Virus genome (UHGV): UHGV-0209075
Strand: one strand, 5' to 3'
Source: a virus
Length of the DNA stretch: 41,775 nucleotides
Part shown: in pieces, positions 1 through 41,775 of the stretch
Layout of the letters: each line of letters starts with the position of its first letter
Numbering within the stretch: the first letter of the stretch is position 1
Translations under genes and position numbers: made by a program
The notes under the pieces: model-generated
Database searches by the model: none
The model's input: the letters and a program-made list of their open reading frames with translations, nothing else
Told to the model about the DNA's origin: nothing

Positions 1-58
1 CTGAGGGTGCAGAAATCCCTCCGGTTAAGGATTAAATTTTTAACAGAGCTAAATTTAA

Positions 59-415
59 TTATTCAGTTCTGGATTTTGTCGCCCTGCGTATCCGCGCTTT
101 CGCGTTACGCTCAATCTGAATTAGCTTTTCTATATTTTTTCGCCTTTCCCGCTCCTCCTGGCGCAAGTGCCTTACATCATCTGCCAGTCTGGTTTCTCTT
201 TTCGCCACAGAGAGCATCCAGTCAAATGGCTCCACAACTGCACCGCAGATTTTACAGCGGACCTGACGCTCTTTTTCGTCAACCCGGACAGAGGCGTGAT
301 GACAATATGGTCTTTCCGATGGCTCATAAAGAAAATTAACCTGATTACGTGGGTCATCCTCTTTTACCGGAAATAAAACAATATTACTTAACTCATCTTC
401 TGGATTTATTTCCAC
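59..415 (-). CDS. nin-region small protein with Cys/His cluster (PYCHH...CKIC) and basic coiled-coil C-terminus; function unknown
   Basis: ORF-track ORF 59..496; start placed at GTG 415 preceded by AAGGAG with 6-nt spacer, 1 nt after the TGA of the upstream gene (translational coupling). Confidence 0.5.
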   Translation of the reverse strand: MEINPEDELSNIVLFPVKEDDPRNQVNFLYEPSERPYCHHASVRVDEKERQVRCKICGAVVEPFDWMLSVAKRETRLADDVRHLRQEERERRKNIEKLIQIERNAKARIRRATKSRTE

Positions 416-416
416 G

Positions 417-926
417 TCACTCTCCTTTGATGCGAATGCCAGCGACGCGTGGCACATTAACTTCCACAATGCGCACAGTTGGTTTGTACATCTCAATTGC
501 TGTCAGCCAGTCAGCGCCAGTCATGCGCTTTTCTGCATCGCCATTAGTCCACTTAACCGGTACACCAATAGCCTTCATCGCGATTTCTATTTCCCCGGCA
601 ATGGCGCTTTTTCCGCAACCAGTAAAACCAGAAACAACGACAAGAACTTCGCCTTTGGCTGGTTTTATTTCCCGTGCTTCCAGTTCTGCAATGCGCTTCT
701 CTGCGGCTTCCAGCTCAACACGCAGCTTCCCTACCGTTAGCGCAATTTCCTCGTTCTCCTGATCGCGGCGTTTTATGTATTGCTGGTTTCTTTCCAGTTC
801 ATCCAGTAATGCCAGCACAACCTGAGGTGTGACCTTCATACGAAATGCCAGCAATTTTTGTGGTGTGGCTGCTATTTTTATTGCTTCTGCCGCCCCACGC
901 AGTGCCTGATAGTCAATCTTGCTCAC
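417..926 (-). CDS. coiled-coil protein with Walker-A-like GFTGCGKS motif; function unknown (nin region)
   Basis: ORF-track ORF 417..956; start placed at GTG 926 preceded by AGGAGG with 6-nt spacer, overlapping the stop of the upstream gene by 14 nt. Confidence 0.5.
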
Positions 927-1656
927 TGGTTGCCTCCTGGCAAAGTTGGGCGACAATATCGCGATATTTATTCAGCTCCCGCAGCGCGGCACATACTCGC
1001 TCCCATTTCCGGATATCACTTTTCGCCCGACGCAGTTCGCGGTTTGCCTGTCGCAGCGATGGCAGAACCAGATTATCCACTCGCTTCTCAAGCGGCTGCA
1101 CAATGCCCGCCACAGTTTCTGTTTTAATATCTTCCTGTGTTGCAGCTTCCTGTACTGGTAACGCAACACATGCAGGCTGAGGAAAGGCTTTACCATCAGT
1201 TTCCGCTACCGATGCCGCTTTCGGCTCTGCTGGTAAATTACCGCCCGGCATGCAGTAACGAAATTTACCGTTCTGATTAACACGAATCAGACGACCTTTG
1301 CTGATTGCCATTGCCAGCGTTGAAGCCACTTTGCGGGATGTTGTACCGAACAGCGTAGCCAGTTCATCCGCCGTTTGTGGTCCGCGTTGTTCAATCGTCG
1401 CGGTTAAATCGCACTCTGAGATTTTCGCTACTGTCGCCGTGGTGGTTTCTTCCGGCTGTTCTTCTGGCGCTGGCTGTTCCTGCTGAACGTTGTTATCAGC
1501 CACACGCCAGGTGTATACGCTTTTATCAACGAAGCCAGCCTTTTTCAGTTCCCACAGCTCGTTCAGTACTTCTTCACGACTGATATCAAGTCGCGCAGCC
1601 AGCTCTACCGACGTGGCTTTTCCCATCGCTTTCAGTGCGTCAAAAACAGTCTCCAT
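913..1656 (-). CDS. putative winged-helix DNA-binding protein (resembles DUF1627-type prophage proteins), nin region
   Basis: 247-aa ORF with GGGAGG SD; N-terminal ~60 aa look like a wHTH ([28 protein letters not shown]), Pro/Glu-rich linker, coiled-coil C-terminus. Confidence 0.5.
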
Positions 1657-1688
1657 AAATTTCCTCCCGGTAAAAATTACTTCTCAAC

Positions 1689-2354
1689 TCAAACAAAACC
1701 AGCCGCTTTCCGGCGTTCATACTCCTGTTTCAGCAACTCAATTGGCGTTGGTCCCGACGGGCGTTTGGGTGCCGCCAGTTGTCGCCGGACTGGCGGAATG
1801 CTCAGGCCATTACCAACATGCTTTGCCCATTTCGTCAGTTGCCATTCTGCAAGCCGTTTTAGCTCCCCTTCGGTCATCTGGCGCTCAATCCCCTTTGAAC
1901 GCATCTCGAGGCAAATGTGATACAGCACAGGCTGAGACCACGGGTACTTATCACTTCCGTCATATCGCCAGGACTCATTGCGCCAGCGGCGGTACTCCTC
2001 CATCACAGCATCCACCGTCAGACCGAATGGATTGGCTCCGCTTTCCGAAATCAGTGCGACAAACTCAGCCAGGTCCGGAGGCCATGTTTCACCCGCCCGG
2101 CAGCGGTCCATGCACTGGCGGCAGACCTGTCGGATTTGCTGCTCAGTCATCGCGCCAATCTGTGCAATCCAGAGCTTCGAAGGTGCGGCCCCGTTCTTCT
2201 GGGTCCAGCGGTTCGAATAAACCTCCCCCATGAGCTCCCACAGCTTCCACGCCGTTTCCGTCGCTGATAAATCCGTTTTCACGTTCCCACTGCTCACGTG
2301 CTGCCCGAATTTCCTGAACTGCCCGTGATGCGGTGCCACCTGGTGCGGCTGCAT
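1689..2354 (-). CDS. replication protein P-like (helicase loader)
   Basis: Immediately downstream of O-like gene; C-terminal half resembles lambda P by eye (YPW motif, basic C-terminus); start uncertain (ATG at 2354, 2231 or 2150) because the longest ORF overlaps the O-like ORF by 212 nt. Confidence 0.6.
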   Translation of the reverse strand: MQPHQVAPHHGQFRKFGQHVSSGNVKTDLSATETAWKLWELMGEVYSNRWTQKNGAAPSKLWIAQIGAMTEQQIRQVCRQCMDRCRAGETWPPDLAEFVALISESGANPFGLTVDAVMEEYRRWRNESWRYDGSDKYPWSQPVLYHICLEMRSKGIERQMTEGELKRLAEWQLTKWAKHVGNGLSIPPVRRQLAAPKRPSGPTPIELLKQEYERRKAAGFV

Positions 2355-3156
2355 GGCTCACCCCCTTGCTGACTGGTTTAACCTGTGCCCTGACGTGATT
2401 TACGTGACGGGCGAATTTCTGCTCCCACTGAACCTGCGTGAAAACTTTCCCCTCCGCTGCCCAGTAGTCCCGGAAAGTGGCAAGTTCAGCAGGCGTAAAT
2501 TCCGGCTCCGACAGAGCCACTCCCCACAGTGCAGCCCGCCGTCGAAAATCCGGCGACGGATGCCAGCCATCGGTCATCGGAAATTTCCCGATGGGTTCGC
2601 TCAGGCCTTCCAGGTAATCAGGTTCCGCTGCCTGCAACGGCACGCCATTCGACTCACTGATCGGAGCACTCTCGCGCACGCGCGCGTTATGTGTGGGGTT
2701 TAATTCTTTTAGATCTGTATCTTTATTAGTTGCTTTTGTGTTGGCATCATGTTCAAACACAACACCAACATCTGTTTGAACACCTGTTAAATCTCTCTCT
2801 TGTTTTGTTTGAACATCTGCTTCCTTTCTGCTTCTTCTGGCTTGAACAGATGCTTTTCCGGCGGCTGATTTTTTGGTTAATTTTTCCCTGACTGATGCCA
2901 GATCTTCCTCAATCCGAAGATGCACCCATTCATCGCCGTTATCGCAAAAAAACTCCCTCAAGGATGGTTCCACATCAGCCCATCGCTCGTTAGTCAGACG
3001 GGCAATTTTTGCCAGCCTGTTTTTGGGTATTGGCTTCCCTGTTTGCCAGTAATTGAACATCAGCAACAAATACGCACCGTGCTCCTCTGCTGACAAATGC
3101 ATGGTGTCAGCCAGGTAATCAGCTATGTACAGTTGCATGTATGGTAATGCGGCCAT
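2143..3156 (-). CDS. replication initiator O-like protein with DUF1376/YdaU-type N-terminal domain
   Basis: N-terminus MAALPYMQLYIADYLADTMHLSAEEHGAYLLLMFNYW typical of phage replication-initiation DUF1376 proteins; ATG 3156 preceded by GAGGTGA; synteny cro-cII-O-P. Confidence 0.6.
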   Translation of the reverse strand: MAALPYMQLYIADYLADTMHLSAEEHGAYLLLMFNYWQTGKPIPKNRLAKIARLTNERWADVEPSLREFFCDNGDEWVHLRIEEDLASVREKLTKKSAAGKASVQARRSRKEADVQTKQERDLTGVQTDVGVVFEHDANTKATNKDTDLKELNPTHNARVRESAPISESNGVPLQAAEPDYLEGLSEPIGKFPMTDGWHPSPDFRRRAALWGVALSEPEFTPAELATFRDYWAAEGKVFTQVQWEQKFARHVNHVRAQVKPVSKGVSHAAAPGGTASRAVQEIRAAREQWERENGFISDGNGVEAVGAHGGGLFEPLDPEERGRTFEALDCTDWRDD

Positions 3157-3235
3157 GTTCACCTCATCTGGTGCCGAACCTTCCTCTGGTTATAATCTGT
3201 GATCCCCCAATCAACAGAACCAGAGGAGGTTCGAC

Positions 3236-3631
3236 ATGGATTTTGCAACTATCACAAGTAGCGTTGTGTTGAGTGCATGTGTTGCTGGCGTGGTTTCGCT
3301 GGTTAATGGTGCCTGGCAACGCAAATCGGAACGAACCATTGAAGCGCAACGCCGGGCTGCTGAAGCCAGGGCTAAAATAAGAGAAATGGCTCTCACCCTC
3401 GCATTGAAAGAATGGGAACTTCACCAAACCATATCGAAGACAAAGGGATATGGTGTCAGCGGCCCGGAAGTTTACGTCTTTCGATACTTTCGTATGCTCA
3501 ACCTGATGGAAGAAGACAAATTCACGATTGAAAATCTCAGACTGATCCAGCACGACTCCATGTGCGCCGTCGCAGCGATTCAGGCAGAGATCGAGCGATA
3601 CCGGGAGAAAAACGGCCTCCCGATGCCATAA
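3236..3631 (+). CDS. membrane-anchored protein of unknown function (cargo gene antisense to the replication operon)
   Basis: ATG 3236 preceded by AGAGGAGG (6-nt spacer) and a TATAAT hexamer at 3191-3196; residues ~5-24 hydrophobic helix, then Arg/Glu-rich helix and ~70-aa C-terminal domain. Confidence 0.6.
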   Translation: MDFATITSSVVLSACVAGVVSLVNGAWQRKSERTIEAQRRAAEARAKIREMALTLALKEWELHQTISKTKGYGVSGPEVYVFRYFRMLNLMEEDKFTIENLRLIQHDSMCAVAAIQAEIERYREKNGLPMP

Positions 3632-3635
3632 GCAA

Positions 3636-3836
3636 TCAGTGTTTTTCATCTTTCCAGATCCTCATATCAGGCTTTCGCCCGATGAACCGGCGAAAACAAT
3701 TTAAAATCCATCGGGTGAAGTAATCCCTGAAACCAAAGAGATACCAGGTGAACAGATTCACGATAAAATGTCCGGCCAGAGCCCCACCGATACCACAGGC
3801 AAGAACAGTAAAAAGATCATGTAGATTCACAGGCAT
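3636..3836 (-). CDS. small hydrophobic protein (66 aa, one predicted TM helix, basic C-terminus)
   Basis: ORF 31 nt downstream of cII-like stop, convergent with 3236-3631 (stop codons 4 nt apart); weak SD so coding status uncertain. Confidence 0.3.
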   Translation of the reverse strand: MPVNLHDLFTVLACGIGGALAGHFIVNLFTWYLFGFRDYFTRWILNCFRRFIGRKPDMRIWKDEKH

Positions 3837-3867
3837 CCCCCGTCATTGTTAACACCGTCTCGTACTT

Positions 3868-4293
3868 TTAGTGCATCACCACGGCATTTCCCGCCGGACC
3901 ACCACGATTCATCTGATTGAAACCAGCGATCGCCACTGCAACAAAATCATCAGCGTCTCTCACCAGTCGTTCCCGCGTCTCCACCAGTTCCCGAAACCAG
4001 GCTGAACTGTGGCTGCGCATTCGGGCCACCAGCAGAGGCGGCATTGCTTTTTCGATCGCTGGTAACAACGCCTGAATTTTTTTAACCGCATCAGGGGTGT
4101 CTTTCTCCACCCAGCGGAAAATTTTCTGAGTATTGCGAGCCAGGGCTTCCGGATGGCTGTCGTCATACAGTTCCGGGAACGTCATTCCCAGCTCGAAATA
4201 CGCTTTGGTAATTTTCGCAGCCGGTACTTTTTCGCCGTCCGGATGCGCCCAGGCATTCATCGCCATGCGGATGTGTTCATGCTTGATTTTCAT
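3868..4293 (-). CDS. CII-position regulator, resembles YdaT-family proteins of Rac-like prophages
   Basis: 141-aa ORF translationally coupled to cro-like gene (start/stop overlap at 4290-4293); N-terminus MKIKHEHI; synteny. Confidence 0.5.
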   Translation of the reverse strand: MKIKHEHIRMAMNAWAHPDGEKVPAAKITKAYFELGMTFPELYDDSHPEALARNTQKIFRWVEKDTPDAVKKIQALLPAIEKAMPPLLVARMRSHSSAWFRELVETRERLVRDADDFVAVAIAGFNQMNRGGPAGNAVVMH

Positions 4294-4505
4294 GAATCAT
4301 TCTTTCCTTCGTTCGAGGTGCTATCCTGCTTCTTGTAAAGTTCTGGGTTGTATTTCAATTCACCGTTAGTAATTTCATCCAGTTCCATTGCGCGAAGTTT
4401 GGGAATAACTGCTTGCCACCGCACAACAGCCACATGTGAAATTCCAAGAGCCTCAGCTACTAGTCGCTTTTTTTTGAAATAGCGCAGAACATCATCTTTG
4501 AACAT
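4290..4505 (-). CDS. Cro-like HTH regulator (YdaS/Cro type)
   Basis: 71-aa ORF divergent from repressor; HTH segment KKRLVAEALGISHVAVVRWQ; AGGAGA SD 5 nt upstream of ATG 4505. Confidence 0.7.
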   Translation of the reverse strand: MFKDDVLRYFKKKRLVAEALGISHVAVVRWQAVIPKLRAMELDEITNGELKYNPELYKKQDSTSNEGKNDS

Positions 4506-4534
4506 AAAACTCTCCTGTTATTTCGAGCAGGAGG

Positions 4535-4596
4535 GTAACAATAGTTACATAGCAATGTCAACCATAGCAACATCACTTGGTAGTAACATTGGTTAC
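4535..4596. promoter_or_regulatory. OR-like operator region: two 14-bp dyads GTAAC-N4-GTTAC (4535-4548, 4583-4596) in the repressor/cro intergenic region
   Basis: GTAACAATAGTTAC and GTAACATTGGTTAC, centre-to-centre 48 bp; the second abuts the repressor ATG at 4597. Confidence 0.5.
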
Positions 4597-5271
4597 ATGA
4601 AAAACACTATCAGCGAACGTATTCGGAATCGTCGAAAAGACGTTGGATTAACCCAACAGCAGGTTGCGAAAGCAATCGGCATATCTCGTGTATCCGTAAC
4701 AAAATGGGAAAATGGCTCTTCAAAACCTGACGGTGAGAATTTGCATCTACTGTCAAAATTGCTTTCCAAATCTCCTGAATGGATTCTTTATGGAAAGGAC
4801 GGTCACGATAAAACCGATGATCTGCGTCTGAATCAGTATCTTTACATTAGTGACAACATCGCCCGGTTGCCCGTTTTAACGTGGGAACAGGCTGGTTATT
4901 GGGATATGAGTTGTCCAGTAACCGAGATTCCTGGCATTAAGAATTGGGTTGATGTCATGACAAAAACCGCTGAAAACTCTTTTTTATTGCATGTTGAGGG
5001 AGATGCGATGACAAACTCTAACGGCCTCCCAACCATCCCCGATGGATCTACCGTGCTGATCACACCATGCTCAAGTAACATTAGAGAACTGGTGGGAAAA
5101 ATAATCTTAATCCAATTGGAAGGAACGCCAAACGTAACACTAAAAAAAGTTGCGATTGACGGACCAAACATCTATCTGTTGTCACTGAATCCGCTTTACA
5201 AACCCATCGAACTGAATGGTGGTTACACCATTAAAGGTAAAGTTTCACAAATACATCAATACTTAGACTGA
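4597..5271 (+). CDS. cI: CI-type repressor (HTH_XRE N-domain + LexA/S24-like C-domain) with Ala at the nucleophile position (GDAM instead of GDSM)
   Basis: HTH LTQQQVAKAIGISRVSVTKWENG; C-domain motifs HVEGDAMTNSNG and VTLKKV align by eye with lambda CI EVEGNSM / FTFKKL; start taken at ATG 4597 (ORF-track ORF begins at TTG 4498). Confidence 0.8.
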   Translation: MKNTISERIRNRRKDVGLTQQQVAKAIGISRVSVTKWENGSSKPDGENLHLLSKLLSKSPEWILYGKDGHDKTDDLRLNQYLYISDNIARLPVLTWEQAGYWDMSCPVTEIPGIKNWVDVMTKTAENSFLLHVEGDAMTNSNGLPTIPDGSTVLITPCSSNIRELVGKIILIQLEGTPNVTLKKVAIDGPNIYLLSLNPLYKPIELNGGYTIKGKVSQIHQYLD

Positions 5272-5277
5272 GTCAGA

Positions 5278-5300
5278 ACCCGCATTCATTGCGGGTTTTT
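5278..5300 (+). terminator. rho-independent terminator after repressor gene
   Basis: ACCCGCA-ttcat-TGCGGGT stem followed by TTTTT, 7 nt after the repressor stop. Confidence 0.65.
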
Positions 5301-5333
5301 CACGCTCTCAAATGTACCTTTTGCAACATCGTA

Positions 5334-5362
5334 TTGACTCGAAAGGTAACTCTTGTTACCTT
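5334..5362 (+). promoter_or_regulatory. candidate PL-like promoter with a third operator dyad in the spacer
   Basis: TTGACT (5334-5339), 17-bp spacer containing GTAACTCTTGTTAC (5346-5359), then TACCTT; same dyad as the two OR-like operators. Confidence 0.35.
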
Positions 5363-5682
5363 AACGGCATACCAACCCACCCCGCCCCACAGAATGCAGG
5401 GCAATACTTCGAGTTACCAGGCAGTGGTCAGGGGTTAAGTAGCCAGCCCGAGGCGTAAGAACATGACGGCAGGGTTCAACTTTAATAACTATGCAGCAGG
5501 TTTTTGTTCCGCTACCCCGGCGTTAAGGGGAAACAGAGGATTTCTCAGTGGGCGAAGTCAAACATCAGAATGGAAGGCATCCCGGGATCGGCAAAGAAGC
5601 AGCAATGGCGCTTTATATTGACATCAGCGCCATTGCCGGACAGGTAAGAATTATCAGAGCGGTAACTAAGCGGTATGCGCCT

Positions 5683-5883
5683 TTACTTCAGAAAGTCTCT
5701 GGTGAGTGCACCGAAGATATTGTCAACGATTTCGTCATCGAACTGCGAGGACTCATCTTCAGTTACAAGGTGACCACAATTTTTGCAGATGGCTCCCGCG
5801 AAACTGTCAGAGCCCTGCGGCTTAAAGGATGTGTCAAAGACTTCGCCACCACATTCTGGGCAAGAAAACTTGATTGTACTCAT
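5683..5883 (-). CDS. small zinc-ribbon protein (CPECGG...CKNCGH), acidic C-terminus; function unknown
   Basis: 66-aa ORF from ATG 5883 preceded by AGAGGA (8-nt spacer); two CxxCG pairs; a 9-bp-stem hairpin (about 5603-5634) lies downstream; convergent with repressor. Confidence 0.5.
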   Translation of the reverse strand: MSTIKFSCPECGGEVFDTSFKPQGSDSFAGAICKNCGHLVTEDESSQFDDEIVDNIFGALTRDFLK

Positions 5884-5975
5884 AACCAATTTCCTCTCGA
5901 GTAACAGACCCCTCAGAGGATACCACCTCGCCTGACGTGGTTAAAAGCAGGCAACGCTAACCACAAGGAGCCGAC

Positions 5976-6194
5976 ATGCAGAAACGAGAACCCGTCATCA
6001 TCGCGCCAGACTATACCGATGATGAACTTTATGAGTGGATGCGCCAGAAAATTAATGCAGCGCAGGATCTGAAATGGGCCAATGAAGCCAAGGCTAAGCA
6101 GGCTGAAAATCTGTCCGCTCTGGAGCAGGATATCACCAGGCTGGAAAAAGCAGCGGCATTAAGCATTGCCAGAATGATTACATACCAGCGTTAA
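5976..6194 (+). CDS. small coiled-coil protein (72 aa); function unknown
   Basis: ATG 5976 preceded by AAGGAG (5-nt spacer); divergent from zinc-ribbon gene with 92-bp intergenic region. Confidence 0.5.
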   Translation: MQKREPVIIAPDYTDDELYEWMRQKINAAQDLKWANEAKAKQAENLSALEQDITRLEKAAALSIARMITYQR

Positions 6195-6200
6195 TAGCTA

Positions 6201-6283
6201 ACCAACGAAGCTAAGGTTGGTAATTAAGGAGTTCTCCACGGGTGAAGTGGAGTGCGTGCGCCGGACACGGGTGAACATCCGGC
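6201..6283 (+). other. three tandem stem-loops; the second and third share the motif CACGGGTGAA
   Basis: ACCAAC/GTTGGT (6201-6221), CTCCAC/GTGGAG (6234-6252), GCCGGA/TCCGGC (6260-6283); 10-mer CACGGGTGAA at 6237-6246 and 6266-6275; no U-tracts. Confidence 0.4.
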
Positions 6284-6578
6284 ACTGACAGTTTACTGAA
6301 AGGATATTTCTCTGAAAAGTCAGAGCATAACGCGAAAGCACACGGAGAAGCTCGTCTCTCTGTACTTTGTCGTTAAATTTAATTCGACCGTGCGCTTCCG
6401 GTTGTGGCAATCCGCGAAATGGCGCGGCGGTAAGTATGGCGGGGTTATTCCTTCCCCTTGAGGACACCGGGTTGTCAGGCTGACCATACGCTTAAGTGAC
6501 AGCCACGCCACAATATCCATGTGTAGTCTTTGGTGGCATCAGTTCTACTCCGTGACTGCTCTGCCGCCCTTTTTAAAG

Positions 6579-6732
6579 TGAATTTTGTGATGCGGTGAAT
6601 GCGGCTCAGCGCACGCGGAACAGTTAAAACAAGCGGTCTTTTACGGGCGTAACGGGAATGCTCTGTATCCGGCGTTAATTGTTAACTGGTTAACGTCACC
6701 TGGAGGCACCAGGCACCGCATCACAAAATTCA
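6579..6732. repeat. 154-bp element bounded by a perfect 19-bp inverted repeat (TGAATTTTGTGATGCGGTG / CACCGCATCACAAAATTCA)
   Basis: Arms at 6579-6597 and 6714-6732 are exact reverse complements; right arm ends 5 nt before the GAGGA SD of the 6750 ORF; interior contains GTTAACTGGTTAAC and CCTGGAGGCACCAGG palindromes. Confidence 0.6.
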
Positions 6733-6749
6733 TTGTTGAGGACGCGATA

Positions 6750-6938
6750 ATGGAAACGTTATTACCAAACGTTAATACGTCTGAAGGTTGTTTTGATATT
6801 GGTGTTCTGCTCAGTAACCGGGAGTTTACGGAAGATGCCATTAAGATGAGAAAATATGAACCTTATCTTCTCAATGATAATTCCATACTTTCCAGAATTG
6901 CCCTTCTTGAACTTGGTATTATCGGAGAACAGCAGTGA
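6750..6938 (+). CDS. small protein (62 aa), AT-rich cargo gene; function unknown
   Basis: ATG 6750 preceded by GAGGA (7-nt spacer); lower GC than neighbours. Confidence 0.4.
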   Translation: METLLPNVNTSEGCFDIGVLLSNREFTEDAIKMRKYEPYLLNDNSILSRIALLELGIIGEQQ

Positions 6939-7123
6939 CTTCAGCATTTGCGCTGGTGATGACCGTTTTTCTTATAACGGGTGAGCCACAAAATGTGATT
7001 ACCGGAATTTATGACAGTAAGTCATCCTGCATTCAGGTAAGGGACGAACAAAAAATCCCCGGTGAATGCCTCCCGTTAAAAAAAGTATCGCTGAACCTGA
7101 ATAACGAAATACCGGCTGGATAA
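6935..7123 (+). CDS. small protein (62 aa) with N-terminal hydrophobic segment and two Cys; function unknown
   Basis: GTG 6935 overlaps the upstream stop (GTGA) and is preceded by GGAG (7-nt spacer), indicating translational coupling. Confidence 0.4.
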   Translation: MTSAFALVMTVFLITGEPQNVITGIYDSKSSCIQVRDEQKIPGECLPLKKVSLNLNNEIPAG

Positions 7124-7218
7124 CCCGCCAGCCATATTAACGCCATACCAACGGATTAAAAATGCCAGCAATGGCAGGGATTCGTTCACCCTGAAATCTG
7201 TAATGAGGTTAAAACACA

Positions 7219-9693
7219 ATGAGTAAAATCTTTATTTGCGCTGCTATTCCTGACGAACAGGCCATAAAAGAAGATAGCGCTGTTGCGGTGGCCACTGCCA
7301 TTGAAGCCGGTGATGAACGTCGCGCCCGCGCAAAATTTCACTGGCAATTCCTGGAACATTATCCGGCTGCTCAGGACTGCGCTTATAAATTTCTTGTTTG
7401 CGAGGATAAACCCGGTATACCCCGCCCTGCCCTCGATTCCTGGGATGCTGAATATATGCAGGAAAACCGCTGGGATGAGGAATCCGCTTCCTTTATTCCG
7501 GTCGAACCAGAATCCGATCCGATGAACGTCAATTTTGACAAGCTGTCCCTTGAAGTACAGAACGCGGTCCTGGTTAAGTTCGGTACATGTGAAAACATCA
7601 CCGTTGATATGGCGATTGACGCGCAGGAATTACTGCAGGAAGACGTTGCTACCTTTGACGGGCATATCGTTGAAGCACTGATGAAAACGCCTGAAATTAA
7701 CGCTATGTATCCGGAACGCAAACTGTTCGCTATCGGATGGGTTAAACACAAATGTAATCCGGGTGCCAAATGGCCAGAAATTCAGGCTGAATTACGTAAC
7801 TGGAAAAAACGGCAGGACGCAGAGCGCAAAGAGACTGGAAAATACACGTCTGTTGTTGATCTCGCCCGCGCCAGAGTCAATCAACAGCACACTGAAAACT
7901 CAGCAGGAAAAATCAACCCAGTCACTGCCGCCATTTGTCGCGAATACAAGCAGACATGGAAAACGCTGGATGAAGAACTGGCCTACGCTCTCTGGCCTGG
8001 CGATATTGATACCGGAAACATTGACGGCAGCATCCATCGCTGGGCAAAAAATGAAGTTATCGACAAAGATCGCGAAGACTGGAAGCGCATTTCCGCATCA
8101 ATGCGCAAACAACCCGATGCCGTTCGCTACGACCGTCAGACTATTTTTGGCCTTGTCCGTGAGCGTCCGATCGACATTCACAAAGATCCCGTAGCACTGA
8201 ACAAATACATCACTGAATACCTGACTACCAAGGGCGTGTTTGAAGATGACGAAGGAACAAATCAGGGCACAGCTGGTACTCTCCCGTCACCAGTACCAGA
8301 AACTGATGCAGTGGAAACGGCAATGCCGGACAACGAAAAAACCGAATGCGAAGTGGAAGACGAACCATCTGTAGAGCGTGAGGGACCGTTCTACTTCCTT
8401 TTCACCGATAAGGACGGCGAAAAATACGGTCGCGCAAACAAACTTTCTGGTCTGGAAAAAGCACTGGCCCTGGGAGCTACGGAAATCACAAAAGAGGAAT
8501 ACTTCGCACGTAAAAACGGCACGTACTCAGGTTCACAACAAAATACTGGTGCATCTGACACGATCGCACAACCAGAGCCGGTAAAAGTTACCGCTGACGA
8601 AGTAAACAAAATTATGCAGGCAGCCAATATCAGCCAGCCTGACGCCAATAAGTTGCTTGCTGTATCACGTGGTGAATTTGTTGCAGGGATTAGCGCCCCG
8701 AATGATCCGAAATGGGTGAAGGGGATTGAAACCCGCGATTCAGTGAATCAGAACCAGCAAGAAACGGAACAGAACGGCCAGAAAGCGGAACAAAACAGCC
8801 CAAATGCGTTACAAAACGAGCCAGAAACGAAACATCCTGAACCAGTGGCGCAACAGGAAGTGGAAAAAGTCTGCACCGCCTGCGGTCAGACCGGCGGCGG
8901 CAACTACCCTGATTGTGGCGCGGTGATGGGCGACGCAACATACCAGGAAACATTCGATGAAGAGTATCAGGTTGAAGTTCAGGAAGATGATCCGGAGGAA
9001 ATGGAAGGCGCTGAACATCCACACAAGGAGAACACTGGCGGCAATCAGCATCACGATAGCGATAATGAAACTGGCGAGACGGCAGATCACTCAATTAAGG
9101 TGAACGGTCATCAAGAAATCACATCCACCAGCAGGACGTGTGACCATCTAATGATCGACCTTGAAACCATGGGAAAAAATCCTGATGCCCCGATCATCTC
9201 AATAGGTGCAATATTTTTCGATCCGCAAACCGGAGATATGGGACCGGAATTTAGTAAGACTATCGATCTGGAAACTGCTGGCGGAGTCATTGATCGGGAC
9301 ACCATTAAATGGTGGCTTAAGCAATCACGCGAAGCGCAATCTGCCATTATGACCGATGAAATCCCGTTAGATGATGCACTGTTACAATTGCGGGAATTTA
9401 TCGACGAAAACTCCGGTGAATTTTTTGTTCAGGTCTGGGGAAATGGAGCCAACTTCGACAACACGATTTTGCGCCGTTCATACGAACGGCAGGGGATCCC
9501 CTGCCCGTGGCGTTACTACAACGATCGCGATGTACGCACAATCGTTGAGCTGGGGAAGGCCATAGACTTCGATGCCAGAACGGCTATTCCATTCGAAGGT
9601 GAGCGCCATAATGCACTTGATGACGCCCGTTACCAGGCAAAATACGTTTCAGCTATCTGGCAAAAACTGATCCCGAGTCAGGCTGATTTTTAA
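7219..9693 (+). CDS. large early-left protein with C-terminal DEDDh (DnaQ-like) 3'-5' exonuclease domain
   Basis: Exo motifs MIDLETMG, WGNGANFDNTIL and HNALDDARYQAKY in roughly residues 645-810; Glu/Gln/Asn-rich acidic linker; N-terminal ~340 aa unassigned. Confidence 0.7.
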   Translation: MSKIFICAAIPDEQAIKEDSAVAVATAIEAGDERRARAKFHWQFLEHYPAAQDCAYKFLVCEDKPGIPRPALDSWDAEYMQENRWDEESASFIPVEPESDPMNVNFDKLSLEVQNAVLVKFGTCENITVDMAIDAQELLQEDVATFDGHIVEALMKTPEINAMYPERKLFAIGWVKHKCNPGAKWPEIQAELRNWKKRQDAERKETGKYTSVVDLARARVNQQHTENSAGKINPVTAAICREYKQTWKTLDEELAYALWPGDIDTGNIDGSIHRWAKNEVIDKDREDWKRISASMRKQPDAVRYDRQTIFGLVRERPIDIHKDPVALNKYITEYLTTKGVFEDDEGTNQGTAGTLPSPVPETDAVETAMPDNEKTECEVEDEPSVEREGPFYFLFTDKDGEKYGRANKLSGLEKALALGATEITKEEYFARKNGTYSGSQQNTGASDTIAQPEPVKVTADEVNKIMQAANISQPDANKLLAVSRGEFVAGISAPNDPKWVKGIETRDSVNQNQQETEQNGQKAEQNSPNALQNEPETKHPEPVAQQEVEKVCTACGQTGGGNYPDCGAVMGDATYQETFDEEYQVEVQEDDPEEMEGAEHPHKENTGGNQHHDSDNETGETADHSIKVNGHQEITSTSRTCDHLMIDLETMGKNPDAPIISIGAIFFDPQTGDMGPEFSKTIDLETAGGVIDRDTIKWWLKQSREAQSAIMTDEIPLDDALLQLREFIDENSGEFFVQVWGNGANFDNTILRRSYERQGIPCPWRYYNDRDVRTIVELGKAIDFDARTAIPFEGERHNALDDARYQAKYVSAIWQKLIPSQADF

Positions 9694-9708
9694 TGTTCAA
9701 CCCTAATT

Positions 9709-9734
9709 GCCGCTAACCGTATATAGTTAGCGGC
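9709..9734 (+). other. 9-bp-stem hairpin between exonuclease gene and excisionase-like gene
   Basis: GCCGCTAAC-cgtatata-GTTAGCGGC; no clean U-tract, so attenuator or protein-binding site rather than strong terminator. Confidence 0.3.
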
Positions 9735-9751
9735 GGTTATGAGATATAGCT

Positions 9752-9955
9752 ATGAGTAGCTTATTTTTAACCGAAGATGAATTGCTAATATTAACGGGCT
9801 GCAAATATGCAAGCCACCAGCGAAAATGGTTAACGGAAAACGGGCTTCCGTTCTATACCAATCGTAGTGGCAAACCGATTGTCAGCCGGGATCTATTTAC
9901 CTGCAATAAAACTTTACCACCACGCGAGGTAGAGCCGAATTTTGGTGCAATCTGA
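9752..9955 (+). CDS. excisionase-like small DNA-binding protein (candidate recombination directionality factor)
   Basis: 67-aa ORF whose TGA overlaps the integrase ATG (TGATG at 9953-9957); position immediately upstream of int; weak SD. Confidence 0.45.
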   Translation: MSSLFLTEDELLILTGCKYASHQRKWLTENGLPFYTNRSGKPIVSRDLFTCNKTLPPREVEPNFGAI

Positions 9956-10980
9956 TGGGAAGACGAAGGAAAAATCCTGAACACGAAAAACTACCTCCAA
10001 ATGTATATCCAAATAAATATAGTTATGTATGGAAACCAACATCCAGAGAATCTGTCACACTAACCGCCATCAAGGATGGTTTAGCTGCTTTATGGAAAAG
10101 GTATGAGGAAACTGTAAATAATCGCGATCGCGCAATGACATTCGGTCGCTTGTGGGAAAAATTCCTCGCCAGCGCCTATTACAGTGACCTCAGTCCAAGA
10201 ACACAAAAAGATTATCTGCAACATCAAAAAAAGTTGCTTGCCGTATTCGGTAAGGTGCCGGCAGATTCCATAAAACCAGAACACATCCGTCGATACATGG
10301 ACCAGAGAGGGGGGCAGAGTAAAACGCAAGCCAACCATGAAAAAAGCAGTATGTCCCGCGTTTACAGTTGGGGATATGAGCGAGGGTACGTGAAGGCTAA
10401 CCCATGTGCAGGTGTAAGTAAATTCAAGGCCAAAAACCGCGAACGATATGTAACCGACAAAGAATACCAGGCAGTATTAAGCGTTGCACCTCTTCCTGTT
10501 TTTATCGCAATGGAAATTGCCTATCTGTGTGCAGCGAGGGTTTCCGATGTGTTATCGCTGAAATGGGAGCAGATTGGAAACGACGGGATCTTTATCCAGC
10601 AAGGGAAAACAGGGAAAAAACAGATAAAAGCATGGAGTCCACGATTACAGGCGGCGATCGAAAAAGCAAAACAGTTACCAACATCCGCCTATGTAATCAG
10701 CAATCAATACGGCAACCGATATATGTACAAAGGCTTTAACGAAATGTGGGTAGAAGCAAGAAATCGCGCAGGCAAAATTTCAGGTATTTTAACCGACTTC
10801 ACCTTTCATGATCTGAAGGCGAAAGGAATTTCAGACTATGAAGGAAGCAGCCGGGATAAGCAACTTTTCTCTGGTCACAAAACCGAGGGGCAAGTGCTAA
10901 TCTATGACAGGAAGGTTAAAGTTTCACCGACACTTGATGTCCCGTTACCTGAAAATATTCCAAGAAAATATTCCAAGTAA
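9955..10980 (+). CDS. int: tyrosine integrase, lambda Int family
   Basis: N-terminus MGRRRKNPEHEKLPPNVY resembles lambda Int MGRRRSHERRDLPPNLY; 341 aa; adjacent to att core. Confidence 0.85.
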   Translation: MGRRRKNPEHEKLPPNVYPNKYSYVWKPTSRESVTLTAIKDGLAALWKRYEETVNNRDRAMTFGRLWEKFLASAYYSDLSPRTQKDYLQHQKKLLAVFGKVPADSIKPEHIRRYMDQRGGQSKTQANHEKSSMSRVYSWGYERGYVKANPCAGVSKFKAKNRERYVTDKEYQAVLSVAPLPVFIAMEIAYLCAARVSDVLSLKWEQIGNDGIFIQQGKTGKKQIKAWSPRLQAAIEKAKQLPTSAYVISNQYGNRYMYKGFNEMWVEARNRAGKISGILTDFTFHDLKAKGISDYEGSSRDKQLFSGHKTEGQVLIYDRKVKVSPTLDVPLPENIPRKYSK

Positions 10981-10987
10981 TTCCAAG
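10952..10987 (+). repeat. direct repeats ATTCCAAG (x3, including tandem 13-mer AAAATATTCCAAG x2) at the int 3' end; fourth copy at 11199-11206; candidate Int arm-type sites
   Basis: Copies at 10957-10964, 10970-10977, 10980-10987 and 11199-11206, all in the same orientation, flanking the att core on both sides. Confidence 0.4.
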
Positions 10988-11032
10988 TGTGATTTTTGTC
11001 ACTGACTTAATGATGTGTAAGTGATTGAATTT

Positions 11033-11093
11033 TGGCGGAGAGAGGGGGATTTGAACCCCCGGTGGAGTTGCCCCCACTCCGGTTTTCGAGACC
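11033..11093 (-). other. attP core: 3' ~61 nt of a tRNA-Ser(CGA)-like gene (anticodon loop to CCA) without the 5' half
   Basis: Minus-strand GGTCTCGAAAACCGGAGTGGGGGCAACTCCACCGGGGGTTCAAATCCCCCTCTCTCCGCCA has anticodon loop, long variable arm, T-arm GGTTCAAATCC and acceptor 3' strand plus CCA; sequence 5' of it is not tRNA-like. Confidence 0.6.
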
Positions 11094-11394
11094 GATGATA
11101 CAGAGTCGAAAAATCAAAGAGTTAAAAACTTTTCTTGGAATAAATGTCTTAAAATCGTACACGAAAAATCAATAAATTACATAACATTAAAGAAGAATAT
11201 TCCAAGCCTTCTTGAGGCCACCACCTGTTTTCAGGTGTCATTCAGACGTGATTTACCCCAGATTGGGTAAGCACGCTTTTTTTCTCAGCTTATTCCGTTT
11301 TGCCTGTGTGTTGAATAATTCCACTGCAGTTATATAAAATCGGTAACGGCTGGAAATCATTCAATACTAGCACTATCGAAAGTTAACCAGCCAA

Positions 11395-11440
11395 CCGCAG
11401 TATCCTGTCATGACAAGTTACTGCGGCTTTTTACTTTTTA
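11395..11440 (+). terminator. strong hairpin + U-tract beyond attP (tI/sib-like position)
   Basis: CCGCAGTA...TACTGCGG 8-bp outer stem with internal TGTCA/TGACA pairing, followed by CTTTTTACTTTTTATATTT. Confidence 0.5.
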
Positions 11441-11443
11441 TAT

Positions 11444-11731
11444 TTAACGGATCAACATCCAGATCAGCAGACACGCCACCACCGGCACAGCAAAATCCAT
11501 CAGGCTTGCCACATCCCACGCGCGTGGATCAAAACCGCCCCACCACGGCATGTTAATCCGCTTGCCATGCCCGAACATTTCAATCCAGCGATATTCTGCC
11601 TGGGTGTGTTCACGCGCAATGAAGAACGTACAACCGGCTATCGCCCCGTAAGCCCAGTTTCCGGTAAAAAGACCAGCCAGCCCCTGTACCGCCACAGCAC
11701 AAATTGCATGAAGTATCGGCGTGATATCCAT
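11444..11731 (-). CDS. small integral membrane protein (95 aa); function unknown
   Basis: ATG 11731 preceded by AAGGGGAG; hydrophobic N- and C-terminal segments; last gene of the minus-strand late arm before attP. Confidence 0.5.
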   Translation of the reverse strand: MDITPILHAICAVAVQGLAGLFTGNWAYGAIAGCTFFIAREHTQAEYRWIEMFGHGKRINMPWWGGFDPRAWDVASLMDFAVPVVACLLIWMLIR

Positions 11732-11740
11732 CTGCTCCCC

Positions 11741-12019
11741 TTAAAACCACTCCCTGAGCGGGCGCTCTGGTGTAACCACCCACTCACGGAACACGGAATC
11801 CTCAAATCCATCGTCAAGAAGACGGATATTAACAAAGTACCCTTCGTTTCGCGTGTATTCTGGTTCTCCGTCATCAGAAACATCTGTCTCCCTGAACGTA
11901 AAACCAATCTCATCAACCAGAACGGCATTCTGCAGCTCTTCGTCCTCTTCCCAGTTAAGTTTCCTGAGAAATGCCCTGAAATCTGCTTTATCACTGAAAC
12001 GCAACGTGAAATCTCTCAC
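11741..12019 (-). CDS. small acidic protein (92 aa); function unknown
   Basis: GTG 12019 overlaps the stf stop (GTGA) and is preceded by GGGGAGG (7-nt spacer). Confidence 0.45.
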   Translation of the reverse strand: MRDFTLRFSDKADFRAFLRKLNWEEDEELQNAVLVDEIGFTFRETDVSDDGEPEYTRNEGYFVNIRLLDDGFEDSVFREWVVTPERPLREWF

Positions 12020-14079
12020 TCCACAACCTCCCCAAGCTGCGCATCTGTTAGCTCTTTATGCCAGAGACGAAAATTCCTCACATGCCCAAATAAATGGCGT
12101 AATCCTGCTGTAGTTTGTCCACCAATGCGAATGGTTGCTGTACTCCGGATATATTCCCATTTGGTTTTAGTTTCGCTGCTTAACTTACCGTTACTGACTA
12201 CACATGTGGACCGTTCGGACTTTACCCGCATACCAATAAGCATTTTTTCCAGCCCGGCATTTTCATTTATTCGTCGGTCTGAACCACCTATATCGCAATA
12301 CGGAAAACCGTCGTACCCACCTGATGAACCAAACCCCATTACGATCCCCGCTCCGGTTTGATGACCGCCGGTATCAAAAACACGCGGCGCTACATTTGGC
12401 GTTTTATACCAGTTCTTATGTACCTCACAAAGAACCGTAAAAGGAAGATTATAAAGGTTATTCTTGATTGGGACTGTCACCATATCGCTTGCCCGCGTTG
12501 CCGGTGCCGTCCCCGTAACAATAAAAGATGATGCGCCTGTACCAGCCTCAATCTGTGGAGTGGTTACATCGAGATAATCCCCTGATGTAACCATCTGCCC
12601 TGTATCCGGAGAATACTGGACAAAACCACCAACCGTATTTTCTGTTGTATCTGCTTTTAATGTAGCCTCAAAAAATATCCAGCCAGTTGCATCATCCTTA
12701 ACAGACCTTGCTGTAACACGGCTTGTCTGACCTGTCTTGCTAATTATGCGGGTGGTAAGGTTCAGGTTTGCTGCTCCTATTGATGTCCTTACCTCCCCAT
12801 CATAATGTTCAAATAAAATACGAACGGCGATATTATCAACTTCACTTTTTACCCGACAGGATATAGTTACATGCTTTTCGTCCCCTGAAGTATCAACCCC
12901 TCCGGTACTCGAATACAGTCCGATAATGGTATGCGCTTTACTTGTACCAACAATCGAATCCTGTACGACAAACCGACCATAATTAAACCCGAAACTATCT
13001 GTGCCTGTTTCTGTAACGTCCAGTGAAGTTGACTTATTCCACTTCGAAGGGTCTGTACTGTTCTGGAAGAAGTTCGTTCTTTGTCCCTCAATAAGCAGGC
13101 CATCACACTCAAATCGCGGCTCATTAATTTCCGCCGTTTTCAGTTCGCCAGATTTGTTGATATATGTTGCCGTTGATGCGCGACTGAAATTAACCTGTTT
13201 ATCACTGGCAACCTGAACCACATTATCACCAATCTTCACTTTTTTATAACCCGGAGAATAGCCCGTAATCATATCCAGCGAATCATTAAAGGGTATCCAC
13301 ACATCCGGCAGCGGCTGTAAAACATATCTGTACGGCTCTGCTGTCTGGTTTGCGTATTCTCTGGCAGCATCTTCACTTGCTTTTGCTGCCGTCTGGCTTG
13401 CTGCCGATGCTTTCGCCGAGTTCGCCGCCGCTGTTTCGCTCACCTTTGCGTTGGCTTCACTGTCTTTGGCATTCGTCTCACTGGTTTTCGCTGCCGTCTG
13501 GCTGGATTTTGCGTTTTTTTCGCTGGCCTTTGTGGCTGTCTCGCTATTTTTCGCGCTGGTTTCTGATTTTTTGGCTGCTGTCGCGGAGTTTGCCGATGCA
13601 GTCTGCGAGGCCGCTGCCGCCTGTGCGCTGTTAGCTGCATTCGTTTCTGAGGTTTTCGCCGCATTCTTCGATGAGGCTGCTGCCGTTTCGGATTTCTTTG
13701 CCGCCGCTGCACTCTGTGATGACGCTCCGGCATGACGTGCCACTTCATTCACCATCAGCTCAAAACGGCGCAGTGCCTCCGGACGAACATCATCCTCCGT
13801 CATGGCGCCGAGAAAATCATTCAGCGTACCTGGTCTGGAACCTTCATAGACGGTAATGGTCCCGGCATGTGAAGGCGGAAAATCTTCAACCAGCAGGGTG
13901 ACGCTGTACTGGCCATACTCAACATCCATGCTGTAACGCCCGGCTTCATCCGGATTTTCAGAGGCCACCGTGTTCACCACCACCGTGCTGCTGGTCCGTC
14001 TGGCCTTCAGCACAATGGTGCAGTTCTGTACTGGTTTTCCTGTGCCATCTTTAAGCACGCCAGAAATTTTTACTGTCAT
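12016..14079 (-). CDS. stf: side tail fibre protein
   Basis: N-terminal ~130 aa very close by eye to lambda Stf (VKISGVLKDGTGKPVQNCTI...), Ser/Ala/Lys/Glu-rich repeat shaft, divergent C-terminal domain. Confidence 0.85.
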   Translation of the reverse strand: MTVKISGVLKDGTGKPVQNCTIVLKARRTSSTVVVNTVASENPDEAGRYSMDVEYGQYSVTLLVEDFPPSHAGTITVYEGSRPGTLNDFLGAMTEDDVRPEALRRFELMVNEVARHAGASSQSAAAAKKSETAAASSKNAAKTSETNAANSAQAAAASQTASANSATAAKKSETSAKNSETATKASEKNAKSSQTAAKTSETNAKDSEANAKVSETAAANSAKASAASQTAAKASEDAAREYANQTAEPYRYVLQPLPDVWIPFNDSLDMITGYSPGYKKVKIGDNVVQVASDKQVNFSRASTATYINKSGELKTAEINEPRFECDGLLIEGQRTNFFQNSTDPSKWNKSTSLDVTETGTDSFGFNYGRFVVQDSIVGTSKAHTIIGLYSSTGGVDTSGDEKHVTISCRVKSEVDNIAVRILFEHYDGEVRTSIGAANLNLTTRIISKTGQTSRVTARSVKDDATGWIFFEATLKADTTENTVGGFVQYSPDTGQMVTSGDYLDVTTPQIEAGTGASSFIVTGTAPATRASDMVTVPIKNNLYNLPFTVLCEVHKNWYKTPNVAPRVFDTGGHQTGAGIVMGFGSSGGYDGFPYCDIGGSDRRINENAGLEKMLIGMRVKSERSTCVVSNGKLSSETKTKWEYIRSTATIRIGGQTTAGLRHLFGHVRNFRLWHKELTDAQLGEVVE

Positions 14080-14093
14080 ACTTTTCCACCAAT

Positions 14094-14124
14094 AAAAAAA
14101 GCCCGCAGCAGTGACGCCACGGGC
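14094..14124 (-). terminator. rho-independent terminator downstream of lom
   Basis: GCCCG...CGGGC hairpin followed on the minus strand by U7. Confidence 0.5.
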
Positions 14125-14230
14125 TTCAGGACAGTGTAACTTTACGTTTCCTCAAACGCAGTTCACCCCATAAGGCGGATGAACCTGCGTATCATAACAA
14201 TATTTACAGAAGATAAATCGGCGTCTGTTG

Positions 14231-14830
14231 TCAGAAACGGTATCCGATACCAACAATAAATGCATCCGTTCGCCAGTCGCCACTACCGGAACCTTCATAA
14301 GCAATATCAATGGTCACGGATTCGGTCGGGTTAAACTGCACGCCAGCTCCCCACGCCAGAGACGTGTTGCTGTGGCGATCGTCATCACTTCCGGTCAGCA
14401 CATCGTGCGTTTTCCCCTTGTTGTCAGTTACGCGGAGATAATCCCCGGAGAACGTCGACACACGGCTGTAAGCCACACCTGCCATCGCATAAGCACTGAA
14501 CCATTCATTCACGCGTACAGATGGCCCCGCCATCACGCTGAACCAGCGGTTACGCACGGAATCTTCATGCCAGCGGGTATCGCTGTAGTGCGTTTTTTGC
14601 TCATCTTTGGCATTGGCATAACTGAATGACGTCACCAGCCCCAGCGTGTCCGTAAACTCATAACGGTATTTCACGTTAATCCCGTTCAGATCATCGCTGC
14701 CAGGCATATCAGTATGGGTCTGAAGATACCCGGCGCTTAGTGTGGACTGATGCTCTGCTGCGCTCGCTGGCGTACCAGCGGCAACCAGCCAGACTACTGC
14801 GGACAGAATAACAGCACATAATTTACGCAT
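14231..14830 (-). CDS. lom: Lom/Ail/OmpX-family outer-membrane beta-barrel protein
   Basis: Signal peptide plus alternating beta-strand pattern ending GIGYRF; position between J and stf as in lambda. Confidence 0.85.
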   Translation of the reverse strand: MRKLCAVILSAVVWLVAAGTPASAAEHQSTLSAGYLQTHTDMPGSDDLNGINVKYRYEFTDTLGLVTSFSYANAKDEQKTHYSDTRWHEDSVRNRWFSVMAGPSVRVNEWFSAYAMAGVAYSRVSTFSGDYLRVTDNKGKTHDVLTGSDDDRHSNTSLAWGAGVQFNPTESVTIDIAYEGSGSGDWRTDAFIVGIGYRF

Positions 14831-14854
14831 AATTACCTCTCGCTTTTCTGCAAT

Positions 14855-14878
14855 AAAAAAGGCGCCATTTCTGGCGCC
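14855..14878 (-). terminator. hairpin + U-tract between J and lom
   Basis: GGCGCC-atttct-GGCGCC followed on the minus strand by U6. Confidence 0.55.
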
Positions 14879-14897
14879 CGTATTGGGGTTATAAAAT

Positions 14898-17800
14898 TCA
14901 GCTAATCGTGATGCCTGCAGTGGCTTTCTTCATCACAACAACCAGCAAATCGCTGATACTTGCTGTGGGATACCAGCCATTTACCCACCATGCTGATACA
15001 GAAAACTCCAGCGTCATGTCGCCGCGACCAGCAGGCATATCAATAACACCACTGTAAACCAGCGTATTATCCATCGCGGTACGGTTATAAATTTCAGCAC
15101 CGTTTTTCTTCACTATCAGGCGGCATGACGAATAAGTATCGCTGTTCTCCCGCTCATGTCTGGCACCGCTGAAAGCCACCGCCGGAATAACAATCTGCCG
15201 GTTAAACGGCTGATCGTCATAAACCCTGACGGTAATGGTTCCTGATGGCCAACGCTTCGGTGCACGGGAGTCACGAGGGAAAGCCTTACCCACTGTTTTA
15301 ACGAGATCGCCTTCAATCTGGTTTGCAGACAGTTTCCCTCTGATGACACAGTTCTCGTTAATGGTGACATTATTGAGCGTGCCGGTATTCGCCGTGATGG
15401 CTCCACTGATATCCGCATTGCGGGCTGTCAGCCTGCCATCCGGCGTCAGGGAAAACGTCGGAGGATTGCCGGATGACGTGATGCTCACCGCAAACAGTCG
15501 CTTCAGGAACACGTCGTTCATGAACAGCTGATTCCCCTGCGCCACAAACAGCGGCGTGGTGTTGCCGTTCTCCGGGGTAATCATCGCAATGCGATCGGCC
15601 TGCAGCAGAATGTTACTCAGGGTCTGACCATCAACATCCTCAATCCCCGCACCAATCCCGGCCACATAGGGAATACCGTTTTTTGTTTTCTGCACCTTCA
15701 GCATATACATGGCATTCAGCTCATTGCGCGTGTCTGACTGAACCCGCTGGATTTGCTGTATGGTCACGGCCTGGTCACCCAGTTTTTTATCCGTGGTCGA
15801 GGTAATTTCACTCCCTTTTTTATCCACGTACTGGCGGACCTGTGCTATCTGTCGGGCATTTTCTGACTGCCCCTGGCTGACAGTCTGTGAGATTTCACTG
15901 CTCACCCGGTCCACTTTCTGGCTCACCTGCGCGATGGCCAGTGTCTGGTCCTCATTCTTTTTCGCAACCAGCTGCGTGAGGCTGTTTTCCGCCTCCCCGA
16001 TTTTCCGGGTCACTTCTGCGATATCCGTGTCCATCCGCTGACGGATGTCTTCTTCCAGTTGCGTGACCTCCGTACGCAGCGCTGAAGCATCAATGCGCTC
16101 TTTCAGTGCCTGGCCCAGAAGCGTCTCATCTATCAGCCCCCGGAAAATTTCCAGATACCCTTCACCATCATTGCTGGGCTGCCCGCTGGCTTCCACAAAA
16201 GCAGATTTTCCCACCAGGTTGACGCTTCGCACGTAAAACCAGAAATCCGTCCCCGGCTTAATCCGGCTCCCCTGGACAGTCCACTGACTGCCGGTCCCCA
16301 GATAACGGGCAGATTTTTCCACCTGTGCTGTGTTCGTGATGCGTTTTTCTGAGAACCAGAATTCAAACTGTACCGTCGGGTCATACACCGCAAGACGCGG
16401 GACCGCCGTTATCTGAAAATACCCCGGCGTCAGCTCAATGGTGGCGGGTTTTGCAGGTGCGTTAATCCGGAACGATACCGACGCCGGATCGCCCTGCTGT
16501 CCCCGGGCATTTACCGCCCGGACCGTCAGCGTGTAACGCCCCAGCGCCAGCTGCCTGAAGCGGTAAGTGGTTTCCGCCGTCCGGGCCGTGCTGACCAGCC
16601 GCTCACTGCCGTCATCCGCTGTTACGGTCAGACGGAGCAGGAAGCTCACGCCCTTCACCACCTTCGGCGTGTCCCAGCGCGCCAGCACCTGATATTCCCC
16701 GCTGTCTGCGGTGACTTCGGCGGTCAGGTGCTGCACCGCTGGCGGCGTGACACCATTCACCGTGCCGCTCTGGTCGCCGTCAAAGTGCGCTCCGTTATCC
16801 ACGATGGCCTCTTTTTCCGGTACATGCTGCACGGCGGTGATGGCATACGCACCGTCATCGTTCTCCCGGATACTCACACAGCGGAACAGGCGCTGGCGCA
16901 GCGTCGGCAGCTTCAGCCCCCACACGCTGTATTCGGCAACGCCGTCAGGAATACGGCTCACTTTCACCTTCACGCCGTCGGTGACGGACTGGACCTCCAC
17001 GCTGACCGGATTCCCACTTCCGTCAACCAGGCTTATCAGCGTGGTGCCGGAGGATGACAGCATGATTTCACGGTCGAGCGTCAGCGTCCGGGTCTGGCTG
17101 TTCACCGCCAGCACGCGCCCGCCGGTGCTGATACCGGCATAGTCATCATCACAGATTTCAATGACATCGCCCGGAACATGGCGAAGCCCTTCTGCGCCGA
17201 CGCTGAAGTCCACGGTCTGCGTTTCCAGCAGTTCTGTTTTAATCAGCCACAGCCCGGCGCGGTGTGCCTGCCCCCGGCTGGTACAGCCAAAGGCATCCAT
17301 CTTCGTGACGTTACGACCGTAACGGGCAATGGCCTGCGTGTCCTCCACAAGCTCTGTTGCCGTCTCCCAGCCGTTATCCGGGTCAATCCAGTTCACCTCA
17401 ACGGCATTATGGCGGTCCTTCAGGGCGCTGAAGCTGTAGCGGAACGGCGCGCCATCATCCGGCATCACCACATTACTGCGGTTATAGGTCCACACCTTAT
17501 CCGACGGTCGGTCCTGCACGAACGTCAGCGTCTGCCCGTTCCATACCGGCATACAGCGCATCGCCGAGCAAAAATCACTGAGCACATCCCACGCCTTGCG
17601 CTGTGTGGTCAGGTACGCATTACAGGTGATGCGCGGCTCCGTGCCGCCAAAGCCGTCCGGCACTGACTGGTCGCAGTACTGGCCGATGACATACAGCGCC
17701 CATTTATCCACATCCGCTGCACCAAGACGTTTCCCCATGCCGTAGCGCGGATGGGTCAGCATATCCCACAGACACCAGGCCATGTTGTTGCTGTATGCCG

Positions 17801-18596
17801 GTTTAAACGTTCCGTCCCAGATACCGCTGTATTGCCGCGTCTGCGGGTTATAATTCGACGGCACCTGCAGAATACGCCCGCGCAGATGATAATTACGGCT
17901 CACCTGCTGGCTGCCGAACTGTTCCGAGTCCACCTGTACGCCGACCAGTGCCGTGTTCGGGTAGCACTGTTTCACATCGATGATTTCGGTGTATGACGAC
18001 CAGAGCGTTTTGTTCTGCAGCTGGTCTGTGGTGCTGTCCGGCGTCATCCTGCGCATCCGGATATTAAACGGGCGCGGCGGCAGGTTATCCACCACCACCG
18101 AGGCCAGATACTGCGAGGTGGTTTTGCCTTTAATGGTGATGTCTTTTTCCGTCACCCAGCCACCATTACGCTGTATCTGAACCAGCAGGCGGACTTCCGA
18201 CGGATTCCGGTCACCCTTTGAGGTGGTTTCCACCAGTGCCTGCACACCGAAGGTAAAGCGCAGACGGTCGATGTTTGCCGACGTGATGGTGCGGGTGATC
18301 GGCGTGTCATATTTCACTTCTGTACCGAGCACCGTCTCGGAGCCGGAGGATTCAAAACCTTCCGGCGGTGTCTGCTCCTGCTCACCTGCCCGGAACACCA
18401 CCGTGACGCCGGAGATGTTGGTATTCCCCTCACTGTCCAGCACCGGCGTACTGTTCAGCAGCACGCTTTTTAATCCATCCACCGGACCTTCAATCGGCCC
18501 TTCGCTGATGGCATCAATCACACTCAGCAGTTGCGTGGACTTCAGGTTGTCCTTCGCTTCGCGCGGGGTATGCCCCTTACTGCTTCCTTTGCCCAT
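14898..18596 (-). CDS. J: tail tip host-specificity protein J
   Basis: 1232 aa; N-terminus [43 protein letters not shown] matches lambda J as I recall it. Confidence 0.9.
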
Positions 18597-18656
18597 TCGT
18601 CATGCTCCATAAACGACAAAACCGCCCGGAGGCGGTTTCACATGAAATATTTTGCA

Positions 18657-19304
18657 TCAGCGGCCAATCACCACAACCTGACCACCGTCCCCTTCATCTG
18701 CCGTGCTGATCTCCTGAGAAACCACACGAGACCCCACGCGCATTTCACCGTACAGAACAGGCAGAACATTGCCCTGGGCAACCATGTTATCCAGTGATGA
18801 GAAATAGGTGTTCTGCTTACCGTTATCCGTGCTGGTCGCTGTGGGCGTCCGGGCTTTCGGTGCCAGCATCTGGGCCACACCACCCAGGATCATACTGGCC
18901 CCTGCCGCATACATGCCCGATACAGCCGCGGCACCCAGCCAGCCCACAGGGTTCCACCATGCCACCGCAATCAGCGCCGCCCCCAGCACCACCTGAAACA
19001 CACCGCCACTTTTAGCTCCCGCCAGACGCGGCACGATGTGGATCACGGCACCATTTGCCAGCGGCTCATTAAGACGGGCAGATAATTCGGTTTCACCTGC
19101 ATCACGCCCGGCAATGCGCACCTGATACCAGCCGTCATTCAGTTTCTGACGAAACGCCGGGAGCTGTGTGGACAACGCCCGGATGGCTTCAGCCCCCGTT
19201 TTTACACGAAGGTCGATGCGGCGGCCAAATCGTTGTAAATCCCCGTAAAGGCAGATGCGTGCCATGCCCGGTGACGCCAGAGGGAGTGTGTGCGTCGCTG
19301 CCAT
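18657..19304 (-). CDS. I: tail assembly protein I
   Basis: MAATHTLPLASPGMARICLYGDLQRFGRRIDLRVKTGAEAIRAL matches lambda I. Confidence 0.85.
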   Translation of the reverse strand: MAATHTLPLASPGMARICLYGDLQRFGRRIDLRVKTGAEAIRALSTQLPAFRQKLNDGWYQVRIAGRDAGETELSARLNEPLANGAVIHIVPRLAGAKSGGVFQVVLGAALIAVAWWNPVGWLGAAAVSGMYAAGASMILGGVAQMLAPKARTPTATSTDNGKQNTYFSSLDNMVAQGNVLPVLYGEMRVGSRVVSQEISTADEGDGGQVVVIGR

Positions 19305-19945
19305 TTGTCGGTATACCTCTCTCGTTTGCTCAGTTGTTCAGGAATATGGTGCAACAGCTCACCGTCGCCGCAGTAAATGGCGGCATGATTCGGCACCGAT
19401 GAACCAAAACAGCACAGCAGCACATCGCCCGGCTGCGCCGCTGACAACGGCACCTGATACAGCCCTGTGGCCTCCAGATTATCCAGATAGAGATTCTGGC
19501 CGTTACACCACCAGTCATCCTCACGATGAAAGTCCGGCATCTCAATCCCCGCCAGATGATAAGCATCCCGGAACAGCGTGTAACAGTCCGTCGCCCCGTG
19601 CTCAAAGCGCCGCCCGGTAAGATGCGGCACACAGCGGAATTTATGAATCTCACCCCGGCAGACCAGCCACCAAGGCAAATCGCTCTGCACCTGCAGCCGC
19701 CTGTCAGCCTCACTCAGCCAGGGCAGGCCACCGGGGTGGCTGTGGACCAGCGCCACAATCTCACCCTGCATCTCTGCCCGCAGCCAGTCCTCCGGCGACA
19801 TCCGGAAATACGCCTCCGGCTCACCGGAGATATTCACGCAGGGAAAATATCTTTCCCCTTCCGGCGTTCTCACCACGAAGCCGCACGACTCCGCTGGCGC
19901 ACATCGCCGGGCGTGCGCCAGAATCGCTGATTCTGTCTGTGTCAT
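19202..19945 (-). CDS. K: tail tip assembly protein K (JAMM/MPN + NlpC/P60-like)
   Basis: From ATG 19945: MTQTESAILAHARRCAPAESCGFVV matches lambda K; HSHPGG...SEAD metal-binding motif. Confidence 0.85.
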   Translation of the reverse strand: MTQTESAILAHARRCAPAESCGFVVRTPEGERYFPCVNISGEPEAYFRMSPEDWLRAEMQGEIVALVHSHPGGLPWLSEADRRLQVQSDLPWWLVCRGEIHKFRCVPHLTGRRFEHGATDCYTLFRDAYHLAGIEMPDFHREDDWWCNGQNLYLDNLEATGLYQVPLSAAQPGDVLLCCFGSSVPNHAAIYCGDGELLHHIPEQLSKRERYTDKWQRRTHSLWRHRAWHASAFTGIYNDLAAASTFV

Positions 19946-19949
19946 GGGA

Positions 19950-20648
19950 TTACTGCGAAAGTTTGTTAATGGAAAGGAAGCCGCCAAAGTTGCCGACGTT
20001 ATTGCGAAACTTACAGCCGCTCAGGCATTTGCTGCATTTATCCTTCGTGATATCGGACGTCGGCTGGTCATATTCATCCGCAACCGCCGGACCGTGATAA
20101 CCGCACTCATCACCGCGATAGGTCCAGGTGCAGGTGTTGGCCAGCATGGTACGTCCCGGAAAAACAGCACCATCCGTTTCCGTCGGCGTGGACAGTACAA
20201 AAGAGGCACTCACCGCGCTCAGTTCGCTGCACTGCTCGATGCGCCAGCGGCTGATCACCTCCTGCTCTGGATCGGCTTCGCTGTTTCCGTTGACGAAGTT
20301 CACCACATCCAGAAAACGGGCGTAAACCTTACGCCTGACCACCGTTCCGCCGACCAGACTCTGCAGGTCTTCCGCCATCCCGGTGACCATGCCGTGCAGA
20401 TTAGAGACTTTCAGCGTTGGCCTTGCACTGGCTCCTTTGCCGTTCATCTCAAATCCACTTCCCTGAATGGGATAGGCCTGATACTGCCGCCCCTGCCAGG
20501 TGACTGGTTCACCTTTTTCGTTCTGCTCATTACAGAAGAAATAACGATCTCCGCCGACCTCTGTCAGATCAATTTCCCAGAGCACGACCAGCGCGGATTG
20601 CTCCGTTTTAGTGCACTCATTGAGTGTTTCCTGCTGTATATCCTGCAT
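19950..20648 (-). CDS. L: minor tail protein L
   Basis: MQDIQQETLNECTKTEQSALVVLWEIDLTEVGG matches lambda L. Confidence 0.85.
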   Translation of the reverse strand: MQDIQQETLNECTKTEQSALVVLWEIDLTEVGGDRYFFCNEQNEKGEPVTWQGRQYQAYPIQGSGFEMNGKGASARPTLKVSNLHGMVTGMAEDLQSLVGGTVVRRKVYARFLDVVNFVNGNSEADPEQEVISRWRIEQCSELSAVSASFVLSTPTETDGAVFPGRTMLANTCTWTYRGDECGYHGPAVADEYDQPTSDITKDKCSKCLSGCKFRNNVGNFGGFLSINKLSQ

Positions 20649-20947
20649 CAGTGAGTGACCTCTTCAAAGGTACAGTTAAAATCGGTATACATGGCATTAT
20701 CCGAAATGCTCCACTCCCTGCAGACAACCCGGACAGTCCTGTTGTGTTTTGGCGGACGCCACAAAAAAGCACGAACCCCGGCATGACGGGATAAAAAACT
20801 GTCCAGCGCGGCACGGGAATATTCATCCGTGACACGAAATACCGGTTTAAACGTTTTCAGATCTGCATTCAGACCACCAGCCCGTCGCTGTTCATATCCG
20901 TCACCGAACTTTACCGTAATAACAGATGGCTTTCGTGTCGTCTCCAT
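20648..20947 (-). CDS. M: minor tail protein M
   Basis: From ATG 20947: VKFGDGYEQRRAGGLNADLKT resembles lambda M; ORF-track ORF 20648..21034 trimmed because it overlaps the tape-measure gene. Confidence 0.7.
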   Translation of the reverse strand: METTRKPSVITVKFGDGYEQRRAGGLNADLKTFKPVFRVTDEYSRAALDSFLSRHAGVRAFLWRPPKHNRTVRVVCREWSISDNAMYTDFNCTFEEVTH

Positions 20948-20981
20948 CCCCTCGCGGGGGATCCAGTTAAAAACTTCAGAC

Positions 20982-23900
20982 TCAGGCACTGCATAATCCT
21001 CCGTCCCGACGTGATGACTGCATAATTGACACAACCCTGCTGTCGATCAGATCCACCAGTCCCCTGGCTGAGCGCGCATCTATCTCGCCATTGCTCCCTT
21101 GATTCTGAATGCTGATGTGATACACGGGAGAATAAACAAATCCACCGCCACCATTCACATTTCCAATGGCCCTGACCCCAAGAGAGCCGTCCGCTGCCCG
21201 TGTCAGTGGCATGATTGCTTCAGGCCCGGCCTCGCCCATCAGCCCGGCACCTTTCGCAAAAGCAAAATACGTCGGGGTATCCACAATGGTGTTACTGTAA
21301 GCACTCAGATTTGCCGATGTATAAACACCACCTTTTGCGTTTGCCACTGCACCGGAAAGCCAGTCGCCGACTGTACCAAGCCATCCTCCGGCACCGGACA
21401 TGCTTTTGGAAAGTGACTTCAGCCCGTTAACGATGGCAGCGTTCATCAGAATTTTTGAAACTTCCTGGAGAATTGAACTCCCCCAGTTTCTCCAGTCCAC
21501 AACATTTCCGGCCAGTGCATCGGAAATATTTGATACCAGCCCGTCCATAGTGGAAACGACAGCATCTGCCGCCTGCGAAGCATAATCGGTGGCACTGTCT
21601 GCCCAGTTCGTCAGTCCCTCCTGGAGTCCGGCATTCCAGTTACTGCGTAAAGCATCAGCCTTTGCATAATAATCCTGCTGATCGCTGAGACGCTCTTCCA
21701 GATATTTTTCATTCAGAGATTTTTCCTGTTTCCACAGGGCTTCTTCAATTTCTCCGGCCTGATACTGTCTCAGTAGCTCGTTATTTTTCTGCTCAAACTC
21801 CTGCCGGATGCTCCACATTTCCTGAAGTCGTTCACGCATCCGTGAGCCTTCACCATATCCCAGTAACTGAGCCTCATTTGATGCTCTGACACTGGCATTA
21901 CTGTCCGCCAGACTGCTCTCATACGCAGCAAGCTGCTCACGAATCTTTTTCTGGTCGATGAGTGCTGCATTCTGCAAAAGCGTTTTTTTCTGCGCTTCTG
22001 ACAGGGTTGATAATTCGCCCTGGCTGACCTGATATTTCATCTTAGCCAGTTCAGTATTCTGCCCTGCCAGTGCTATTTGCTCTTTTTGCTGTTTAATCAG
22101 TTGCTTATAAGTATCTTCTATTTTTTCCGCTTCGGTCTTTTTATGCGCTTTGGGTTTATTTGCCTGGTTATTTCGCCATGCATCCAGTGAGTTATTTATA
22201 TAATTCAGTCTTGCTGTCTGATACGCCTCTCCCACAAAGCCGAGATCATCCGCAGCATAACCCAGGCGGGCACGCTCACGAGCTTCCCCCTTCAGGCGGG
22301 ACAGAGCCAGTTCGCGCTCGCTGTTATTCAGTGCGGTCTGCTGTTTATCATCCAGGGTTGCCTGTGGTAGCCGTAACGGTACATTCACCAGCCCCTGTCG
22401 CTGCTGAAGTAATTCATTACCGAGCCCGAGAAGGCGATTAAACTCGGTATGCTGCCCATTCATGATCAACAGGGACTGATACGCTTTGTTTTGTTCCGCT
22501 GCCTGTTGACGGATCAACGCCACCCGTCGCTCCTCCAGCCCGGCAAGCACATCCTGAATGGATTGCGCTTTGCCCTGCATTTGAGTGAGGCGAGACTGTT
22601 CAACTGCCAGTTGATTTGTTGCTTCTGCAAGCCCTTCTGTGACAGTTTTTACCGACGTCATGTGGTTAATCATAAAACCGTTATCGGTTGTCCAGCCCGG
22701 GTTTGCCAGCACATACTGATAGCCAGCAATTTTTTCCTGTAAGGATTTAATCTTACTTTTCTGCTCGTCAATTAACCTGTTTTGCTCCTTCAGTGCCTGT
22801 CGCGTCTTTTCCTCATTATCTGACGCTTCAGGAAGCGACATTGCCGACGTTTTCTGGCGAATTTCGTCGATTGTTGCGGCATACTGTCGTGCAGATTCTC
22901 TGGCCTGCTCCTGATTCTGATACATCGTGTACCAGGCCGCAGCCCCCAGCATGACGAGTCCCGGCACACCACCAACCAGCCCCAGCGCGCCACTTAATAA
23001 ACGACTCCCCACTGACGTAACATTATTCAGCGTTGTCTGTGCCGCTGTTCTGGCCGCAATATTACGGGTAAGTGACACCTGGGCAGCTGTCAGCTTCGCT
23101 TCTGCTGCGGCCTGCCTTTCGGTACCGCGAGCAGCAACAACCGCCTGTTGCGCACGATAAACCGCCGCACGCGCCCTGGCGGTTGCTATCTGTGTCCCCC
23201 GAAGTTGCACTTCAGCAAGAGCCACTTCGTTTCTGGCTGCAGTAATTAATCCGGCAGTTGCAGATCCAGCAGACGACGCCATATTGCCAAAATATCGGGC
23301 TACCCCGACGGCAACCAGAGCACCAGCAGCGGTTGCCACGGTGTCAATATTGCCTGCAATACCATTCAGCACACCGGAGAGCGTCTTCGTCACTCCGCTT
23401 GCCTCGTTCGCACCACCAACCCAGGCCATAAAGGCGTTTTCAACTTTGGTTGCAGAGGATGAAACCGTATCAGGCATTGCTGCATATTCATCACGCAACG
23501 CCCCAAGCTGACTAATCAGTGCAGGAACAACCTTATCGGCGGTCAGTTTTCCGTTATCCGCCATGGCCTTCAGATCCTTACGGGCAACCCCCATTCCCGC
23601 AGCCAGCGCACGAATAACACGATCGCCGTTCTCATTCACCGAGTTAAACTCTTCACCGCGCAGCACTCCCTGCGCCAGTGCCTGACTGAACTGCGTGATC
23701 ACCGAACTGGCTTCTGCTGTACTGGCACCGGATAATTTCAGGCCCGTGGAGATCGCCTCGGTGACTTTCAGTACCTCCTCAGAACTGTAACCATACTCCC
23801 GCATGGAAGCTGCAGAACGGGCAAAAAGGCTGGCGTTATCAGAAAACGCCGTCCCCGTTCTCTGGCTGATCGCCATTAATTCACGCTGTGATGACTGAAA

Positions 23901-24227
23901 ATCATCACTGGACTGTGAGGCCTGCTTCAGACGGGCATTTACTGAATTCCACTCATCGGCGAGAGAAATAAGATGACCGGTAGCAAAAGCCCCGGCAAAT
24001 GCCCCCGCCATGTTCAGTGCCGAAGATTTAGCTGTATTTATCTGATCCGTCACTTCTGCCAGTGCACGCCGCATTTCACGGGATGCAGCAGCGGACTGTC
24101 GGCCTCCGTTCTGCATGGTACGGTAGTAATCCTGCCCCATACGCGAAGCCCGGGAGATCTCTGACTGGAATGACCGGGAATTTGCCGAGATTTTAATAAT
24201 CAGTTCACGTAATGTCGCCACACTCAT
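20982..24227 (-). CDS. tail tape-measure protein
   Basis: 1081-aa ORF between chaperone pair and M; Ala/Gln-rich coiled-coil middle region. Confidence 0.85.
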   Translation of the reverse strand: MSVATLRELIIKISANSRSFQSEISRASRMGQDYYRTMQNGGRQSAAASREMRRALAEVTDQINTAKSSALNMAGAFAGAFATGHLISLADEWNSVNARLKQASQSSDDFQSSQRELMAISQRTGTAFSDNASLFARSAASMREYGYSSEEVLKVTEAISTGLKLSGASTAEASSVITQFSQALAQGVLRGEEFNSVNENGDRVIRALAAGMGVARKDLKAMADNGKLTADKVVPALISQLGALRDEYAAMPDTVSSSATKVENAFMAWVGGANEASGVTKTLSGVLNGIAGNIDTVATAAGALVAVGVARYFGNMASSAGSATAGLITAARNEVALAEVQLRGTQIATARARAAVYRAQQAVVAARGTERQAAAEAKLTAAQVSLTRNIAARTAAQTTLNNVTSVGSRLLSGALGLVGGVPGLVMLGAAAWYTMYQNQEQARESARQYAATIDEIRQKTSAMSLPEASDNEEKTRQALKEQNRLIDEQKSKIKSLQEKIAGYQYVLANPGWTTDNGFMINHMTSVKTVTEGLAEATNQLAVEQSRLTQMQGKAQSIQDVLAGLEERRVALIRQQAAEQNKAYQSLLIMNGQHTEFNRLLGLGNELLQQRQGLVNVPLRLPQATLDDKQQTALNNSERELALSRLKGEARERARLGYAADDLGFVGEAYQTARLNYINNSLDAWRNNQANKPKAHKKTEAEKIEDTYKQLIKQQKEQIALAGQNTELAKMKYQVSQGELSTLSEAQKKTLLQNAALIDQKKIREQLAAYESSLADSNASVRASNEAQLLGYGEGSRMRERLQEMWSIRQEFEQKNNELLRQYQAGEIEEALWKQEKSLNEKYLEERLSDQQDYYAKADALRSNWNAGLQEGLTNWADSATDYASQAADAVVSTMDGLVSNISDALAGNVVDWRNWGSSILQEVSKILMNAAIVNGLKSLSKSMSGAGGWLGTVGDWLSGAVANAKGGVYTSANLSAYSNTIVDTPTYFAFAKGAGLMGEAGPEAIMPLTRAADGSLGVRAIGNVNGGGGFVYSPVYHISIQNQGSNGEIDARSARGLVDLIDSRVVSIMQSSRRDGGLCSA

Positions 24228-24267
24228 TCTCCGGACGAAAAAAAACCGCCGAAGCGGTTATGTTGAC

Positions 24268-24558
24268 TCACTGAGACACTATTAAAAGCGCGTTTTCCAG
24301 TCCAGCAAATGGATCTGATACGCCTTCTGTCTGCTCCTTCTCCCACTGAAGAAGCGCATCATTCAGTGGCACTTTGACCCCCTGCGCACCGTAAACAGCT
24401 GAAACAATCTGGGCAGCCCGGATATCAGCCCGTTCGTCCCCCAGCGGGCTGAACCTGTCAAATTCTGCCCACATCATGATTTCTGATGCGGACATTTCCC
24501 GGCGTAACTCTGACAATGTGCGCCCCATCCTGAGCGCCAGCATCATCAGAAAACGCAT
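24268..24558 (-). CDS. T-frame segment of tail assembly chaperone (expressed as G-T fusion by -1 frameshift)
   Basis: ORF in -1 frame relative to the upstream chaperone ORF; entered from slippery site at 24573-24579. Confidence 0.55.
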   Translation of the reverse strand: MRFLMMLALRMGRTLSELRREMSASEIMMWAEFDRFSPLGDERADIRAAQIVSAVYGAQGVKVPLNDALLQWEKEQTEGVSDPFAGLENALLIVSQ

Positions 24559-24569
24559 CCCCGGAAGCG

Positions 24570-24941
24570 CTACTTTTTTTTAACCTCGCCGGCATCACTG
24601 ATTAGTTCCAGAGACTGCCGAAGAAGCCGCGCATGCACCGGGCCATACACGGCAATCACCTGTTCACGATCATCCTCTGAAAATACAGGTTGCAGTCCGG
24701 TATCACACAGAACATCGATGAACAGTTCAACATCCGCTTCCAGATTTCGGCGGGCGCGCTCCGCAACGGATAACGGTGTCTCATCATCTTTTGCTTTAAC
24801 GATCTCCTGCCAGCGCAACCAGGCTTCTGCAGAAGGTTCCCGTAATACAACCGTTGCCCCTTCCCATTCAGGCACATCAACAGTTTTATGGCGAAACCCC
24901 GACATCGTTGCCAGTGCCAGATTACGGATATTTTTAGTCAT
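24570..24941 (-). CDS. tail assembly chaperone (G-position)
   Basis: ORF between major tail protein and tape measure; ATG 24941 preceded by GAGGAT (7-nt spacer); ends in slippery site. Confidence 0.6.
   Translation of the reverse strand: MTKNIRNLALATMSGFRHKTVDVPEWEGATVVLREPSAEAWLRWQEIVKAKDDETPLSVAERARRNLEADVELFIDVLCDTGLQPVFSEDDREQVIAVYGPVHARLLRQSLELISDAGEVKKK
24573..24579 (-). other. programmed -1 ribosomal frameshift slippery heptamer A_AAA_AAG at the end of the tail chaperone gene
   Basis: Minus-strand GAG GTT AAA AAA AAG TAG; a -1 slip continues as KKVALPGMRFLMM into the 24268-24558 ORF. Confidence 0.6.
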
Positions 24942-24955
24942 CACATCTATCCTCA

Positions 24956-25660
24956 TTAACTGACGGTAACAGTGCAGGAAGTAGAGGTCACTTTGTTAAC
25001 CGGGCTTGCTGAATCAGAAATCTCGCAGGTATATGCACCCGCATCACCGGATACTGCCGATGCCTTACTGAACGTTGCCGCCGTCTGTCCGGAAACAGGA
25101 GAACCACCTTTCTTCCAGACATAAGAATAAGGCGGCACACCACCCGCAGCCTCAACCGCCATTTCAAGTTTCGATCCGGAAGCAACCCGCAGCGTGCTTT
25201 TTAAATCGACCTTCACTTTCAGCGGCTCTGTCGTCAGCACAGGTTTACCTTTCAGGCGCAGAGAAAACGTTGCAGCCACAACACCATTGGTTCCTGCAGA
25301 CCAGGTATGCTGACGCACCTCTGCCATAAAGGTAAATCCGTTGCCTGACGGAAAAATAACTTTAAAGCCATACGTGGTGTCATTGTCATAGGCACTGCGC
25401 AACGCGTTCTGGGCAGCATTGAGGTAAAAGTTGCCTGACATGGAAATCTCTGAAGCAGCACCAAGGCCGTTAATATTTTCCTGCTCAACAGAACACAGCG
25501 TGGTGACATCAATATCCTGCTTTTGTCCTGCAGTAAACTGCACCTCTTTGATTGTACAGCTCAGGCCAAGATAGCTGGCAGAATCCAGGGTTTCTGCTGT
25601 TACCGGTGCAGACGAAATCATAATTTTCGTCAGTTGCGAACGCTCAAAATTAGAGGACAT
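24956..25660 (-). CDS. major tail protein with C-terminal Ig-like domain
   Basis: ATG 25660 preceded by AGGAGA (5-nt spacer); C-terminal ~90 aa has Ig-like pattern (GGVPPYSYVWKKGG...AGAYTCEISD); position upstream of chaperone pair. Confidence 0.8.
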   Translation of the reverse strand: MSSNFERSQLTKIMISSAPVTAETLDSASYLGLSCTIKEVQFTAGQKQDIDVTTLCSVEQENINGLGAASEISMSGNFYLNAAQNALRSAYDNDTTYGFKVIFPSGNGFTFMAEVRQHTWSAGTNGVVAATFSLRLKGKPVLTTEPLKVKVDLKSTLRVASGSKLEMAVEAAGGVPPYSYVWKKGGSPVSGQTAATFSKASAVSGDAGAYTCEISDSASPVNKVTSTSCTVTVS

Positions 25661-25676
25661 ACTCGTCTCCTGAAAA

Positions 25677-25698
25677 TAAAAAACCCGCCAGCGGCGGG
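25677..25698 (-). terminator. hairpin + U-tract between tail-completion gene and major tail gene
   Basis: CCCGCC-agc-GGCGGG followed on minus strand by U-rich tract. Confidence 0.45.
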
Positions 25699-25719
25699 TG
25701 GGTAAAATCATTAACGACC

Positions 25720-26064
25720 TCAGGCTATTACCTGAAATTCAAGCGTGGCTCTGCTCAGACGGGAGTCAGGATCATACCCCTGCGTTTTAGAAATAACGGA
25801 GGGTGCCAGTTTCCTTACTGCATCAAGCGCCTGCTCACGAATATCATCTGCGTCATCAGGTACTGTCGCCCAGACATCGATCTGCACGGTAATTCTGGAT
25901 TCAGCCTGCCCATCAAGCACATCAGATGCCGTGTCAGACACCACAGAAAACACCAGCCACGGCGGAGATACCGCAGGCTTTCCCTCCGTCAGCGGGACCA
26001 CATAAGGATAAACCTGTCCTCCGGCCAGCTGAGACAACAGGGAATACAGTGTGCCCTCCCTCAT
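25720..26064 (-). CDS. tail terminator/completion protein (U-position)
   Basis: 114-aa ORF immediately upstream of major tail gene; 4-nt overlap with upstream neighbour. Confidence 0.6.
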   Translation of the reverse strand: MREGTLYSLLSQLAGGQVYPYVVPLTEGKPAVSPPWLVFSVVSDTASDVLDGQAESRITVQIDVWATVPDDADDIREQALDAVRKLAPSVISKTQGYDPDSRLSRATLEFQVIA

Positions 26065-26510
26065 TTACTTAAGACCTCATCAATAGCCTGATTCATTCGC
26101 TGTATGGCAACCTGCGCCGCCAGCTCCTCTGTCGTATCGAAAGCCGGGCGAATGAATGGATGCGCGGGCATGTTTATCGTTCCCAGCTCCACAAAGCGCC
26201 AGTAAAATGCATTTCGGGGATCGCTGGCTTTCATGCTGTTATCACTGTTTCCGGTTCGCAGGTTCCGTCCGCGAATGTGGACACCCGAGATAATTTCCCC
26301 CCGACGCTTTGAACGCTGAGTGAGAACAACCACATTTTTCTTCAGTTTCCCGGTTCGCTCCGGCGCACGTTCAACAACTGCATCCCGCATAACTTCAGCA
26401 CCGGCACGGGTGGCATCGCGCAGAACCTTATTGTTTTCTGCCCTGCTGAGCGTCTCCAGATCCCGTGCAATATCCGCCAGGCCGGAAAAATCAAGACTGA
26501 AATCCATCAC
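26061..26510 (-). CDS. HK97 gp10-like tail/neck protein
   Basis: 149-aa ORF with C-terminal NMPAHPFIRPAFD motif typical of HK97 gp10 family. Confidence 0.65.
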   Translation of the reverse strand: MMDFSLDFSGLADIARDLETLSRAENNKVLRDATRAGAEVMRDAVVERAPERTGKLKKNVVVLTQRSKRRGEIISGVHIRGRNLRTGNSDNSMKASDPRNAFYWRFVELGTINMPAHPFIRPAFDTTEELAAQVAIQRMNQAIDEVLSK

Positions 26511-26845
26511 ACATTCCCCTTCAGGCTGCAGAGTATTTCAAGCCGGGTAGCGCGTGCATCCGGTATTGGTGGACCTTCTATACCCAGAATGGCCCCTTTA
26601 AATGCACCGGTCAGCACTTTCAGACGTGAAGTCGCTGTCACATCGCGCCGGAATCTCATCCAGACTCTGACCGTAGCCTGAGCGGTTTCTGCTCCGCCTG
26701 AGATTATCTCCCTCCCGCTGATACCCTTAACTTCTGCCCATACGGTAGCTCCCTCCGTCACCGTCTCCACCGGATGCCCTGACGGAGAGCGGGCGGTGGT
26801 GACATTCAGAATAATTACGCGATCACGTAATCTGCCCGCCTGCAT
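26507..26845 (-). CDS. head-tail adaptor / head closure protein
   Basis: 112-aa ORF starting MQAGRLRDRVIIL, typical of phage head-tail joining proteins; synteny. Confidence 0.65.
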   Translation of the reverse strand: MQAGRLRDRVIILNVTTARSPSGHPVETVTEGATVWAEVKGISGREIISGGAETAQATVRVWMRFRRDVTATSRLKVLTGAFKGAILGIEGPPIPDARATRLEILCSLKGNV

Positions 26846-26853
26846 GTCTCCTC

Positions 26854-27171
26854 CTACAAAGGAATAAAACGATAAGGCTCCAGCAGAGAAGAAAAACCAA
26901 ACGGGACTGGTGCCTTGCTGACATCTGAGGAATTTTCCCGGTTTTCGTACCAGTGCCCGACCAGCAACATGAGCGCCAGCAAAACATCATCAGCTATAAG
27001 CACCCCTTCAGGATCACCTTCCGGCACCGTCTCCTCATAAAGCTTACGGTTGATAAAATTTTCTGCCTTGCGGCAGGCAGCCCGGAAATACAGCATCAGT
27101 AACTCATCATCAGTTGCATCATCTGTATCAATACGGCACTGCGCCCTGAGTTTTTCCACTATTGCTGCCAT
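26854..27171 (-). CDS. head-tail connector protein (gp6-like)
   Basis: From ATG 27171 (AGGAG SD): MAAIVEKLRAQCRIDTDDATDDELLMLYFRAA typical of gp6-like connector proteins; ORF-track ORF trimmed because it overlaps the capsid gene. Confidence 0.65.
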   Translation of the reverse strand: MAAIVEKLRAQCRIDTDDATDDELLMLYFRAACRKAENFINRKLYEETVPEGDPEGVLIADDVLLALMLLVGHWYENRENSSDVSKAPVPFGFSSLLEPYRFIPL

Positions 27172-27204
27172 CAGAAACTCCTGCCCGCAACACTGTGCGG
27201 GCAT

Positions 27205-27226
27205 AAAAAAACCGCGTCGGCGCGGT
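27205..27226 (-). terminator. hairpin + U-tract downstream of major capsid gene
   Basis: ACCGCG-tcgg-CGCGGT followed on minus strand by U6; second hairpin GCCCGCA/TGCGGGC adjacent. Confidence 0.55.
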
Positions 27227-27247
27227 CTGTAACTGAACAACGAGTGG

Positions 27248-28465
27248 TTATTTGCCAGTGAGCGCCTTGATGGCTGCCACATCTTCCAGCACACAGTCAA
27301 AACGATGGAAAGCCAGAAATGCCACCTGATCAAACTCAGCATAACGCTCAACCAGACGTTTCAGTTCCATATAAGTAACGCGGCGAATGATAAAGCGGTT
27401 GAAATCCCCCAGGAAAATGAATTTTTTTCCGGTACCAATCCCGTCAATAGCCTGATCAATAACATAAGGGATCCCCAGCACAGTAGCCGGCGTACCGCCT
27501 GCAATATCCGGCAGCCATAACGGGCGTTTCTGCCCATCCTCCATCTCTTCAATAGTCTGCAATGTGGCATCATTGAATGCCCAGCGGTATTTCGGCCCAC
27601 CACGATATGCCGGATCAATGGCATGTTTCAGGGCATTCATTTCTTTCCAGGTGAAAGCGGCAGAGGCTGCAGTCTGGATGGTTCCCGTCACCGACGCTGC
27701 CAGCCCTTTTGGCTGTAACGGTGATCCCGTTCCGGTCCCCTGAACCAGATATTTTGCCTCTCCACGACCAATACGCTGGGCAATACGGTTTGCCAGATAA
27801 GATTCAATATCCACCCCACTGTCCTGGAGCAGCTCATTGGACACACGAATTATTTTTGATGACAGCTTTTTAGCCCCCAGAATAGCGGTCCCGAACGTCA
27901 CATCCTGTTCCGTTGCGGCTGTATTTTCCGCCAGCAGTTCGCCCTCTTCAGTCGTGCCATCAGACGTTGACCAGGTGATATCCTGCCCGGTTGATGTGGT
28001 CAGAAGTTGCGCCACACTGGCAATCCCGCCATAAGCCTTCATGGTGTCAATGATTTTGTTACGCATCTGCGTGGGCACCGTATATCCGCCCTGAGAATCC
28101 GTTGTTACACTCTGAGCCCGCAGTTCACGCATCAGATTACGCTCTTCAGCATTCAGTTCTGCAAATCCGGCACGCAGAAAACGGTTAAATGCCGCAGCGC
28201 GCTTCTCTTCCACCGCCTTTTTCCCGTTCTCCGCCTCATTATTCTGGCGCTCTTCCGGCCCGGACTCATCCACATATGCCTGATCCTGACGGCGCAACTC
28301 TTCTTCACGGGCGATTTGCTCATCCAGCGCATCCAGCTCAGCTTTCGCCCTGTTCCACTCTGCCCGTTGCTCATCAGTCCATGCGTTATCACCAATTTTT
28401 TCATGCAGTGCACGCATATCCTTTGCAATGGTGTTTCGTTTTTGCTTCATCTCATGAAGTTTCAT
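27248..28465 (-). CDS. major capsid protein, HK97 family
   Basis: 405 aa with N-terminal coiled-coil delta-like domain and HK97-fold body; follows prohead protease. Confidence 0.9.
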   Translation of the reverse strand: MKLHEMKQKRNTIAKDMRALHEKIGDNAWTDEQRAEWNRAKAELDALDEQIAREEELRRQDQAYVDESGPEERQNNEAENGKKAVEEKRAAAFNRFLRAGFAELNAEERNLMRELRAQSVTTDSQGGYTVPTQMRNKIIDTMKAYGGIASVAQLLTTSTGQDITWSTSDGTTEEGELLAENTAATEQDVTFGTAILGAKKLSSKIIRVSNELLQDSGVDIESYLANRIAQRIGRGEAKYLVQGTGTGSPLQPKGLAASVTGTIQTAASAAFTWKEMNALKHAIDPAYRGGPKYRWAFNDATLQTIEEMEDGQKRPLWLPDIAGGTPATVLGIPYVIDQAIDGIGTGKKFIFLGDFNRFIIRRVTYMELKRLVERYAEFDQVAFLAFHRFDCVLEDVAAIKALTGK

Positions 28466-28479
28466 CGTCAGTAGTATCC

Positions 28480-29079
28480 TTATGCATTAAGAAGGGTCAA
28501 AAGACGCTCACGCGCCATTCGTTCGTTAACAGCTTTCTTCAGCGCACCACTCGCCCGCGCTTCCTGCCAGGCTTTCATTGAGCGGACACCAGAGTCTGCG
28601 TCCTGATAGGCCGGATATGTCACCGGGCTGACGTCATACAGACGAGAAATGCGCGTGATTTCCCGGATAACAATCCCCTCGTCGTCTTCATACCAGCTCT
28701 CTCCGTCACGGGCGACACGAAACGCGAACGAGGACTGATTAATGTCACCACGCAACATTGGAGACAGCACCAGGTCACAAATAGTCGGAGTATCCGGTGC
28801 AACAATGTCATAACGTAAACCGCGTTCATCCACCGACAATGACAACGTGCCGGCAGAACTTCGTCCGAGAATGAAATTAGGATCATGATTAAACAAGCCA
28901 CGTACATCATCATTCAGTACATCATCAAAAGCCCCCGGCTTGATGATTTCACGAAATCCCCACAGAGGTTCTGAACGACTGTTAAATACCGAGCCATACC
29001 CCAGAATGTGGGTCGGGGCATTATCATATTGTTCCGCCCGCACCTCCCCGCTGTAACAGCGCGTTTCACGGTCATTCAT
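28480..29079 (-). CDS. prohead maturation protease (HK97 family)
   Basis: 199-aa ORF between portal and capsid genes. Confidence 0.8.
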   Translation of the reverse strand: MNDRETRCYSGEVRAEQYDNAPTHILGYGSVFNSRSEPLWGFREIIKPGAFDDVLNDDVRGLFNHDPNFILGRSSAGTLSLSVDERGLRYDIVAPDTPTICDLVLSPMLRGDINQSSFAFRVARDGESWYEDDEGIVIREITRISRLYDVSPVTYPAYQDADSGVRSMKAWQEARASGALKKAVNERMARERLLTLLNA

Positions 29080-30298
29080 CGTTCTTTTCCTCTTTGCCTT
29101 TCGTATCTTTAAAGTTATTCAACGGATTTGCTGCATTTACGCTGACCAGCATTTCATCCAGACCGTCAACCGGGTTCATATCCTCAAATGCCCTGGCTTC
29201 ATTCCGACTCATCCAGCCATCTGTAATGGCAAAGTGATAGAACTGCGCACGCTCCTGTGGGGTCCCACGGAGCAACCCCGTGAGGTTGAAACGAACGTAA
29301 TACCCGGCAGCCCGTTCTGTACGGGTAAACAGGCGACGGTTAAGCTCCTGCTCCCAGTTCGCAACCCAGGGCATCATCGTGTAGCGAACAAACTGAATCG
29401 CCTGCTGCGTAATATTCGAAAATGTGGCTTTTTCCAGGTCATTAATCATGTGCGCCGGGACATTAAAAATCCCGGCAATCATCGACCGGTTCAGCTTGGT
29501 CATATCAATGATCTGAGCATCCACCGGAGAAACTGTCAGAGCGCGGTAATCCAGTTGCGCAGGCAGCAACATGGTTTTATTTTCCTGGCTGCGAAGCGCT
29601 GTCACCGCCCGCTGCCACATATTTTTAAGCCTGCCCCAGCTTTGTTCGTTCAGTTCATTTTTCACAGAAATAATACCGGCAGGACGGGCATTACCGTTAA
29701 AAAAGGCGCTGGTATACTGCTGGCCACTCATTCCCATACCAATGGTTTCAGCATGCTGCATGATCGGGCTCAGTCCCATTTTCTGATTGTTTCCCAGCGC
29801 CCTGATATGGATCATGTCGTCCGGACTTACCGCAAATGCACCCTCTTCGTTATACACCCCGTAAGTATGACGCCCACCGGTGTTAAGTAACGTGGTTTCC
29901 CATGGCATACAGCATTCAAGGCTGGTAACCTCTCCACGACGATTACGTTTTACCCACGTATAACCATTGCCCCACCCCAGCACATGACGCTGCTTCAGTT
30001 CCCGCCACTTATAGCTGGTCTGCCAGGCATTAGGTTCATCATGAACGAGCCAGAACAACGGATGATCGCGTGCCGGCTGAACATGCTCATTCGTTTTTCG
30101 CATCACATGCAGGGGCATCTGAGCCACACTGGATGAAATAACATAAATACAGGCATAGACAGCAGCCAGCTTCATGGATGTTTCCGGACTGACATACACA
30201 TCCCGGGCAAAAATATTATCCGTCTCAGCGGCCTCTCCGGTTACCGGAACCGAGGGATTTTCCAGAGGCTCACTGCGAAACAGAGCATCAAGAAGCAT
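29072..30298 (-). CDS. portal protein
   Basis: 408-aa ORF downstream of TerL; AGGAGAAAAC-ATG RBS. Confidence 0.9.
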   Translation of the reverse strand: MLLDALFRSEPLENPSVPVTGEAAETDNIFARDVYVSPETSMKLAAVYACIYVISSSVAQMPLHVMRKTNEHVQPARDHPLFWLVHDEPNAWQTSYKWRELKQRHVLGWGNGYTWVKRNRRGEVTSLECCMPWETTLLNTGGRHTYGVYNEEGAFAVSPDDMIHIRALGNNQKMGLSPIMQHAETIGMGMSGQQYTSAFFNGNARPAGIISVKNELNEQSWGRLKNMWQRAVTALRSQENKTMLLPAQLDYRALTVSPVDAQIIDMTKLNRSMIAGIFNVPAHMINDLEKATFSNITQQAIQFVRYTMMPWVANWEQELNRRLFTRTERAAGYYVRFNLTGLLRGTPQERAQFYHFAITDGWMSRNEARAFEDMNPVDGLDEMLVSVNAANPLNNFKDTKGKEEKNDE

Positions 30299-30445
30299 GT
30301 TTTCTCCTCATGGACACCACCAGTGCATAAAGCAGCAACAAACAGCCCGACAGCATCAGAGACGCTGGCAGACCTGCATACAGATAAACGCCAGCAGTGA
30401 GCAAACCGAAACCGATCAGCCCGGTCATATCAGTAATAAGCTGTT

Positions 30446-32203
30446 TCACAGAATTAACAGGTCCTCATCAGGATCAAGCGTGGACAGAAAGTCATTCACG
30501 CCCCCTCCATTTACCAGAAAGCGGCTCATGGCTGTAAAAAGCGCAACAGGGCCGTCGATTTTGGCTTCCGGCGTGGATTTATTCGGGAAGATGTTGTCGT
30601 TTTTGTCCGGTTTTACAGTAACGTTAGACATCATCCAGTTCATGACCGGATGATTGCTGTGATGGAAACGCCCGGCATAAACCAGTGATTCCGTTTCCTT
30701 CATGGCCTCTGACAGATTGCGGACCGTCTGCGGAACCTCCACCAGCGGTATCCCTTCTTCAGCCAGTGCCAGGCTGAACTGCATTGCGCTCCACGGGTCA
30801 AATCCCAGTTCCCTGAGGTTTTCACCGCCAATCCATTCCAGTAAGTCACTTTTTATCTGAGCATGATCGATAACATCACCATCCGTCAGGATGAGCTTAT
30901 CCATCTCCGCCCACTTCCGGTAAAGTTCTGCCTGCTGCCGCGAGCATCGTTCCAGCCGTCCTTCCGGAAGCCAGAATTTAAAATCAGCATGAACATGTCC
31001 GTTATCGGTTCGCCAGAGTTTTGCCGCCGCACAGATATCAATCTTATGAGCAAGGTCGACGCCGACCCACATGGGATATGTTTTCAGCTCATGTTGTGGA
31101 GCAATGTATTCGCACTTCTCCCACTTAATCATATCCATCCAGGCAGATTCGGCAGTGACCCACACATTCATGTGTTTGGTAAAAAAATTCACCCGCGCAG
31201 AGACCTGCTCCTTCGCTTTTTTCGCCAGACGACGCAGATCATCCCAGCGTTTACAGATGCCCAGGCCAGGATTCGCTTTCTGCCAGACCGTTTCATCAAA
31301 CGGATCATCTCCCTCATCAAGCGTGTAAATGATCGCAAAGTAAGAGTCGTCTTTTACAGCGCCCTCCACGTCGCTGTTATAGCCTCGCAATACCTTGATG
31401 GCGTAATCACGCTGCTCGTAACAAATCCCTTCCTTGTTAAAGCCAGCCGTGGTGATACCAAATAACAGGGACTGCAGACGGGCACCGGTTGCCGTTTCCA
31501 GAACGTCCCACACGTCGCGGGTTTTATGTGCATGCAGCTCATCAATAATGGCGCAGTGGATGTTCAGACCGTCCAGGTTGTTTGCATCCGAGGAAAGCGG
31601 TTCAAATTTTGATGCGCTCTGCTCCTGGTAAATCGCCAGCTTGTTGAAATCAAACAACCGCCCGAGTGTCGACCGGGCTTTTCTGACCATATTTTTGGCG
31701 TCTTCAAACACGATTCTGGCCTGGTCACGCGTGGTTGCGGCTGAATACACCTCAGCTCCGCCTTCACTATCTGCCCCCGTCATATACAGGCCGATACCCG
31801 ATGACAGTGTTGATTTTGCGTTTTTACGGGCGACTTCGTTGTACGCCGTCCGGAACCGGCGCACCATCACCGGACGTCCGCTGCCATCGCTGCGCATGAC
31901 AACTTCCCCGGTTTCTTCATTGACCAGCGGAATGACAAAACCAAAAATATTAATGAGGATAAATACATGCCAGTCCATCAACTCAATGGGCTGGCCTGCC
32001 AGTGCCCCTTTTACATGAGGCACAAATTTGTAGAAATTCAGGATGTGCTGCGCACGGGGTTCACTGAAATAAATCCCCCGCTTTTCGCCGTACTTCAGAT
32101 CATCAAGAAAACGCTGGCAGGCCAGGCGGACAAATTCGCCAGCAACAATTTCTCCTGCAACAACACGTTCGGCGTAGCGGATCCCGTCAGCCACTTTTGC
32201 CAT
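30446..32203 (-). CDS. terminase large subunit
   Basis: 585 aa; start overlaps TerS stop (TGATG). Confidence 0.9.
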   Translation of the reverse strand: MAKVADGIRYAERVVAGEIVAGEFVRLACQRFLDDLKYGEKRGIYFSEPRAQHILNFYKFVPHVKGALAGQPIELMDWHVFILINIFGFVIPLVNEETGEVVMRSDGSGRPVMVRRFRTAYNEVARKNAKSTLSSGIGLYMTGADSEGGAEVYSAATTRDQARIVFEDAKNMVRKARSTLGRLFDFNKLAIYQEQSASKFEPLSSDANNLDGLNIHCAIIDELHAHKTRDVWDVLETATGARLQSLLFGITTAGFNKEGICYEQRDYAIKVLRGYNSDVEGAVKDDSYFAIIYTLDEGDDPFDETVWQKANPGLGICKRWDDLRRLAKKAKEQVSARVNFFTKHMNVWVTAESAWMDMIKWEKCEYIAPQHELKTYPMWVGVDLAHKIDICAAAKLWRTDNGHVHADFKFWLPEGRLERCSRQQAELYRKWAEMDKLILTDGDVIDHAQIKSDLLEWIGGENLRELGFDPWSAMQFSLALAEEGIPLVEVPQTVRNLSEAMKETESLVYAGRFHHSNHPVMNWMMSNVTVKPDKNDNIFPNKSTPEAKIDGPVALFTAMSRFLVNGGGVNDFLSTLDPDEDLLIL

Positions 32204-32685
32204 CAGTCTCTCGCTTTTAAAAGCTCTGCCAGCGGATCAACATTATCCGGTCCGGCGGTATTTACTTTTGCCCGGCTTGCCGGTGACATACCAAATTCTG
32301 CAAGCATCGCCCGGATCCGCTTCCAGGCATCCGCTTTCATCGCAGCAGCCGGGTGTGCCTTAATCAGCACATCACCGTTCTGCGTTTCCGAGCGGTAGGT
32401 GTACCCCTCAACATCGAGTGTTTCGCAGTGATGCCGGTATTCGGTATAGGCTTCCACCAGTAGCTCAAGCGCACGCGCATCAAGCTGAGAAATGATCCCT
32501 TCCGCATTCAGCTCTTCCGCCATTCGCCTGAACCAGTACTTCCCCTGCGCCCCTAAATGTTGCGGAATTTTAGGGAGACCTTTTTCATCCTTTTTAGCGG
32601 TTTTTTTGAGGTCTTTAACTGGCCGCTTTGAGGGGTTGCCTCGTATCAAATGCAGGCGTGGCGGGATTTTCGGGGGTCCAGACAT
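32203..32685 (-). CDS. terminase small subunit (P27-like)
   Basis: 160-aa basic ORF immediately upstream of TerL. Confidence 0.8.
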   Translation of the reverse strand: MSGPPKIPPRLHLIRGNPSKRPVKDLKKTAKKDEKGLPKIPQHLGAQGKYWFRRMAEELNAEGIISQLDARALELLVEAYTEYRHHCETLDVEGYTYRSETQNGDVLIKAHPAAAMKADAWKRIRAMLAEFGMSPASRAKVNTAGPDNVDPLAELLKARD

Positions 32686-32832
32686 AATCGGTTTTACCTA
32701 TCAATCATTTAATCACATTCCAAAAAAAAGTTTTCGAACCTGCGGCGATGCGAGGAAAGGTCAGGCGGCGGTACTGAGCAGCCAGGGTTGCAGAGATTTG
32801 ACCCGCCCCTCCCCTACAGATGGGAACTGTTA

Positions 32833-33183
32833 TCAATTGATGCGTTCGCGCGCTGTTTTTGCTTTATGACAGGGCCAGCACAGACTCTGCAGGTTACTGT
32901 CTGCATCTGTGCCACCATGAGCTTTCGGAATGATGTGGTCCACAGTTCTGGCTTCAACGGCTCTCCCATTGCGCAGGCAGTTCTGACACAGATGATTATC
33001 ACGCTTCAGTATGCGCGCACGTATGGCATCCCATTTCGAGCCATAGCCACGCTGGTGGCGGCTCAGTCCGCGTTGATGCTGTACCCATCCTTCGCCACGA
33101 TGTTTATCGCAGTAACCAGAACTGTCTGTGGTTGTACCTGCACATCCACGCTTACGGCAGGCGCGTGGGATTAGTGCTGGCAT
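32833..33183 (-). CDS. HNH endonuclease (terminase-associated)
   Basis: DHIIPKAHGGTDADSNLQSLCWPCHKAKT HNH motif plus N-terminal Cys cluster; immediately upstream of TerS as in HK97-like cos phages. Confidence 0.85.
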   Translation of the reverse strand: MPALIPRACRKRGCAGTTTDSSGYCDKHRGEGWVQHQRGLSRHQRGYGSKWDAIRARILKRDNHLCQNCLRNGRAVEARTVDHIIPKAHGGTDADSNLQSLCWPCHKAKTARERIN

Positions 33184-33321
33184 GTTTCGCCCTTATATAA
33201 ATCAAAGGTGACCTGCATTGAGTATCTCCATGGAATAGATTTGCTGCTGATATGAGACAGATCAATAGACTTCATGAGCCAACGGGTGTAGATATTACTT
33301 TTTACTTCAGAGGGTTAACTC

Positions 33322-33861
33322 ATGGATATTAAAGATAAAATCAATACCATTTTGTTATGTGACATTGCCATCCACCTAGGTATCGAAACTGATATTGATC
33401 CACAGCTTGTTAAATATGCTGTGTCATCTGGTAATGATTGGGTTATCAAGGCCGAATATTCACATTTGGATGTTGACGAACCAAGTAAAGAAGATCGTGA
33501 TTTTGTTACTGCTGTCTTGAATATGTATCGCGGACTTTCCAATGCTTTCAGGAAACTTAGTGATGACGAGCAAAAAGAATTAGTCCGTGACCATCATCTA
33601 AAAATACATGATGGGGCAATTCAGCTCCCAGGTTTCGACGGTAATAATGAATGCGATTACTTCAGTATCATTGAGGCATATCAGAAAATTGATCGCTTCC
33701 CCGAACAGAAACAGCCCATTGCCAATACTCATTCACGTACAGAACATCTCTATAACGCAATGCTTGATGAGTTTAAGAAAATTGACGCTGTAAATCGAAG
33801 CTGGGATTTATCGAAGGAAGAACTGGCATCCATTCTTTCCACAGCTCCACGCAGTTTCTAA
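33322..33861 (+). CDS. YfbU-like (UPF0304-like) protein, AT-rich cargo gene antisense to late operon
   Basis: ATG 33322 preceded by AGAGGG (7-nt spacer); by-eye resemblance to E. coli YfbU as I recall it; about 38% GC. Confidence 0.5.
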   Translation: MDIKDKINTILLCDIAIHLGIETDIDPQLVKYAVSSGNDWVIKAEYSHLDVDEPSKEDRDFVTAVLNMYRGLSNAFRKLSDDEQKELVRDHHLKIHDGAIQLPGFDGNNECDYFSIIEAYQKIDRFPEQKQPIANTHSRTEHLYNAMLDEFKKIDAVNRSWDLSKEELASILSTAPRSF

Positions 33862-33866
33862 GTGCT

Positions 33867-34133
33867 TTAGGCGGGTTTCCAACCCGCCTTATTATGCTCG
33901 TATATAGAGAAGGAAGCACCCAAATTAACCAGCGCGGATTTCTTTTCCTCAATACGGCTGTTAAGTTCAGCAACTGCATGCGGGCGTATGGCCTCAAGAA
34001 AAGCACTATATTGATAGGCAGACTGGATTGTCACACCAAGCCCTGCACCACTTTCCAGTATACCTTTCTGTCGCTGTAGCTCTTTCATCTCGTTATAGAT
34101 GTAATGTGCGTTACTTAGGTTTTCTACGTTCAC
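33867..34133 (-). CDS. hypothetical protein (88 aa) downstream of Rz
   Basis: GTG start with weak SD; its 3' end overlaps the hairpin of the convergent gene; coding status uncertain. Confidence 0.3.
   Translation of the reverse strand: MNVENLSNAHYIYNEMKELQRQKGILESGAGLGVTIQSAYQYSAFLEAIRPHAVAELNSRIEEKKSALVNLGASFSIYEHNKAGWKPA
33870..33888 (+). terminator. perfect 8-bp-stem hairpin 9 nt after the YfbU-like stop
   Basis: GGCGGGTT-tcc-AACCCGCC followed by TTATTATG. Confidence 0.4.
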
Positions 34134-34288
34134 GCCCTAAGTTCTTCCTGCAGTTAGCCTGCACTGATTTGTTATGCGCCAATATGTCCCGCTTCGTCTG
34201 TTGCATTATCATAAGTAATAGCGTAGGTTGACACCTTGGCTCTCTTTCGCCACCGGCGAATCTTTAGCGGATTATCCTTGGCCGGTTT

Positions 34289-34756
34289 TTATCTGAGACA
34301 TTGCTCACGAATGTATAGCTGTGCCCCTTCCAGTTGCTTCTGCATCGTCATCAACCGTTCTCTGAGGGTGAAATAATCCCGTTCAGCGGTGTCTGCCAGT
34401 CTGGGGCTGGTTGCATTATCCACGCTGGTGGGTCCGGTGGCTTCACGCACGGCTGCGGAGCAACTGGCATTGACCCGCAGGCGCTTACGACCAGCGGCAA
34501 CATCAGCGCGCAGAGTTTCATTTTCAGCTTTCGCATTGGCTAATTCTCTCGAGTACTTTGCATCGAGCGCAGCAACATCACGCTGACGCTGTTGCATGTC
34601 AGCGATGGTGGCAGTCGCCTGCTTCAGCTCACTGACTTTTTTATCACGCTGTTCTTTGTAGGCGATGGCGTTATCACGGTAATGATTGACCGCCCACGAC
34701 AGGCAGACGATGGTGCAGATAACCAGAGTATAAATAATCGCTGCGACTCTGCTCAC
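34289..34756 (-). CDS. Rz: i-spanin Rz
   Basis: GTG 34756 overlapping endolysin stop (GTGA), GGGGGA SD; N-terminal TM helix, periplasmic coiled-coil; contains embedded Rz1. Confidence 0.8.
34351..34536 (-). CDS. Rz1: o-spanin Rz1 (lipoprotein) embedded in Rz in a different frame
   Basis: [20 protein letters not shown] lipobox followed by Pro-rich mature peptide. Confidence 0.75.
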
Positions 34757-35286
34757 TGATCTATCCCCCAACAGGCTAATGCGCTTTCCTGGTCACGACG
34801 AATAACCTGTCCATAGCAGTTATTTGAACGTATGCGGCAATCGCGCCCACCATCTTTTATCCACCAGCGAATCGCCTCGCATGCGCCCTTACGATCACCG
34901 GCATTCAGCCGCTTATAAAACGTCGACGGGAAACACTTACCGGGGCCAATGTTATAGGGACAGAATGACGCTATACCCGCTTTCTGTGGTTCGGTCAGTG
35001 GTACTTTAATATTGCGCTCTACCCATGCCAGCGCCTTATCACGTTCAATAGCGTTAACCTGGTCGCATTTTTCCTTCGACAGCTTCATTCCCGGTATGAC
35101 GGGCTTACCATCCACCATTGTGGCACCCCGACAGATGGTCCAGATGCCGGCCCCATCGCGGTATGCCGTTGTGTGGTTACCTTCTTTTTCATCCAGAAAC
35201 TGGTCGAGAATATCAGGCGCGGGCGCACCGACGGCAATCAGTGCCAGAACGGCAGCCGACAGGCCGTATCTGATTTTTGCGTTCAT
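34753..35286 (-). CDS. R: SAR endolysin (phage-21-type lysozyme)
   Basis: N-terminal signal-anchor-release helix ([15 protein letters not shown]) and E-x8-D-x5-T catalytic triad ([16 protein letters not shown]). Confidence 0.85.
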
Positions 35287-35349
35287 GGATATTTATCAGG
35301 ATTTATCGGTTTCTGCCCACGGACAGGTTTATCTGTTCCGGTCAGTGAC

Positions 35350-35700
35350 TTAAGGTTGTGATTCCGGAGGAGTCTTCAGAGAACCAGTAATTCTTCCTGG
35401 TAGCTTTCCTTTGTAGGTTATCCACACATTCTGCGCCTCTAAAATTACGGGGCGCTTTTCCGGCGACTGCTCATCCCCTTCACATAACCCGGCAGCAACA
35501 TCCAGGAAGACCTGTCTGATGCTCCTTCTGGCTGCTGCCTCATAAAACCCCAGCGCGGCACCTTCAACACGGTCCAGCGAGATGTCCAGGTCAAAAATTT
35601 CACCGTCAAAGCGTTTTTTGTCCCGTAACGCTAAAGTTACCGTAACTTTATTCTCAAAATTGCGGATCCCTTTCACAATCAGTTCATAGTTTTGAGTCAT
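35350..35700 (-). CDS. hypothetical protein (116 aa) between holin and endolysin
   Basis: ATG 35700 preceded by GGGGAGAG, 4 nt after holin stop; soluble-looking. Confidence 0.5.
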   Translation of the reverse strand: MTQNYELIVKGIRNFENKVTVTLALRDKKRFDGEIFDLDISLDRVEGAALGFYEAAARRSIRQVFLDVAAGLCEGDEQSPEKRPVILEAQNVWITYKGKLPGRITGSLKTPPESQP

Positions 35701-35704
35701 TGAA

Positions 35705-35920
35705 TTACTCTCCCCGTGCAGCCTTACGACGGTCCTCTCTGATTTTGAAATACAGGTTAGTCAGATATGTCAGGAAGCCCAGAACCAGACTCCCCAGTAC
35801 ACCAATCGCAGCCCACTGTGACGGACTGACCTGATCAAGCCACTGTAAAAACCAGTAGCCAGCACTGCCTGCGGAGGTGCCGTAGGCAATGCCCGTTGAA
35901 ATTTTATCCATGGATTTCAT
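35705..35920 (-). CDS. S: pinholin/antiholin S21-type with dual start (MKSM)
   Basis: From ATG 35920 (GGAGGTGA SD): [29 protein letters not shown]; two TM segments; second Met at codon 4. Confidence 0.85.
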
Positions 35921-36055
35921 AGCCTCACCTCCGCAGCGAACGGATGGCGTAGTTATAAGGGGAGCGAAAAAGAAAGAATGCGCGATTGCGCAATATGGTA
36001 ACGTCAGGGTATTATCCACTGGCTGAATAGATCACTTCACGTTTTTTGTTCCTTG

Positions 36056-36085
36056 CCGCCCGTATCCATATGCGGGCTTTTTTTT
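36056..36085 (+). terminator. hairpin + T8 on plus strand upstream of holin
   Basis: GCCCGTAT...ATGCGGGC followed by TTTTTTTT. Confidence 0.4.
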
Positions 36086-36090
36086 GCATG

Positions 36091-36121
36091 TAAAAAGGCC
36101 CCAACACATGTGCGTGGGGCC
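36091..36121 (-). terminator. hairpin + U-tract on minus strand between cargo ORF and holin
   Basis: GGCCCC-13 nt-GGGGCC followed on minus strand by UUUUUAC. Confidence 0.45.
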
Positions 36122-36517
36122 TGAGAGTATACATGGTTTCAGTCAACTGCATGGTGCCGGGTGCCTCCCGGTGAATTCAGTACCAGCACCTGAATCCGCG
36201 ATTATCCCATATACCTACTCGCTGATTGCCCCTCCGCACAGGGGGATTCACCATGCCAGTTTCTTTTAACAAACTCCCCGCAAACCAGACAACAGTCAAC
36301 CGCCTGAATTGTGAAGTATTTAAAAATTTCTCCCGCTAACTGATACCCGGCTAACAGTCTGGCGTTTTCTTTTTCAGCAACGGGAAAGCAACAACCACCA
36401 CACCCGCCACCAGCACACCGTCAGCCAGCACTGACATTATCCGGCTGCTGCAATGCCACTCACAAAAACAGTAAGCAATCACTTTTTACCGTAACAAGTG
36501 ATAATCCAGATATGTAT

Positions 36518-36844
36518 CTACCCCAGATGAGTAATCCGAAGTTCATCCATACCACAGGTCCTGGCTATTCTGTTGTACTCCTGAACAAGAGCAAATAATT
36601 CTGAATTAGCAACCATGAACTCATCGCAAACCCTCTGAATAGCATCACTATTCAGAATAATAACGTCTCTTCCCGAAAGACGATCAGGAGTACAGAACAA
36701 AACTGTCAAACGGCTGAAGGCCTTTGCTCGTGCTGCATTGACTATATCAATACGCTGCCTAAGGATGAAACACCCCGACGCCTCATCAATATTCACTCTA
36801 CCCACACCATATGAATGATAAATATTTAATGCTGAAAAAACCAT
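36518..36844 (-). CDS. hypothetical protein (108 aa), AT-rich cargo ORF at the stx-equivalent position
   Basis: Only ORF >60 aa in the 36126-36984 gap; about 40% GC; no clear SD at either candidate start, so coding status uncertain. Confidence 0.35.
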   Translation of the reverse strand: MVFSALNIYHSYGVGRVNIDEASGCFILRQRIDIVNAARAKAFSRLTVLFCTPDRLSGRDVIILNSDAIQRVCDEFMVANSELFALVQEYNRIARTCGMDELRITHLG

Positions 36845-36984
36845 TGGACCGTATAACAAACACTCAATCAATACTTAACAGAACTTTTATTTTTGACAAA
36901 CATATAATATTTTCAACAATATCCTGAGCCAGGTATATTTCAGTATAAGGCTCTGCCGGAAGGAATCTGGAAGAATGAATATAG

Positions 36985-37058
36985 CGCGCTGTACTGGATT
37001 CGAACCAGTGACCGATTGCTTAGAAGGCAATTGCTCTGTCCGGCTGAGCTAACAACGC
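36985..37058 (-). tRNA. tRNA-Arg (anticodon UCU)
   Basis: Hand-folded cloverleaf: acceptor GCGTTGT/ACAGCGC, D-stem GCTC/GAGC, anticodon stem ATTGC/GCAAT with loop CTTCTAA, T-arm ACTGG-TTCGAAT-CCAGT. Confidence 0.8.
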
Positions 37059-37158
37059 TGAATACCGATAATGGACCGCCATCGGGGACCCGCCCCCGCA
37101 CCAACAACCCTGTTATCGCGTCGTCTGCTCTTCCTGATAAGCTAATGGCGGTTTGTGA

Positions 37159-37234
37159 TGGTGGCCCTTGCTGGATTTGAACCAGCGACCTGGCGATTAT
37201 GAGTCGCTCGCTCTCACCACTGAGCTAAAGGGCC
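37159..37234 (-). tRNA. tRNA with CAU anticodon (Ile2/lysidine-type or Met), CCA encoded
   Basis: Hand-folded cloverleaf: acceptor GGCCCTT/AAGGGCC, anticodon loop CTCATAA, T-arm GCTGG-TTCAAAT-CCAGC; resembles E. coli ileX by eye. Confidence 0.8.
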
Positions 37235-37270
37235 GGGAGCAGAATAATAACGGTCCGTAATTAATTCCGC

Positions 37271-37296
37271 AATAAAAAACCCGCTCGGCGGCGGGT
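37271..37296 (-). terminator. tR'-like terminator about 50 nt downstream of the candidate late promoter
   Basis: ACCCGC-tcggcg-GCGGGT followed on minus strand by UUUUUAUU. Confidence 0.5.
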
Positions 37297-37336
37297 TGTA
37301 GAAACTCTTCTAACGTCAGGCATAAAAGGCCCATCG

Positions 37337-37372
37337 TTATGACGAATTTACCACAGATTCCGGAAAAATCAA
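37337..37372 (-). promoter_or_regulatory. candidate late promoter PR' (Q-dependent) just downstream of Q
   Basis: Minus-strand TTGATT (37372-37367), 16-bp spacer, TAAATT (37350-37345). Confidence 0.4.
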
Positions 37373-37377
37373 CCTTG

Positions 37378-38199
37378 TTACCTAGTTACCTTTTTTAACT
37401 GCCGCTCAGCCCATGCTTCTTCAATATCAAACCGGGTCACCAGCGCATCATAGAATTTCTTAACTGTTTTTTCCCATGACGCGCGTGTTATCTGGTTTGT
37501 CACCTCGCATATAGCATTAAATGCCTCCGTTGATGGCAGCCTTTCACAGCCACGACCACCACAACGCTGGCAATCTCTGATAACAGGCATACCACGTTTT
37601 ACCGACTCTTCACGATGAATGGCGACACCACGCCCACGGCAATCCTTACAGGCGGTGGAAACCTCACCCTTTCCGCCACACTCCGGACAGGCAACTTTTA
37701 CCACCTCCCTGACTTTTTTCCATTCTTCCCAGTAAGACGGATACACGCCTTTTGTGCACTTTGCCCACACTGGTGGCTTACCATCCGGATACTGGATCTT
37801 GTTTGTAAAAACCTCGCTTTCAATAAATTTTTTTCCGTGACAGCAGGGGCACTGTTTTTTGCTCGCCGCGCTACGGGCATAATCTTCAAACGCATACGAA
37901 GCCATAATGCGCATCACTACCGGTTTTATTTCTGCCGGAAGTTTTCTCAACGCCGCCACACGATCGCACCGACTGAGTGCATAATCTGCCAGTAATTCTG
38001 TTGCCCGCGCCCTGTCATTCATACTGATGCCCATTTTCCCCAGGAACGCAGAAAACCCCATCTCAGCCCGATTCTGTGTCATGCCCTGCGCGGCCATCAC
38101 ATCAGTGATACTCAGCGCATCTTTTGACGTTGAGGCCGATACATCGGTCAGGCCAGGGGATTTTGGGGAGTAGTATTTCGGTAAATCTTCCAGTTTCAT
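37378..38199 (-). CDS. late antiterminator Q (zinc-binding, resembles Quu-type prophage antiterminators)
   Basis: N-terminal YSPKSPGLTDVSA...TDVMAAQGM and multiple CxxC pairs; start overlaps rusA stop; followed by PR'/tR' candidates. Confidence 0.75.
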   Translation of the reverse strand: MKLEDLPKYYSPKSPGLTDVSASTSKDALSITDVMAAQGMTQNRAEMGFSAFLGKMGISMNDRARATELLADYALSRCDRVAALRKLPAEIKPVVMRIMASYAFEDYARSAASKKQCPCCHGKKFIESEVFTNKIQYPDGKPPVWAKCTKGVYPSYWEEWKKVREVVKVACPECGGKGEVSTACKDCRGRGVAIHREESVKRGMPVIRDCQRCGGRGCERLPSTEAFNAICEVTNQITRASWEKTVKKFYDALVTRFDIEEAWAERQLKKVTR

Positions 38200-38570
38200 T
38201 TTTTGACCTGCTCTTCATGCATTATGGGGTAAATCTTCACCCCCATACGTCCACCAGATACTGGCTGACCACGAACGATATTGATTTCATCAAACTGCTC
38301 ATCGTCCATTAACACTCCCGCATGCGTCAGCGCATCCAGCGGTGCTTTCAGGATATTGTCCAGGTCGCGACGACGCTTATCCGGTGGCTCTGCAATCACC
38401 TTTATCGCCAGCCTTCCGGACAGGCTTAATTTCAGCCGCTGCTGGCGAACAATAAGCGCCACAGCCCGGCGATAACGCTTTCCCTCCTCCGAGATAAAAT
38501 ATGTGCTGCCACGGCGTCGCCAGTAAGTGTTCACCGTCGGCGGGTAAGGTAAAACCAAATCTATGAGCAT
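38196..38570 (-). CDS. rusA: RusA-family Holliday junction resolvase
   Basis: LPYPPTVNTYW...DKRRRDLDNILKAPLDALT matches RusA motifs. Confidence 0.85.
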   Translation of the reverse strand: MLIDLVLPYPPTVNTYWRRRGSTYFISEEGKRYRRAVALIVRQQRLKLSLSGRLAIKVIAEPPDKRRRDLDNILKAPLDALTHAGVLMDDEQFDEINIVRGQPVSGGRMGVKIYPIMHEEQVKK

Positions 38571-38582
38571 CAGTCACCTCTT

Positions 38583-39629
38583 TTACCCAAGCACGCCAGT
38601 TGCAAAGGCGTGATCAAGAAAACGAAAAATTAAATCAACCTGAGAACCATGCTTTTCTTCGAACGCCAGCGGATCCGCATGAAGCTCGTTGTGATGCTCC
38701 CGACACAGCGGTAGCGTGAAAATATCGTGAGATTTTGTCCCCATTCCGCCCTGACCATGACCAATCAGGTGATGGGGATCGTCGGCTGGCTTACCACAAC
38801 ACGCACACGGCTGTGTCTTCACCCAGCGTGTGTATTTCTCGTTAACCCAGCGGCGACGTTTAGGTCGTTTCATGAAAGATTCCGGAGACTCAGGATCAAC
38901 GGCAATGCTGACCACCGTCTCTTCCTGTGGCGGGTTTTGCTGGTGGGCGTGAGGCAGCGGCGCAAGATTTTTTGTGCGCTGCTTCAGTATGCTGGTGGCG
39001 GTCTGCTCTCCCGGTACGATGTCGCTTTCACGGTACATTGAGCGGATTTTTTCCGCACGCAACCCCAGCGAACGACGTAATACCGCTTCCGGTAGCGCGT
39101 CCGCCACCTGATTGCGGACCGCCCACCAGGATAATTCAGCCAGCGATAATTCCCGTTCCTGCGAGCCATTCATTGCATGGCGTATGACGTCAATCATCCA
39201 TGCAGACAGGTTTTGGTGAGCAAGTTGCCCGAGTGATTCGGAGGTCTGGTCGCGCAGCTGGTTGTCGCAGTGCCAGCACAACACCATTGCGCCGGTACCG
39301 TAACGATGTATGACGATTTCACTGTGATGATAGTCACCATGAGGCCACTGGCAGGATTTGACATGACGCAACAGCCAGTCAGACAGTGCCCCAGCGCCGC
39401 CAGCAGCACGAATCACCCGCTCATCGCTGAAAAATGGCAGTAATGATTTATCCTCCGCCAGCGGCTGGCGAACGGCAGGGACGACTCCGGACGGCAGACC
39501 GCGCATGCTTTTCGGTTCAGGCTCCACCAGCACTCGAGGGTTATGAAATACTTGCATGGATTCACAGCCCGGCCTAAGGACCACCAGCCCGAGTTCCGGT
39601 ACCAGAACAGGTCGAAGTAATACCCGCAC
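38583..39629 (-). CDS. nin-region protein with C-terminal HNH-like zinc motif (resembles DUF968 prophage proteins)
   Basis: CACCGKPADDPHHLIGHGQGGMGTKSHDIFTLPLCREHHNELH; GTG 39629 preceded by GGAGGT. Confidence 0.55.
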   Translation of the reverse strand: MRVLLRPVLVPELGLVVLRPGCESMQVFHNPRVLVEPEPKSMRGLPSGVVPAVRQPLAEDKSLLPFFSDERVIRAAGGAGALSDWLLRHVKSCQWPHGDYHHSEIVIHRYGTGAMVLCWHCDNQLRDQTSESLGQLAHQNLSAWMIDVIRHAMNGSQERELSLAELSWWAVRNQVADALPEAVLRRSLGLRAEKIRSMYRESDIVPGEQTATSILKQRTKNLAPLPHAHQQNPPQEETVVSIAVDPESPESFMKRPKRRRWVNEKYTRWVKTQPCACCGKPADDPHHLIGHGQGGMGTKSHDIFTLPLCREHHNELHADPLAFEEKHGSQVDLIFRFLDHAFATGVLG

Positions 39630-39630
39630 G

Positions 39631-39903
39631 TTACCTCCAGATGCGTTGCTGGAATGTGCGGGACGGACGCGGTGGGCGTTCAGAGTAAGGAAGCCTGACG
39701 GAGATTATCCAGTGACGATAATCGAGGCTGAGGGCTTTCTTAATCTCGTATCCGCGTCTGCGGTAGTTATGAATTAGCCATTCGGCCTGTTCTTCAGTAC
39801 ATGGTGGGTGTTGGTACCAGTCGGTTTTAAATGCGTGTGAACGCCGCTCATGCCGGATGGCAAGGTCGGTATCAGAATTGTGAAATTTGGTTTTGTGCGC
39901 CAT
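39631..39903 (-). CDS. hypothetical nin-region protein (90 aa)
   Basis: ORF with weak SD; stop 2 nt before next gene start. Confidence 0.45.
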   Translation of the reverse strand: MAHKTKFHNSDTDLAIRHERRSHAFKTDWYQHPPCTEEQAEWLIHNYRRRGYEIKKALSLDYRHWIISVRLPYSERPPRPSRTFQQRIWR

Positions 39904-39973
39904 CTGTTTTCTCTGCTGGCGCAGCAGGTGTCAGGTGTTCAGGCTGACGTGCGAATTGTAAACCAGAATGCCA

Positions 39974-40001
39974 GGAAAAAACAAAACCCGCCGAAGCGGG
40001 T
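39974..40001 (-). terminator. rho-independent terminator downstream of hok
   Basis: AACCCGC-cgaa-GCGGGTT followed on minus strand by U-rich tract. Confidence 0.55.
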
Positions 40002-40070
40002 TAAGTGCGGGTGCGTTGAGGATGCCTGACACATCAGAGGCGGCGAGGGATTTCTCCCTCGCCAAGTCTC

Positions 40071-40226
40071 TTACTCCTCAGGTTCGTAGACTGTGAAGAC
40101 AGCGACCTCCGTCTGGCCGGTTCGAATTCGTACCTCGCAGAGGTCTTTCCTCGTTACCAGTGCCGTCACTATGACGGTTAAACAGATGACGATCAGGGCG
40201 ATTAACATCGCCTTTTGCTGCTTCAT
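40071..40226 (-). CDS. hok: Hok/Gef-family type I toxin
   Basis: MKQQKAMLIALIVICLTVIVTALVTRKDLCEVRIRTGQTEVAVFTVYEPEE is near-identical to E. coli HokD/RelF as I recall it; AAGGAG SD. Confidence 0.8.
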   Translation of the reverse strand: MKQQKAMLIALIVICLTVIVTALVTRKDLCEVRIRTGQTEVAVFTVYEPEE

Positions 40227-40283
40227 AGCCTGCTTCTCCTTGCCTTTCGGCACGTAAGAGGCTAACCTAGATTTGCCGTTCAT
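40071..40283 (-). CDS. mok: mok-like in-frame N-terminally extended reading frame over hok
   Basis: ATG 40283 opens a 70-codon frame ending at the hok stop, as I recall for chromosomal mok/hok loci. Confidence 0.5.
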   Translation of the reverse strand: MNGKSRLASYVPKGKEKQAMKQQKAMLIALIVICLTVIVTALVTRKDLCEVRIRTGQTEVAVFTVYEPEE

Positions 40284-40347
40284 AGATTGAGCCTCAGATT
40301 AATGTTAAGCGTCTTGCAGGACGCGTAATGTTAACTGGGGCTTTTCT

Positions 40348-40383
40348 CTATCTGCCTTTGGTGTTCATGCCTGAGGCAGATAG
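40348..40383. other. 10-bp perfect-stem hairpin in the hok/mok upstream region
   Basis: CTATCTGCCT-16 nt-AGGCAGATAG. Confidence 0.4.
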
Positions 40384-40479
40384 CCTCAAGCACCCGCAGC
40401 AATTCTACTTAAGTTAGATAAGCTTTTCTATGGTATTCTCTCAGCGTCCCGTAAATACAGTCTCGGCTCATCATTTTTA

Positions 40480-40737
40480 TCACAGGTGCGAGGAAAATAT
40501 ATAGCGCCCTCCATCAAGCATAACGAAATACATTTTCCATTCATCGCCATTCCTCAATTTAATACGAAGACTTTCCCCGCAAGTGTATTTATTAAACAAC
40601 TGTTCCGATGTGCTAGTAAGAGGTATTTTTACCGTTATTACAACTACTGCCCCACCATTTAACTCTCGAAGTTCAGCATCCGCATCCACAAAAGATGAAT
40701 AAATGTTATGATCTGGGTAATCAACAATTAACTGCAT
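40480..40737 (-). CDS. hypothetical protein (85 aa), AT-rich cargo gene
   Basis: ATG 40737 preceded by AAGGAG (5-nt spacer); about 33% GC. Confidence 0.5.
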   Translation of the reverse strand: MQLIVDYPDHNIYSSFVDADAELRELNGGAVVVITVKIPLTSTSEQLFNKYTCGESLRIKLRNGDEWKMYFVMLDGGRYIFSSHL

Positions 40738-40876
40738 ATTCACTCCTTAAATATAGCAACTAAAACAAACAACGATTTAACAGTAGGAATTGTTTTTATA
40801 ACATATGAACGGTGCAAGATCTATCCAGATGAAGCCTCCCCTCACACCCCCCGTCTCATTACATGCATTTACTATC

Positions 40877-41392
40877 TCACCGTAAAACATCCTCCACGCT
40901 TATCAGTCCGTTTCGCTTCAGGTAGTCCATCGCCTTCTCCGGTAATTTGCAGTCCGGCTTGGCTTTTTTCAGTTGGCTGACCAGTCGTTTAACCCACATT
41001 GTTAATTCGCTAACCTGATTGCCGGAAGCTGGTGGGTTGTCGGCTTTACCCAGAATGACAGCACTGCAGGCCTCTTTGAGTACCCAATCAACAGCATCTT
41101 TCCATGCTCCTGTTTCGACTGGTGGATTCTCACGCTTTACCTGTTCATAAAAGCGCACGGCTTTAACCAGTCCTTCTGATGTCAGTGGCACAGGCGGGGC
41201 AGTGAATAACGCCTGAATTTCATAGCTCGGCCTGTCGTTGCAATCCTCTTTTGTCGGTACATATTTCCAGTCACCAACCCACGGCTCCCCCTGTGAGTCC
41301 GTAATGCCTTTTTTCACGTAGCGATATCGCCATGCAACTGGTTTTGCCTGCCCTGCCGTTTCATGCCCTTCCTGATAATTAATCTCACTCAT
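40877..41392 (-). CDS. hypothetical nin-region protein (171 aa)
   Basis: Start ATG overlaps stop of upstream small ORF (translational coupling). Confidence 0.5.
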   Translation of the reverse strand: MSEINYQEGHETAGQAKPVAWRYRYVKKGITDSQGEPWVGDWKYVPTKEDCNDRPSYEIQALFTAPPVPLTSEGLVKAVRFYEQVKRENPPVETGAWKDAVDWVLKEACSAVILGKADNPPASGNQVSELTMWVKRLVSQLKKAKPDCKLPEKAMDYLKRNGLISVEDVLR

Positions 41393-41565
41393 TCATCGCC
41401 CCACTCATCACAATATGCTTCGACCGGAGTTTTTCCTGCTTCATAATCATCACGCCATGCTTCAGCATCAGCGGCACTTCCACCGCGTAACTCTGCATAA
41501 TCCATTAACAGTTCATGCCATTCTTCAAAACTGGCGTTATATTTAGTTGAACCAAAATCAGCCAT
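41389..41565 (-). CDS. hypothetical small acidic protein (58 aa), not in ORF track
   Basis: Hand-translated MADFGSTKYNASFEEWHELLMDYAELRGGSAADAEAWRDDYEAGKTPVEAYCDEWGDE; start overlaps upstream stop and stop overlaps downstream start. Confidence 0.3.
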   Translation of the reverse strand: MADFGSTKYNASFEEWHELLMDYAELRGGSAADAEAWRDDYEAGKTPVEAYCDEWGDE

Positions 41566-41740
41566 TTTGCTCTTCCTCTTCGTCTTTTATTTCGTGATAT
41601 GAGTAATTGCAGTAGTTAAAGAAAATTTCTTTTGCTTCGTCCTTTATTTCATCTGGTGTCGCATCATCATCCACTTCGAATTCATCCTCGAAATCTCCAC
41701 CGGCTATTTCCGTTTCAATAATTATTTTAAACTTTCGCAT
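41558..41740 (-). CDS. small highly acidic protein (60 aa), AT-rich
   Basis: ATG 41740; about 35% Asp/Glu; upstream AGGAGG separated from the ATG by a GC hairpin CCGCCC-gaaa-GGGCGG. Confidence 0.45.
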   Translation of the reverse strand: MRKFKIIIETEIAGGDFEDEFEVDDDATPDEIKDEAKEIFFNYCNYSYHEIKDEEEEQNG

Positions 41741-41775
41741 TTAACTACCGCCCTTTCGGGCGGCCTCCTGATGTT

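Follow-up and report, generated by a model that had tools for sequence, protein, structure and literature searches.

The region between the side tail fibre gene and the attachment site

We examined two small genes, ORF92 and ORF95, that follow the side tail fibre gene stf on the minus strand of virus genome UHGV-0209075 (41,775 nucleotides; this whole stretch is referred to as the window). The genes and signals of the region are the following.

14898-18596, minus strand: J, late gene (ORF list)
14231-14830, minus strand: lom, late gene (ORF list)
12016..14079, minus strand: stf, side tail fibre, 687 aa (ORF list)
12027..12033, minus strand: Shine-Dalgarno sequence GGGGAGG of ORF92, inside the stf 3' end, 7 nt before the GTG (direct sequence reading)
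11741..12019, minus strand: ORF92, GTG start, 92 aa; phrog_1361, related to phrog_18574
11735..11742, minus strand: ORF95 RBS AAGGGGAG, overlapping the ORF92 TAA, 3 nt before the ATG (direct sequence reading)
11444..11731, minus strand: ORF95, ATG start, 95 aa, predicted three-helix membrane protein; phrog_1443
11390..11432, strand not assigned: stable hairpin just 3' of the ORF95 stop (-21 kcal/mol, z -3.75)
about 11034-11095, minus strand: tRNA-Ser(CGA)-like 3' fragment, anticodon loop through CCA; probable attachment-site core
9955-10980, plus strand: tyrosine integrase gene (int), 341 aa, transcribed towards the att fragment (ORF list)

The first-pass annotation had reported an acidic 92-aa ORF coupled to the stf stop, and this was borne out: positions 12016-12019 of the plus strand read tcac, i.e. 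GTGA on the coding strand, in which the GTG start of ORF92 and the TGA stop of stf overlap by 4 nt, GGGGAGG lies 7 nt upstream, and the predicted product is acidic (pI 4.28; 24 D/E versus 12 K/R). The record of phage 21 has an annotated RBS at the equivalent position. At the other end of ORF92 the stop codon TAA (11743-11741) is followed by GGGGAG (11740-11735), CAG and the ORF95 ATG at 11731; ORF95 starts 9 nt past the end of ORF92, and its 3-nt RBS spacer is short. The earlier description of the second gene agreed with the data as well, since the AAGGGGAG Shine-Dalgarno sequence was read in the sequence and the 95-aa product is hydrophobic at both ends (GRAVY +0.56, hydrophobic maxima at residues 4-39 and 74-94).

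The ORF list contained no other ORF of at least 60 aa between 11087 and 11444, beyond which the tRNA-Ser fragment follows, so that the two genes are indeed the last ones before the putative attP; ARAGORN detected no complete tRNA at this fragment. The gene order J, stf, att, int in the window is the lambda-like vegetative order. The int/ORF95 junction was also found, identical and contiguous, in the chromosome of E. coli M15 (RefSeq annotation), where int is frameshifted. The site could therefore be the junction of tandem or rearranged prophages instead of a free attP. The hairpin at 11390..11432 is followed by a weak U tract on the minus strand and by CTTTTTACTTTTT on the plus strand. It was not called in a strict terminator scan; it probably ends the late transcript and/or terminates plus-strand transcription from the int side. 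Upstream in the late region, terminator-like hairpins are present on both sides of lom, as in a classical moron.

ORF92 and ORF95 are conserved genes

Against PHROG profiles, ORF92 matched phrog_1361 (E 1e-40) and, weakly, phrog_18574 (E 1e-4), and ORF95 matched phrog_1443 over its full length (E 5.5e-56); all three families are listed as being of unknown function. Homologues of both genes number in the hundreds. Among E. coli copies, dN/dS was 0.25-0.30 for ORF92 and 0.19 for ORF95. Purifying selection thus acts on both, and they are real genes and no chance ORFs.

Searches for named relatives gave little. Pfam and NCBIfam scans of the two proteins yielded nothing above noise, the PADLOC defence models gave no match at E values up to 1, and neither protein matched a catalogued exclusion family in Pfam or PADLOC. 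Pfam scans of 55 distant ORF95 relatives returned scattered chance matches only. A profile search of PDB sequences gave no match, a BFVD search found uncharacterised phage proteins only, and we found no paper on either family in the literature. Some Stx-phage DNA matches were considered as ORF95 relatives and rejected, as these matches do not involve ORF95. The homology and structure searches proposed in the first-pass annotation therefore placed both genes in PHROG families with conserved homologues and attached neither of them to a named family.

The cassette is also present in many lambdoid phages from infant gut and the ECOR collection and in phage 21 (OL657228). There (CPT_21_23/CPT_21_24), as in the window, the side tail fibre gene is followed by a 92-aa gene with a 4-nt overlap and then by a 97-aa protein that is 88% identical to ORF95. 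The phage 21 cassette shows no difference in kind from that of the window, and its two products are annotated just as 'hypothetical protein' and 'putative membrane protein'. The sequences themselves, e.g. those of phage 21, are already in databases as hypothetical proteins; what is new is the conserved three-gene architecture, the reach of the ORF92 family beyond Escherichia and the placing of ORF95 in a large family linked to receptor-binding protein (RBP) genes.

The ORF92 gene is paired with one type of side tail fibre

Stf begins with a phage_tail_N anchor, continues as a repeat shaft rich in Ala and Ser and ends in a distal domain of ~425 aa, which is of the phrog_1419/phrog_5939 type and includes a GTA_spike_fiber domain. 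Among 80 E. coli viral contigs found through ORF95, 79 had the same arrangement: stf, an ORF92-family gene overlapping it by 4 or 1 nt, an optional second fibre gene, and ORF95. The Stf distal domain was homologous in 79 of the 80. In the reverse search from ORF92, ORF95 lay downstream in all 75 evaluable E. coli loci. The start of the ORF92-family gene overlapped or abutted the fibre stop codon in every locus examined. The optional gene between ORF92 and ORF95 encodes a short fibre protein of 227-346 aa with a Peptidase_S74 chaperone domain (phrog_4563). In this sample it was always present with a 93/89-aa subtype of ORF92, and loci with the 92-aa subtype, the window included, had no second fibre gene.

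Sequence variation in ORF92 followed that at the very end of the fibre. Wherever ORF92 was at least 92% identical, the last 50 aa of Stf were at least 96% identical, and the ORF92 subtype co-segregated with the Stf end. One Stf distal domain 87% identical to that of the window was accompanied by an ORF92 of just 42% identity. We accordingly rejected tight co-evolution of ORF92 with the entire distal domain of Stf: only the last ~50 Stf residues track ORF92. Such tracking would fit a physical interaction or simple linkage alike.

Evidence from outside Escherichia weighs more for the tie between ORF92 and the fibre than the E. coli loci do. Prophages of Comamonas and Pantoea have, between the gene of a fibre protein of the phrog_5939/1419 type and that of an ORF95 homologue, a gene for an acidic protein of 95-188 aa. 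ORF92 aligned to these proteins with an hhalign probability of 77% (E 2e-5), a combined HMM linked them to ORF92 at 1e-14 to 1e-17, and they matched phrog_18574, a family shared with ORF92, at 1e-11 to 1e-12. On these matches, the acidic proteins are remote homologues of ORF92. In eight beta/gamma-proteobacterial viral loci of this Comamonas/Pantoea type, which were found with an ORF92-like query, the ORF92-like gene followed a fibre-sized protein in every case. The upstream protein had BLAST-detectable similarity to the Stf distal domain in seven of the eight, and a 4-nt overlap was likewise seen in seven. The Stf distal domain was also found in upstream proteins of species-level loci of Comamonas, Pantoea and Chelativorans. 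An ORF95 homologue followed the ORF92-like gene in just four of the eight loci. Since the ORF92-like gene was always behind the fibre, with ORF95 in only half of the cases, the fibre domain and ORF92 appear to be an obligate pair. Comamonas-type loci had no second fibre gene.

ORF92 as a fibre-specific helper

The structure predicted for ORF92 is a soluble alpha/beta domain modelled with confidence (pLDDT 88). Comparison of this fold with the PDB gave no significant match and no resemblance to a solved fibre chaperone. It is an established pattern that the gene of a chaperone stands directly behind that of the fibre (T4, Mu, R-pyocins, V22 gp27), and fibre chaperones include types without detectable homology to others (PMC7289586). 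Like Tfa of lambda and Mu, P2 G, T4 gp38 and gp57A, the R-pyocin chaperones and V22 gp27, ORF92 would be small and soluble. As with the Tfa-type chaperones, its gene stands immediately after, and translationally coupled to, the gene of its presumed cognate fibre and is inherited as a block with the C-terminal end of that fibre. In contrast to them, ORF92 has no match to the Caudo_TAP, DUF4376 or gp38 families, and Tfa and gp38 are twice its size; neither a known chaperone family nor a solved chaperone fold was recovered for it.

ORF92 is probably a helper specific to this fibre and new in both sequence and fold type. This reading is the most economical one, because chaperone genes directly behind fibre genes are a well-documented arrangement and some of these chaperones lack detectable homology to others. 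ORF92 would then be a cytoplasmic, fibre-specific partner of the phrog_1419/5939-type distal domain, and we favour, with moderate confidence, an intermolecular chaperone or tip-associated assembly factor as its most likely role. The suggestion of a small fibre chaperone in the first-pass annotation is thereby upheld by context (the fibre overlap, the co-segregation with the Stf end and the Comamonas and Pantoea loci) and received no backing from homology.

Alternatively, ORF92 could be a virion component, an adaptor or tip protein sitting on the distal fibre domain, which we regard as unlikely. In relatives of the window phage it would dock the extra downstream short fibre and so produce a branched fibre. 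The 93/89-aa subtype, perfectly associated in this sample with the inserted 227-346-aa fibre protein, speaks for such an adaptor, and Mu Tfa proteins remain bound to the fibre tip (discussed in PMC7289586). On the other hand, neither the window nor the other 92-aa-subtype loci nor the Comamonas-type homologues have a second fibre to be docked. The association of the 93/89-aa subtype with the extra short fibre fits a chaperone as well as an adaptor, and between these two roles the sequence data cannot tell.

No parts of phages are exchanged more often in nature, or engineered more often for the retargeting of phages and of delivery particles derived from them, than receptor-binding modules. If ORF92 is an obligatory partner of this widespread fibre type, grafting of such fibres onto another chassis would fail unless ORF92 is moved along.

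ORF95 is a predicted three-helix membrane protein with a near-invariant loop

AlphaFold modelled ORF95 as a confident three-helix bundle (pLDDT 94.6; helices at residues 4-23, 26-53 and 74-94), for which no specific structural neighbour was found. A word-indexed search returned 565 relatives, and a full profile search gave 441 family clusters at 50% identity, all of them stand-alone proteins of about 90-120 aa. Residues H8, R40, E41, Q44, A45, E46, W72 and P83 were invariant or nearly so in relatives 28-49% identical to ORF95, and R58 and D79 were also listed as conserved. The loop is near-invariant across the family (RE.xQAEYRWI...MPWWGGF); closer relatives and the window protein share AREHTQAEYRWI...GKR.NMPWWGGFD.R.W. 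ORF95 carries the motif that marks phrog_1443 (RE.xQAEYRWI...R..MPWWGGF...W....D...P in a protein of about 95-105 aa), and the window protein has every residue that is invariant in the family. Family members are 40-60% identical across alpha-, beta- and gamma-proteobacteria, chromosomal genes included.

The N-terminus, MDITPILHAICAV, has no basic n-region, and its cysteine, C11, is not conserved in the family. The loop has 5.3-5.5 K/R, compared with a mean of 0.5 K/R in the C-terminal tail of 1-4 residues, and this bias favours a cytoplasmic loop. Contrary to this, the phage 21 record gives a TMHMM prediction of two TMDs with N-in/C-in topology, which would put the loop outside.

Several known proteins resemble ORF95 in part. 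Cor (phi80, N15, T1, mEp167) and T5 Llp are, like ORF95, small envelope proteins encoded beside a receptor-binding gene; they are outer-membrane lipoproteins matched to one receptor (FhuA). In contrast, ORF95 would be polytopic and helical, lacks a lipobox signal peptide, and occurs as the same protein behind unrelated receptor-binding proteins, with no sign of receptor-matched specificity. HK97 gp15, T4 Imm and P22 SieA are small inner-membrane proteins, as ORF95 is predicted to be, and the gene of HK97 gp15 likewise lies within the tail gene region. These are narrow, fast-evolving proteins with no sequence relation to ORF95, for which a crude consensus scan detected no promoter of its own. 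With class I holins such as lambda S105, ORF95 shares a size of ~100 aa and three hydrophobic helices; it differs from lambda S105 in that it has neither a charged C-terminal domain nor a dual-start motif, is not beside an endolysin gene and has a highly conserved loop.

ORF95 homologues follow receptor-binding genes of many kinds

Nine contigs were looked up, and in eight of them, as in each of the six annotated phage types covered, the ORF95 homologue lay just 3' of a fibre, spike or fibre-assembly gene. It comes directly 3' of a gene for receptor binding or fibre assembly in lambdoid siphophages, in a Comamonas prophage, where the upstream gene encodes a J-like protein of 2520 aa, in HP1/P2-like myophages of Leclercia, Aeromonas and Enterobacter and Halomonas phage phiHAP-1, and in P22-like podophages and prophages, whose tailspikes are of the GDSL or pectate-lyase type. 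The arrangement recurs in a 160-kb Salmonella-associated contig, between two tailspike genes, in a 236-kb (jumbo) Aeromonas phage, between two large putative fibre genes, and in a virulent 47.7-kb coliphage (a siphophage), as an unannotated ORF after the last structural gene. The homologues often overlap the fibre or spike gene by 4 nt, also inside tail operons.

A survey with one genome per species gave 70 ORF95-family loci in gamma-, beta- and alphaproteobacteria and Desulfovibrio. Among 42 upstream proteins examined, at least 13 were fibre, spike or fibre-assembly proteins, and others were plainly housekeeping. Pirin was encoded upstream in four Aeromonas genomes (three among the 42, plus A. 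rivipollensis) and LigA in three alphaproteobacterial genomes; DAHP synthase and PNPase were further such neighbours. The family thus includes orphan chromosomal genes in otherwise phage-free neighbourhoods. The ORF95 family is thus large and extremely conserved, and it is distributed over temperate and virulent phages and some bacterial chromosomes. That its members so steadily follow receptor-binding genes points to an unexplored connection of host recognition with the inner membrane.

The first-pass annotation had put forward the membrane protein as a candidate for superinfection exclusion or receptor masking. A receptor-specific form of this idea is disfavoured: ORF95 keeps 88-100% identity across E. 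coli loci in which identity of the Stf distal domain goes from 100% down to 39%. A consensus scan of the minus strand from 10900 to 14900, a crude test, detected no sigma-70-like promoter, the lom-ORF95 interval included. The constancy of ORF95 across RBP types, together with the lack of a detected promoter of its own, makes receptor-specific masking by the prophage unlikely. The same annotation had placed the cassette in a hotspot for accessory genes; this framing holds loosely for ORF95 and does not hold for ORF92, which behaves as part of the fibre module.

Possible functions of ORF95

From the observed gene structure, coupling, conservation, synteny and family breadth we infer the functions proposed here for both proteins. 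As the best overall explanation, tentative and somewhat short of probable, stf, ORF92 and ORF95 would form the 3'-terminal receptor-recognition block of the late operon, translated as a coupled series, with ORF92 as the fibre partner and ORF95 as an envelope accessory. ORF95 would be a small polytopic inner-membrane protein that is not fibre-specific, travels with many kinds of receptor-binding genes and is not needed to assemble virions as such. Receptor-binding cassettes are the modules exchanged when phages change host, and ORF95 would hitch-hike with them for that reason. Its occurrence in virulent phages and tail operons, and the lack of a detected sigma-70-like site, indicate that it is probably made late, with the fibre. 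ORF95 is absent behind half of the Comamonas-type ORF92 genes, truncated in phiSTEC1575-Stx2k and alone in chromosomes, which argues against an essential role in assembly. Its steadiness across Stf variants and RBP folds implies no match to any one receptor and argues against masking in the style of Cor and Llp. Most likely, though we hold this as a rather doubtful proposal, ORF95 acts on a conserved host envelope component late in infection. It might limit superinfection or re-adsorption, or it might use its invariant polar cluster (His/Arg-Glu/Glu/Asp) to alter an envelope pathway linked to the membrane. A protein made late is a poor candidate for superinfection exclusion of the classical type, which counts against the limiting of superinfection. 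The cassette is a clear and testable lead for which a mechanism is proposed here rather than demonstrated, and classical phage 21 or the inducible ECOR and infant-gut lambdoid phages offer easy genetic systems for tests of the ORF95 family.

ORF95 might instead be a lysogenic-conversion moron, expressed by the prophage for superinfection exclusion or receptor masking after the model of Cor, Llp or HK97 gp15. We consider this unlikely, given that the protein is constant across fibre receptor-binding domains and RBP types, has homologues in virulent phages, which never form lysogens, and is translationally close-packed behind late genes, with no sigma-70-like promoter detected. It also lacks a lipobox and a signal peptide like those of Cor and Llp (C11 is not conserved in the family) and matches no exclusion family of PADLOC or Pfam. 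What recommends the moron is its position: the family occurs at classical conversion hotspots, namely the lambdoid fibre-to-att interval, the P2 Z/fun position after the fibre genes, and the place between tailspike gene and int in P22-like phages, where a gap of 240 nt could hold a promoter. In addition, ORF95 is a membrane protein according to its model, and the chromosomal orphan copies suggest a benefit to the cell. Coupling to receptor-binding genes within the tail operons of virulent phages could also mean that ORF95 serves RBP maturation, as a membrane-located general maturation or assembly factor, e.g. a docking platform or folding aid. The direct adjacency of ORF95 genes to fibre and spike genes, often with a 4-nt overlap, in tail operons and virulent phages, and the presence of ORF95 in 75 of 75 evaluable Escherichia ORF92 loci are in line with such a factor. 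However, a specific client is hard to picture when the upstream folds are as unlike as LamG-like and S74 fibres, pectate-lyase and GDSL spikes and Tfa-like proteins. A maturation factor would also not be expected to be missing behind ORF92-like genes in four of eight related prophages, truncated in phiSTEC1575-Stx2k or conserved as a lone chromosomal gene beside pirin or ligA, and we find this role quite improbable.

A lysis-related function (holin, antiholin or lysis-timing factor) is very improbable. The gene of the T7 holin gp17.5 follows the tail-fibre gene and would be the model. The size of ORF95 (~100 aa) and its three hydrophobic helices recall class I holins, and in one E. coli prophage ORF95 stands directly upstream of a cassette of holin, holin, endolysin and Rz. 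That prophage, however, already has two recognised holins, and the window has separate lysis-sized ORFs, identified by position only, at 34289-36019, 22 kb away. ORF95 as the holin of the window phage was rejected on these two grounds. Further, ORF95 has no charged C-terminal holin tail, its near-invariant loop of 34 residues is unlike the fast-evolving holins, and stable chromosomal orphan copies are not expected of a lysis protein.

ORF95 DNA as a possible homology arm

Taken jointly, the two families allow a broader reading, which we regard as improbable overall: the ORF95 family would be a near-universal companion of RBP modules in phages of Proteobacteria, and ORF92 would represent a new class of fibre chaperone. 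The His/Arg-Glu/Glu/Asp cluster of ORF95 would then form an active site or a binding site for a conserved envelope component, with a lipid-linked glycan carrier and a core membrane machine as candidate targets, and phages would carry ORF95 from host to host with their receptor-binding genes. The ORF95 DNA would serve as the 3' homology arm by which fibre and spike cassettes are swapped between siphophages, myophages and podophages. Two observations bear on the last point. Over about 240 nt, the ORF95 DNA of lambdoid siphophages is 85-90% identical to that of P22-like podophages such as Gally and 611R6, whose receptor-binding genes are otherwise unrelated to those of the siphophages. In the deposited complete genome of phage phiSTEC1575-Stx2k, the truncated ORF95 is chimeric, and the junction lies inside the FFIAREHTQ motif. 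The DNA identity and the chimeric junction together suggest that ORF95 can also act as a homology arm in cassette exchange.

ORF95 homologues in other phages and in bacterial chromosomes

With ORF95 (window 11444-11731) as the reference, lambdoid siphophages and P22-like podophages were 85-90% identical over ~240 nt of its DNA; podophage copies were found in phage Gally (L166 4001-4288) and in other P22-like coliphages. The receptor-binding genes of the siphophages and podophages that share this stretch of DNA are unrelated. It is possible that ORF95 DNA acts as a homology arm for swapping receptor-binding cassettes across morphotypes. The homologue in phiSTEC1575-Stx2k (L005 1717-2016), which lies directly after a tail protein of a different type, is chimeric. 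It shares 98% identity with the window protein across residues 35-95, an unrelated, non-hydrophobic sequence takes the place of the N-terminus, and the two parts join at the conserved FFIAREHTQ motif.

Orphan homologues were also found in chromosomes. The Aeromonas rivipollensis copy (L007 6001-6309) lies in a phage-free neighbourhood, with pirin upstream; a RIO1/Kdo-kinase-like gene and two genes for lipid A acyltransferases run convergently towards it. The pirin-ORF95 linkage recurred in three further Aeromonas genomes. Directly upstream of the homologues in three different alphaproteobacteria genomes (L143, L157 and L158) is ligA, encoding NAD-dependent DNA ligase. The post-ligA site is a conserved chromosomal position.

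The att region and its junction in E. coli M15

Two features lie between int and ORF95 in the window:
11034-11095, minus strand, tRNA-Ser(CGA)-like 3' fragment adjoining int, covering the anticodon loop through CCA
11390-11432, near-perfect hairpin 3' of the ORF95 stop, followed by a strong T run only on the plus strand

Since the tRNA-Ser(CGA)-like fragment, which resembles serU, adjoins int, its presence suggests a serine tRNA gene as the probable integration target. The hairpin stands on the far side of att as seen from int, the site occupied by the tI/sib element in lambda; relatives such as PhiR40_1 have a dinI-like gene ahead of the equivalent hairpin.

The E. coli M15 chromosome carries the junction of int, att and ORF95 unbroken (L167 5256-7032 versus window 9955-11731), with a frameshifted copy of int. 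Such contiguity would imply that the prophages here are arranged in tandem or have undergone rearrangement, as opposed to a simple single lysogen.

Fibre genes, lom and other window genes

Most E. coli relatives carry an additional short fibre gene (227-346 aa) between ORF92 and ORF95 (L006 4405-5109, L093 4918-5958 and many of the loci L022-L092). Its product belongs to phrog_4563 and has a Peptidase_S74 intramolecular chaperone. Throughout this E. coli sample the gene was accompanied by the 93/89-aa ORF92 subtype, and this constant pairing hints that these loci may encode branched or dual fibres.

Upstream of stf, lom is enclosed on both sides by terminator-like hairpins:
14098-14127 and 14860-14879, minus strand, a terminator-like hairpin on either side of lom, each with a T run
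14231-14830, minus strand, lom, Lom-family outer-membrane gene

This bracketing resembles the arrangement of a classical moron; in the window, the downstream genes stf, ORF92 and ORF95 have no bracketing hairpins of this kind.

Other genes of the window include:
36984-37234, minus strand, tRNA-Arg(TCT) and tRNA-Met(CAT) genes carried by the phage, upstream of the lysis-sized ORFs
7219-9693, plus strand, 824-aa ORF of the early region

In the E. coli M15 record, the counterpart of the 824-aa ORF has dicB and ydfC-like genes upstream, and its annotation includes a 3'-5' exoribonuclease domain.

Follow-up and report, generated by a model that had tools for sequence, protein, structure and literature searches.

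A YfbU-family cargo gene at the bor/iss junction of a lambdoid Escherichia coli prophage: a candidate anti-phage factor

Introduction

What is a small gene of low GC content doing between the lysis and packaging genes of a lambdoid phage, on the strand opposite to all of its neighbours, and whom does its product serve? The question was raised by the genome UHGV-0209075, of which the whole stretch of 41,775 nucleotides was analysed and is referred to here as the window. The carrier is a lambdoid phage of temperate lifestyle, and its head and packaging module are of the HK97 type. An original prediction, made from the sequence alone, had proposed a lysogen-expressed cargo gene resembling E. coli yfbU at the position of lambda bor. 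Here the gene, its family, its insertion site and its relatives on other mobile elements are described, and the readings of its function are weighed.

An intact gene opposite to the late genes

The predicted ORF of 179 aa was found where it had been placed, on the plus strand and opposite to the neighbouring late genes, all of which are on the minus strand:

30446-32203, minus strand: large terminase
32203-32685, minus strand: small terminase
32833-33183, minus strand: HNH endonuclease, the left flank and start of the packaging module (PF01844, E 1.9e-16; phrog_144)
33184-34288, no strand: variable cargo segment, from the HNH start codon to the Rz stop codon, where backbone homology breaks
33322-33861, plus strand: yfbU-like gene, ATG start, 179 aa, ORF read from the sequence
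34289-34771, minus strand: Rz i-spanin, the right flank and end of the lysis cassette (PF03245, E 1.9e-49; phrog_13)
34753-35286, minus strand: lysozyme

The GC content of the yfbU-like ORF was 0.391, compared with 0.54 and 0.53 for the HNH and Rz genes and 0.505 for the window as a whole; the measured 39% is close to the value of about 38% given previously. An AGAGGG Shine-Dalgarno sequence, which had also been predicted, is located at 33309-33314, 7 nt 5' of the ATG. The gene was carried by 225 of 5426 complete E. coli genomes, and the copy was full-length in 224 of these 225 carriers. The ORF matched phrog_6084 (E 8e-83), and its dN/dS was 0.075-0.13 with synonymous sites near saturation. 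Because of the Pfam match described below, the phrog_6084 match, the low dN/dS and the high proportion of intact copies, the ORF is more than a chance reading frame; it is a real, functional gene under purifying selection. Among the carriers that the searches listed were many human isolates, one of them a neonatal-meningitis strain, as well as poultry isolates.

In RefSeq, the product is already named "YfbU family protein". Inspection by eye of its N-terminus (MDIKDKINTILLCDIAIHLGIETD) revealed no signal sequence, lipobox or hydrophobic span. As no signal peptide was evident by eye, the product is probably cytoplasmic.

Family membership and predicted fold

The resemblance to E. coli YfbU had been noted by eye, and a profile search against UPF0304/YfbU had been proposed to check it. 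In this search PF03887, the YfbU domain, was matched with 46.3 bits (gathering cut-off 25; E 6.5e-12), with residues 46-172 aligned to positions 46-164 of the 166 profile positions, and it was the sole Pfam domain above threshold in the protein. A profile built from the clade reached the YfbU structures 1WPB and 4LR3 in the PDB (E 2.7e-9); a phmmer search of the PDB with the 179-aa protein did not reach 1WPB. Pairwise identity to E. coli YfbU was 21% (E 0.044), and the NCBIfam equivalog for YfbU orthologues, NF003936, gave 34.8 bits, below its cut-off of 90. By sequence comparison the YfbU homology of the product is real but remote: the predicted resemblance held as membership of the PF03887 family, but orthology to the host protein is not supported by the identity of 21% or by the equivalog score.

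The product was predicted to be mostly helical, with the two-domain fold of 1WPB and 4LR3 across the whole protein. A conserved motif, G104-F105-D106-G-N-N109-E110, was accompanied by H137 and Y144; of these residues, G104, F105, D106 and Y144 were invariant in 16 diverse members, E. coli YfbU among them, and GFD was present in 135 of 149 PF03887 family representatives. The GFDGNNE/NSH form was that of the family majority (77/149), with the host YfbU as the odd one out. The chromosomal E. coli protein (UPF0304) has in common with the phage protein the Pfam family, the two-domain helical fold, the GFD motif and the equivalent of Y144, but it has GFDAATE and a Q at the position of H137 where the phage protein has GFDGNNE and H137. 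The host gene also lies in a conserved chromosomal context, hxpA-yfbU-yfbV, whereas the phage copy is on a mobile element. To our knowledge, chromosomal YfbU, the best-known member of the family, is a conserved host protein without a demonstrated role in defence.

An N-terminal ribbon-helix-helix DNA-binding domain was fused to the YfbU domain in about 14% of the family representatives; no DNA-binding extension was found in the window protein, and no recognisable effector domain was present in its 179 aa. PF03887 comprises 2112 clusters at 50% identity and, because the family is so broad, functions within it may differ. A fold search of BFVD returned a single viral protein with the YfbU fold (TM 0.70), and the catalogued phage proteome therefore adds little.

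The insertion site

Homology to related phage backbones broke off at 33183 on the HNH side and at about 34289-34308 on the Rz side. In sibling prophages that share the HNH and Rz flanks, the junction was empty (a 42-bp gap) or held either iss or a GNAT acetyltransferase gene. In one of these prophages (L005), iss, annotated as encoding the increased-serum-survival lipoprotein, occupied this very junction on the strand of the yfbU-like gene, which bears out the proposed "bor position" and orientation. Iss is a relative of Bor, and lambda keeps bor at the corresponding junction. Bor is also a small lipoprotein, and both Bor and Iss are outer-membrane proteins. The yfbU-like gene has its junction and its antisense orientation in common with lambda bor and E. 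coli iss, but Iss is annotated as a small lipoprotein, whereas the yfbU-like protein has, by eye, no signal peptide or lipobox, and it has no sequence relationship to Bor or Iss. Searches of Pfam and NCBIfam with the 179-aa product gave no match to the Bor/Iss family. Since Pfam gave no Bor/Iss match and inspection by eye showed neither a signal nor a lipobox, the likeness to bor is confined to position.

In lambdoid phages, the stretch upstream of the packaging genes is known as a hotspot for morons and immunity genes (PMC11364771). The Tai/Ati morons of phi80 belong to a similar location class, directly upstream of the packaging genes, but the Tai and Ati proteins are unrelated to the yfbU-like protein; Tai acts on tail assembly and is paired in phi80 with a counter-defence gene (PMC11364771), whereas no partner gene was found here.

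Traces of another exchange were detected at the Rz side of the segment:

34129-34203, minus strand: putative relic of an o-spanin gene of another type, from its 3' end (tblastn, 64% over 25 aa to L007, E 5.6e-10)

The matching sequence in L007 is an unannotated 62-aa ORF that overlaps a 92-aa ORF after the lysin gene, and was read by us as the apparent o-spanin of that phage. Judged from this alignment, the relic is a fossil of an earlier mosaic exchange. A DNA match further showed that the block 34149-34288 is common to the window and the GNAT-type cassette.

Structure of the cassette

Two elements were recognised on either side of the coding sequence:

33237-33321, plus strand: conserved upstream block, putative promoter and 5' UTR, containing GATC, ATAGACT, GTGTnGATATTA and AGAGGG
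33869-33889, plus strand: terminator-like hairpin with an 8-9 bp stem and a 3-nt loop, followed by UUAUUAU

The upstream block was 75-77% identical to that of two homologous cassettes (L032 and L034), compared with 49-59% identity at third codon positions within the ORF and with 31-40% farther upstream. In these alignments, the 85 nt upstream of the gene are conserved above the level of synonymous sites. No good sigma-70 consensus was found on the plus strand upstream of the gene, the best match being a poor one (TAGACT-19-GATATT).

The hairpin, GGCGGGTT-TCC-AACCCGCC at 33870-33888, has the perfect 8-bp stem that had been described (9 bp if A33869/U33889 are included), but it begins 8 nt after the TAA and not 9 nt. 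Its free energy was -16.2 kcal/mol (z = -3.35 versus shuffled sequences), and no U-tract was present at the hairpin on the late (minus) strand. The hairpin was kept in L032 and L034, where two stem pairs had changed on both sides in a compensatory way (TT/AA to AA/TT). A stem-loop was predicted no more than 70 nt past the stop codon in all seven homologues examined; three of these were canonical, with a GC stem and a T-run (L006, L027 and L024), and two were weak (about -10 kcal/mol). These features are terminator-like and suggest that the hairpin ends the yfbU-like gene's own transcript. An Rfam scan of 32600-37400 gave no match inside 33184-34288. The segment is best explained by a self-contained moron cassette of about 650 bp (roughly 33237-33889), with the yfbU-like gene as its coding part.

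Homologues on phages and plasmids

Homologues with 49-83% identity to the window protein, those in L032-L034 at 81-83%, were encoded at the same junction, between the lysis genes and the terminase or HNH genes, and always antisense. They originated from Enterobacter and Providencia records, a protein named after Superficieibacter and further assemblies, and their backbones differed, some with lambda-type GpA/Nu1 and others with P27/TerL packaging genes. The cassette is mobile between backbones, with positional fidelity. The status of the gene as cargo, as originally proposed, is well supported by its presence or absence among relatives, the dip in GC content, the terminator-like hairpin of its own and its recurrence at one position on unrelated backbones. 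A more distant relative (32% identity) was also antisense, upstream of a holin gene.

Plasmids were a second source of family members. When PLSDB was searched by tblastn, the window protein returned 17 plasmid records, and other family members used as queries returned more than 300. On an 8-kb Acinetobacter plasmid, a YfbU-family gene was found two genes away from an Abi_2 gene, with one small ORF between them, and the YfbU copies on Enterococcus plasmids were followed by a co-directional gene of 170 aa. None of the records listed in the PLSDB search (queries: the window protein, E. coli YfbU and Enterococcus YfbU) was from Lactococcus, and no Lactococcus name appeared in profile searches of a set of 5.8 billion proteins or among the cluster names of the 180-aa candidates. 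A YfbU-family copy was also present in a P2-like phage of Yersinia; it was considered as evidence for use of the P2 Z/fun hotspot and dropped, as the gene order did not permit an assignment.

The neighbouring gene orf88

The hairpin overlaps a further ORF, which had been called doubtful:

33867-34133, minus strand: orf88, a small late-strand phage gene of 88 aa (phrog_5415, E 2e-38; RefSeq WP_001100260.1)

The overlap was confirmed, as the hairpin lies within the last six codons of orf88, but the doubt was misplaced: besides the phrog_5415 and RefSeq matches, homologues were found in 13 phage records, some of them large genomes of 110-164 kb. In Citrobacter phage Chris1, the homologue follows the lysis genes. 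No orf88 homologue was present beside the yfbU homologues at the six loci compared, all of 49-63% identity. As a partner gene, orf88 was rejected, being absent from those six loci and occurring alone in other phages. On these comparisons, orf88 is a real but independent neighbour, outside the yfbU module.

Discussion

The original prediction gave the function of YfbU as unknown, which is out of date. Kamadhenu (pUCCL624_130), a 180-aa YfbU-domain protein encoded on Lactococcus plasmids, is a published single-gene anti-phage system that has an abortive-infection phenotype and protects against Skunavirus and Ceduovirus (PMC11381338). Phage mutants that escape Kamadhenu map to residue G22 of a Sak-like single-strand annealing protein (SSAP; PMC12184496). 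In the literature searched, Kamadhenu is the only experimentally characterised YfbU relative from a mobile element (PMC11381338). The two proteins are of similar size (180 aa and 179 aa), have PF03887 as their sole domain and are encoded by stand-alone genes on mobile elements; Kamadhenu is from a plasmid of a Gram-positive host, whereas the yfbU-like gene is from an E. coli prophage. The likeness, which was assessed by size and domain content, is at the level of the family only.

By analogy with this system, the product may be a lysogen-expressed single-protein anti-phage factor, a reading to which we assign a probability of about 0.5. It is supported by Kamadhenu itself, by the immunity hotspot beside the packaging genes, by the Abi_2 neighbour on the Acinetobacter plasmid and by the frequent plasmid copies. 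The protein would be made in the lysogen and, with Kamadhenu as the model, would act in superinfection exclusion or abortive infection. It might sense the recombination or replication protein of an incoming phage, or the DNA product of that protein, through a surface formed by the conserved GFDGNNE, N-S-H and Y residues, and would then halt the infection. During lytic growth of the carrier, antisense read-through by late transcription would switch the gene off. The carrier genome encodes a RecE-like exonuclease and no recognisable SSAP was found in it, which fits, weakly, with self-compatibility. A search of PADLOC-DB v2.0.0 gave no match for the YfbU-like protein or orf88 at E values up to 1; this library dates from 2023 and Kamadhenu from 2024. 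No known defence genes flank the yfbU-like gene in the window. Further points against the anti-phage reading are the lack of a convincing sigma-70 consensus, the missing effector domain, the breadth of PF03887 and chromosomal YfbU, for which no role in defence has been demonstrated.

Alternatively, the product could be a lysogenic-conversion factor with a benefit to the host that is independent of phages, such as stress tolerance or a cell-death response to DNA damage. This would be in keeping with the occurrence of iss, for serum survival, and of the GNAT gene at the same hotspot, with the many human isolates, the neonatal-meningitis strain included, and the poultry isolates among the listed carriers, and with a report that placed E. 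coli YfbU, as a "death gene", downstream of MazF in the response to DNA damage (PMC2646832). The product, however, shares only 21% identity with the host YfbU and, having by eye no signal sequence or lipobox, cannot act in the way of the Iss lipoprotein. Bor-like action, that of a lipoprotein, is ruled out likewise. Its relatives were found on small plasmids, one of them near Abi_2, and in a P2-like phage rather than on virulence islands, and the sole characterised mobile-element member in the searched literature is anti-phage (PMC11381338). We therefore consider a conversion role unlikely.

The phage itself could also be the beneficiary. Host YfbU forms higher-order assemblies, as indicated by its size-exclusion fraction (PMC3210124) and by the 16 chains in 1WPB and 4LR3, and it is required for MazF-linked death after DNA damage (PMC2646832), which is also the signal that induces lambdoid prophages. 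A divergent paralogue that kept the fold and changed surface and motif residues (GFDGNNE/H137 versus GFDAATE/Q in the host) might poison or mimic the host oligomers, block MazEF/YfbU-dependent death at induction and so allow the lytic cycle to be completed. Several observations make this quite improbable. GFDGNNE/NSH is found in the majority of family representatives (77/149) and is not a phage-specific derivative, homologues are present in phages of Providencia and Enterobacter and on plasmids whose hosts may have no chromosomal yfbU, and the antisense placement speaks against expression in lytic growth. In addition, the MazEF model of cell death is contested.

A two-gene module with orf88, whether toxin-antitoxin-like or regulator-effector with a shared convergent terminator, or a role as regulator or sensor and not effector, is very improbable: the two genes converge tail-to-tail with 5 nt between them and are found jointly in about 224 E. 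coli genomes, ribbon-helix-helix fusions are found in about 14% of family representatives and a co-directional 170-aa gene follows the Enterococcus plasmid copies, but orf88 is missing beside the yfbU homologues compared at 49-63% identity, it occurs alone in other phage records, including Chris1 and the genomes of 110-164 kb, and the window protein has no DNA-binding extension.

The anti-phage reading could be extended to the whole family. Stand-alone sensing of phage recombination proteins or their DNA intermediates might be a widespread function of the YfbU fold. The family, of about 2100 clusters, would then be a single pan-bacterial group of one-protein immunity systems, with the prophage clade, Kamadhenu, the plasmid copies and the ribbon-helix-helix fusions as members and chromosomal yfbU as a domesticated one. 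This generalisation seems to us rather doubtful.

The yfbU-like gene is an ordinary phage cargo gene that already has a name in RefSeq and, if it is not a defence gene, its history would be a routine case of moron exchange at a known hotspot. If it is anti-phage, about 4% of complete E. coli genomes would hold an uncatalogued single-gene defence at the classical bor/iss hotspot, one missed by the one library searched, PADLOC-DB v2. The range of Kamadhenu would then extend from Lactococcus plasmids to Gram-negative prophages, and E. coli genetics could be used on the YfbU fold, its GFDGNNE / NSH / Y site and a possible SSAP trigger. Should the pan-bacterial reading be true, the cassette would offer a tractable way to find a function for a structure that has been without one since 2004.

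Structure of the yfbU-like cassette

The features of the segment between the HNH and Rz genes, together with two late genes, were as follows:
32833-33183, minus strand: HNH, a neighbouring late gene
33309-33314, plus strand: Shine-Dalgarno sequence AGAGGG, 7 nt 5' of the ATG
33322-33861, plus strand: yfbU-like ORF, ATG start, 179 aa
33870-33888, plus strand: hairpin GGCGGGTT-TCC-AACCCGCC, beginning 8 nt past the TAA stop
33867-34133, minus strand: orf88, an 88-aa ORF (phrog_5415, E 2e-38; RefSeq WP_001100260.1)
34129-34203, minus strand: o-spanin relic between Rz and orf88, 25 aa (..QQTKRDILAHNKSVQANCRKNLG)
35705-36019, minus strand: 104-aa ORF, read as holin; RefSeq siblings have a shorter class II holin in the same place

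The late genes around the yfbU-like ORF are all on the minus strand, in the order holin, YdfR-like ORF, lysozyme, Rz with embedded Rz1, HNH, P27-type small terminase and large terminase. The GC content of the yfbU-like ORF was 39.1%, compared with 54% for HNH, 53% for Rz and 50.5% for the whole window. The original prediction had described the ORF and hairpin accurately, except that its spacing from stop to hairpin was off by one base.

The hairpin stem reaches 9 bp when A33869/U33889 is counted, and its free energy was -16.2 kcal/mol (z = -3.35 against shuffles). UUAUUAU is found 3' of it on the plus strand, and no U-run adjoins it on the minus strand. As the U-rich tail is on the plus strand only, the hairpin may act as a one-way terminator, which would prevent antisense read-through of the yfbU-like transcript into orf88 and the lysis genes and would let late transcription pass. 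Conservation extends to the hairpin, in which two base pairs of the stem differ on both sides (TT/AA to AA/TT). A predicted stem-loop was present at most 70 nt from the stop in all seven homologues examined, and canonical GC-stem plus T-run terminators in three of the seven.

The upstream sequence was compared among the three closest cassettes (window, L032 and L034). The 85 nt 5' of the ATG in L032 and L034 were 75-77% identical to the window, with lower identity at ORF third codon positions (49-59%) and in the more distal spacer (31-40%). The conserved block includes GATC, ATAGACT, GTGTnGATATTA and the Shine-Dalgarno sequence. A good sigma-70 consensus was not found upstream of the ORF (best match TAGACT-19-GATATT), which counts against the anti-phage reading considered below. 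As the block is conserved yet lacks this consensus, any promoter within it is putative.

Although it had been called doubtful, orf88 is a real gene, with the matches listed above and homologues in 13 phage records, some large genomes (110-164 kb) among them. The homologue of Citrobacter phage Chris1 lies on the late strand, 3' of the lysis genes, and several temperate phages have a gene of this type there. Just 5 nt separate the stop codons of orf88 and the yfbU-like gene, and the last six orf88 codons (..AGWKPA-stop) encode the hairpin serving the convergent gene. The 25-aa relic matched the C-terminal end of an apparent o-spanin of a different type (locus L007) at 64% identity.

Alternative contents of the junction

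The limits of homology to sibling E. coli prophages, whose HNH and Rz are nearly identical, fall exactly at 33183, the HNH start codon, and at about 34289-34308, the Rz stop. The segment originally delimited, 33184-34288, is therefore precisely the variable one, and its assignment to the bor position was shown directly by the sibling junctions.

Contents of the junction:
L004: empty, 42-bp gap
L005: iss, plus strand
L003: GNAT acetyltransferase (Pfam; plus strand) and 66-aa ORF
Window: yfbU-like gene and orf88

A 140-bp block (34149-34288) is common to the window and the GNAT-type cassette, a pattern that suggests repeated recombination at the Rz-side boundary. Lambdoid phages are known to carry morons and immunity genes at a hotspot upstream of their packaging module (PMC11364771). 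The yfbU-like gene is almost certainly a moron of YfbU fold located at the bor/iss hotspot.

Homologues 49-83% identical were found on prophage-like contigs of Enterobacter and Providencia, one with the protein named Superficieibacter, and in further assemblies. In every one, the gene separates the lysis cassette from the small terminase or HNH and runs opposite to the late genes. The backbones are of different kinds, having either lambda-type GpA and DUF1441-type small terminases or P27/TerL terminases. A 32%-identical relative is found in antisense a short way upstream of the holin, on a contig whose small terminase is of Nu1 type, and one relative has a non-phage context. On the Superficieibacter-named contig (L014, 6990-8488 and 10538-11170), a Ser/Thr protein kinase and a PP2C phosphatase adjoin the yfbU homologue in the same lysis/packaging interval, and a HicA/HicB pair is upstream of the holin; this interval is a multi-cargo hotspot.

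The remainder of the window

The window has the appearance of an entire temperate phage genome, circularly permuted, and not of a chromosomal slice. Its other features were:
1689-3162, minus strand: O/P-like replication genes
3868-4293, minus strand: CII-like protein
4498-5271, plus strand: CI-like repressor
7219-9693, plus strand: RecE-like exonuclease, 824 aa
9955-10980, plus strand: integrase
12016-14079: 687-aa ORF, tail fibre by position
14231-14830, minus strand: 199-aa ORF, between the 687-aa and 1232-aa ORFs
14898-18596: 1232-aa ORF, J by position
36086-36285 and 36985-37234, minus strand: STnc100 sRNA (Rfam, 139 bits) and two tRNA genes

Relative to late transcription, STnc100 is upstream of the holin and the tRNA genes are further upstream. 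The 199-aa ORF would count as a second classical moron if it is equivalent to the annotated Ail/Lom family outer-membrane protein that occupies its position in the sibling prophage of strain 4/4.

Family membership and conservation

In the YfbU HMM search, the protein scored 46.3 bits with Pfam PF03887 (gathering score 25). The score with the NCBIfam YfbU equivalog was 34.8, below the cut-off of 90, and BLASTP against E. coli K-12 YfbU gave 21% identity (E 0.044). Single-sequence phmmer did not reach the PDB YfbU entries; a 30-member clade profile matched 1WPB and 4LR3 (E 2.7e-9, residues 54-173). The protein is therefore a genuine YfbU family member with the full two-domain fold, and a distant paralogue of host YfbU, not an orthologue; the resemblance noted by eye held for the family and not for orthology. 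RefSeq names it "YfbU family protein" (WP_000351660.1), and its PHROG family, phrog_6084, has no function label. A Cfr10I/Bse634I restriction endonuclease match (residues 38-147; 18.4 bits, E 0.0015, cut-off 27) stayed below threshold and found no support in the predicted fold, and no enzyme fold was detectable in the protein.

C13, A33, W40, G104-F105-D106, N109-E110, H137 and Y144 were invariant in the clade. Among 16 diverse family members, GFD and Y144 were invariant and N108 and H137 at least 90% conserved, the outlier being E. coli YfbU (GFDAATE, Q for H137). GFD occurred in 135 of 149 family representatives, the exact GFDGNNE in 77, and N-[STAG]-H about 32 residues downstream of GFD in 114. 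These residues were read as a putative functional site.

The dN/dS was 0.075 for window versus L034, 0.126 for L032 versus L034 and 0.12-0.15 in other unsaturated pairs, synonymous sites among the homologues being near or past saturation. The gene was present in 225 of 5426 complete E. coli genomes (chromosomal only), always at least 95% identical, and was full-length in 224. The family matches, low dN/dS and full-length copies exclude a chance or decaying ORF; judged from sequence, this is a functional gene.

Possible functions

The best-supported reading, with a probability of roughly 0.5, is that the yfbU-like gene would be expressed in the lysogen and encode an anti-phage factor that, like Kamadhenu, acts as a single protein. 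Kamadhenu, from a Lactococcus plasmid, has 180 aa and PF03887 as its sole domain; its gene forms an anti-phage system on its own and confers an abortive-infection phenotype (PMC11381338). Each of its escape phages had residue G22 altered in a Sak-like single-strand annealing protein (PMC12184496). By analogy, an incoming phage might set the factor off through a recombination or replication function, and antisense late transcription might silence the gene while the carrier itself grows lytically. Regions 1-11000 and 36000-41775 showed no evident annealing protein of the RecT, Red-beta, Erf or Sak type, and the leftward (pL-equivalent) early operon had no SSAP-sized ORF, which is weakly compatible with carrier self-tolerance. 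However, the protein is tied to Kamadhenu at family level only. The lack of a recognisable effector domain, the breadth of the family (2112 clusters) and the absence of PADLOC matches also count against this reading, although the PADLOC library (2023) is older than Kamadhenu (2024).

Deletion of E. coli yfbU, a "death gene", resembled deletion of mazEF after DNA damage (PMC2646832), and YfbU co-fractionates with higher-order assemblies, with a reported interaction with ribosomal subunits (PMC3210124). An unlikely alternative is a conversion gene that serves host fitness through pathways of stress or DNA-damage death, and a phage-benefit paralogue interfering with host YfbU/MazEF-linked death upon induction is less probable still. 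An orf88 homologue was missing beside all six yfbU homologues compared, so the yfbU-like gene appears to move as a single-gene unit; joint operation with orf88 as a two-gene module, or action as a regulator, is very improbable.

An N-terminal ribbon-helix-helix (CopG-like, PF01402) was present in 21 of 149 YfbU representatives (~14%), suggesting that DNA binding or autoregulation can be linked to the YfbU domain; these fused proteins have about 225-240 aa (for example protein P0048 and locus L022, 3737-4459). Plasmids frequently carry family members. More than 250 Enterococcus plasmids have, directly 3' of a YfbU-family gene, a ~170-aa gene in the same direction that belongs to no Pfam family (L021 4001-5038, L017 4001-5044), and this pair might represent a two-gene form of the system. 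The mobilisable 8-kb Acinetobacter lwoffii plasmid pAL_065-6 (L018, 593-2620) carries a YfbU-family gene, one small ORF and then Abi_2 (Abi-like; E 1.9e-50), and a P2-like Yersinia phage has a member in an accessory cluster past the tail-fibre genes.

The YfbU family annotation, the classical bor/iss hotspot and the published YfbU-domain defence gene are already known. What is new is the connection drawn between the three in a clade of E. coli prophages, together with the account of the cassette itself.

Follow-up and report, generated by a model that had tools for sequence, protein, structure and literature searches.

A site between the tRNA genes and the holin gene of a lambdoid prophage very probably stacks a protein moron, an STnc100 RNA and a convergent EcOnc08-type RNA

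A connection between morons (the concept of Juhala et al. 2000, as cited in PMC4104026) and small RNAs was described in E. coli O157 Sakai, where 'convergent sRNA genes' occupy the space 3' of PR' that separates a moron CDS from the phage ORF after it, and where eight prophages (Sp3, Sp4, Sp5, Sp9, Sp10, Sp11, Sp15 and Sp17) carry such convergent sRNAs (Tree et al. 2014, PMC4104026). Members of the STnc100 family were published in this strain also as EcOnc05, EcOnc27 and EcOnc04; the EcOnc05 RNA measured ~222 nt by Northern, and EcOnc27, the copy in Sp5, was ~235/247 nt and Hfq-dependent (Tree et al. 2014, PMC4104026). In strain EDL933, 11 STnc100 copies were transcribed according to RNA-seq and one was positive by Northern. 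PasD1 and PasD2 of EPEC, distant relatives of the family, were linked to STnc100 in a 2026 preprint (doi 10.64898/2026.05.13.724894). The convergent 'anti-sRNA' genes at the PR' moron site form another group, with AsxR (RF02703), AgvB (RF02702), EcOnc03 and EcOnc08 (Tree et al. 2014, PMC4104026); the 5' end of AsxR was mapped by RACE (PMC4104026). Typical of AsxR, AgvB and EcOnc03 are a 3' region of ~42 nt that is conserved and a variable 5' region with which a core-genome sRNA is sequestered or destabilised.

The locus compared here with these systems lies in a window of 41,775 nucleotides, by which we mean the whole stretch of DNA that was analysed (UHGV virus genome UHGV-0209075). The window corresponds to a lambdoid prophage, of which the late operon lies on the minus strand and in which Q, tR', the tRNAs, the slot and a P21-type holin follow each other (Table 1), with DUF1327, lysozyme and Rz 3' of the holin. 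This order of elements places the slot at the Q-tRNA-cargo-S position, as an earlier note on this DNA had recognized. The succession of Q, ileZ/arg tRNAs, cargo CDS, STnc100, a convergent sRNA and the lysis genes is also that of the stx2AB locus (Sakai Sp5, 933W type), although in the window the cargo consists of a 92-aa phrog_2873 protein and a DUF3927 protein instead of the AB5 toxin, the nanS-p esterase is absent and the argN tRNA is degenerate. The tRNA with the CAT anticodon is identical to ileZ, annotated as tRNA-Ile in the Sakai prophages. There is no toxin in the slot: none of its ORFs matched Shiga-like AB5 A or B subunits in Pfam or PHROG, in agreement with what had been seen before.

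We consider it highly probable that the slot (36020-36984) is a moron site 3' of Q/PR' with three stacked modules, namely a protein moron, STnc100 and a convergent RNA of ~65 nt, a reading that builds on family identities, gene models, conservation and mosaicism. The components are all of known kinds, and a convergent pair at a moron site was already described (Tree et al. 2014). The earlier note had left the cargo without identity, as a small protein or an RNA; both kinds turned out to be present, and they match Rfam STnc100, an EcOnc08 homolog, Pfam DUF3927 and phrog_2873. The low GC content that it had reported for the ~950 bp holds for positions 36500-36980 (0.34-0.44, against ~0.5 in the flanks) and not for the holin-proximal 400 bp at 36000-36400 (0.47-0.53). 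Promoter-like sites numbered four, no more than shuffles lead one to expect (2.7+/-1.7).

Table 1. Features of the slot and its surroundings, in the order of late transcription
Feature	Position	Strand	Remarks
Q antiterminator	38199..37378	-	Pfam Antiterm, E 5e-52
tR'-like terminator	37297..37278	-	
tRNA, CAT anticodon	37159..37234	-	Met according to ARAGORN; upstream edge of slot
tRNA-Arg(TCT), argO-like	36984..37058	-	Upstream boundary of slot
Leader, AT-rich, GC ~34%	36872..36983	-	Sigma-70-like sites TTGAAA-16-AAAAAT, 36916..36889
92-aa protein gene	36518..36796	-	GTG start 36796; phrog_2873, E 3.8e-70, profile positions 1-108/108
DUF3927 small hydrophobic protein, 43 aa	36351..36482	-	Pfam PF13064
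STnc100 sRNA gene (5' end predicted)	36086..36314	-	Rfam RF02076 match 36285..36086
Convergent small RNA unit (putative)	35986..36085	+	-35 TTGCGC 35986-91, 18-bp spacer, -10 TATTAT 36010-15
Small late-sense hairpin TGCGCAATCGCGCA, then U-rich run	35979..35992	-	Overlaps the -35 of the plus-strand unit
P21-type class II holin	35705..35920	-	Pfam Phage_holin_2_1, E 2.5e-35; MKSM dual start; downstream slot boundary

The suggestion that this is a moron slot was borne out by the mosaicism of the site, the content of which comes and goes among related phages while the genes on either side stay the same. For instance, in MS8345 both slot CDSs are missing and the order is tRNA-Arg, STnc100, holin, so that the sRNA pair stands alone; Sakai Sp4 has tRNA-Arg, STnc100 and EcOnc08; Sakai Sp5 has stx2AB, in the order stx2B, STnc100 and AsxR, with the two RNAs tail-to-tail; JLK-2012 has tciA/tciB; and strain 266917_2 has the same block as the window with extra cargo at its 3' side (IraM and an esterase). 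Comparison of the same slot in related phages, which the earlier note had proposed, thus gave a varying cargo and a constant sRNA pair, and this constancy supports the reading as a moron slot. Of 5426 complete E. coli genomes, 1182 carried the block 36148-36984 (query coverage 87%) and 97 the holin-proximal block 35916-36150; among the matches listed none joined the two blocks, the best coverage being 87%.

The Rfam covariance scan, which was run permissively on 35500-37500 and of which the STnc100 match was repeated on the whole window, yielded STnc100 (RF02076) at 139 bits (E 4.5e-32; gathering score 47) over the complete model (positions 1-206/206). In the cmscan alignment as well as in the MFE fold, GCAUGGUG and CACCAUGC pair over a long range into a closing helix, further hairpins lie inside it and the 3' end is an intrinsic terminator made up of a hairpin at 36121..36097 and U5 at 36096..36092. 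The Northern probe for EcOnc05 (Tree et al. 2014) matches the window copy at 35 of 35 positions (36193-36227), and the STnc_100 qPCR primers of PMC12370729 match it exactly. Judged by its sequence, the window copy is of the EcOnc05 type: in the alignment its 5' domain is identical to that of EcOnc05 in Sakai Sp4, whereas the 3' tail and terminator differ. Its place is also that of the Sakai copies, with Q, the tRNA genes and the moron CDS on its 5' side and the lysis genes on its 3' side, and the terminator architecture is the same. The 3' single-stranded tail is allele-specific, the allele of tail and terminator in the window being common to 97 of the 5426 complete E. coli genomes, and this tail is presumed to be the seed, by analogy with the relative PasD. 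PasD1 and PasD2 of E2348/69 share the closing helix with the window RNA but have a different seed (UGUGAG), and with 41 and 38 bits on the STnc100 model they stay under the gathering threshold of Rfam.

The homology between STnc100 and the loci with other upstream neighbours stops at ~36314-36327. A shared motif, TTTTTAAAT(A/G), provides a -10-like TAAATA at 36322..36317, with a poor -35, and from this element the 5' end of STnc100 is predicted near 36310, which would give an RNA of ~220 nt. Transcription, size and association with Hfq would follow the homologs, from which they are taken.

We also found a putative RNA unit on the opposite strand, where it runs against the late operon and meets STnc100 tail-to-tail, like the AsxR, AgvB, EcOnc03 and EcOnc08 group. 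With this group it shares a -35 of TTGCGC, a spacer of 18 bp, a -10 of the form TAnnAT, the shortness of the RNA and a terminator of the GCCCG...CGGGC kind with a U-run behind it. The predicted RNA of 65 nt (~36021-36085) ends with a hairpin at 36058-77 and T8 at 36078-85. The plus-strand hairpin with T8 and the minus-strand hairpin with U-tract of the earlier note (36058-36085 and 36121..36092) are both present, each as the terminator of one member of a convergent sRNA pair as described by Tree et al. (2014) and not as one of two back-to-back insulators. The two 3' ends are ~6 bp apart and the junction, ..UUUUUACAUG-AAAAAA-hairpin, is as in Sp5. The promoter pattern occurs once in the window, where chance predicts 0 occurrences. 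Diverged copies of the unit (~73% identity) have a conserved body after the hexamers, followed by a hairpin and a U-run, and comparison of the folds showed that the terminator stems are kept via compensatory changes in four variants (GCCCGUAU/AUGCGGGC, GCCCGCGU/GCGCGGGC, AACCGCUC/GAGCGGUU and CCCGCGC/GCGCGGG). The unit aligns with Sakai Sp4 (positions 3437-3541 of our locus L013) at ~74% identity, with ACUUCACGUUU and UUCCUUGCC invariant.

The 73-nt Hfq CRAC peak of EcOnc08 in Sp4 (minus strand, 1179938-1180010) falls on the homolog of the predicted short RNA; for this placement the offset between the old and new Sp4 coordinates was set to 0, because both CRAC peaks then sit on the two RNAs. 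Since the peak lies on the homolog and the partner of STnc100 in Sp4 is EcOnc08, the window RNA can be classed as an EcOnc08-type member at the AsxR/AgvB position, outside the AsxR/AgvB sequence family. The body of the AsxR, AgvB and EcOnc03 group (GUAUCUCAUGC.AUUGCCCGAACCCA.UCGGGC) indeed differs from that of the window RNA, and the neighbour of the window unit is the holin gene instead of the nanS-p esterase. AsxR and AgvB gave no match at E<=1 in 35500-37500, while the same search retrieved AsxR with 88 bits in Sakai Sp5. An identity of the plus RNA with AsxR, AgvB or Esr41 was ruled out for lack of an Rfam match, and one with PasA, PasB or PasC for lack of BLAST similarity to the E2348/69 loci. 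In RNAduplex, pairing between the plus RNA and STnc100 was no better than that of shuffles (z 0.1-0.8).

The short length of the plus RNA is the point at which another explanation has to be weighed. The hairpin with T8 could serve only to terminate transcription in both directions, or it could mark where a longer antisense RNA ends, one that begins nearer to or within the holin gene and acts in cis on the late mRNA. In Sakai, the one Northern on the EcOnc08 region, with the EcOnc08/21/42 probe, detected ~271 nt (Tree et al. 2014, PMC4104026), and as this probe lies over the putative promoter of the plus unit, a longer antisense transcript does exist in Sp4. Moreover, ~100 nt upstream of the holin start the leader of the late transcript has perfect complementarity to the plus RNA. 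Nevertheless, TTGCGC and TATTAT are invariant and always 18 bp apart in four sequence variants, whereas the spacer sequence and the sequence of the late-sense hairpin that pairs with TTGCGC vary (a stronger version of this hairpin is present in Sakai Sp4 and Sp5). The same promoter geometry (TTGCGC-18-TAAAAT) is found just 5' of the AsxR sequence in Sp5, and thus upstream of an RNA of which the 5' end was mapped by RACE; the CRAC peak of EcOnc08 coincides with the predicted short RNA; and the window sequence upstream of 35980 is unrelated to Sp4, indicating that a promoter of the long form is not shared. We therefore regard the bidirectional terminator or long antisense transcript as unlikely and prefer a short RNA with its own promoter; the 65-nt form itself, proposed by analogy with AsxR, is unproven.

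A single protein-coding moron (the 108-117-aa ORF) that is insulated by dedicated back-to-back terminators without a role in RNA genes is highly improbable. The ORF is real, the hairpins are genuine terminator-like structures and the terminator of STnc100 probably also ends the moron transcript, there being none between DUF3927 and STnc100; yet MS8345, Sakai Sp4 and Sp5, which have no such ORF at all, carry these hairpins next to the same RNA bodies, and the hairpins belong to Rfam STnc100 and to a unit at the EcOnc08/AsxR position. The preferred reading, with a protein moron stacked on two RNA genes, accounts for the terminators as parts of the RNAs.

The minus-strand ORF that had been noticed extends from the stop at 36518 to a TTG at 36871 (117 aa), with an in-frame ATG at 36844 (108 aa). 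It is present as described, but neither of these starts is conserved and a second minus-strand gene, that of the 43-aa DUF3927 protein, had been missed. Distant relatives of the protein (91-95 aa, 33-44% identity) all have the same start position, and 5' of the GTG at 36796 the alignment needs indels of a non-multiple of three and contains a stop in one of the loci (L014), which led us to reject a conserved N-terminal extension and to take 92 aa (36796..36518) as the best model. With this model the conservation marks the ORF as a real gene. A second lineage (57-61% amino-acid identity) also accompanies STnc100 in a slot of this kind, there in the order AraC-type regulator, ORF, STnc100, and an exhaustive HMMER search among 1.84 billion representatives retrieved only 19 relatives.

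That the ORF arose by chance in AT-rich DNA without a coding role is hardly credible. Its SD and start signals are weak, as had been remarked before, PGAP did not annotate it in the RefSeq relative NZ_CP026723 and the protein has no match in Pfam, NCBIfam, PADLOC or PDB sequences. Against this stand the two lineages, which over 279 nt are 68% identical in nucleotides, show no indel and share the stop, a dN/dS between them of 0.28 in frame versus 1.1-1.3 in shifted frames (Nei-Gojobori) and 43 of the 89 differences at third positions, as well as the homologs of equal length, the match to phrog_2873 and a confident AlphaFold2 model (pLDDT 88). The model contains a helix (3-34), a small beta hairpin and a second helix (50-81), and the predicted protein is accordingly a helical hairpin that carries a small beta hairpin at its tip. 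The homology and structure search that the earlier note had advised for the 108-aa product thus led to the phrog_2873 family and this model, with no informative fold match: Foldseek against PDB and BFVD gave nothing at E<=1e-3 and generic helical hairpins above it (best prefoldin beta, E 0.11).

The DUF3927 gene was identified with E 1.7e-27 and 95.6 bits (cut-off 25), and PGAP calls a DUF3927 family protein at the same coordinates in relatives. Its PHROG label is that of PHROG 1470 ('TciB-like', inhibition of cell division). The name TciB stems from annotation by similarity (phage P1 annotation), with no test behind it, and a search of a literature library for DUF3927 or TciB found nothing relevant. 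The order DUF3927, STnc100 in the window mirrors the order DUF3927, PasD sRNA in E2348/69, where the protein has 52 aa; in the 43-aa protein of the window the hydrophobic N-terminal segment is shortened. A type I toxin-antitoxin-like pair, with DUF3927 as a hydrophobic toxic peptide under the adjacent RNA, is extremely improbable in spite of the PHROG label and although a small hydrophobic peptide directly precedes the sRNA in the window, JLK-2012 and the two E2348/69 prophages, as the RNA lies on the same strand and downstream rather than antisense, and STnc100 also occurs without DUF3927 after tRNA-Arg or stx2B.

Under the reading as three stacked modules, the protein moron would run from the AT-rich promoter-like leader (a candidate promoter of this moron) via the 92-aa helical hairpin to the 43-aa DUF3927 protein as a membrane peptide. 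The first terminator 3' of the protein genes is that of STnc100 itself, and with none between DUF3927 and STnc100, transcripts of the protein moron should run into STnc100 and end there, so that this terminator would probably serve both protein genes as well. STnc100 would be an Hfq-associated RNA of ~220 nt with a structured 5' domain closed by the GCAUGGUG...CACCAUGC helix, a 3' seed tail and an intrinsic terminator, and the plus RNA, a homolog of the Hfq-bound EcOnc08, would extend over ~65 nt from the TTGCGC-18-TATTAT promoter to the hairpin and U8. In the lysogen, each of the two RNAs is probably transcribed from a promoter of its own and, bound to Hfq, acts in trans on mRNAs or sRNAs of host or prophage; once the prophage is induced, polymerase modified by Q would pass both terminators and reach the holin gene. 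For transcription, sizes and Hfq binding this scheme draws on the literature on homologs, and the transcription start sites in the window, the targets and the function of both proteins are what we infer.

As a tentative extension, it is possible, if rather doubtful, that the plus RNA (variant V1, in ~97 complete E. coli genomes) is a functional anti-sRNA or trans-acting regulator with a target other than FnrS (the target of AsxR) and GcvB (that of AgvB), and that at the same time the 92-aa protein, with or without DUF3927, is an uncharacterised lysogenic-conversion or superinfection-exclusion factor. Which targets this STnc100 allele and the EcOnc08-type RNA have, and what the 92-aa protein does, are questions that would add in small steps to a framework already in place. 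The rule of Tree et al., a varying protein cargo next to a constant convergent sRNA pair, extends with this locus to prophages of non-Stx strains.

The module occurs in about one fifth of the complete E. coli genomes, with the RNAs unannotated in the records, and some records call spurious ORFs antisense to STnc100. An ORF of this kind is also present in the window. The short plus-strand ORF to which a good SD had been ascribed exists (28 codons, ATG 36253 to 36339, behind AGGGGGA), but we rejected it as a gene because it is not conserved and is antisense to the 5' stem of STnc100. In the copies of Stx phages it ends after 10 codons, and what looks like an 'SD-ATG' is the invariant STnc100 stem-loop GCAUGGUGAAUCCCCCUGUGCGGAGGGGC read as its reverse complement, from which the ORF can be understood as an artefact of the conservation of RNA structure.

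Between the phage tRNAs and the holin, the relatives carry other cargo as well. In the E. coli locus L001 the iraM gene, which encodes an anti-adapter that inhibits RssB, lies directly downstream of the minus-strand sRNA STnc100 on the opposite strand and is followed by a SASA esterase (coordinates are collected in the table below); this is a further case of host-regulator cargo at the moron site. Some prophages have two or three STnc100 copies per late region, in tandem or nearby.

Features of the prophage and of the compared loci (L001, L010, L014, L016)
Feature	Location	Strand	Remark
DicF sRNA gene	6518-6569	+	Rfam, 58 bits vs gathering score 48
DUF1327/YdfR gene	35350-35700	-	between holin and lysozyme
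Holin	35705-35920	-	
Small late-sense hairpin, then U-rich run	35979-35992	-	
ORF antisense to STnc100	36084-36269	+	
ORF antisense to STnc100	36226-36339	+	
Degenerate argN copy	37059-37158	-	100-bp gap separating the two tRNAs
tRNA, CAT anticodon	37159-37234	-	ARAGORN: tRNA-Met(CAT)
sok antitoxin RNA	40221-40395	-	Rfam, 112 bits
iraM anti-adapter gene	L001 (E. coli 266917_2) 2588-2923		
Multiple STnc100 copies	L010 (E. coli S88) 2619-3296		
Multiple STnc100 copies	L014 3569-3935		
Multiple STnc100 copies	L016 344-556 and 3650-3839		

The two plus-strand ORFs antisense to STnc100 match PHROGs families (phrog_27294 and, by a weak match, phrog_24488), and many E. coli genomes have them in the PGAP annotation as pseudogene fragments ('hypothetical protein'). 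These calls are apparently spurious and caused by conservation at the RNA level. For the 92-aa protein gene of the slot, the choice of start is incidentally supported by an IS3-family element that in several assemblies (L016-L018, about 1000-3000) sits immediately upstream of the conserved start, the GTG/ATG at the NIDE motif, and gives the product an unrelated N-terminal extension (P0017).

The late-sense hairpin and its U-rich run overlap the -35 of the predicted promoter of the convergent plus-strand RNA. Its counterpart in the Sakai prophages Sp4 and Sp5 is a stronger, 8-bp terminator (GGCTGCGCAACTGCGCGGCC followed by TTTTT), and in another variant TTGCGC is invariant while the partner sequence is altered.

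Upstream of the slot, the CAT-anticodon tRNA is identical to the Sakai-prophage gene annotated as ileZ (tRNA-Ile, anticodon cat) and is therefore probably a lysidine-modified tRNA-Ile2. The middle tRNA gene of the Stx-phage cluster ileZ-argN-argO, argN, is present here as a degenerate copy: it can be aligned with argN of Sp4 at the acceptor, D-arm and T-arm ends, but its anticodon region is replaced, and neither ARAGORN nor Rfam called a tRNA in it.

The holin begins with MKSM, the dual-start motif known from the pinholin/antiholin pair of phage 21, and the lysozyme beyond the DUF1327/YdfR gene has an N-terminal hydrophobic (SAR-like) segment. Elsewhere in the prophage, DicF is encoded in the early region, and the sok match implies that a type I toxin-antitoxin locus of the hok/sok kind lies upstream of the nin region.

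Follow-up and report, generated by a model that had tools for sequence, protein, structure and literature searches.

A small gene of 85 codons, here called ORF85, lies on the minus strand of a lambdoid virus genome (UHGV-0209075; the window below means the whole stretch analysed, 41,775 nucleotides) and, as the last of the conserved genes, precedes a slot of interchangeable cargo without being cargo itself. Comparison of its homologues shows a family under purifying selection. The account that we consider best, which we offer tentatively and which may well hold as a whole, is that ORF85 is a real phage gene at the flank of this slot, transcribed by read-through of the early operon, whose product would be a non-enzymatic binding protein and probably not a partner of the hok toxin gene beside it.

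The gene and its family

ORF85 runs from an ATG at 40737 to a TGA stop at 40482-40480, and a 5-nt spacer separates the ATG from the Shine-Dalgarno sequence AAGGAG. A GTG at 40743 lies within this Shine-Dalgarno sequence and is therefore improbable as an alternative start. The gene and its immediate surroundings are as follows.

40480-40737, minus strand: ORF85, from the reading of the open frame, about 48 homologue clusters, dN/dS and an AF2 model
40743-40748, minus strand: Shine-Dalgarno sequence AAGGAG, read from the sequence and kept in diverged members of the family
40738-40876, minus strand: AT-rich leader or intergenic region of 139 nt, 37% GC, with no predicted terminator
40877-41392, minus strand: upstream early gene of 171 aa (phrog_660), named "hypothetical" or Ead/Ea22-like in RefSeq

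An earlier note, made from the letters of the window, had described this 85-aa frame upstream of hok, with its start and its AAGGAG, as a gene with a strong ribosome-binding site and an AT-rich upstream region of its own. The coordinates were confirmed, and the upstream region proved to be the non-coding stretch between ORF85 and the stop of the 171-aa gene. The same note gave the gene about 33% GC, the lowest in the window, and took it to be recently acquired. The lowest-GC spot of the window is indeed here, but the value for ORF85 is 38.4% (38.0% for the interval 40480-40876); the figure of 33.3% is the minimum among all 258-nt windows of the sequence and belongs to 40549-40806, which spans the 5' two-thirds of ORF85 together with the leader, and the 397-nt window with the lowest GC (35.8%) is 40409-40805. 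Recent acquisition, as far as it was read from GC, does not stand. Every subfamily of ORF85 has 37-39% GC (GC3 31-41%), in loci of 45-53% and hosts of 50-57% GC, and the low value persists across saturated synonymous divergence. Because the value is so uniform over subfamilies and loci, the low GC is best regarded as an old trait of the family.

The length of the frame is not by itself significant, since 236 of 2000 mononucleotide shuffles of 40401-40900 contained a stop-free run of equal or greater length. ORF85 is accepted as a gene because of its conservation, its dN/dS and its structure prediction. Word-indexed or single-sequence searches, and searches with six sequences, recovered only near-identical copies from E. 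coli, and the E. coli matches include an 87-aa allele that is 74% identical (P0012). An exhaustive profile (HMM) search added a protein of 85 aa with 36% identity (P0016), which opened a wider family, and this was collected by searches seeded from that protein and from a joint alignment. The family now comprises about 48 homologue clusters from prophages of E. coli, E. albertii, E. marmotae, Klebsiella, and Raoultella, all annotated as "hypothetical". Identity spans 33-99%, and almost every member has exactly 85 aa. The ORFs of 85-87 aa that adjoin some family members (L025 5342-5599 and L028 2587-2844) are unrelated to them.

The window-type subfamily consists of three alleles (protein identity 100%, 93%, and 73%), and, of 5426 complete E. 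coli genomes, 42 carry it, in every case on the chromosome. The family had no match in GTDB species-representative genomes or in PLSDB plasmids, and a single one of 50,697 phage records carries a member, an 8-kb Rac fragment (MN652886) in which it is annotated "HP5". The window itself has no second copy or fragment of a family gene, and neither a Pfam nor a PHROG family matches its ORF85. The database entries of the protein (UniProt A0A0H0GSF9, RefSeq WP_001176099) are named "hypothetical protein", and we found no literature on MN652886 or WP_001176099. The family is unnamed, and all the members that the collections searched yielded lie in lambdoid (Rac/Qin-like) prophages of Escherichia, Klebsiella, and Raoultella.

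ORF85 differs from the 82%-identical allele of L003 by 21 synonymous and 26 non-synonymous changes, which give a dN/dS of 0.27. For distant pairs, pN is 0.26-0.44 against a pS of 0.58-0.97, where synonymous sites are saturated. All subfamilies retain a strong Shine-Dalgarno sequence at the same distance, as diverged members show: AAGGAG in L003 and L006, AAGGGG in L012 and L018, and TAGGAG in L005. Together with the homologues, these results agree with the earlier description of a gene, and we consider that ORF85 is almost certainly real. A chance frame or a decaying pseudogene in an AT-rich spacer would account for the unremarkable length, for the frameshifts in several alleles (P0010, P0011, P0015, P0043, and P0048) and the many truncated copies, and for a dN/dS near 1 in the comparison with the almost identical allele of L001, a value that is based on 9 differences in total. 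Such an origin is scarcely credible against a length of 85 aa kept down to 33% identity in three genera, the low dN/dS at an informative divergence, the conserved Shine-Dalgarno sequence, and a confident structural model whose quality depends on the alignment. The frameshifted and truncated alleles do show that ORF85 is dispensable to the host.

The hok/sok neighbour

Downstream of ORF85 lies a hok/sok locus, and both belong to a block of about 1 kb that recurs in other prophages.

39983 to about 41036, minus strand: co-inherited mosaic module, from homology of the window with L001, L002, L003, and L004
39985-40002, minus strand: intrinsic terminator after hok, from a terminator scan; it forms the downstream end of the module
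40071-40283, minus strand: mok/hok frames (hok at 40071-40226), matching Pfam HOK_GEF (E 6e-22) and phrog_251
40275-40345, plus strand: Sok antisense RNA, from homology to sokW as annotated in phage 933W
40402-40430, minus strand: promoter-like site for the hok mRNA, TAGAAA-17-TAGAAT, about 50 nt past the ORF85 stop

The hok gene of the window is annotated as hokD in L002 and is homologous to mokW/hokW of 933W. The sokW of that phage lies at 2476-2546 of L004, of which 2200-2613 aligns to 39999-40412 of the window, and the Rfam sok model matches 40221-40395 with 111.7 bits. Besides sok, the Rfam scan of the region gave a sub-threshold isrK-like match on the hok terminator. The homology blocks shared between prophages begin at 39983-39999. 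At least three different prophage backbones carry the module, which includes, besides ORF85, hok/sok and the terminator, the final 130-160 nt of the upstream gene.

The earlier note suggested that ORF85 might be antitoxin-like and that its co-occurrence with hok should be analysed across prophages. This analysis gave a linkage confined to the window-type subfamily: hok adjoins ORF85 in 41 of the 42 E. coli genomes with a window-type gene and is directly downstream in 14/14 window-type loci, whereas it is downstream in 0 of about 30 loci of the other three subfamilies. Seen from the side of the toxin, hok-like cassettes occur at 10,951 places in 4716 E. coli genomes and adjoin ORF85 in 41 genomes only, so that about 99.6% of them are without it. 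We read the linkage as the common descent of a small mosaic module and not as functional coupling, because the other subfamilies are without hok, most hok cassettes are without ORF85, the two parts have diverged unequally (the window and L003 agree at 97% in the hok leader and at 82% in ORF85), and the hok locus is complete. The near-perfect linkage within the window-type subfamily could, with low probability, reflect a functional tie that is specific to this subfamily.

An antitoxin-like role does not fit these observations. The canonical RNA-antitoxin mechanism of hok/sok, as in R1, in hokW/sokW of 933W and in hokD, has no need for ORF85, and the hok of the window has its complete mok and sok, while more than 10,900 hok cassettes do without ORF85. 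ORF85 does not resemble Hok or Mok (matches to the HOK_GEF and sok models are confined to 40071-40395), and Pfam and NCBIfam reveal no HTH, RHH, AbrB or Phd domain in it, its model being an all-beta barrel. It also stands alone, with 139 nt free upstream, about 200 nt to mok downstream, and no coupled toxin gene.

A weaker form of coupling would be that ORF85, through its protein or through transcription or translation across it, modulates the expression of hok as an accessory of the cassette. There is a model for such an arrangement in the Qin prophage of K-12, where relBE sits upstream of hokD (relF). The adjacency in the window-type genomes and loci, the co-inheritance of the block on three backbones, and the short distance of about 50 nt from the ORF85 stop to the hok -35, with no terminator between them, would all be expected from it. 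It is nevertheless very unlikely in view of a hok locus that appears self-sufficient, with a full-length Rfam sok match, a mok frame, a promoter and a terminator. Phage 933W shares only 39999-40412, which is the hok part without ORF85, the other subfamilies of ORF85 stand beside unrelated cargo, the two parts differ in divergence, and ORF85 has no match to a DNA- or RNA-binding domain.

The cargo slot and the transcription of ORF85

The last 600 nt and the first 66 nt of the window align as one piece to a related prophage, and its ends are therefore contiguous. Across this junction, the minus-strand early operon runs from 4293 to 59 with YdaT, a DUF1376/DnaT replication organiser, a lambda-P-like gene, DUF1627 and Ead/Ea22, and it goes on from 41775 with DUF7167, a 58-aa gene, the 171-aa gene and ORF85. 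After ORF85 follow hok/sok, a 90-aa gene, DUF968, RusA and Q (order by Pfam). ORF85 is located in the nin-equivalent region, between the lambda-P-like replication gene and RusA/Q.

In all the family loci that were fetched, the ORF85 homologue is on the strand of the replication genes and comes after them and their trailing small ORFs. Directly downstream of the homologues begins a variable stretch, which ends at DUF1367/YbcO/RusA/NinG/Q. Its cargo in various prophages includes LprI-like, GIY-YIG, HNH_2, DUF2971 and GmrSD_N proteins, IS elements, theta (HolE)-like proteins, an acetyltransferase, DinI, colicin-immunity-like proteins and, in the window's subfamily, hok/sok. PADLOC recognises four of these, directly downstream in relatives, as proteins of known or candidate defence systems: PD-T7-3 (E 4e-165), PD-T4-3 (E 6e-138), NsnA/PD-T4-2-like (GmrSD-like) and PDC-S31. 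The earlier note had placed ORF85, as a cargo gene, in an accessory hotspot of the nin region. The hotspot is borne out, since a slot of defence genes and other cargo adjoins ORF85, but ORF85 is its conserved flank and not its cargo.

The cargo of L022 and L023 (5594-9717) has the complete gene at one end and, at the other, a partial second copy, which consists of the last 146 nt of the gene and about 140 nt of downstream sequence and is 82% identical. A 3' fragment of a family gene is also orphaned in L021, and 397 of the 5426 complete E. coli genomes contain this orphan fragment, which is unannotated there. Because a partial 3' copy stands on the far side of the cargo, the 3' end of ORF85 and the next ~140 nt apparently serve as a homology anchor for cargo exchange.

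We propose that in the window phage ORF85 is transcribed by read-through of the early-right operon, because there is no upstream terminator and no convincing promoter of its own. The terminator scan of the window found nothing between the 171-aa gene and ORF85 or between ORF85 and hok, and no gene-strand sigma-70 promoter reached the scan threshold in the window, in L018 or in L006. By read-through, the protein would be made in lytic growth or on induction; this timing is deduced from gene order and simple consensus scans only.

The main objection to this proposal is that ORF85 could be a moron that is expressed in the lysogen from its own promoter in the AT-rich leader to the advantage of host or prophage, perhaps through superinfection exclusion or a stress response like that suggested for YebV. 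We regard this as possible but doubtful. The 139-nt AT-rich gap contains, on the minus strand at 40795-40803, an extended -10-like element (TGnTATAAA, found by eye) that is kept in the three window-type alleles, but its -7 position is A and not the conserved T, and sites on the gene strand stay below threshold as described above. In the Klebsiella and Raoultella prophages, a strong intrinsic terminator follows 39-58 nt after the stop of the homologue, and some copies have a second terminator about 230-250 nt upstream of the gene, a layout that looks like an autonomous, moron-style unit. An upstream "promoter" motif shared across subfamilies, ATG(T/C)TA(T/C)AAAA, was rejected, the Klebsiella copy being the coding 3' end of a decayed C5 methylase gene (...MCYKK..*), and this counts against a promoter of this kind. 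ORF85 is lower in GC than its neighbours, which belong to the classic morons or defence genes (hok/sok, DinI, colicin-immunity-like, LprI, PD systems). However, the true cargo adjoining ORF85 homologues is often on the opposite strand, whereas ORF85 is always co-oriented with the early operon, and the frequent frameshifts and truncations speak against a function that benefits the host. In resident prophages, such losses fit a function that serves the phage and not the host.

Taken alone, ORF85 is one more small "hypothetical" phage protein that is already in databases, and our findings overturn no current understanding. It does represent a coherent family with a confident structural model that is absent from Pfam, PHROGs, NCBIfam, and PADLOC. 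Its gene is also a marker for a slot of lambdoid prophages in which PD-T7-3, PD-T4-3, GmrSD-like genes and hok/sok alternate, and this marker could serve to mine the slot for new cargo.

Predicted fold, function and known systems

The ORF85 protein is computed to be soluble and mildly acidic (pI 5.2), with no hydrophobic segment; across the family the pI is about 5, and most members have a net charge of -2 to -4. With 25 diverse sequences, AF2 gave a model with a pLDDT of 92.4 and a pTM of 0.82, while 6 near-identical sequences gave a poor one (pLDDT 54), so that the confidence depends on the alignment. The prediction is a compact split beta-barrel of six strands, in which a single helix lies between strands 3 and 4. 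The residues conserved in the family form a strand-3/helix motif, IP-x-T-[ST]-T...L...Y, and an NG[DE] hairpin, and the conserved polar residues are grouped at the strand-3/helix junction and at this hairpin.

The homology and structure searches that the earlier note suggested thus led to some 48 clusters and a confident model, and to no characterised family, in keeping with its remark that the protein has no recognisable motifs. Searches of Pfam, PHROGs, NCBIfam, and PADLOC with 25 family members returned nothing significant, and weak FliN, Phage_depo_C and PilZ-like matches were discarded (E>=0.007). A PDB sequence-profile search with the family was empty, and Foldseek of the model against PDB and BFVD gave no match at E<0.01. 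We saw no catalytic, cofactor or nucleotide-binding motif in ORF85.

Because such motifs are lacking and the protein has only 85 residues, we suggest a non-enzymatic binder. The protein would act stoichiometrically by binding a macromolecule of the host or the phage, and the putative binding surface would comprise the IP-x-T-[ST]-T...L...Y segment and the NG[DE] hairpin.

The earlier note also listed anti-defence and exclusion roles as candidates, and both are conceivable. A more specific proposal would be a counter-defence "sponge", a PilZ- or YebV-like barrel that binds a nucleotide second messenger or an immune protein of the host and neutralises it during infection. A small, acidic, single-domain product of an early operon with conserved polar residues around the strand-3/helix junction and the NG[DE] hairpin would suit this role. 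The c-di-GMP receptors of the PilZ type (YcgR, Alg44, MrkH) provide the obvious comparison, and it goes against the proposal: the PilZ motif [DN]xSxxG is present in 0 of 25 family members, and RxxxR is found in three of the 25, the window-type alleles, at residues 58-62 and hence not in the equivalent N-terminal position. PilZ domains are also longer, at about 110 aa, and the family showed neither the output domains nor the neighbours that accompany PilZ. No anti-defence or defence annotation in PADLOC, PHROG or Pfam matched any of the 25 members, Foldseek gave nothing significant, and the genomes showed no link to a particular host defence system. We consider the proposal very improbable and keep to the more general reading of a binding protein.

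The closest comparison is with YebV, or DUF1480 (PF07351), of which a crystal structure (8VVA, K. pneumoniae KPN_02352) is available (PMC11809132). The topology of the ORF85 model agrees with the published description of 8VVA (PMC11809132): the six-stranded split barrel with a helix between strands 3 and 4, and with it the helix-capped barrel that is characteristic of DUF1480/YebV, is seen in both. Both proteins are monomer-sized (78-85 aa), restricted to Enterobacterales, and without known function. By eye, at a constant offset of 8-9, several residues that are invariant in the ORF85 family can be paired with residues of YebV of E. coli, as G28/G19, I38-P39/I29-P30, N63-G64-D65/N55-G56-E57, Y70/Y62, and D75/D67; this correspondence by inspection is a lead, not a test. 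Formal comparisons did not detect a relationship. Pfam DUF1480 gave no match at E<=1 for the 25 members, hhalign of the family gave a probability of 0.2% against a single YebV and of 3.9% against a profile of 20 YebV sequences (P 0.011; not significant), the HMMER score between ORF85 and YebV was -0.9 bits, which 323 of 5000 shuffles equalled or exceeded (p about 0.06), and 8VVA was absent from both the PDB profile search and the Foldseek listing for the model. The two also differ in their biology, since YebV is chromosomal, at a fixed locus, and no less than 79% identical across the 80 loci that matched best, whereas all copies of the ORF85 family are prophage-borne, far more divergent (33-99% identity) and low in GC. 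Furthermore, YebV has a conserved Cys pair (C32/C39), and members of the ORF85 family have 0-1 Cys. On its predicted model, ORF85 is YebV-like in fold and is not a member of DUF1480 or PilZ, and its only structural relative is YebV/DUF1480, itself an orphan protein.

A bolder combination of these ideas can be imagined, in which the ORF85 family would be a very diverged phage branch of YebV/PilZ-like barrels that neutralises an immune component of the host or a signalling nucleotide early in infection, and in which the 3' end of the gene and its downstream hairpin would anchor an undescribed defence hotspot of Rac/Qin-like prophages between the replication genes and Q. The combination is decidedly unlikely; if true, it would also provide a first hint at what YebV, the orphan protein of the chromosome, does.

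As to the slot, defence hotspots have been described in P2/P4 prophages (Rousset et al. 2022, PMC9122126), and some of the defence systems of Vassallo et al. 2022 reside in lambdoid prophages (bioRxiv 10.1101/2022.05.12.491691). The ORF85 slot resembles the P2/P4 hotspots in that a conserved phage gene stands beside an exchangeable slot with validated defence genes. It differs from them in belonging to a lambdoid phage, in its location between the replication genes and Q, and in its flank, which is a rare accessory ORF and not a core structural gene. We found no description of this slot or of its flank gene in the literature.

There is finally the nin region itself. ORF85 has no sequence match to the Nin or Ren families of Pfam or PHROG. 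The nin region of lambda and P22 (ninA-ninH, ren) consists of short, co-oriented delayed-early frames, many of them without known function, and ORF85 shares with these frames the same position on the map, between the replication gene P and Q.

The cargo slot beside ORF85

Directly 3' of the genes of the ORF85 family lies a stretch that changes from one prophage to the next, and in this slot PADLOC identified PD-T7-3 (E 4e-165) and PD-T4-3 (E 6e-138), together with further known or candidate defence proteins, namely PDC-S31 and an NsnA/GmrSD-like protein. Jointly, these matches occupy the following positions in three prophage loci of relatives.

L006 7951-9318
L007 9856-10662 and 10904-12010
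L009 8762-9820

The slot adjoining ORF85 resembles a hotspot for defence genes in Rac/Qin-like lambdoid prophages; the literature searched gave no prior account of this slot.

At the opposite end of the cargo there is a second, partial copy, which comprises the final 146 nt of the family gene and approximately 140 nt of downstream sequence and is 82-85% identical.

L022 and L023, 9718-10000 in both: second-copy fragment
L021 4001-4283: second-copy fragment

This duplication of the 3' fragment beyond the cargo suggests that cargo is exchanged through recombination within or beside the family gene. The same fragment, orphaned and unannotated, is present in 397 of the 5426 complete E. coli genomes. 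A notable portion of the family's database alleles (P0010, P0011, P0015, P0014, P0017, P0043, and P0048) are frameshifted and run on in a different frame; P0010, for example, enters the frame of window 40428-40550.

Neighbours in Klebsiella, Raoultella, and E. coli K-12

Immediately upstream of the family gene in Raoultella is an intact C5 DNA methylase of 695 aa (L028 2841-4928). In the Klebsiella prophages, this methylase is reduced to its 3' end (...GNAVPPPFAE...MCYKK*), a remnant that is preceded by a strong terminator, and in several Klebsiella-type loci a gene resembling DNA polymerase III theta (HolE) is found directly 3' of the family gene.

L018 4834-4989: methylase 3' remnant
L012 about 5840-5925: methylase 3' remnant
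L005 538-795: theta (HolE)-like gene
L014 6336-6500: theta (HolE)-like gene
L016 6348-6500: theta (HolE)-like gene
L019 5325-5462: theta (HolE)-like gene

In E. coli K-12, 3 kb separate yebV, the structural look-alike of ORF85, from holE, and the intervening genes are yebW (DUF1482) and pphA. In prophage L002, DUF1482 adjoins dicB. The yebV-holE neighbourhood is possibly an old prophage remnant.

Signals around hok and the ORF85 start

39981-40062, minus strand: isrK-like match (RF01394), sub-threshold at 28 bits vs a gathering score of 50
40685-40712 and 40777-40804, plus strand: two promoter-like sites opposite ORF85

The isrK-like match, which covers the hok 3' UTR and terminator, is probably merely the terminator hairpin. 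One of the two promoter-like sites carries a TG extension; if used, these sites would produce antisense transcripts over the ORF85 start, and their count is not above shuffle expectation.

Genome layout and RNA genes

The last 600 nt of the window and its first 66 nt form one unbroken alignment to L002 6737-7404 (96%), and the minus-strand early-right operon leaves the window at position 59 and continues from 41775. The window behaves like a lambdoid phage genome that is complete and circularly permuted, with its junction at 41775/1.

6518-6569, plus strand: DicF antisense RNA (Rfam RF00039, 58.3 bits)
36086-36285, minus strand: sRNA family STnc100 (RF02076, full-length match, 139 bits)
36984-37058 and 37159-37234, minus strand: two tRNA genes of the phage that closely follow Q

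DicF belongs to the early operon that runs leftward; an 824-aa exonuclease (7219-9693) and the integrase (9955-10980) both lie downstream of it. The STnc100 match has the tRNAs on one side and the lysis genes on the other. The two tRNAs are tRNA-Arg(tct) and a tRNA with a CAT anticodon (Met or Ile2); the related prophage L002 carries Thr and Ile tRNAs at the equivalent position.

What the first reader, a model, noticed from the sequence alone, without database searches (positions are those of the whole stretch)
41389..41775. Coupled small acidic proteins at the window edge, one with a hairpin inserted between SD and start codon
Seen: a 60-aa protein with about 35% Asp/Glu (41558-41740) whose ATG is separated from an upstream AGGAGG by a GC hairpin with GAAA loop, and an overlapping hand-found 58-aa acidic ORF (41389-41565) coupled on to the 171-aa gene. 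Inference: small highly acidic phage proteins are often DNA mimics or anti-defence factors; the hairpin could bring the SD to functional spacing or gate translation.
Basis: partly seen in the sequence, partly recalled or inferred. Interest (0 to 1): 0.4.

Follow-up and report, generated by a model that had tools for sequence, protein, structure and literature searches.

The report
Portable split ribosome-binding site in coliphages
Two real but uncharacterised small acidic phage genes sit behind a strong ribosome-binding site that a stable RNA hairpin separates from the start codon; the same cassette precedes several unrelated genes in E. coli lambdoid phages and most likely works like the rare "split" ribosome-binding sites of phage T4.

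Summary
All features are on the minus strand.

- **Genes.** The 60-aa gene (41740..41558; 35% Asp/Glu, net charge -15) is a Pfam DUF7167 protein. The 58-aa gene (41565..41389) overlaps it by 8 nt and overlaps the 171-aa gene by 4 nt. Both small genes are under purifying selection (dN/dS 0.15 and 0.04).
- **Leader.** AGGAGG (41769-41764) is followed directly by a 6-7 bp GC hairpin with a GAAA loop (-12 to -15 kcal/mol), then 6 nt, then ATG. That puts the SD 23 nt from the start, or 6-7 nt if the hairpin is folded.
- **Upstream context.** The "missing" context lies at the other end of the window, because the window is circularly permuted.
- **Main new result.** The SD+hairpin cassette is not specific to this gene. 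In related phages the identical 23-mer precedes at least four unrelated gene families. In each case the start codon lies 5-8 nt after the hairpin and the spacer contains no other SD.
- **Variation.** SD and ATG are nearly invariant, and the spacer varies in sequence but not in length. One diverged lineage keeps all 7 pairs despite 5 stem changes. The formal covariation test is not significant.
- **Best reading.** This is a portable T4 gene 38/25-type split RBS sitting on a mosaic joint.
- **Proteins.** The DNA-mimic or anti-defence idea has no support beyond charge.

The parts
41558..41740 (-). 60-aa acidic protein, DUF7167 family. It is the first cistron of a three-gene translationally coupled block.
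   Evidence: Pfam PF23768 E 9e-13 and phrog_1997 E 6e-29. dN/dS about 0.15 against diverged alleles. AlphaFold model pLDDT 86.5: strand-strand-helix core with a disordered acidic tail.
41389..41565 (-). 58-aa acidic protein of an unnamed enterobacterial prophage family, overlapping the DUF7167 stop by 8 nt (ATGGCTGA).
   Evidence: phrog_519 C-terminal part, E 8.5e-23. Homologues in E. coli, Enterobacter, Salmonella and Shigella. dN/dS 0.04. Three-helix model, pLDDT 74. The same -8 overlap is the commonest arrangement in the related loci scored.
40877..41392 (-). 171-aa protein (phrog_660), third cistron, with an ATGA overlap onto the 58-aa gene.
   Evidence: Its C-terminal module recurs in other cassette-driven proteins.
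41764..41769 (-). Shine-Dalgarno AGGAGG, 23 nt upstream of the ATG.
   Evidence: Read directly from the sequence. Nucleotide diversity is 0.017, against 0.18 at third codon positions, in 71 distinct relatives.
41747..41764 (-). RNA hairpin: 7-bp stem (G.U plus six G-C pairs) with a GAAA tetraloop, lying entirely between the SD and the start codon.
   Evidence: Folding energy -12.4 (16-mer) to -15.5 kcal/mol. 94.9% of cells paired over 53 distinct sequences. The diverged L108 version keeps all 7 pairs.
41741..41746 (-). 6-nt spacer AGTTAA between the hairpin and the ATG; it contains an in-frame TAA.
   Evidence: Length is invariant in 106 contexts while the sequence varies (AGTGAA, AGTTAA, AATGAA, AAGACA, AACATA and others).
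1..58 (-). First 58 nt of the 93-nt intergenic leader, continuous with position 41775 across the circular junction. It contains AATCCTTAACCGGAGG at 33-18.
   Evidence: The joined ends align end to end at about 98% with 206 related loci.
59..415 (-). Upstream gene: a 118-aa protein with a weak, sub-threshold zinc-ribbon match (GTG start, stop TAA at 61-59).
   Evidence: Translation. A relative gives a sub-threshold Zn_Ribbon_TF hit. Annotated as a hypothetical protein in L001.

Best explanation
The SD-hairpin-AUG arrangement is a split (non-contiguous) ribosome-binding site of the kind known from phage T4 genes 38 and 25.

Proposed mechanism: the 30S subunit pairs with the exposed AGGAGG. The very stable GNRA-capped hairpin stays folded and loops out 16-18 nt. 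The AUG, 23 nt away in sequence, is thereby presented at an effective distance of about 6-7 nt.

Ribosomes that start here also feed the two downstream cistrons through the 8-nt and 4-nt stop/start overlaps.

The element is not private to DUF7167. It is a self-contained leader cassette on a mosaic joint of the early-right (nin-like) region of E. coli lambdoid phages, and it drives at least four unrelated accessory genes.

Shown here: the anatomy, hairpin stability, conservation pattern, portability, and that both small ORFs are real genes.
Inferred: that the hairpin is folded during initiation and that it helps rather than merely does not hinder.

The proteins are early, non-structural accessory proteins of unknown function. 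My best guess is that they bind host or phage proteins through their acidic surfaces; DNA mimicry is only one possibility.
For: - Geometry: AGGAGG + 16-18-nt hairpin + 6 nt + ATG. This matches the T4 precedents, where folding shortens the SD-AUG distance from 22 to 5 nt and from 27 to 11 nt (PMC3014915; PMC7297116).
It precedes DUF7167 (spacer 6 nt), the DUF4014 72-aa membrane protein (5 nt), xTELTKE proteins (7-8 nt) and MQEIKEN proteins (8 nt). All spacers are A-rich and lack GGAG.
- Left partners: it joins either a roughly 45-nt leader or the stop codon of a 70-aa gene 5 nt before the SD.
- Diversity: SD 0.017 and ATG 0.009, against spacer 0.186 and third codon positions 0.183. The C-rich 5' arm (0.185) varies much more than the G-rich 3' arm (0.08). 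That asymmetry is expected if C-to-U (U.G wobble) is tolerated in RNA read from this strand.
- Length: no indels between SD and ATG in 53 distinct sequences.
- Diverged lineage: L108 has ACUGCCA-GAAA-UGGUGGU. It carries five stem substitutions including a C-G to A-U double change, yet all 7 pairs are kept. Simulated chance is 0.5-2.5%. Synonymous divergence of the gene in that lineage is about 1.
- Loop: the variant GGCA is still GNRA.
- Not a terminator and not in Rfam.
Against: - The formal covariation test on 53 distinct leaders is not significant. 58 of 500 shuffles reach the observed percentage paired and 107 of 500 reach the covariation score.
- About 20% of DUF7167 contexts carry stem mismatches with a folding energy weaker than -9 kcal/mol. 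These may be recombinants between co-adapted arms or simply decaying prophage copies.
- The sequences are close relatives that exchange segments by recombination, so conservation may partly reflect recent spread rather than selection.
- The 3' arm (GGCGGU, or GGUGGU in L108) is an imperfect SD at ordinary spacing, so a different initiation route is conceivable.
- More distant DUF7167 genes use ordinary SDs, so the hairpin is not needed by the protein family as such.
- There are no expression data.
Confidence: 0.55

Rival explanations
1. The hairpin exists mainly for a reason other than translation. It could be a conserved boundary or linker sequence at which homologous recombination shuffles nin-region genes. 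It could also be an RNA-stability element, acting as a 3' exonuclease barrier for the upstream message. On this view translation merely tolerates it.
For: - The cassette has at least 2 left partners and at least 4 right partners, and occurs twice about 1-1.7 kb apart in some genomes.
- Variants with one arm of each type look like crossovers inside the hairpin.
- The leader upstream of the hairpin is identical in L108 even though the gene has diverged to dS about 1.
- The boundary-sequence model of phage mosaicism is established in the literature (PMC3233612).
Against: - A linker does not need to be a hairpin, to keep a GNRA loop, or to sit at a fixed 5-8 nt from every downstream start.
- None of the four downstream gene families has its own SD after the hairpin, so initiation must still work across it.
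- This rival is compatible with the split-RBS reading rather than exclusive of it.
Confidence: 0.25
2. The hairpin is a translational repressor. The functional SD is the imperfect GGCGG in the 3' arm, 6-9 nt from the start, and the stem sequesters it. The exposed AGGAGG serves as a ribosome standby site.
For: - GGCGGU (GGUGGU in L108) lies at canonical spacing from the start in all four gene families.
- Rare rearranged loci that lost AGGAGG and the 5' arm still keep the gene intact (L053/L069/L217, L160/L161).
Against: - Melting a hairpin of -12 to -15 kcal/mol to expose a mismatched SD is energetically far worse than using the free, perfect AGGAGG.
- The AGGAGG core is almost invariant, more so than the 3' arm.
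- The rearranged loci are few. Gene callers read them as N-terminal fusions (P0004, P0139), and they may be decaying copies.
Confidence: 0.1
3. The hairpin is a protein-binding RNA site such as a boxB-like antitermination (nut) element, or an intrinsic terminator of the upstream gene.
For: It is a GC stem with a GNRA loop, which resembles the GNRA-like fold of lambda boxB (from general knowledge). It lies in the early-right operon, where terminators tR2-tR4 lie in lambda (from general knowledge).
Against: - No T-run follows on either strand, and the terminator scan finds nothing there.
- There is no conserved boxA-like sequence upstream; that stretch is the variable part of the leader.
- The position is fixed relative to start codons, not to promoters.
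- No Rfam match.
Confidence: 0.05

Closest known systems
Split (non-contiguous) ribosome-binding sites of phage T4 genes 38 and 25 (Gold 1988; Nivinskas et al. 1999; Malys & Nivinskas 2009, as reviewed in PMC3014915 and PMC7297116)
   Same: The SD is more than 20 nt from the AUG. A stable hairpin occupies the interval and reduces the effective spacing to the functional range (22 to 5 nt and 27 to 11 nt in T4; 23 to 6-7 nt here). The site is an intercistronic junction of a phage operon.
   Different: The host phages are temperate lambdoid phages, not T-even phages. The hairpin sequence is unrelated. The cassette is shared by at least four unrelated genes and coincides with a mosaic joint. There is no experimental evidence here.
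Short conserved boundary (linker) sequences at module junctions of lambdoid phages (model summarised in PMC3233612)
   Same: It is a short conserved intergenic sequence flanked by non-homologous genes on both sides, and it is repeated within some genomes.
   Different: Here the linker has a defined RNA structure and contains the only SD of the downstream gene, so it is also a functional expression signal.
Small acidic DNA-mimic proteins of phages (e.g. T7 Ocr and Gp5.9, phi29 p56; recalled from general knowledge)
   Same: Small size, strong negative charge and early expression in a phage.
   Different: No sequence or fold similarity to any solved structure. The model is a strand-strand-helix core with a disordered acidic tail rather than a rigid array of carboxylates. 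No target is known.
Pfam DUF7167 / PHROG 1997
   Same: The 60-aa protein is a full-length member. Structural relatives occur in Escherichia phage phAPEC8 and Lactococcus phage 949.
   Different: The family has no known function. Most members use ordinary RBSs.

Membership tests
Split (T4 gene 38/25-type) ribosome-binding site | Strong SD lying too far (more than about 13 nt) from the start codon in the primary sequence | tested here: met
   AGGAGG ends 23 nt before the ATG.
Split (T4 gene 38/25-type) ribosome-binding site | Stable stem-loop lying wholly between SD and AUG, sequestering neither, which restores a spacing of about 5-11 nt | tested here: met
   6-7 bp GC stem with GAAA loop, -12.4 to -15.5 kcal/mol. 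6-7 nt are left between the stem base and the AUG.
Split (T4 gene 38/25-type) ribosome-binding site | No alternative SD at ordinary spacing | tested here: inconclusive
   Spacers of all four gene families lack GGAG, but the 3' arm GGCGGU is a one-mismatch SD-like sequence buried in the stem.
Split (T4 gene 38/25-type) ribosome-binding site | Structure conserved in relatives, with pair-preserving changes | tested here: inconclusive
   94.9% of cells paired and 2 pairs with double changes, but not above the shuffles. L108 keeps 7 of 7 pairs after 5 changes, with simulated chance 0.5-2.5%. The arm asymmetry in diversity fits an RNA structure.
Split (T4 gene 38/25-type) ribosome-binding site | Destabilising the hairpin lowers translation and compensatory changes restore it | not testable with these tools
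   Needs reporter fusions or toeprinting.
Intrinsic (Rho-independent) terminator | GC hairpin followed directly by a run of U | tested here: not met
   The hairpin is followed by AGUUAAAUG. The scan finds no terminator in the intergenic region.
nut site (boxA/boxB) | boxA consensus a few nt upstream of a short hairpin, placed just downstream of an early promoter | tested here: not met
   No conserved boxA-like motif. The site lies after the replication and Ea22-like genes. No Rfam hit.
Pfam DUF7167 | Score above the Pfam gathering threshold over the full domain | tested here: met
   48.6 bits against a cut-off of 24.4, residues 2-53 on profile positions 1-60.
DNA-mimic proteins | Fold or surface resembling a known mimic, or demonstrated binding to a DNA-binding protein | tested here: not met
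   No Foldseek match to PDB at E <= 0.001 for either model. No PDB sequence hit below E = 0.96 for the 60-aa protein and none for the 58-aa protein. Binding cannot be tested here. Only the high negative charge is met.
Known anti-phage defence components (PADLOC) | Match to a PADLOC model | tested here: not met
   No hits for any of the four proteins. No anti-defence library was available.
Mosaic boundary / linker sequence | Conserved intergenic sequence with non-homologous genes on either side in different genomes | tested here: met
   At least 2 left contexts and at least 4 right gene families.

The most novel reading that the evidence does not exclude
The SD-hairpin unit is a mobile, self-insulated expression cassette. 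The hairpin would give context-independent, correctly spaced initiation to whatever gene lands behind it. The same conserved roughly 25-80 nt would serve as the homology patch through which lambdoid phages swap accessory genes in the nin region. It would thus be a natural 'plug-and-play' RBS linked to gene shuffling. In addition, the acidic DUF7167/58-aa pair it drives here could be host-protein inhibitors (anti-defence).
Probability: 0.25. Interest if true: 0.55.

Novelty: new member of a known kind. Interest (0 to 1): 0.38.

Why it matters
Split ribosome-binding sites are textbook curiosities known from a handful of genes, mainly T4 genes 38 and 25. An unannotated example shared by several unrelated genes would extend the phenomenon to temperate phages. 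Its host region matches in 2,213 of 5,426 complete E. coli genomes, including Stx-converting phages.

It would also link an expression signal to a mosaic recombination joint. In practice it matters for gene calling: databases hold 87-93-aa mis-calls that read through the hairpin. It also matters for predicting expression of prophage accessory genes.

The proteins themselves remain of unknown function. Nothing here raises or lowers the prior that small acidic early proteins are host-factor inhibitors.

Tried and rejected
- NCBIfam, PADLOC and PDB sequence searches for the 60-, 58-, 171- and 87-aa proteins gave nothing useful.
- Foldseek of both AlphaFold models against PDB gave no significant match. 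BFVD returned only uncharacterised phage proteins.
- Rfam at permissive E-values found nothing at the hairpin; only sok downstream matched.
- The promoter/terminator scan found nothing in the intergenic region.
- A literature search for DUF7167 returned no papers.
- A proposed second hairpin in the leader (GAGGG...CCCUC) has no compensatory changes and several breaks. RNAalifold prefers a different pairing there, so I dropped it.
- The leader's upstream GGAGG is explained instead as the ordinary SD of a 70-aa gene present in other genomes.
- Distant DUF7167 genes (Intestinirhabdus, a Bacilli MAG, the P0140/P0141/P0143 clades) all have ordinary RBSs, so the hairpin is not ancestral to the family.
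- A generic scan of all fetched loci found no second type of SD-hairpin-ATG cassette.
- E. coli K-12 Rac lacks the cassette, so K-12 ribosome-profiling data cannot settle the question.
- The genome-contig scan with the wide alignment failed for lack of a conserved stretch. The narrower alignment returned only 4 loci.

Full report
**1. What is in the sequence**

The features lie on the minus strand.
- The 60-aa ORF runs 41740..41558.
- The 58-aa ORF runs 41565..41389 and overlaps the 60-aa stop as ATGGCTGA.
- The 171-aa ORF runs 41392..40877 and overlaps the 58-aa gene as ATGA.
- The 60-aa protein has 21 of 60 Asp/Glu (35.0%), net charge -15. The 58-aa protein has 27.6% Asp/Glu, net charge -12.
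- Upstream of the ATG at 41740 the RNA reads AGGAGG-CCGCCC-GAAA-GGGCGG-UAGUUAA-AUG. The six G-C pairs plus a G.U pair give -12.4 to -15.5 kcal/mol.
- An in-frame TAA directly precedes the ATG.
- A permissive scan finds this arrangement once in the window, against 0.37 expected by chance. The arrangement needs comparative support to count as real.

**2. Where the window comes from, and the "edge" problem**

The region is 98% identical to the early-right (nin-like) region of E. coli lambdoid prophages. There it lies between the replication genes and hokD, DUF968, rusA and Q. The 976-nt region has matches in 2,213 of 5,426 complete E. coli genomes.

The window is circularly permuted.
- Minus-strand positions 60..1 read ...AATCCTTAACCGGAGGGATTTCTGCACCCTCAG and continue without a break into 41775.. 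= AACATCAGGAGG....
- The 800-nt joined sequence aligns end to end at about 98% with 206 related loci.
- The upstream context is therefore inside the window. It consists of a 118-aa ORF with a weak, sub-threshold zinc-ribbon match (415..59) followed by a 93-nt intergenic leader.

**3. The two small ORFs are genes**

*The 60-aa protein.*
- It is a full-length Pfam DUF7167 / phrog_1997 member.
- Close relatives are confined to E. coli and Shigella prophages.
- Relatives at 35-50% identity and 50-60 aa exist widely.
- Structural relatives occur in lytic phages such as phAPEC8 and Lactococcus phage 949.
- The AlphaFold model (pLDDT 86.5) is a two-strand hairpin packed on a helix, with a disordered acidic tail.

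*The 58-aa protein.*
- It belongs to an unnamed family in E. coli, Enterobacter, Salmonella and Shigella prophages.
- It is predicted to be a small three-helix domain (pLDDT 74).

*Both genes.*
- dN/dS is about 0.15 for DUF7167 and 0.04 for the 58-aa gene.
- Neither protein matches any solved structure or any defence model.
- In the main E. coli clade DUF7167 is nearly always followed by the 58-aa gene with the same 8-nt overlap. The P0037 and P0140 clades have other genes there. The two are linked by descent, not by necessity.
- The GAGGA that serves as the SD for the 58-aa gene is encoded by the acidic tail codons of DUF7167.

**4. The hairpin is part of a portable cassette**

Across 213 DUF7167 loci the SD, hairpin and ATG are kept behind several different upstream contexts.

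The 23-mer precedes four unrelated gene families:

| Gene family | Spacer after the hairpin |
|---|---|
| DUF7167 | 6 nt |
| DUF4014 72-aa membrane protein | 5 nt |
| xTELTKE proteins, 135-277 aa | 7-8 nt |
| MQEIKEN proteins, 158-196 aa | 8 nt |

- The spacers (AGTGAA, AAGAA, AATGAAAA, AACAAATA and others) contain no GGAG.
- On the left, the cassette joins either the roughly 45-nt leader seen in this window or the stop codon of a 70-aa gene 5 nt before the SD. The first half of the leader is the ordinary RBS of that 70-aa gene in other genomes.
- About 20 sequenced coliphages carry the cassette, unannotated, in intergenic DNA. They include mEp460, ArgO145, Stx2a-converting phages and Rac-like phages. 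Several carry it twice.
- More distant DUF7167 genes use ordinary SDs, so the cassette belongs to the locus rather than to the protein family.

**5. Is the hairpin under selection as RNA?**

The evidence is mixed.

*In favour:*
- Nucleotide diversity in 71 distinct sequences:

| Element | Diversity |
|---|---|
| SD | 0.017 |
| ATG | 0.009 |
| Leader | 0.042 |
| 3' arm | 0.08 |
| Loop | 0.12 |
| 5' arm | 0.185 |
| Spacer | 0.186 |
| Third codon positions | 0.183 |

- The C-rich 5' arm mostly changes C to U, which keeps a wobble pair. The G-rich 3' arm is conserved. A DNA palindrome would not show this asymmetry.
- There are no indels between SD and ATG.
- Loop variants GAAA and GGCA are both GNRA.
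- The lineage whose gene has diverged to dS about 1 carries ACUGCCA-GAAA-UGGUGGU. Its five stem changes leave all seven pairs intact, with a simulated chance of 0.5-2.5%.

*Against:*
- The tool's covariation test is not significant.
- About a fifth of contexts carry one or two mismatches. Many of these look like crossovers between differently co-adapted arms.

**6. Mechanism**

The most economical reading is a split RBS, as in T4 genes 38 and 25. In those genes a hairpin between the SD and the AUG shortens 22 nt to 5 and 27 nt to 11, and it enhances initiation (PMC3014915; PMC7297116). Here 23 nt become 6-7.

The cassette is the only de novo ribosome entry point for the coupled block of DUF7167, the 58-aa gene and the 171-aa gene.

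Its position on a joint with several left and right partners fits the boundary-sequence model of lambdoid mosaicism (PMC3233612). The two roles are compatible.

I consider the following less likely:
- a repressing hairpin that hides a cryptic GGCGG SD;
- a boxB-like site;
- a terminator.

The reasons are given under the rival explanations.

**7. Verdict**

- The spacing idea is supported by comparative data but untested experimentally.
- The DNA-mimic idea is unsupported.
- The proteins are already annotated (DUF7167 and a hypothetical protein).
- The cassette is unannotated. It is a new member of a known, rare kind of translation signal, with the added feature that unrelated genes share it.
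- Interest is moderate.

Noticed in passing
window 1-60 and 41741-41775 (both ends): The window is circularly permuted. Its two ends join seamlessly inside the intergenic leader, and the joined sequence matches 206 related loci end to end. The 41,775-bp window therefore looks like a complete circular lambdoid phage genome, with most genes, including the region studied here, on the minus strand.
   Followed up: yes
window 40071-40283 (-); L001 7381-7555: A hok-family toxin ORF (annotated hokD in the relative L001) lies downstream of the block. In L001 it has a strong Rfam sok antitoxin RNA match (111.7 bits).
   Followed up: partly
window 40877-41392 (-); L229, L257: The C-terminal module of the 171-aa protein (GLVKAVRFYEQVKRENPPVETGAWKDAVDWVLKEAC) recurs at the C-terminus of otherwise different cassette-driven proteins (135 aa and 158 aa). 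Mosaicism here reaches below the gene level.
   Followed up: partly
L053/L069/L217; L160/L161; proteins P0001, P0003, P0004, P0139: Rare rearranged copies have lost AGGAGG and the 5' arm, with the junction inside the hairpin. Databases also hold 87-146-aa calls that read through the leader and hairpin into DUF7167. In P0003 (139 member sequences) the position of the usual start methionine reads Arg, and in L179 the start reads ATA. These are probably decaying prophage copies or gene-calling artefacts.
   Followed up: partly
L052, L067, L228, L244, L276, L284, L295; Stx2a-converting phages: Some genomes carry two copies of the cassette 1-1.7 kb apart as direct repeats. The repeats bracket DUF4014, a roughly 90-aa gene and the 118-aa zinc-ribbon-like gene, which could mediate deletion or duplication of that segment.
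   Followed up: partly
protein P0144: A 3,033-aa protein in the representative library has four stretches similar to residues 19-46 of DUF7167 (the FEVDDDAT..EEI..EA motif). This may be a repeated acidic motif or low-complexity similarity.
   Followed up: no
hit H19: An 'Actinobacillus phage vB_Apl-pPE4' record carries this E. coli region at 96% identity. That is unexpected for that host and may be a host-assignment or contamination issue.
   Followed up: no
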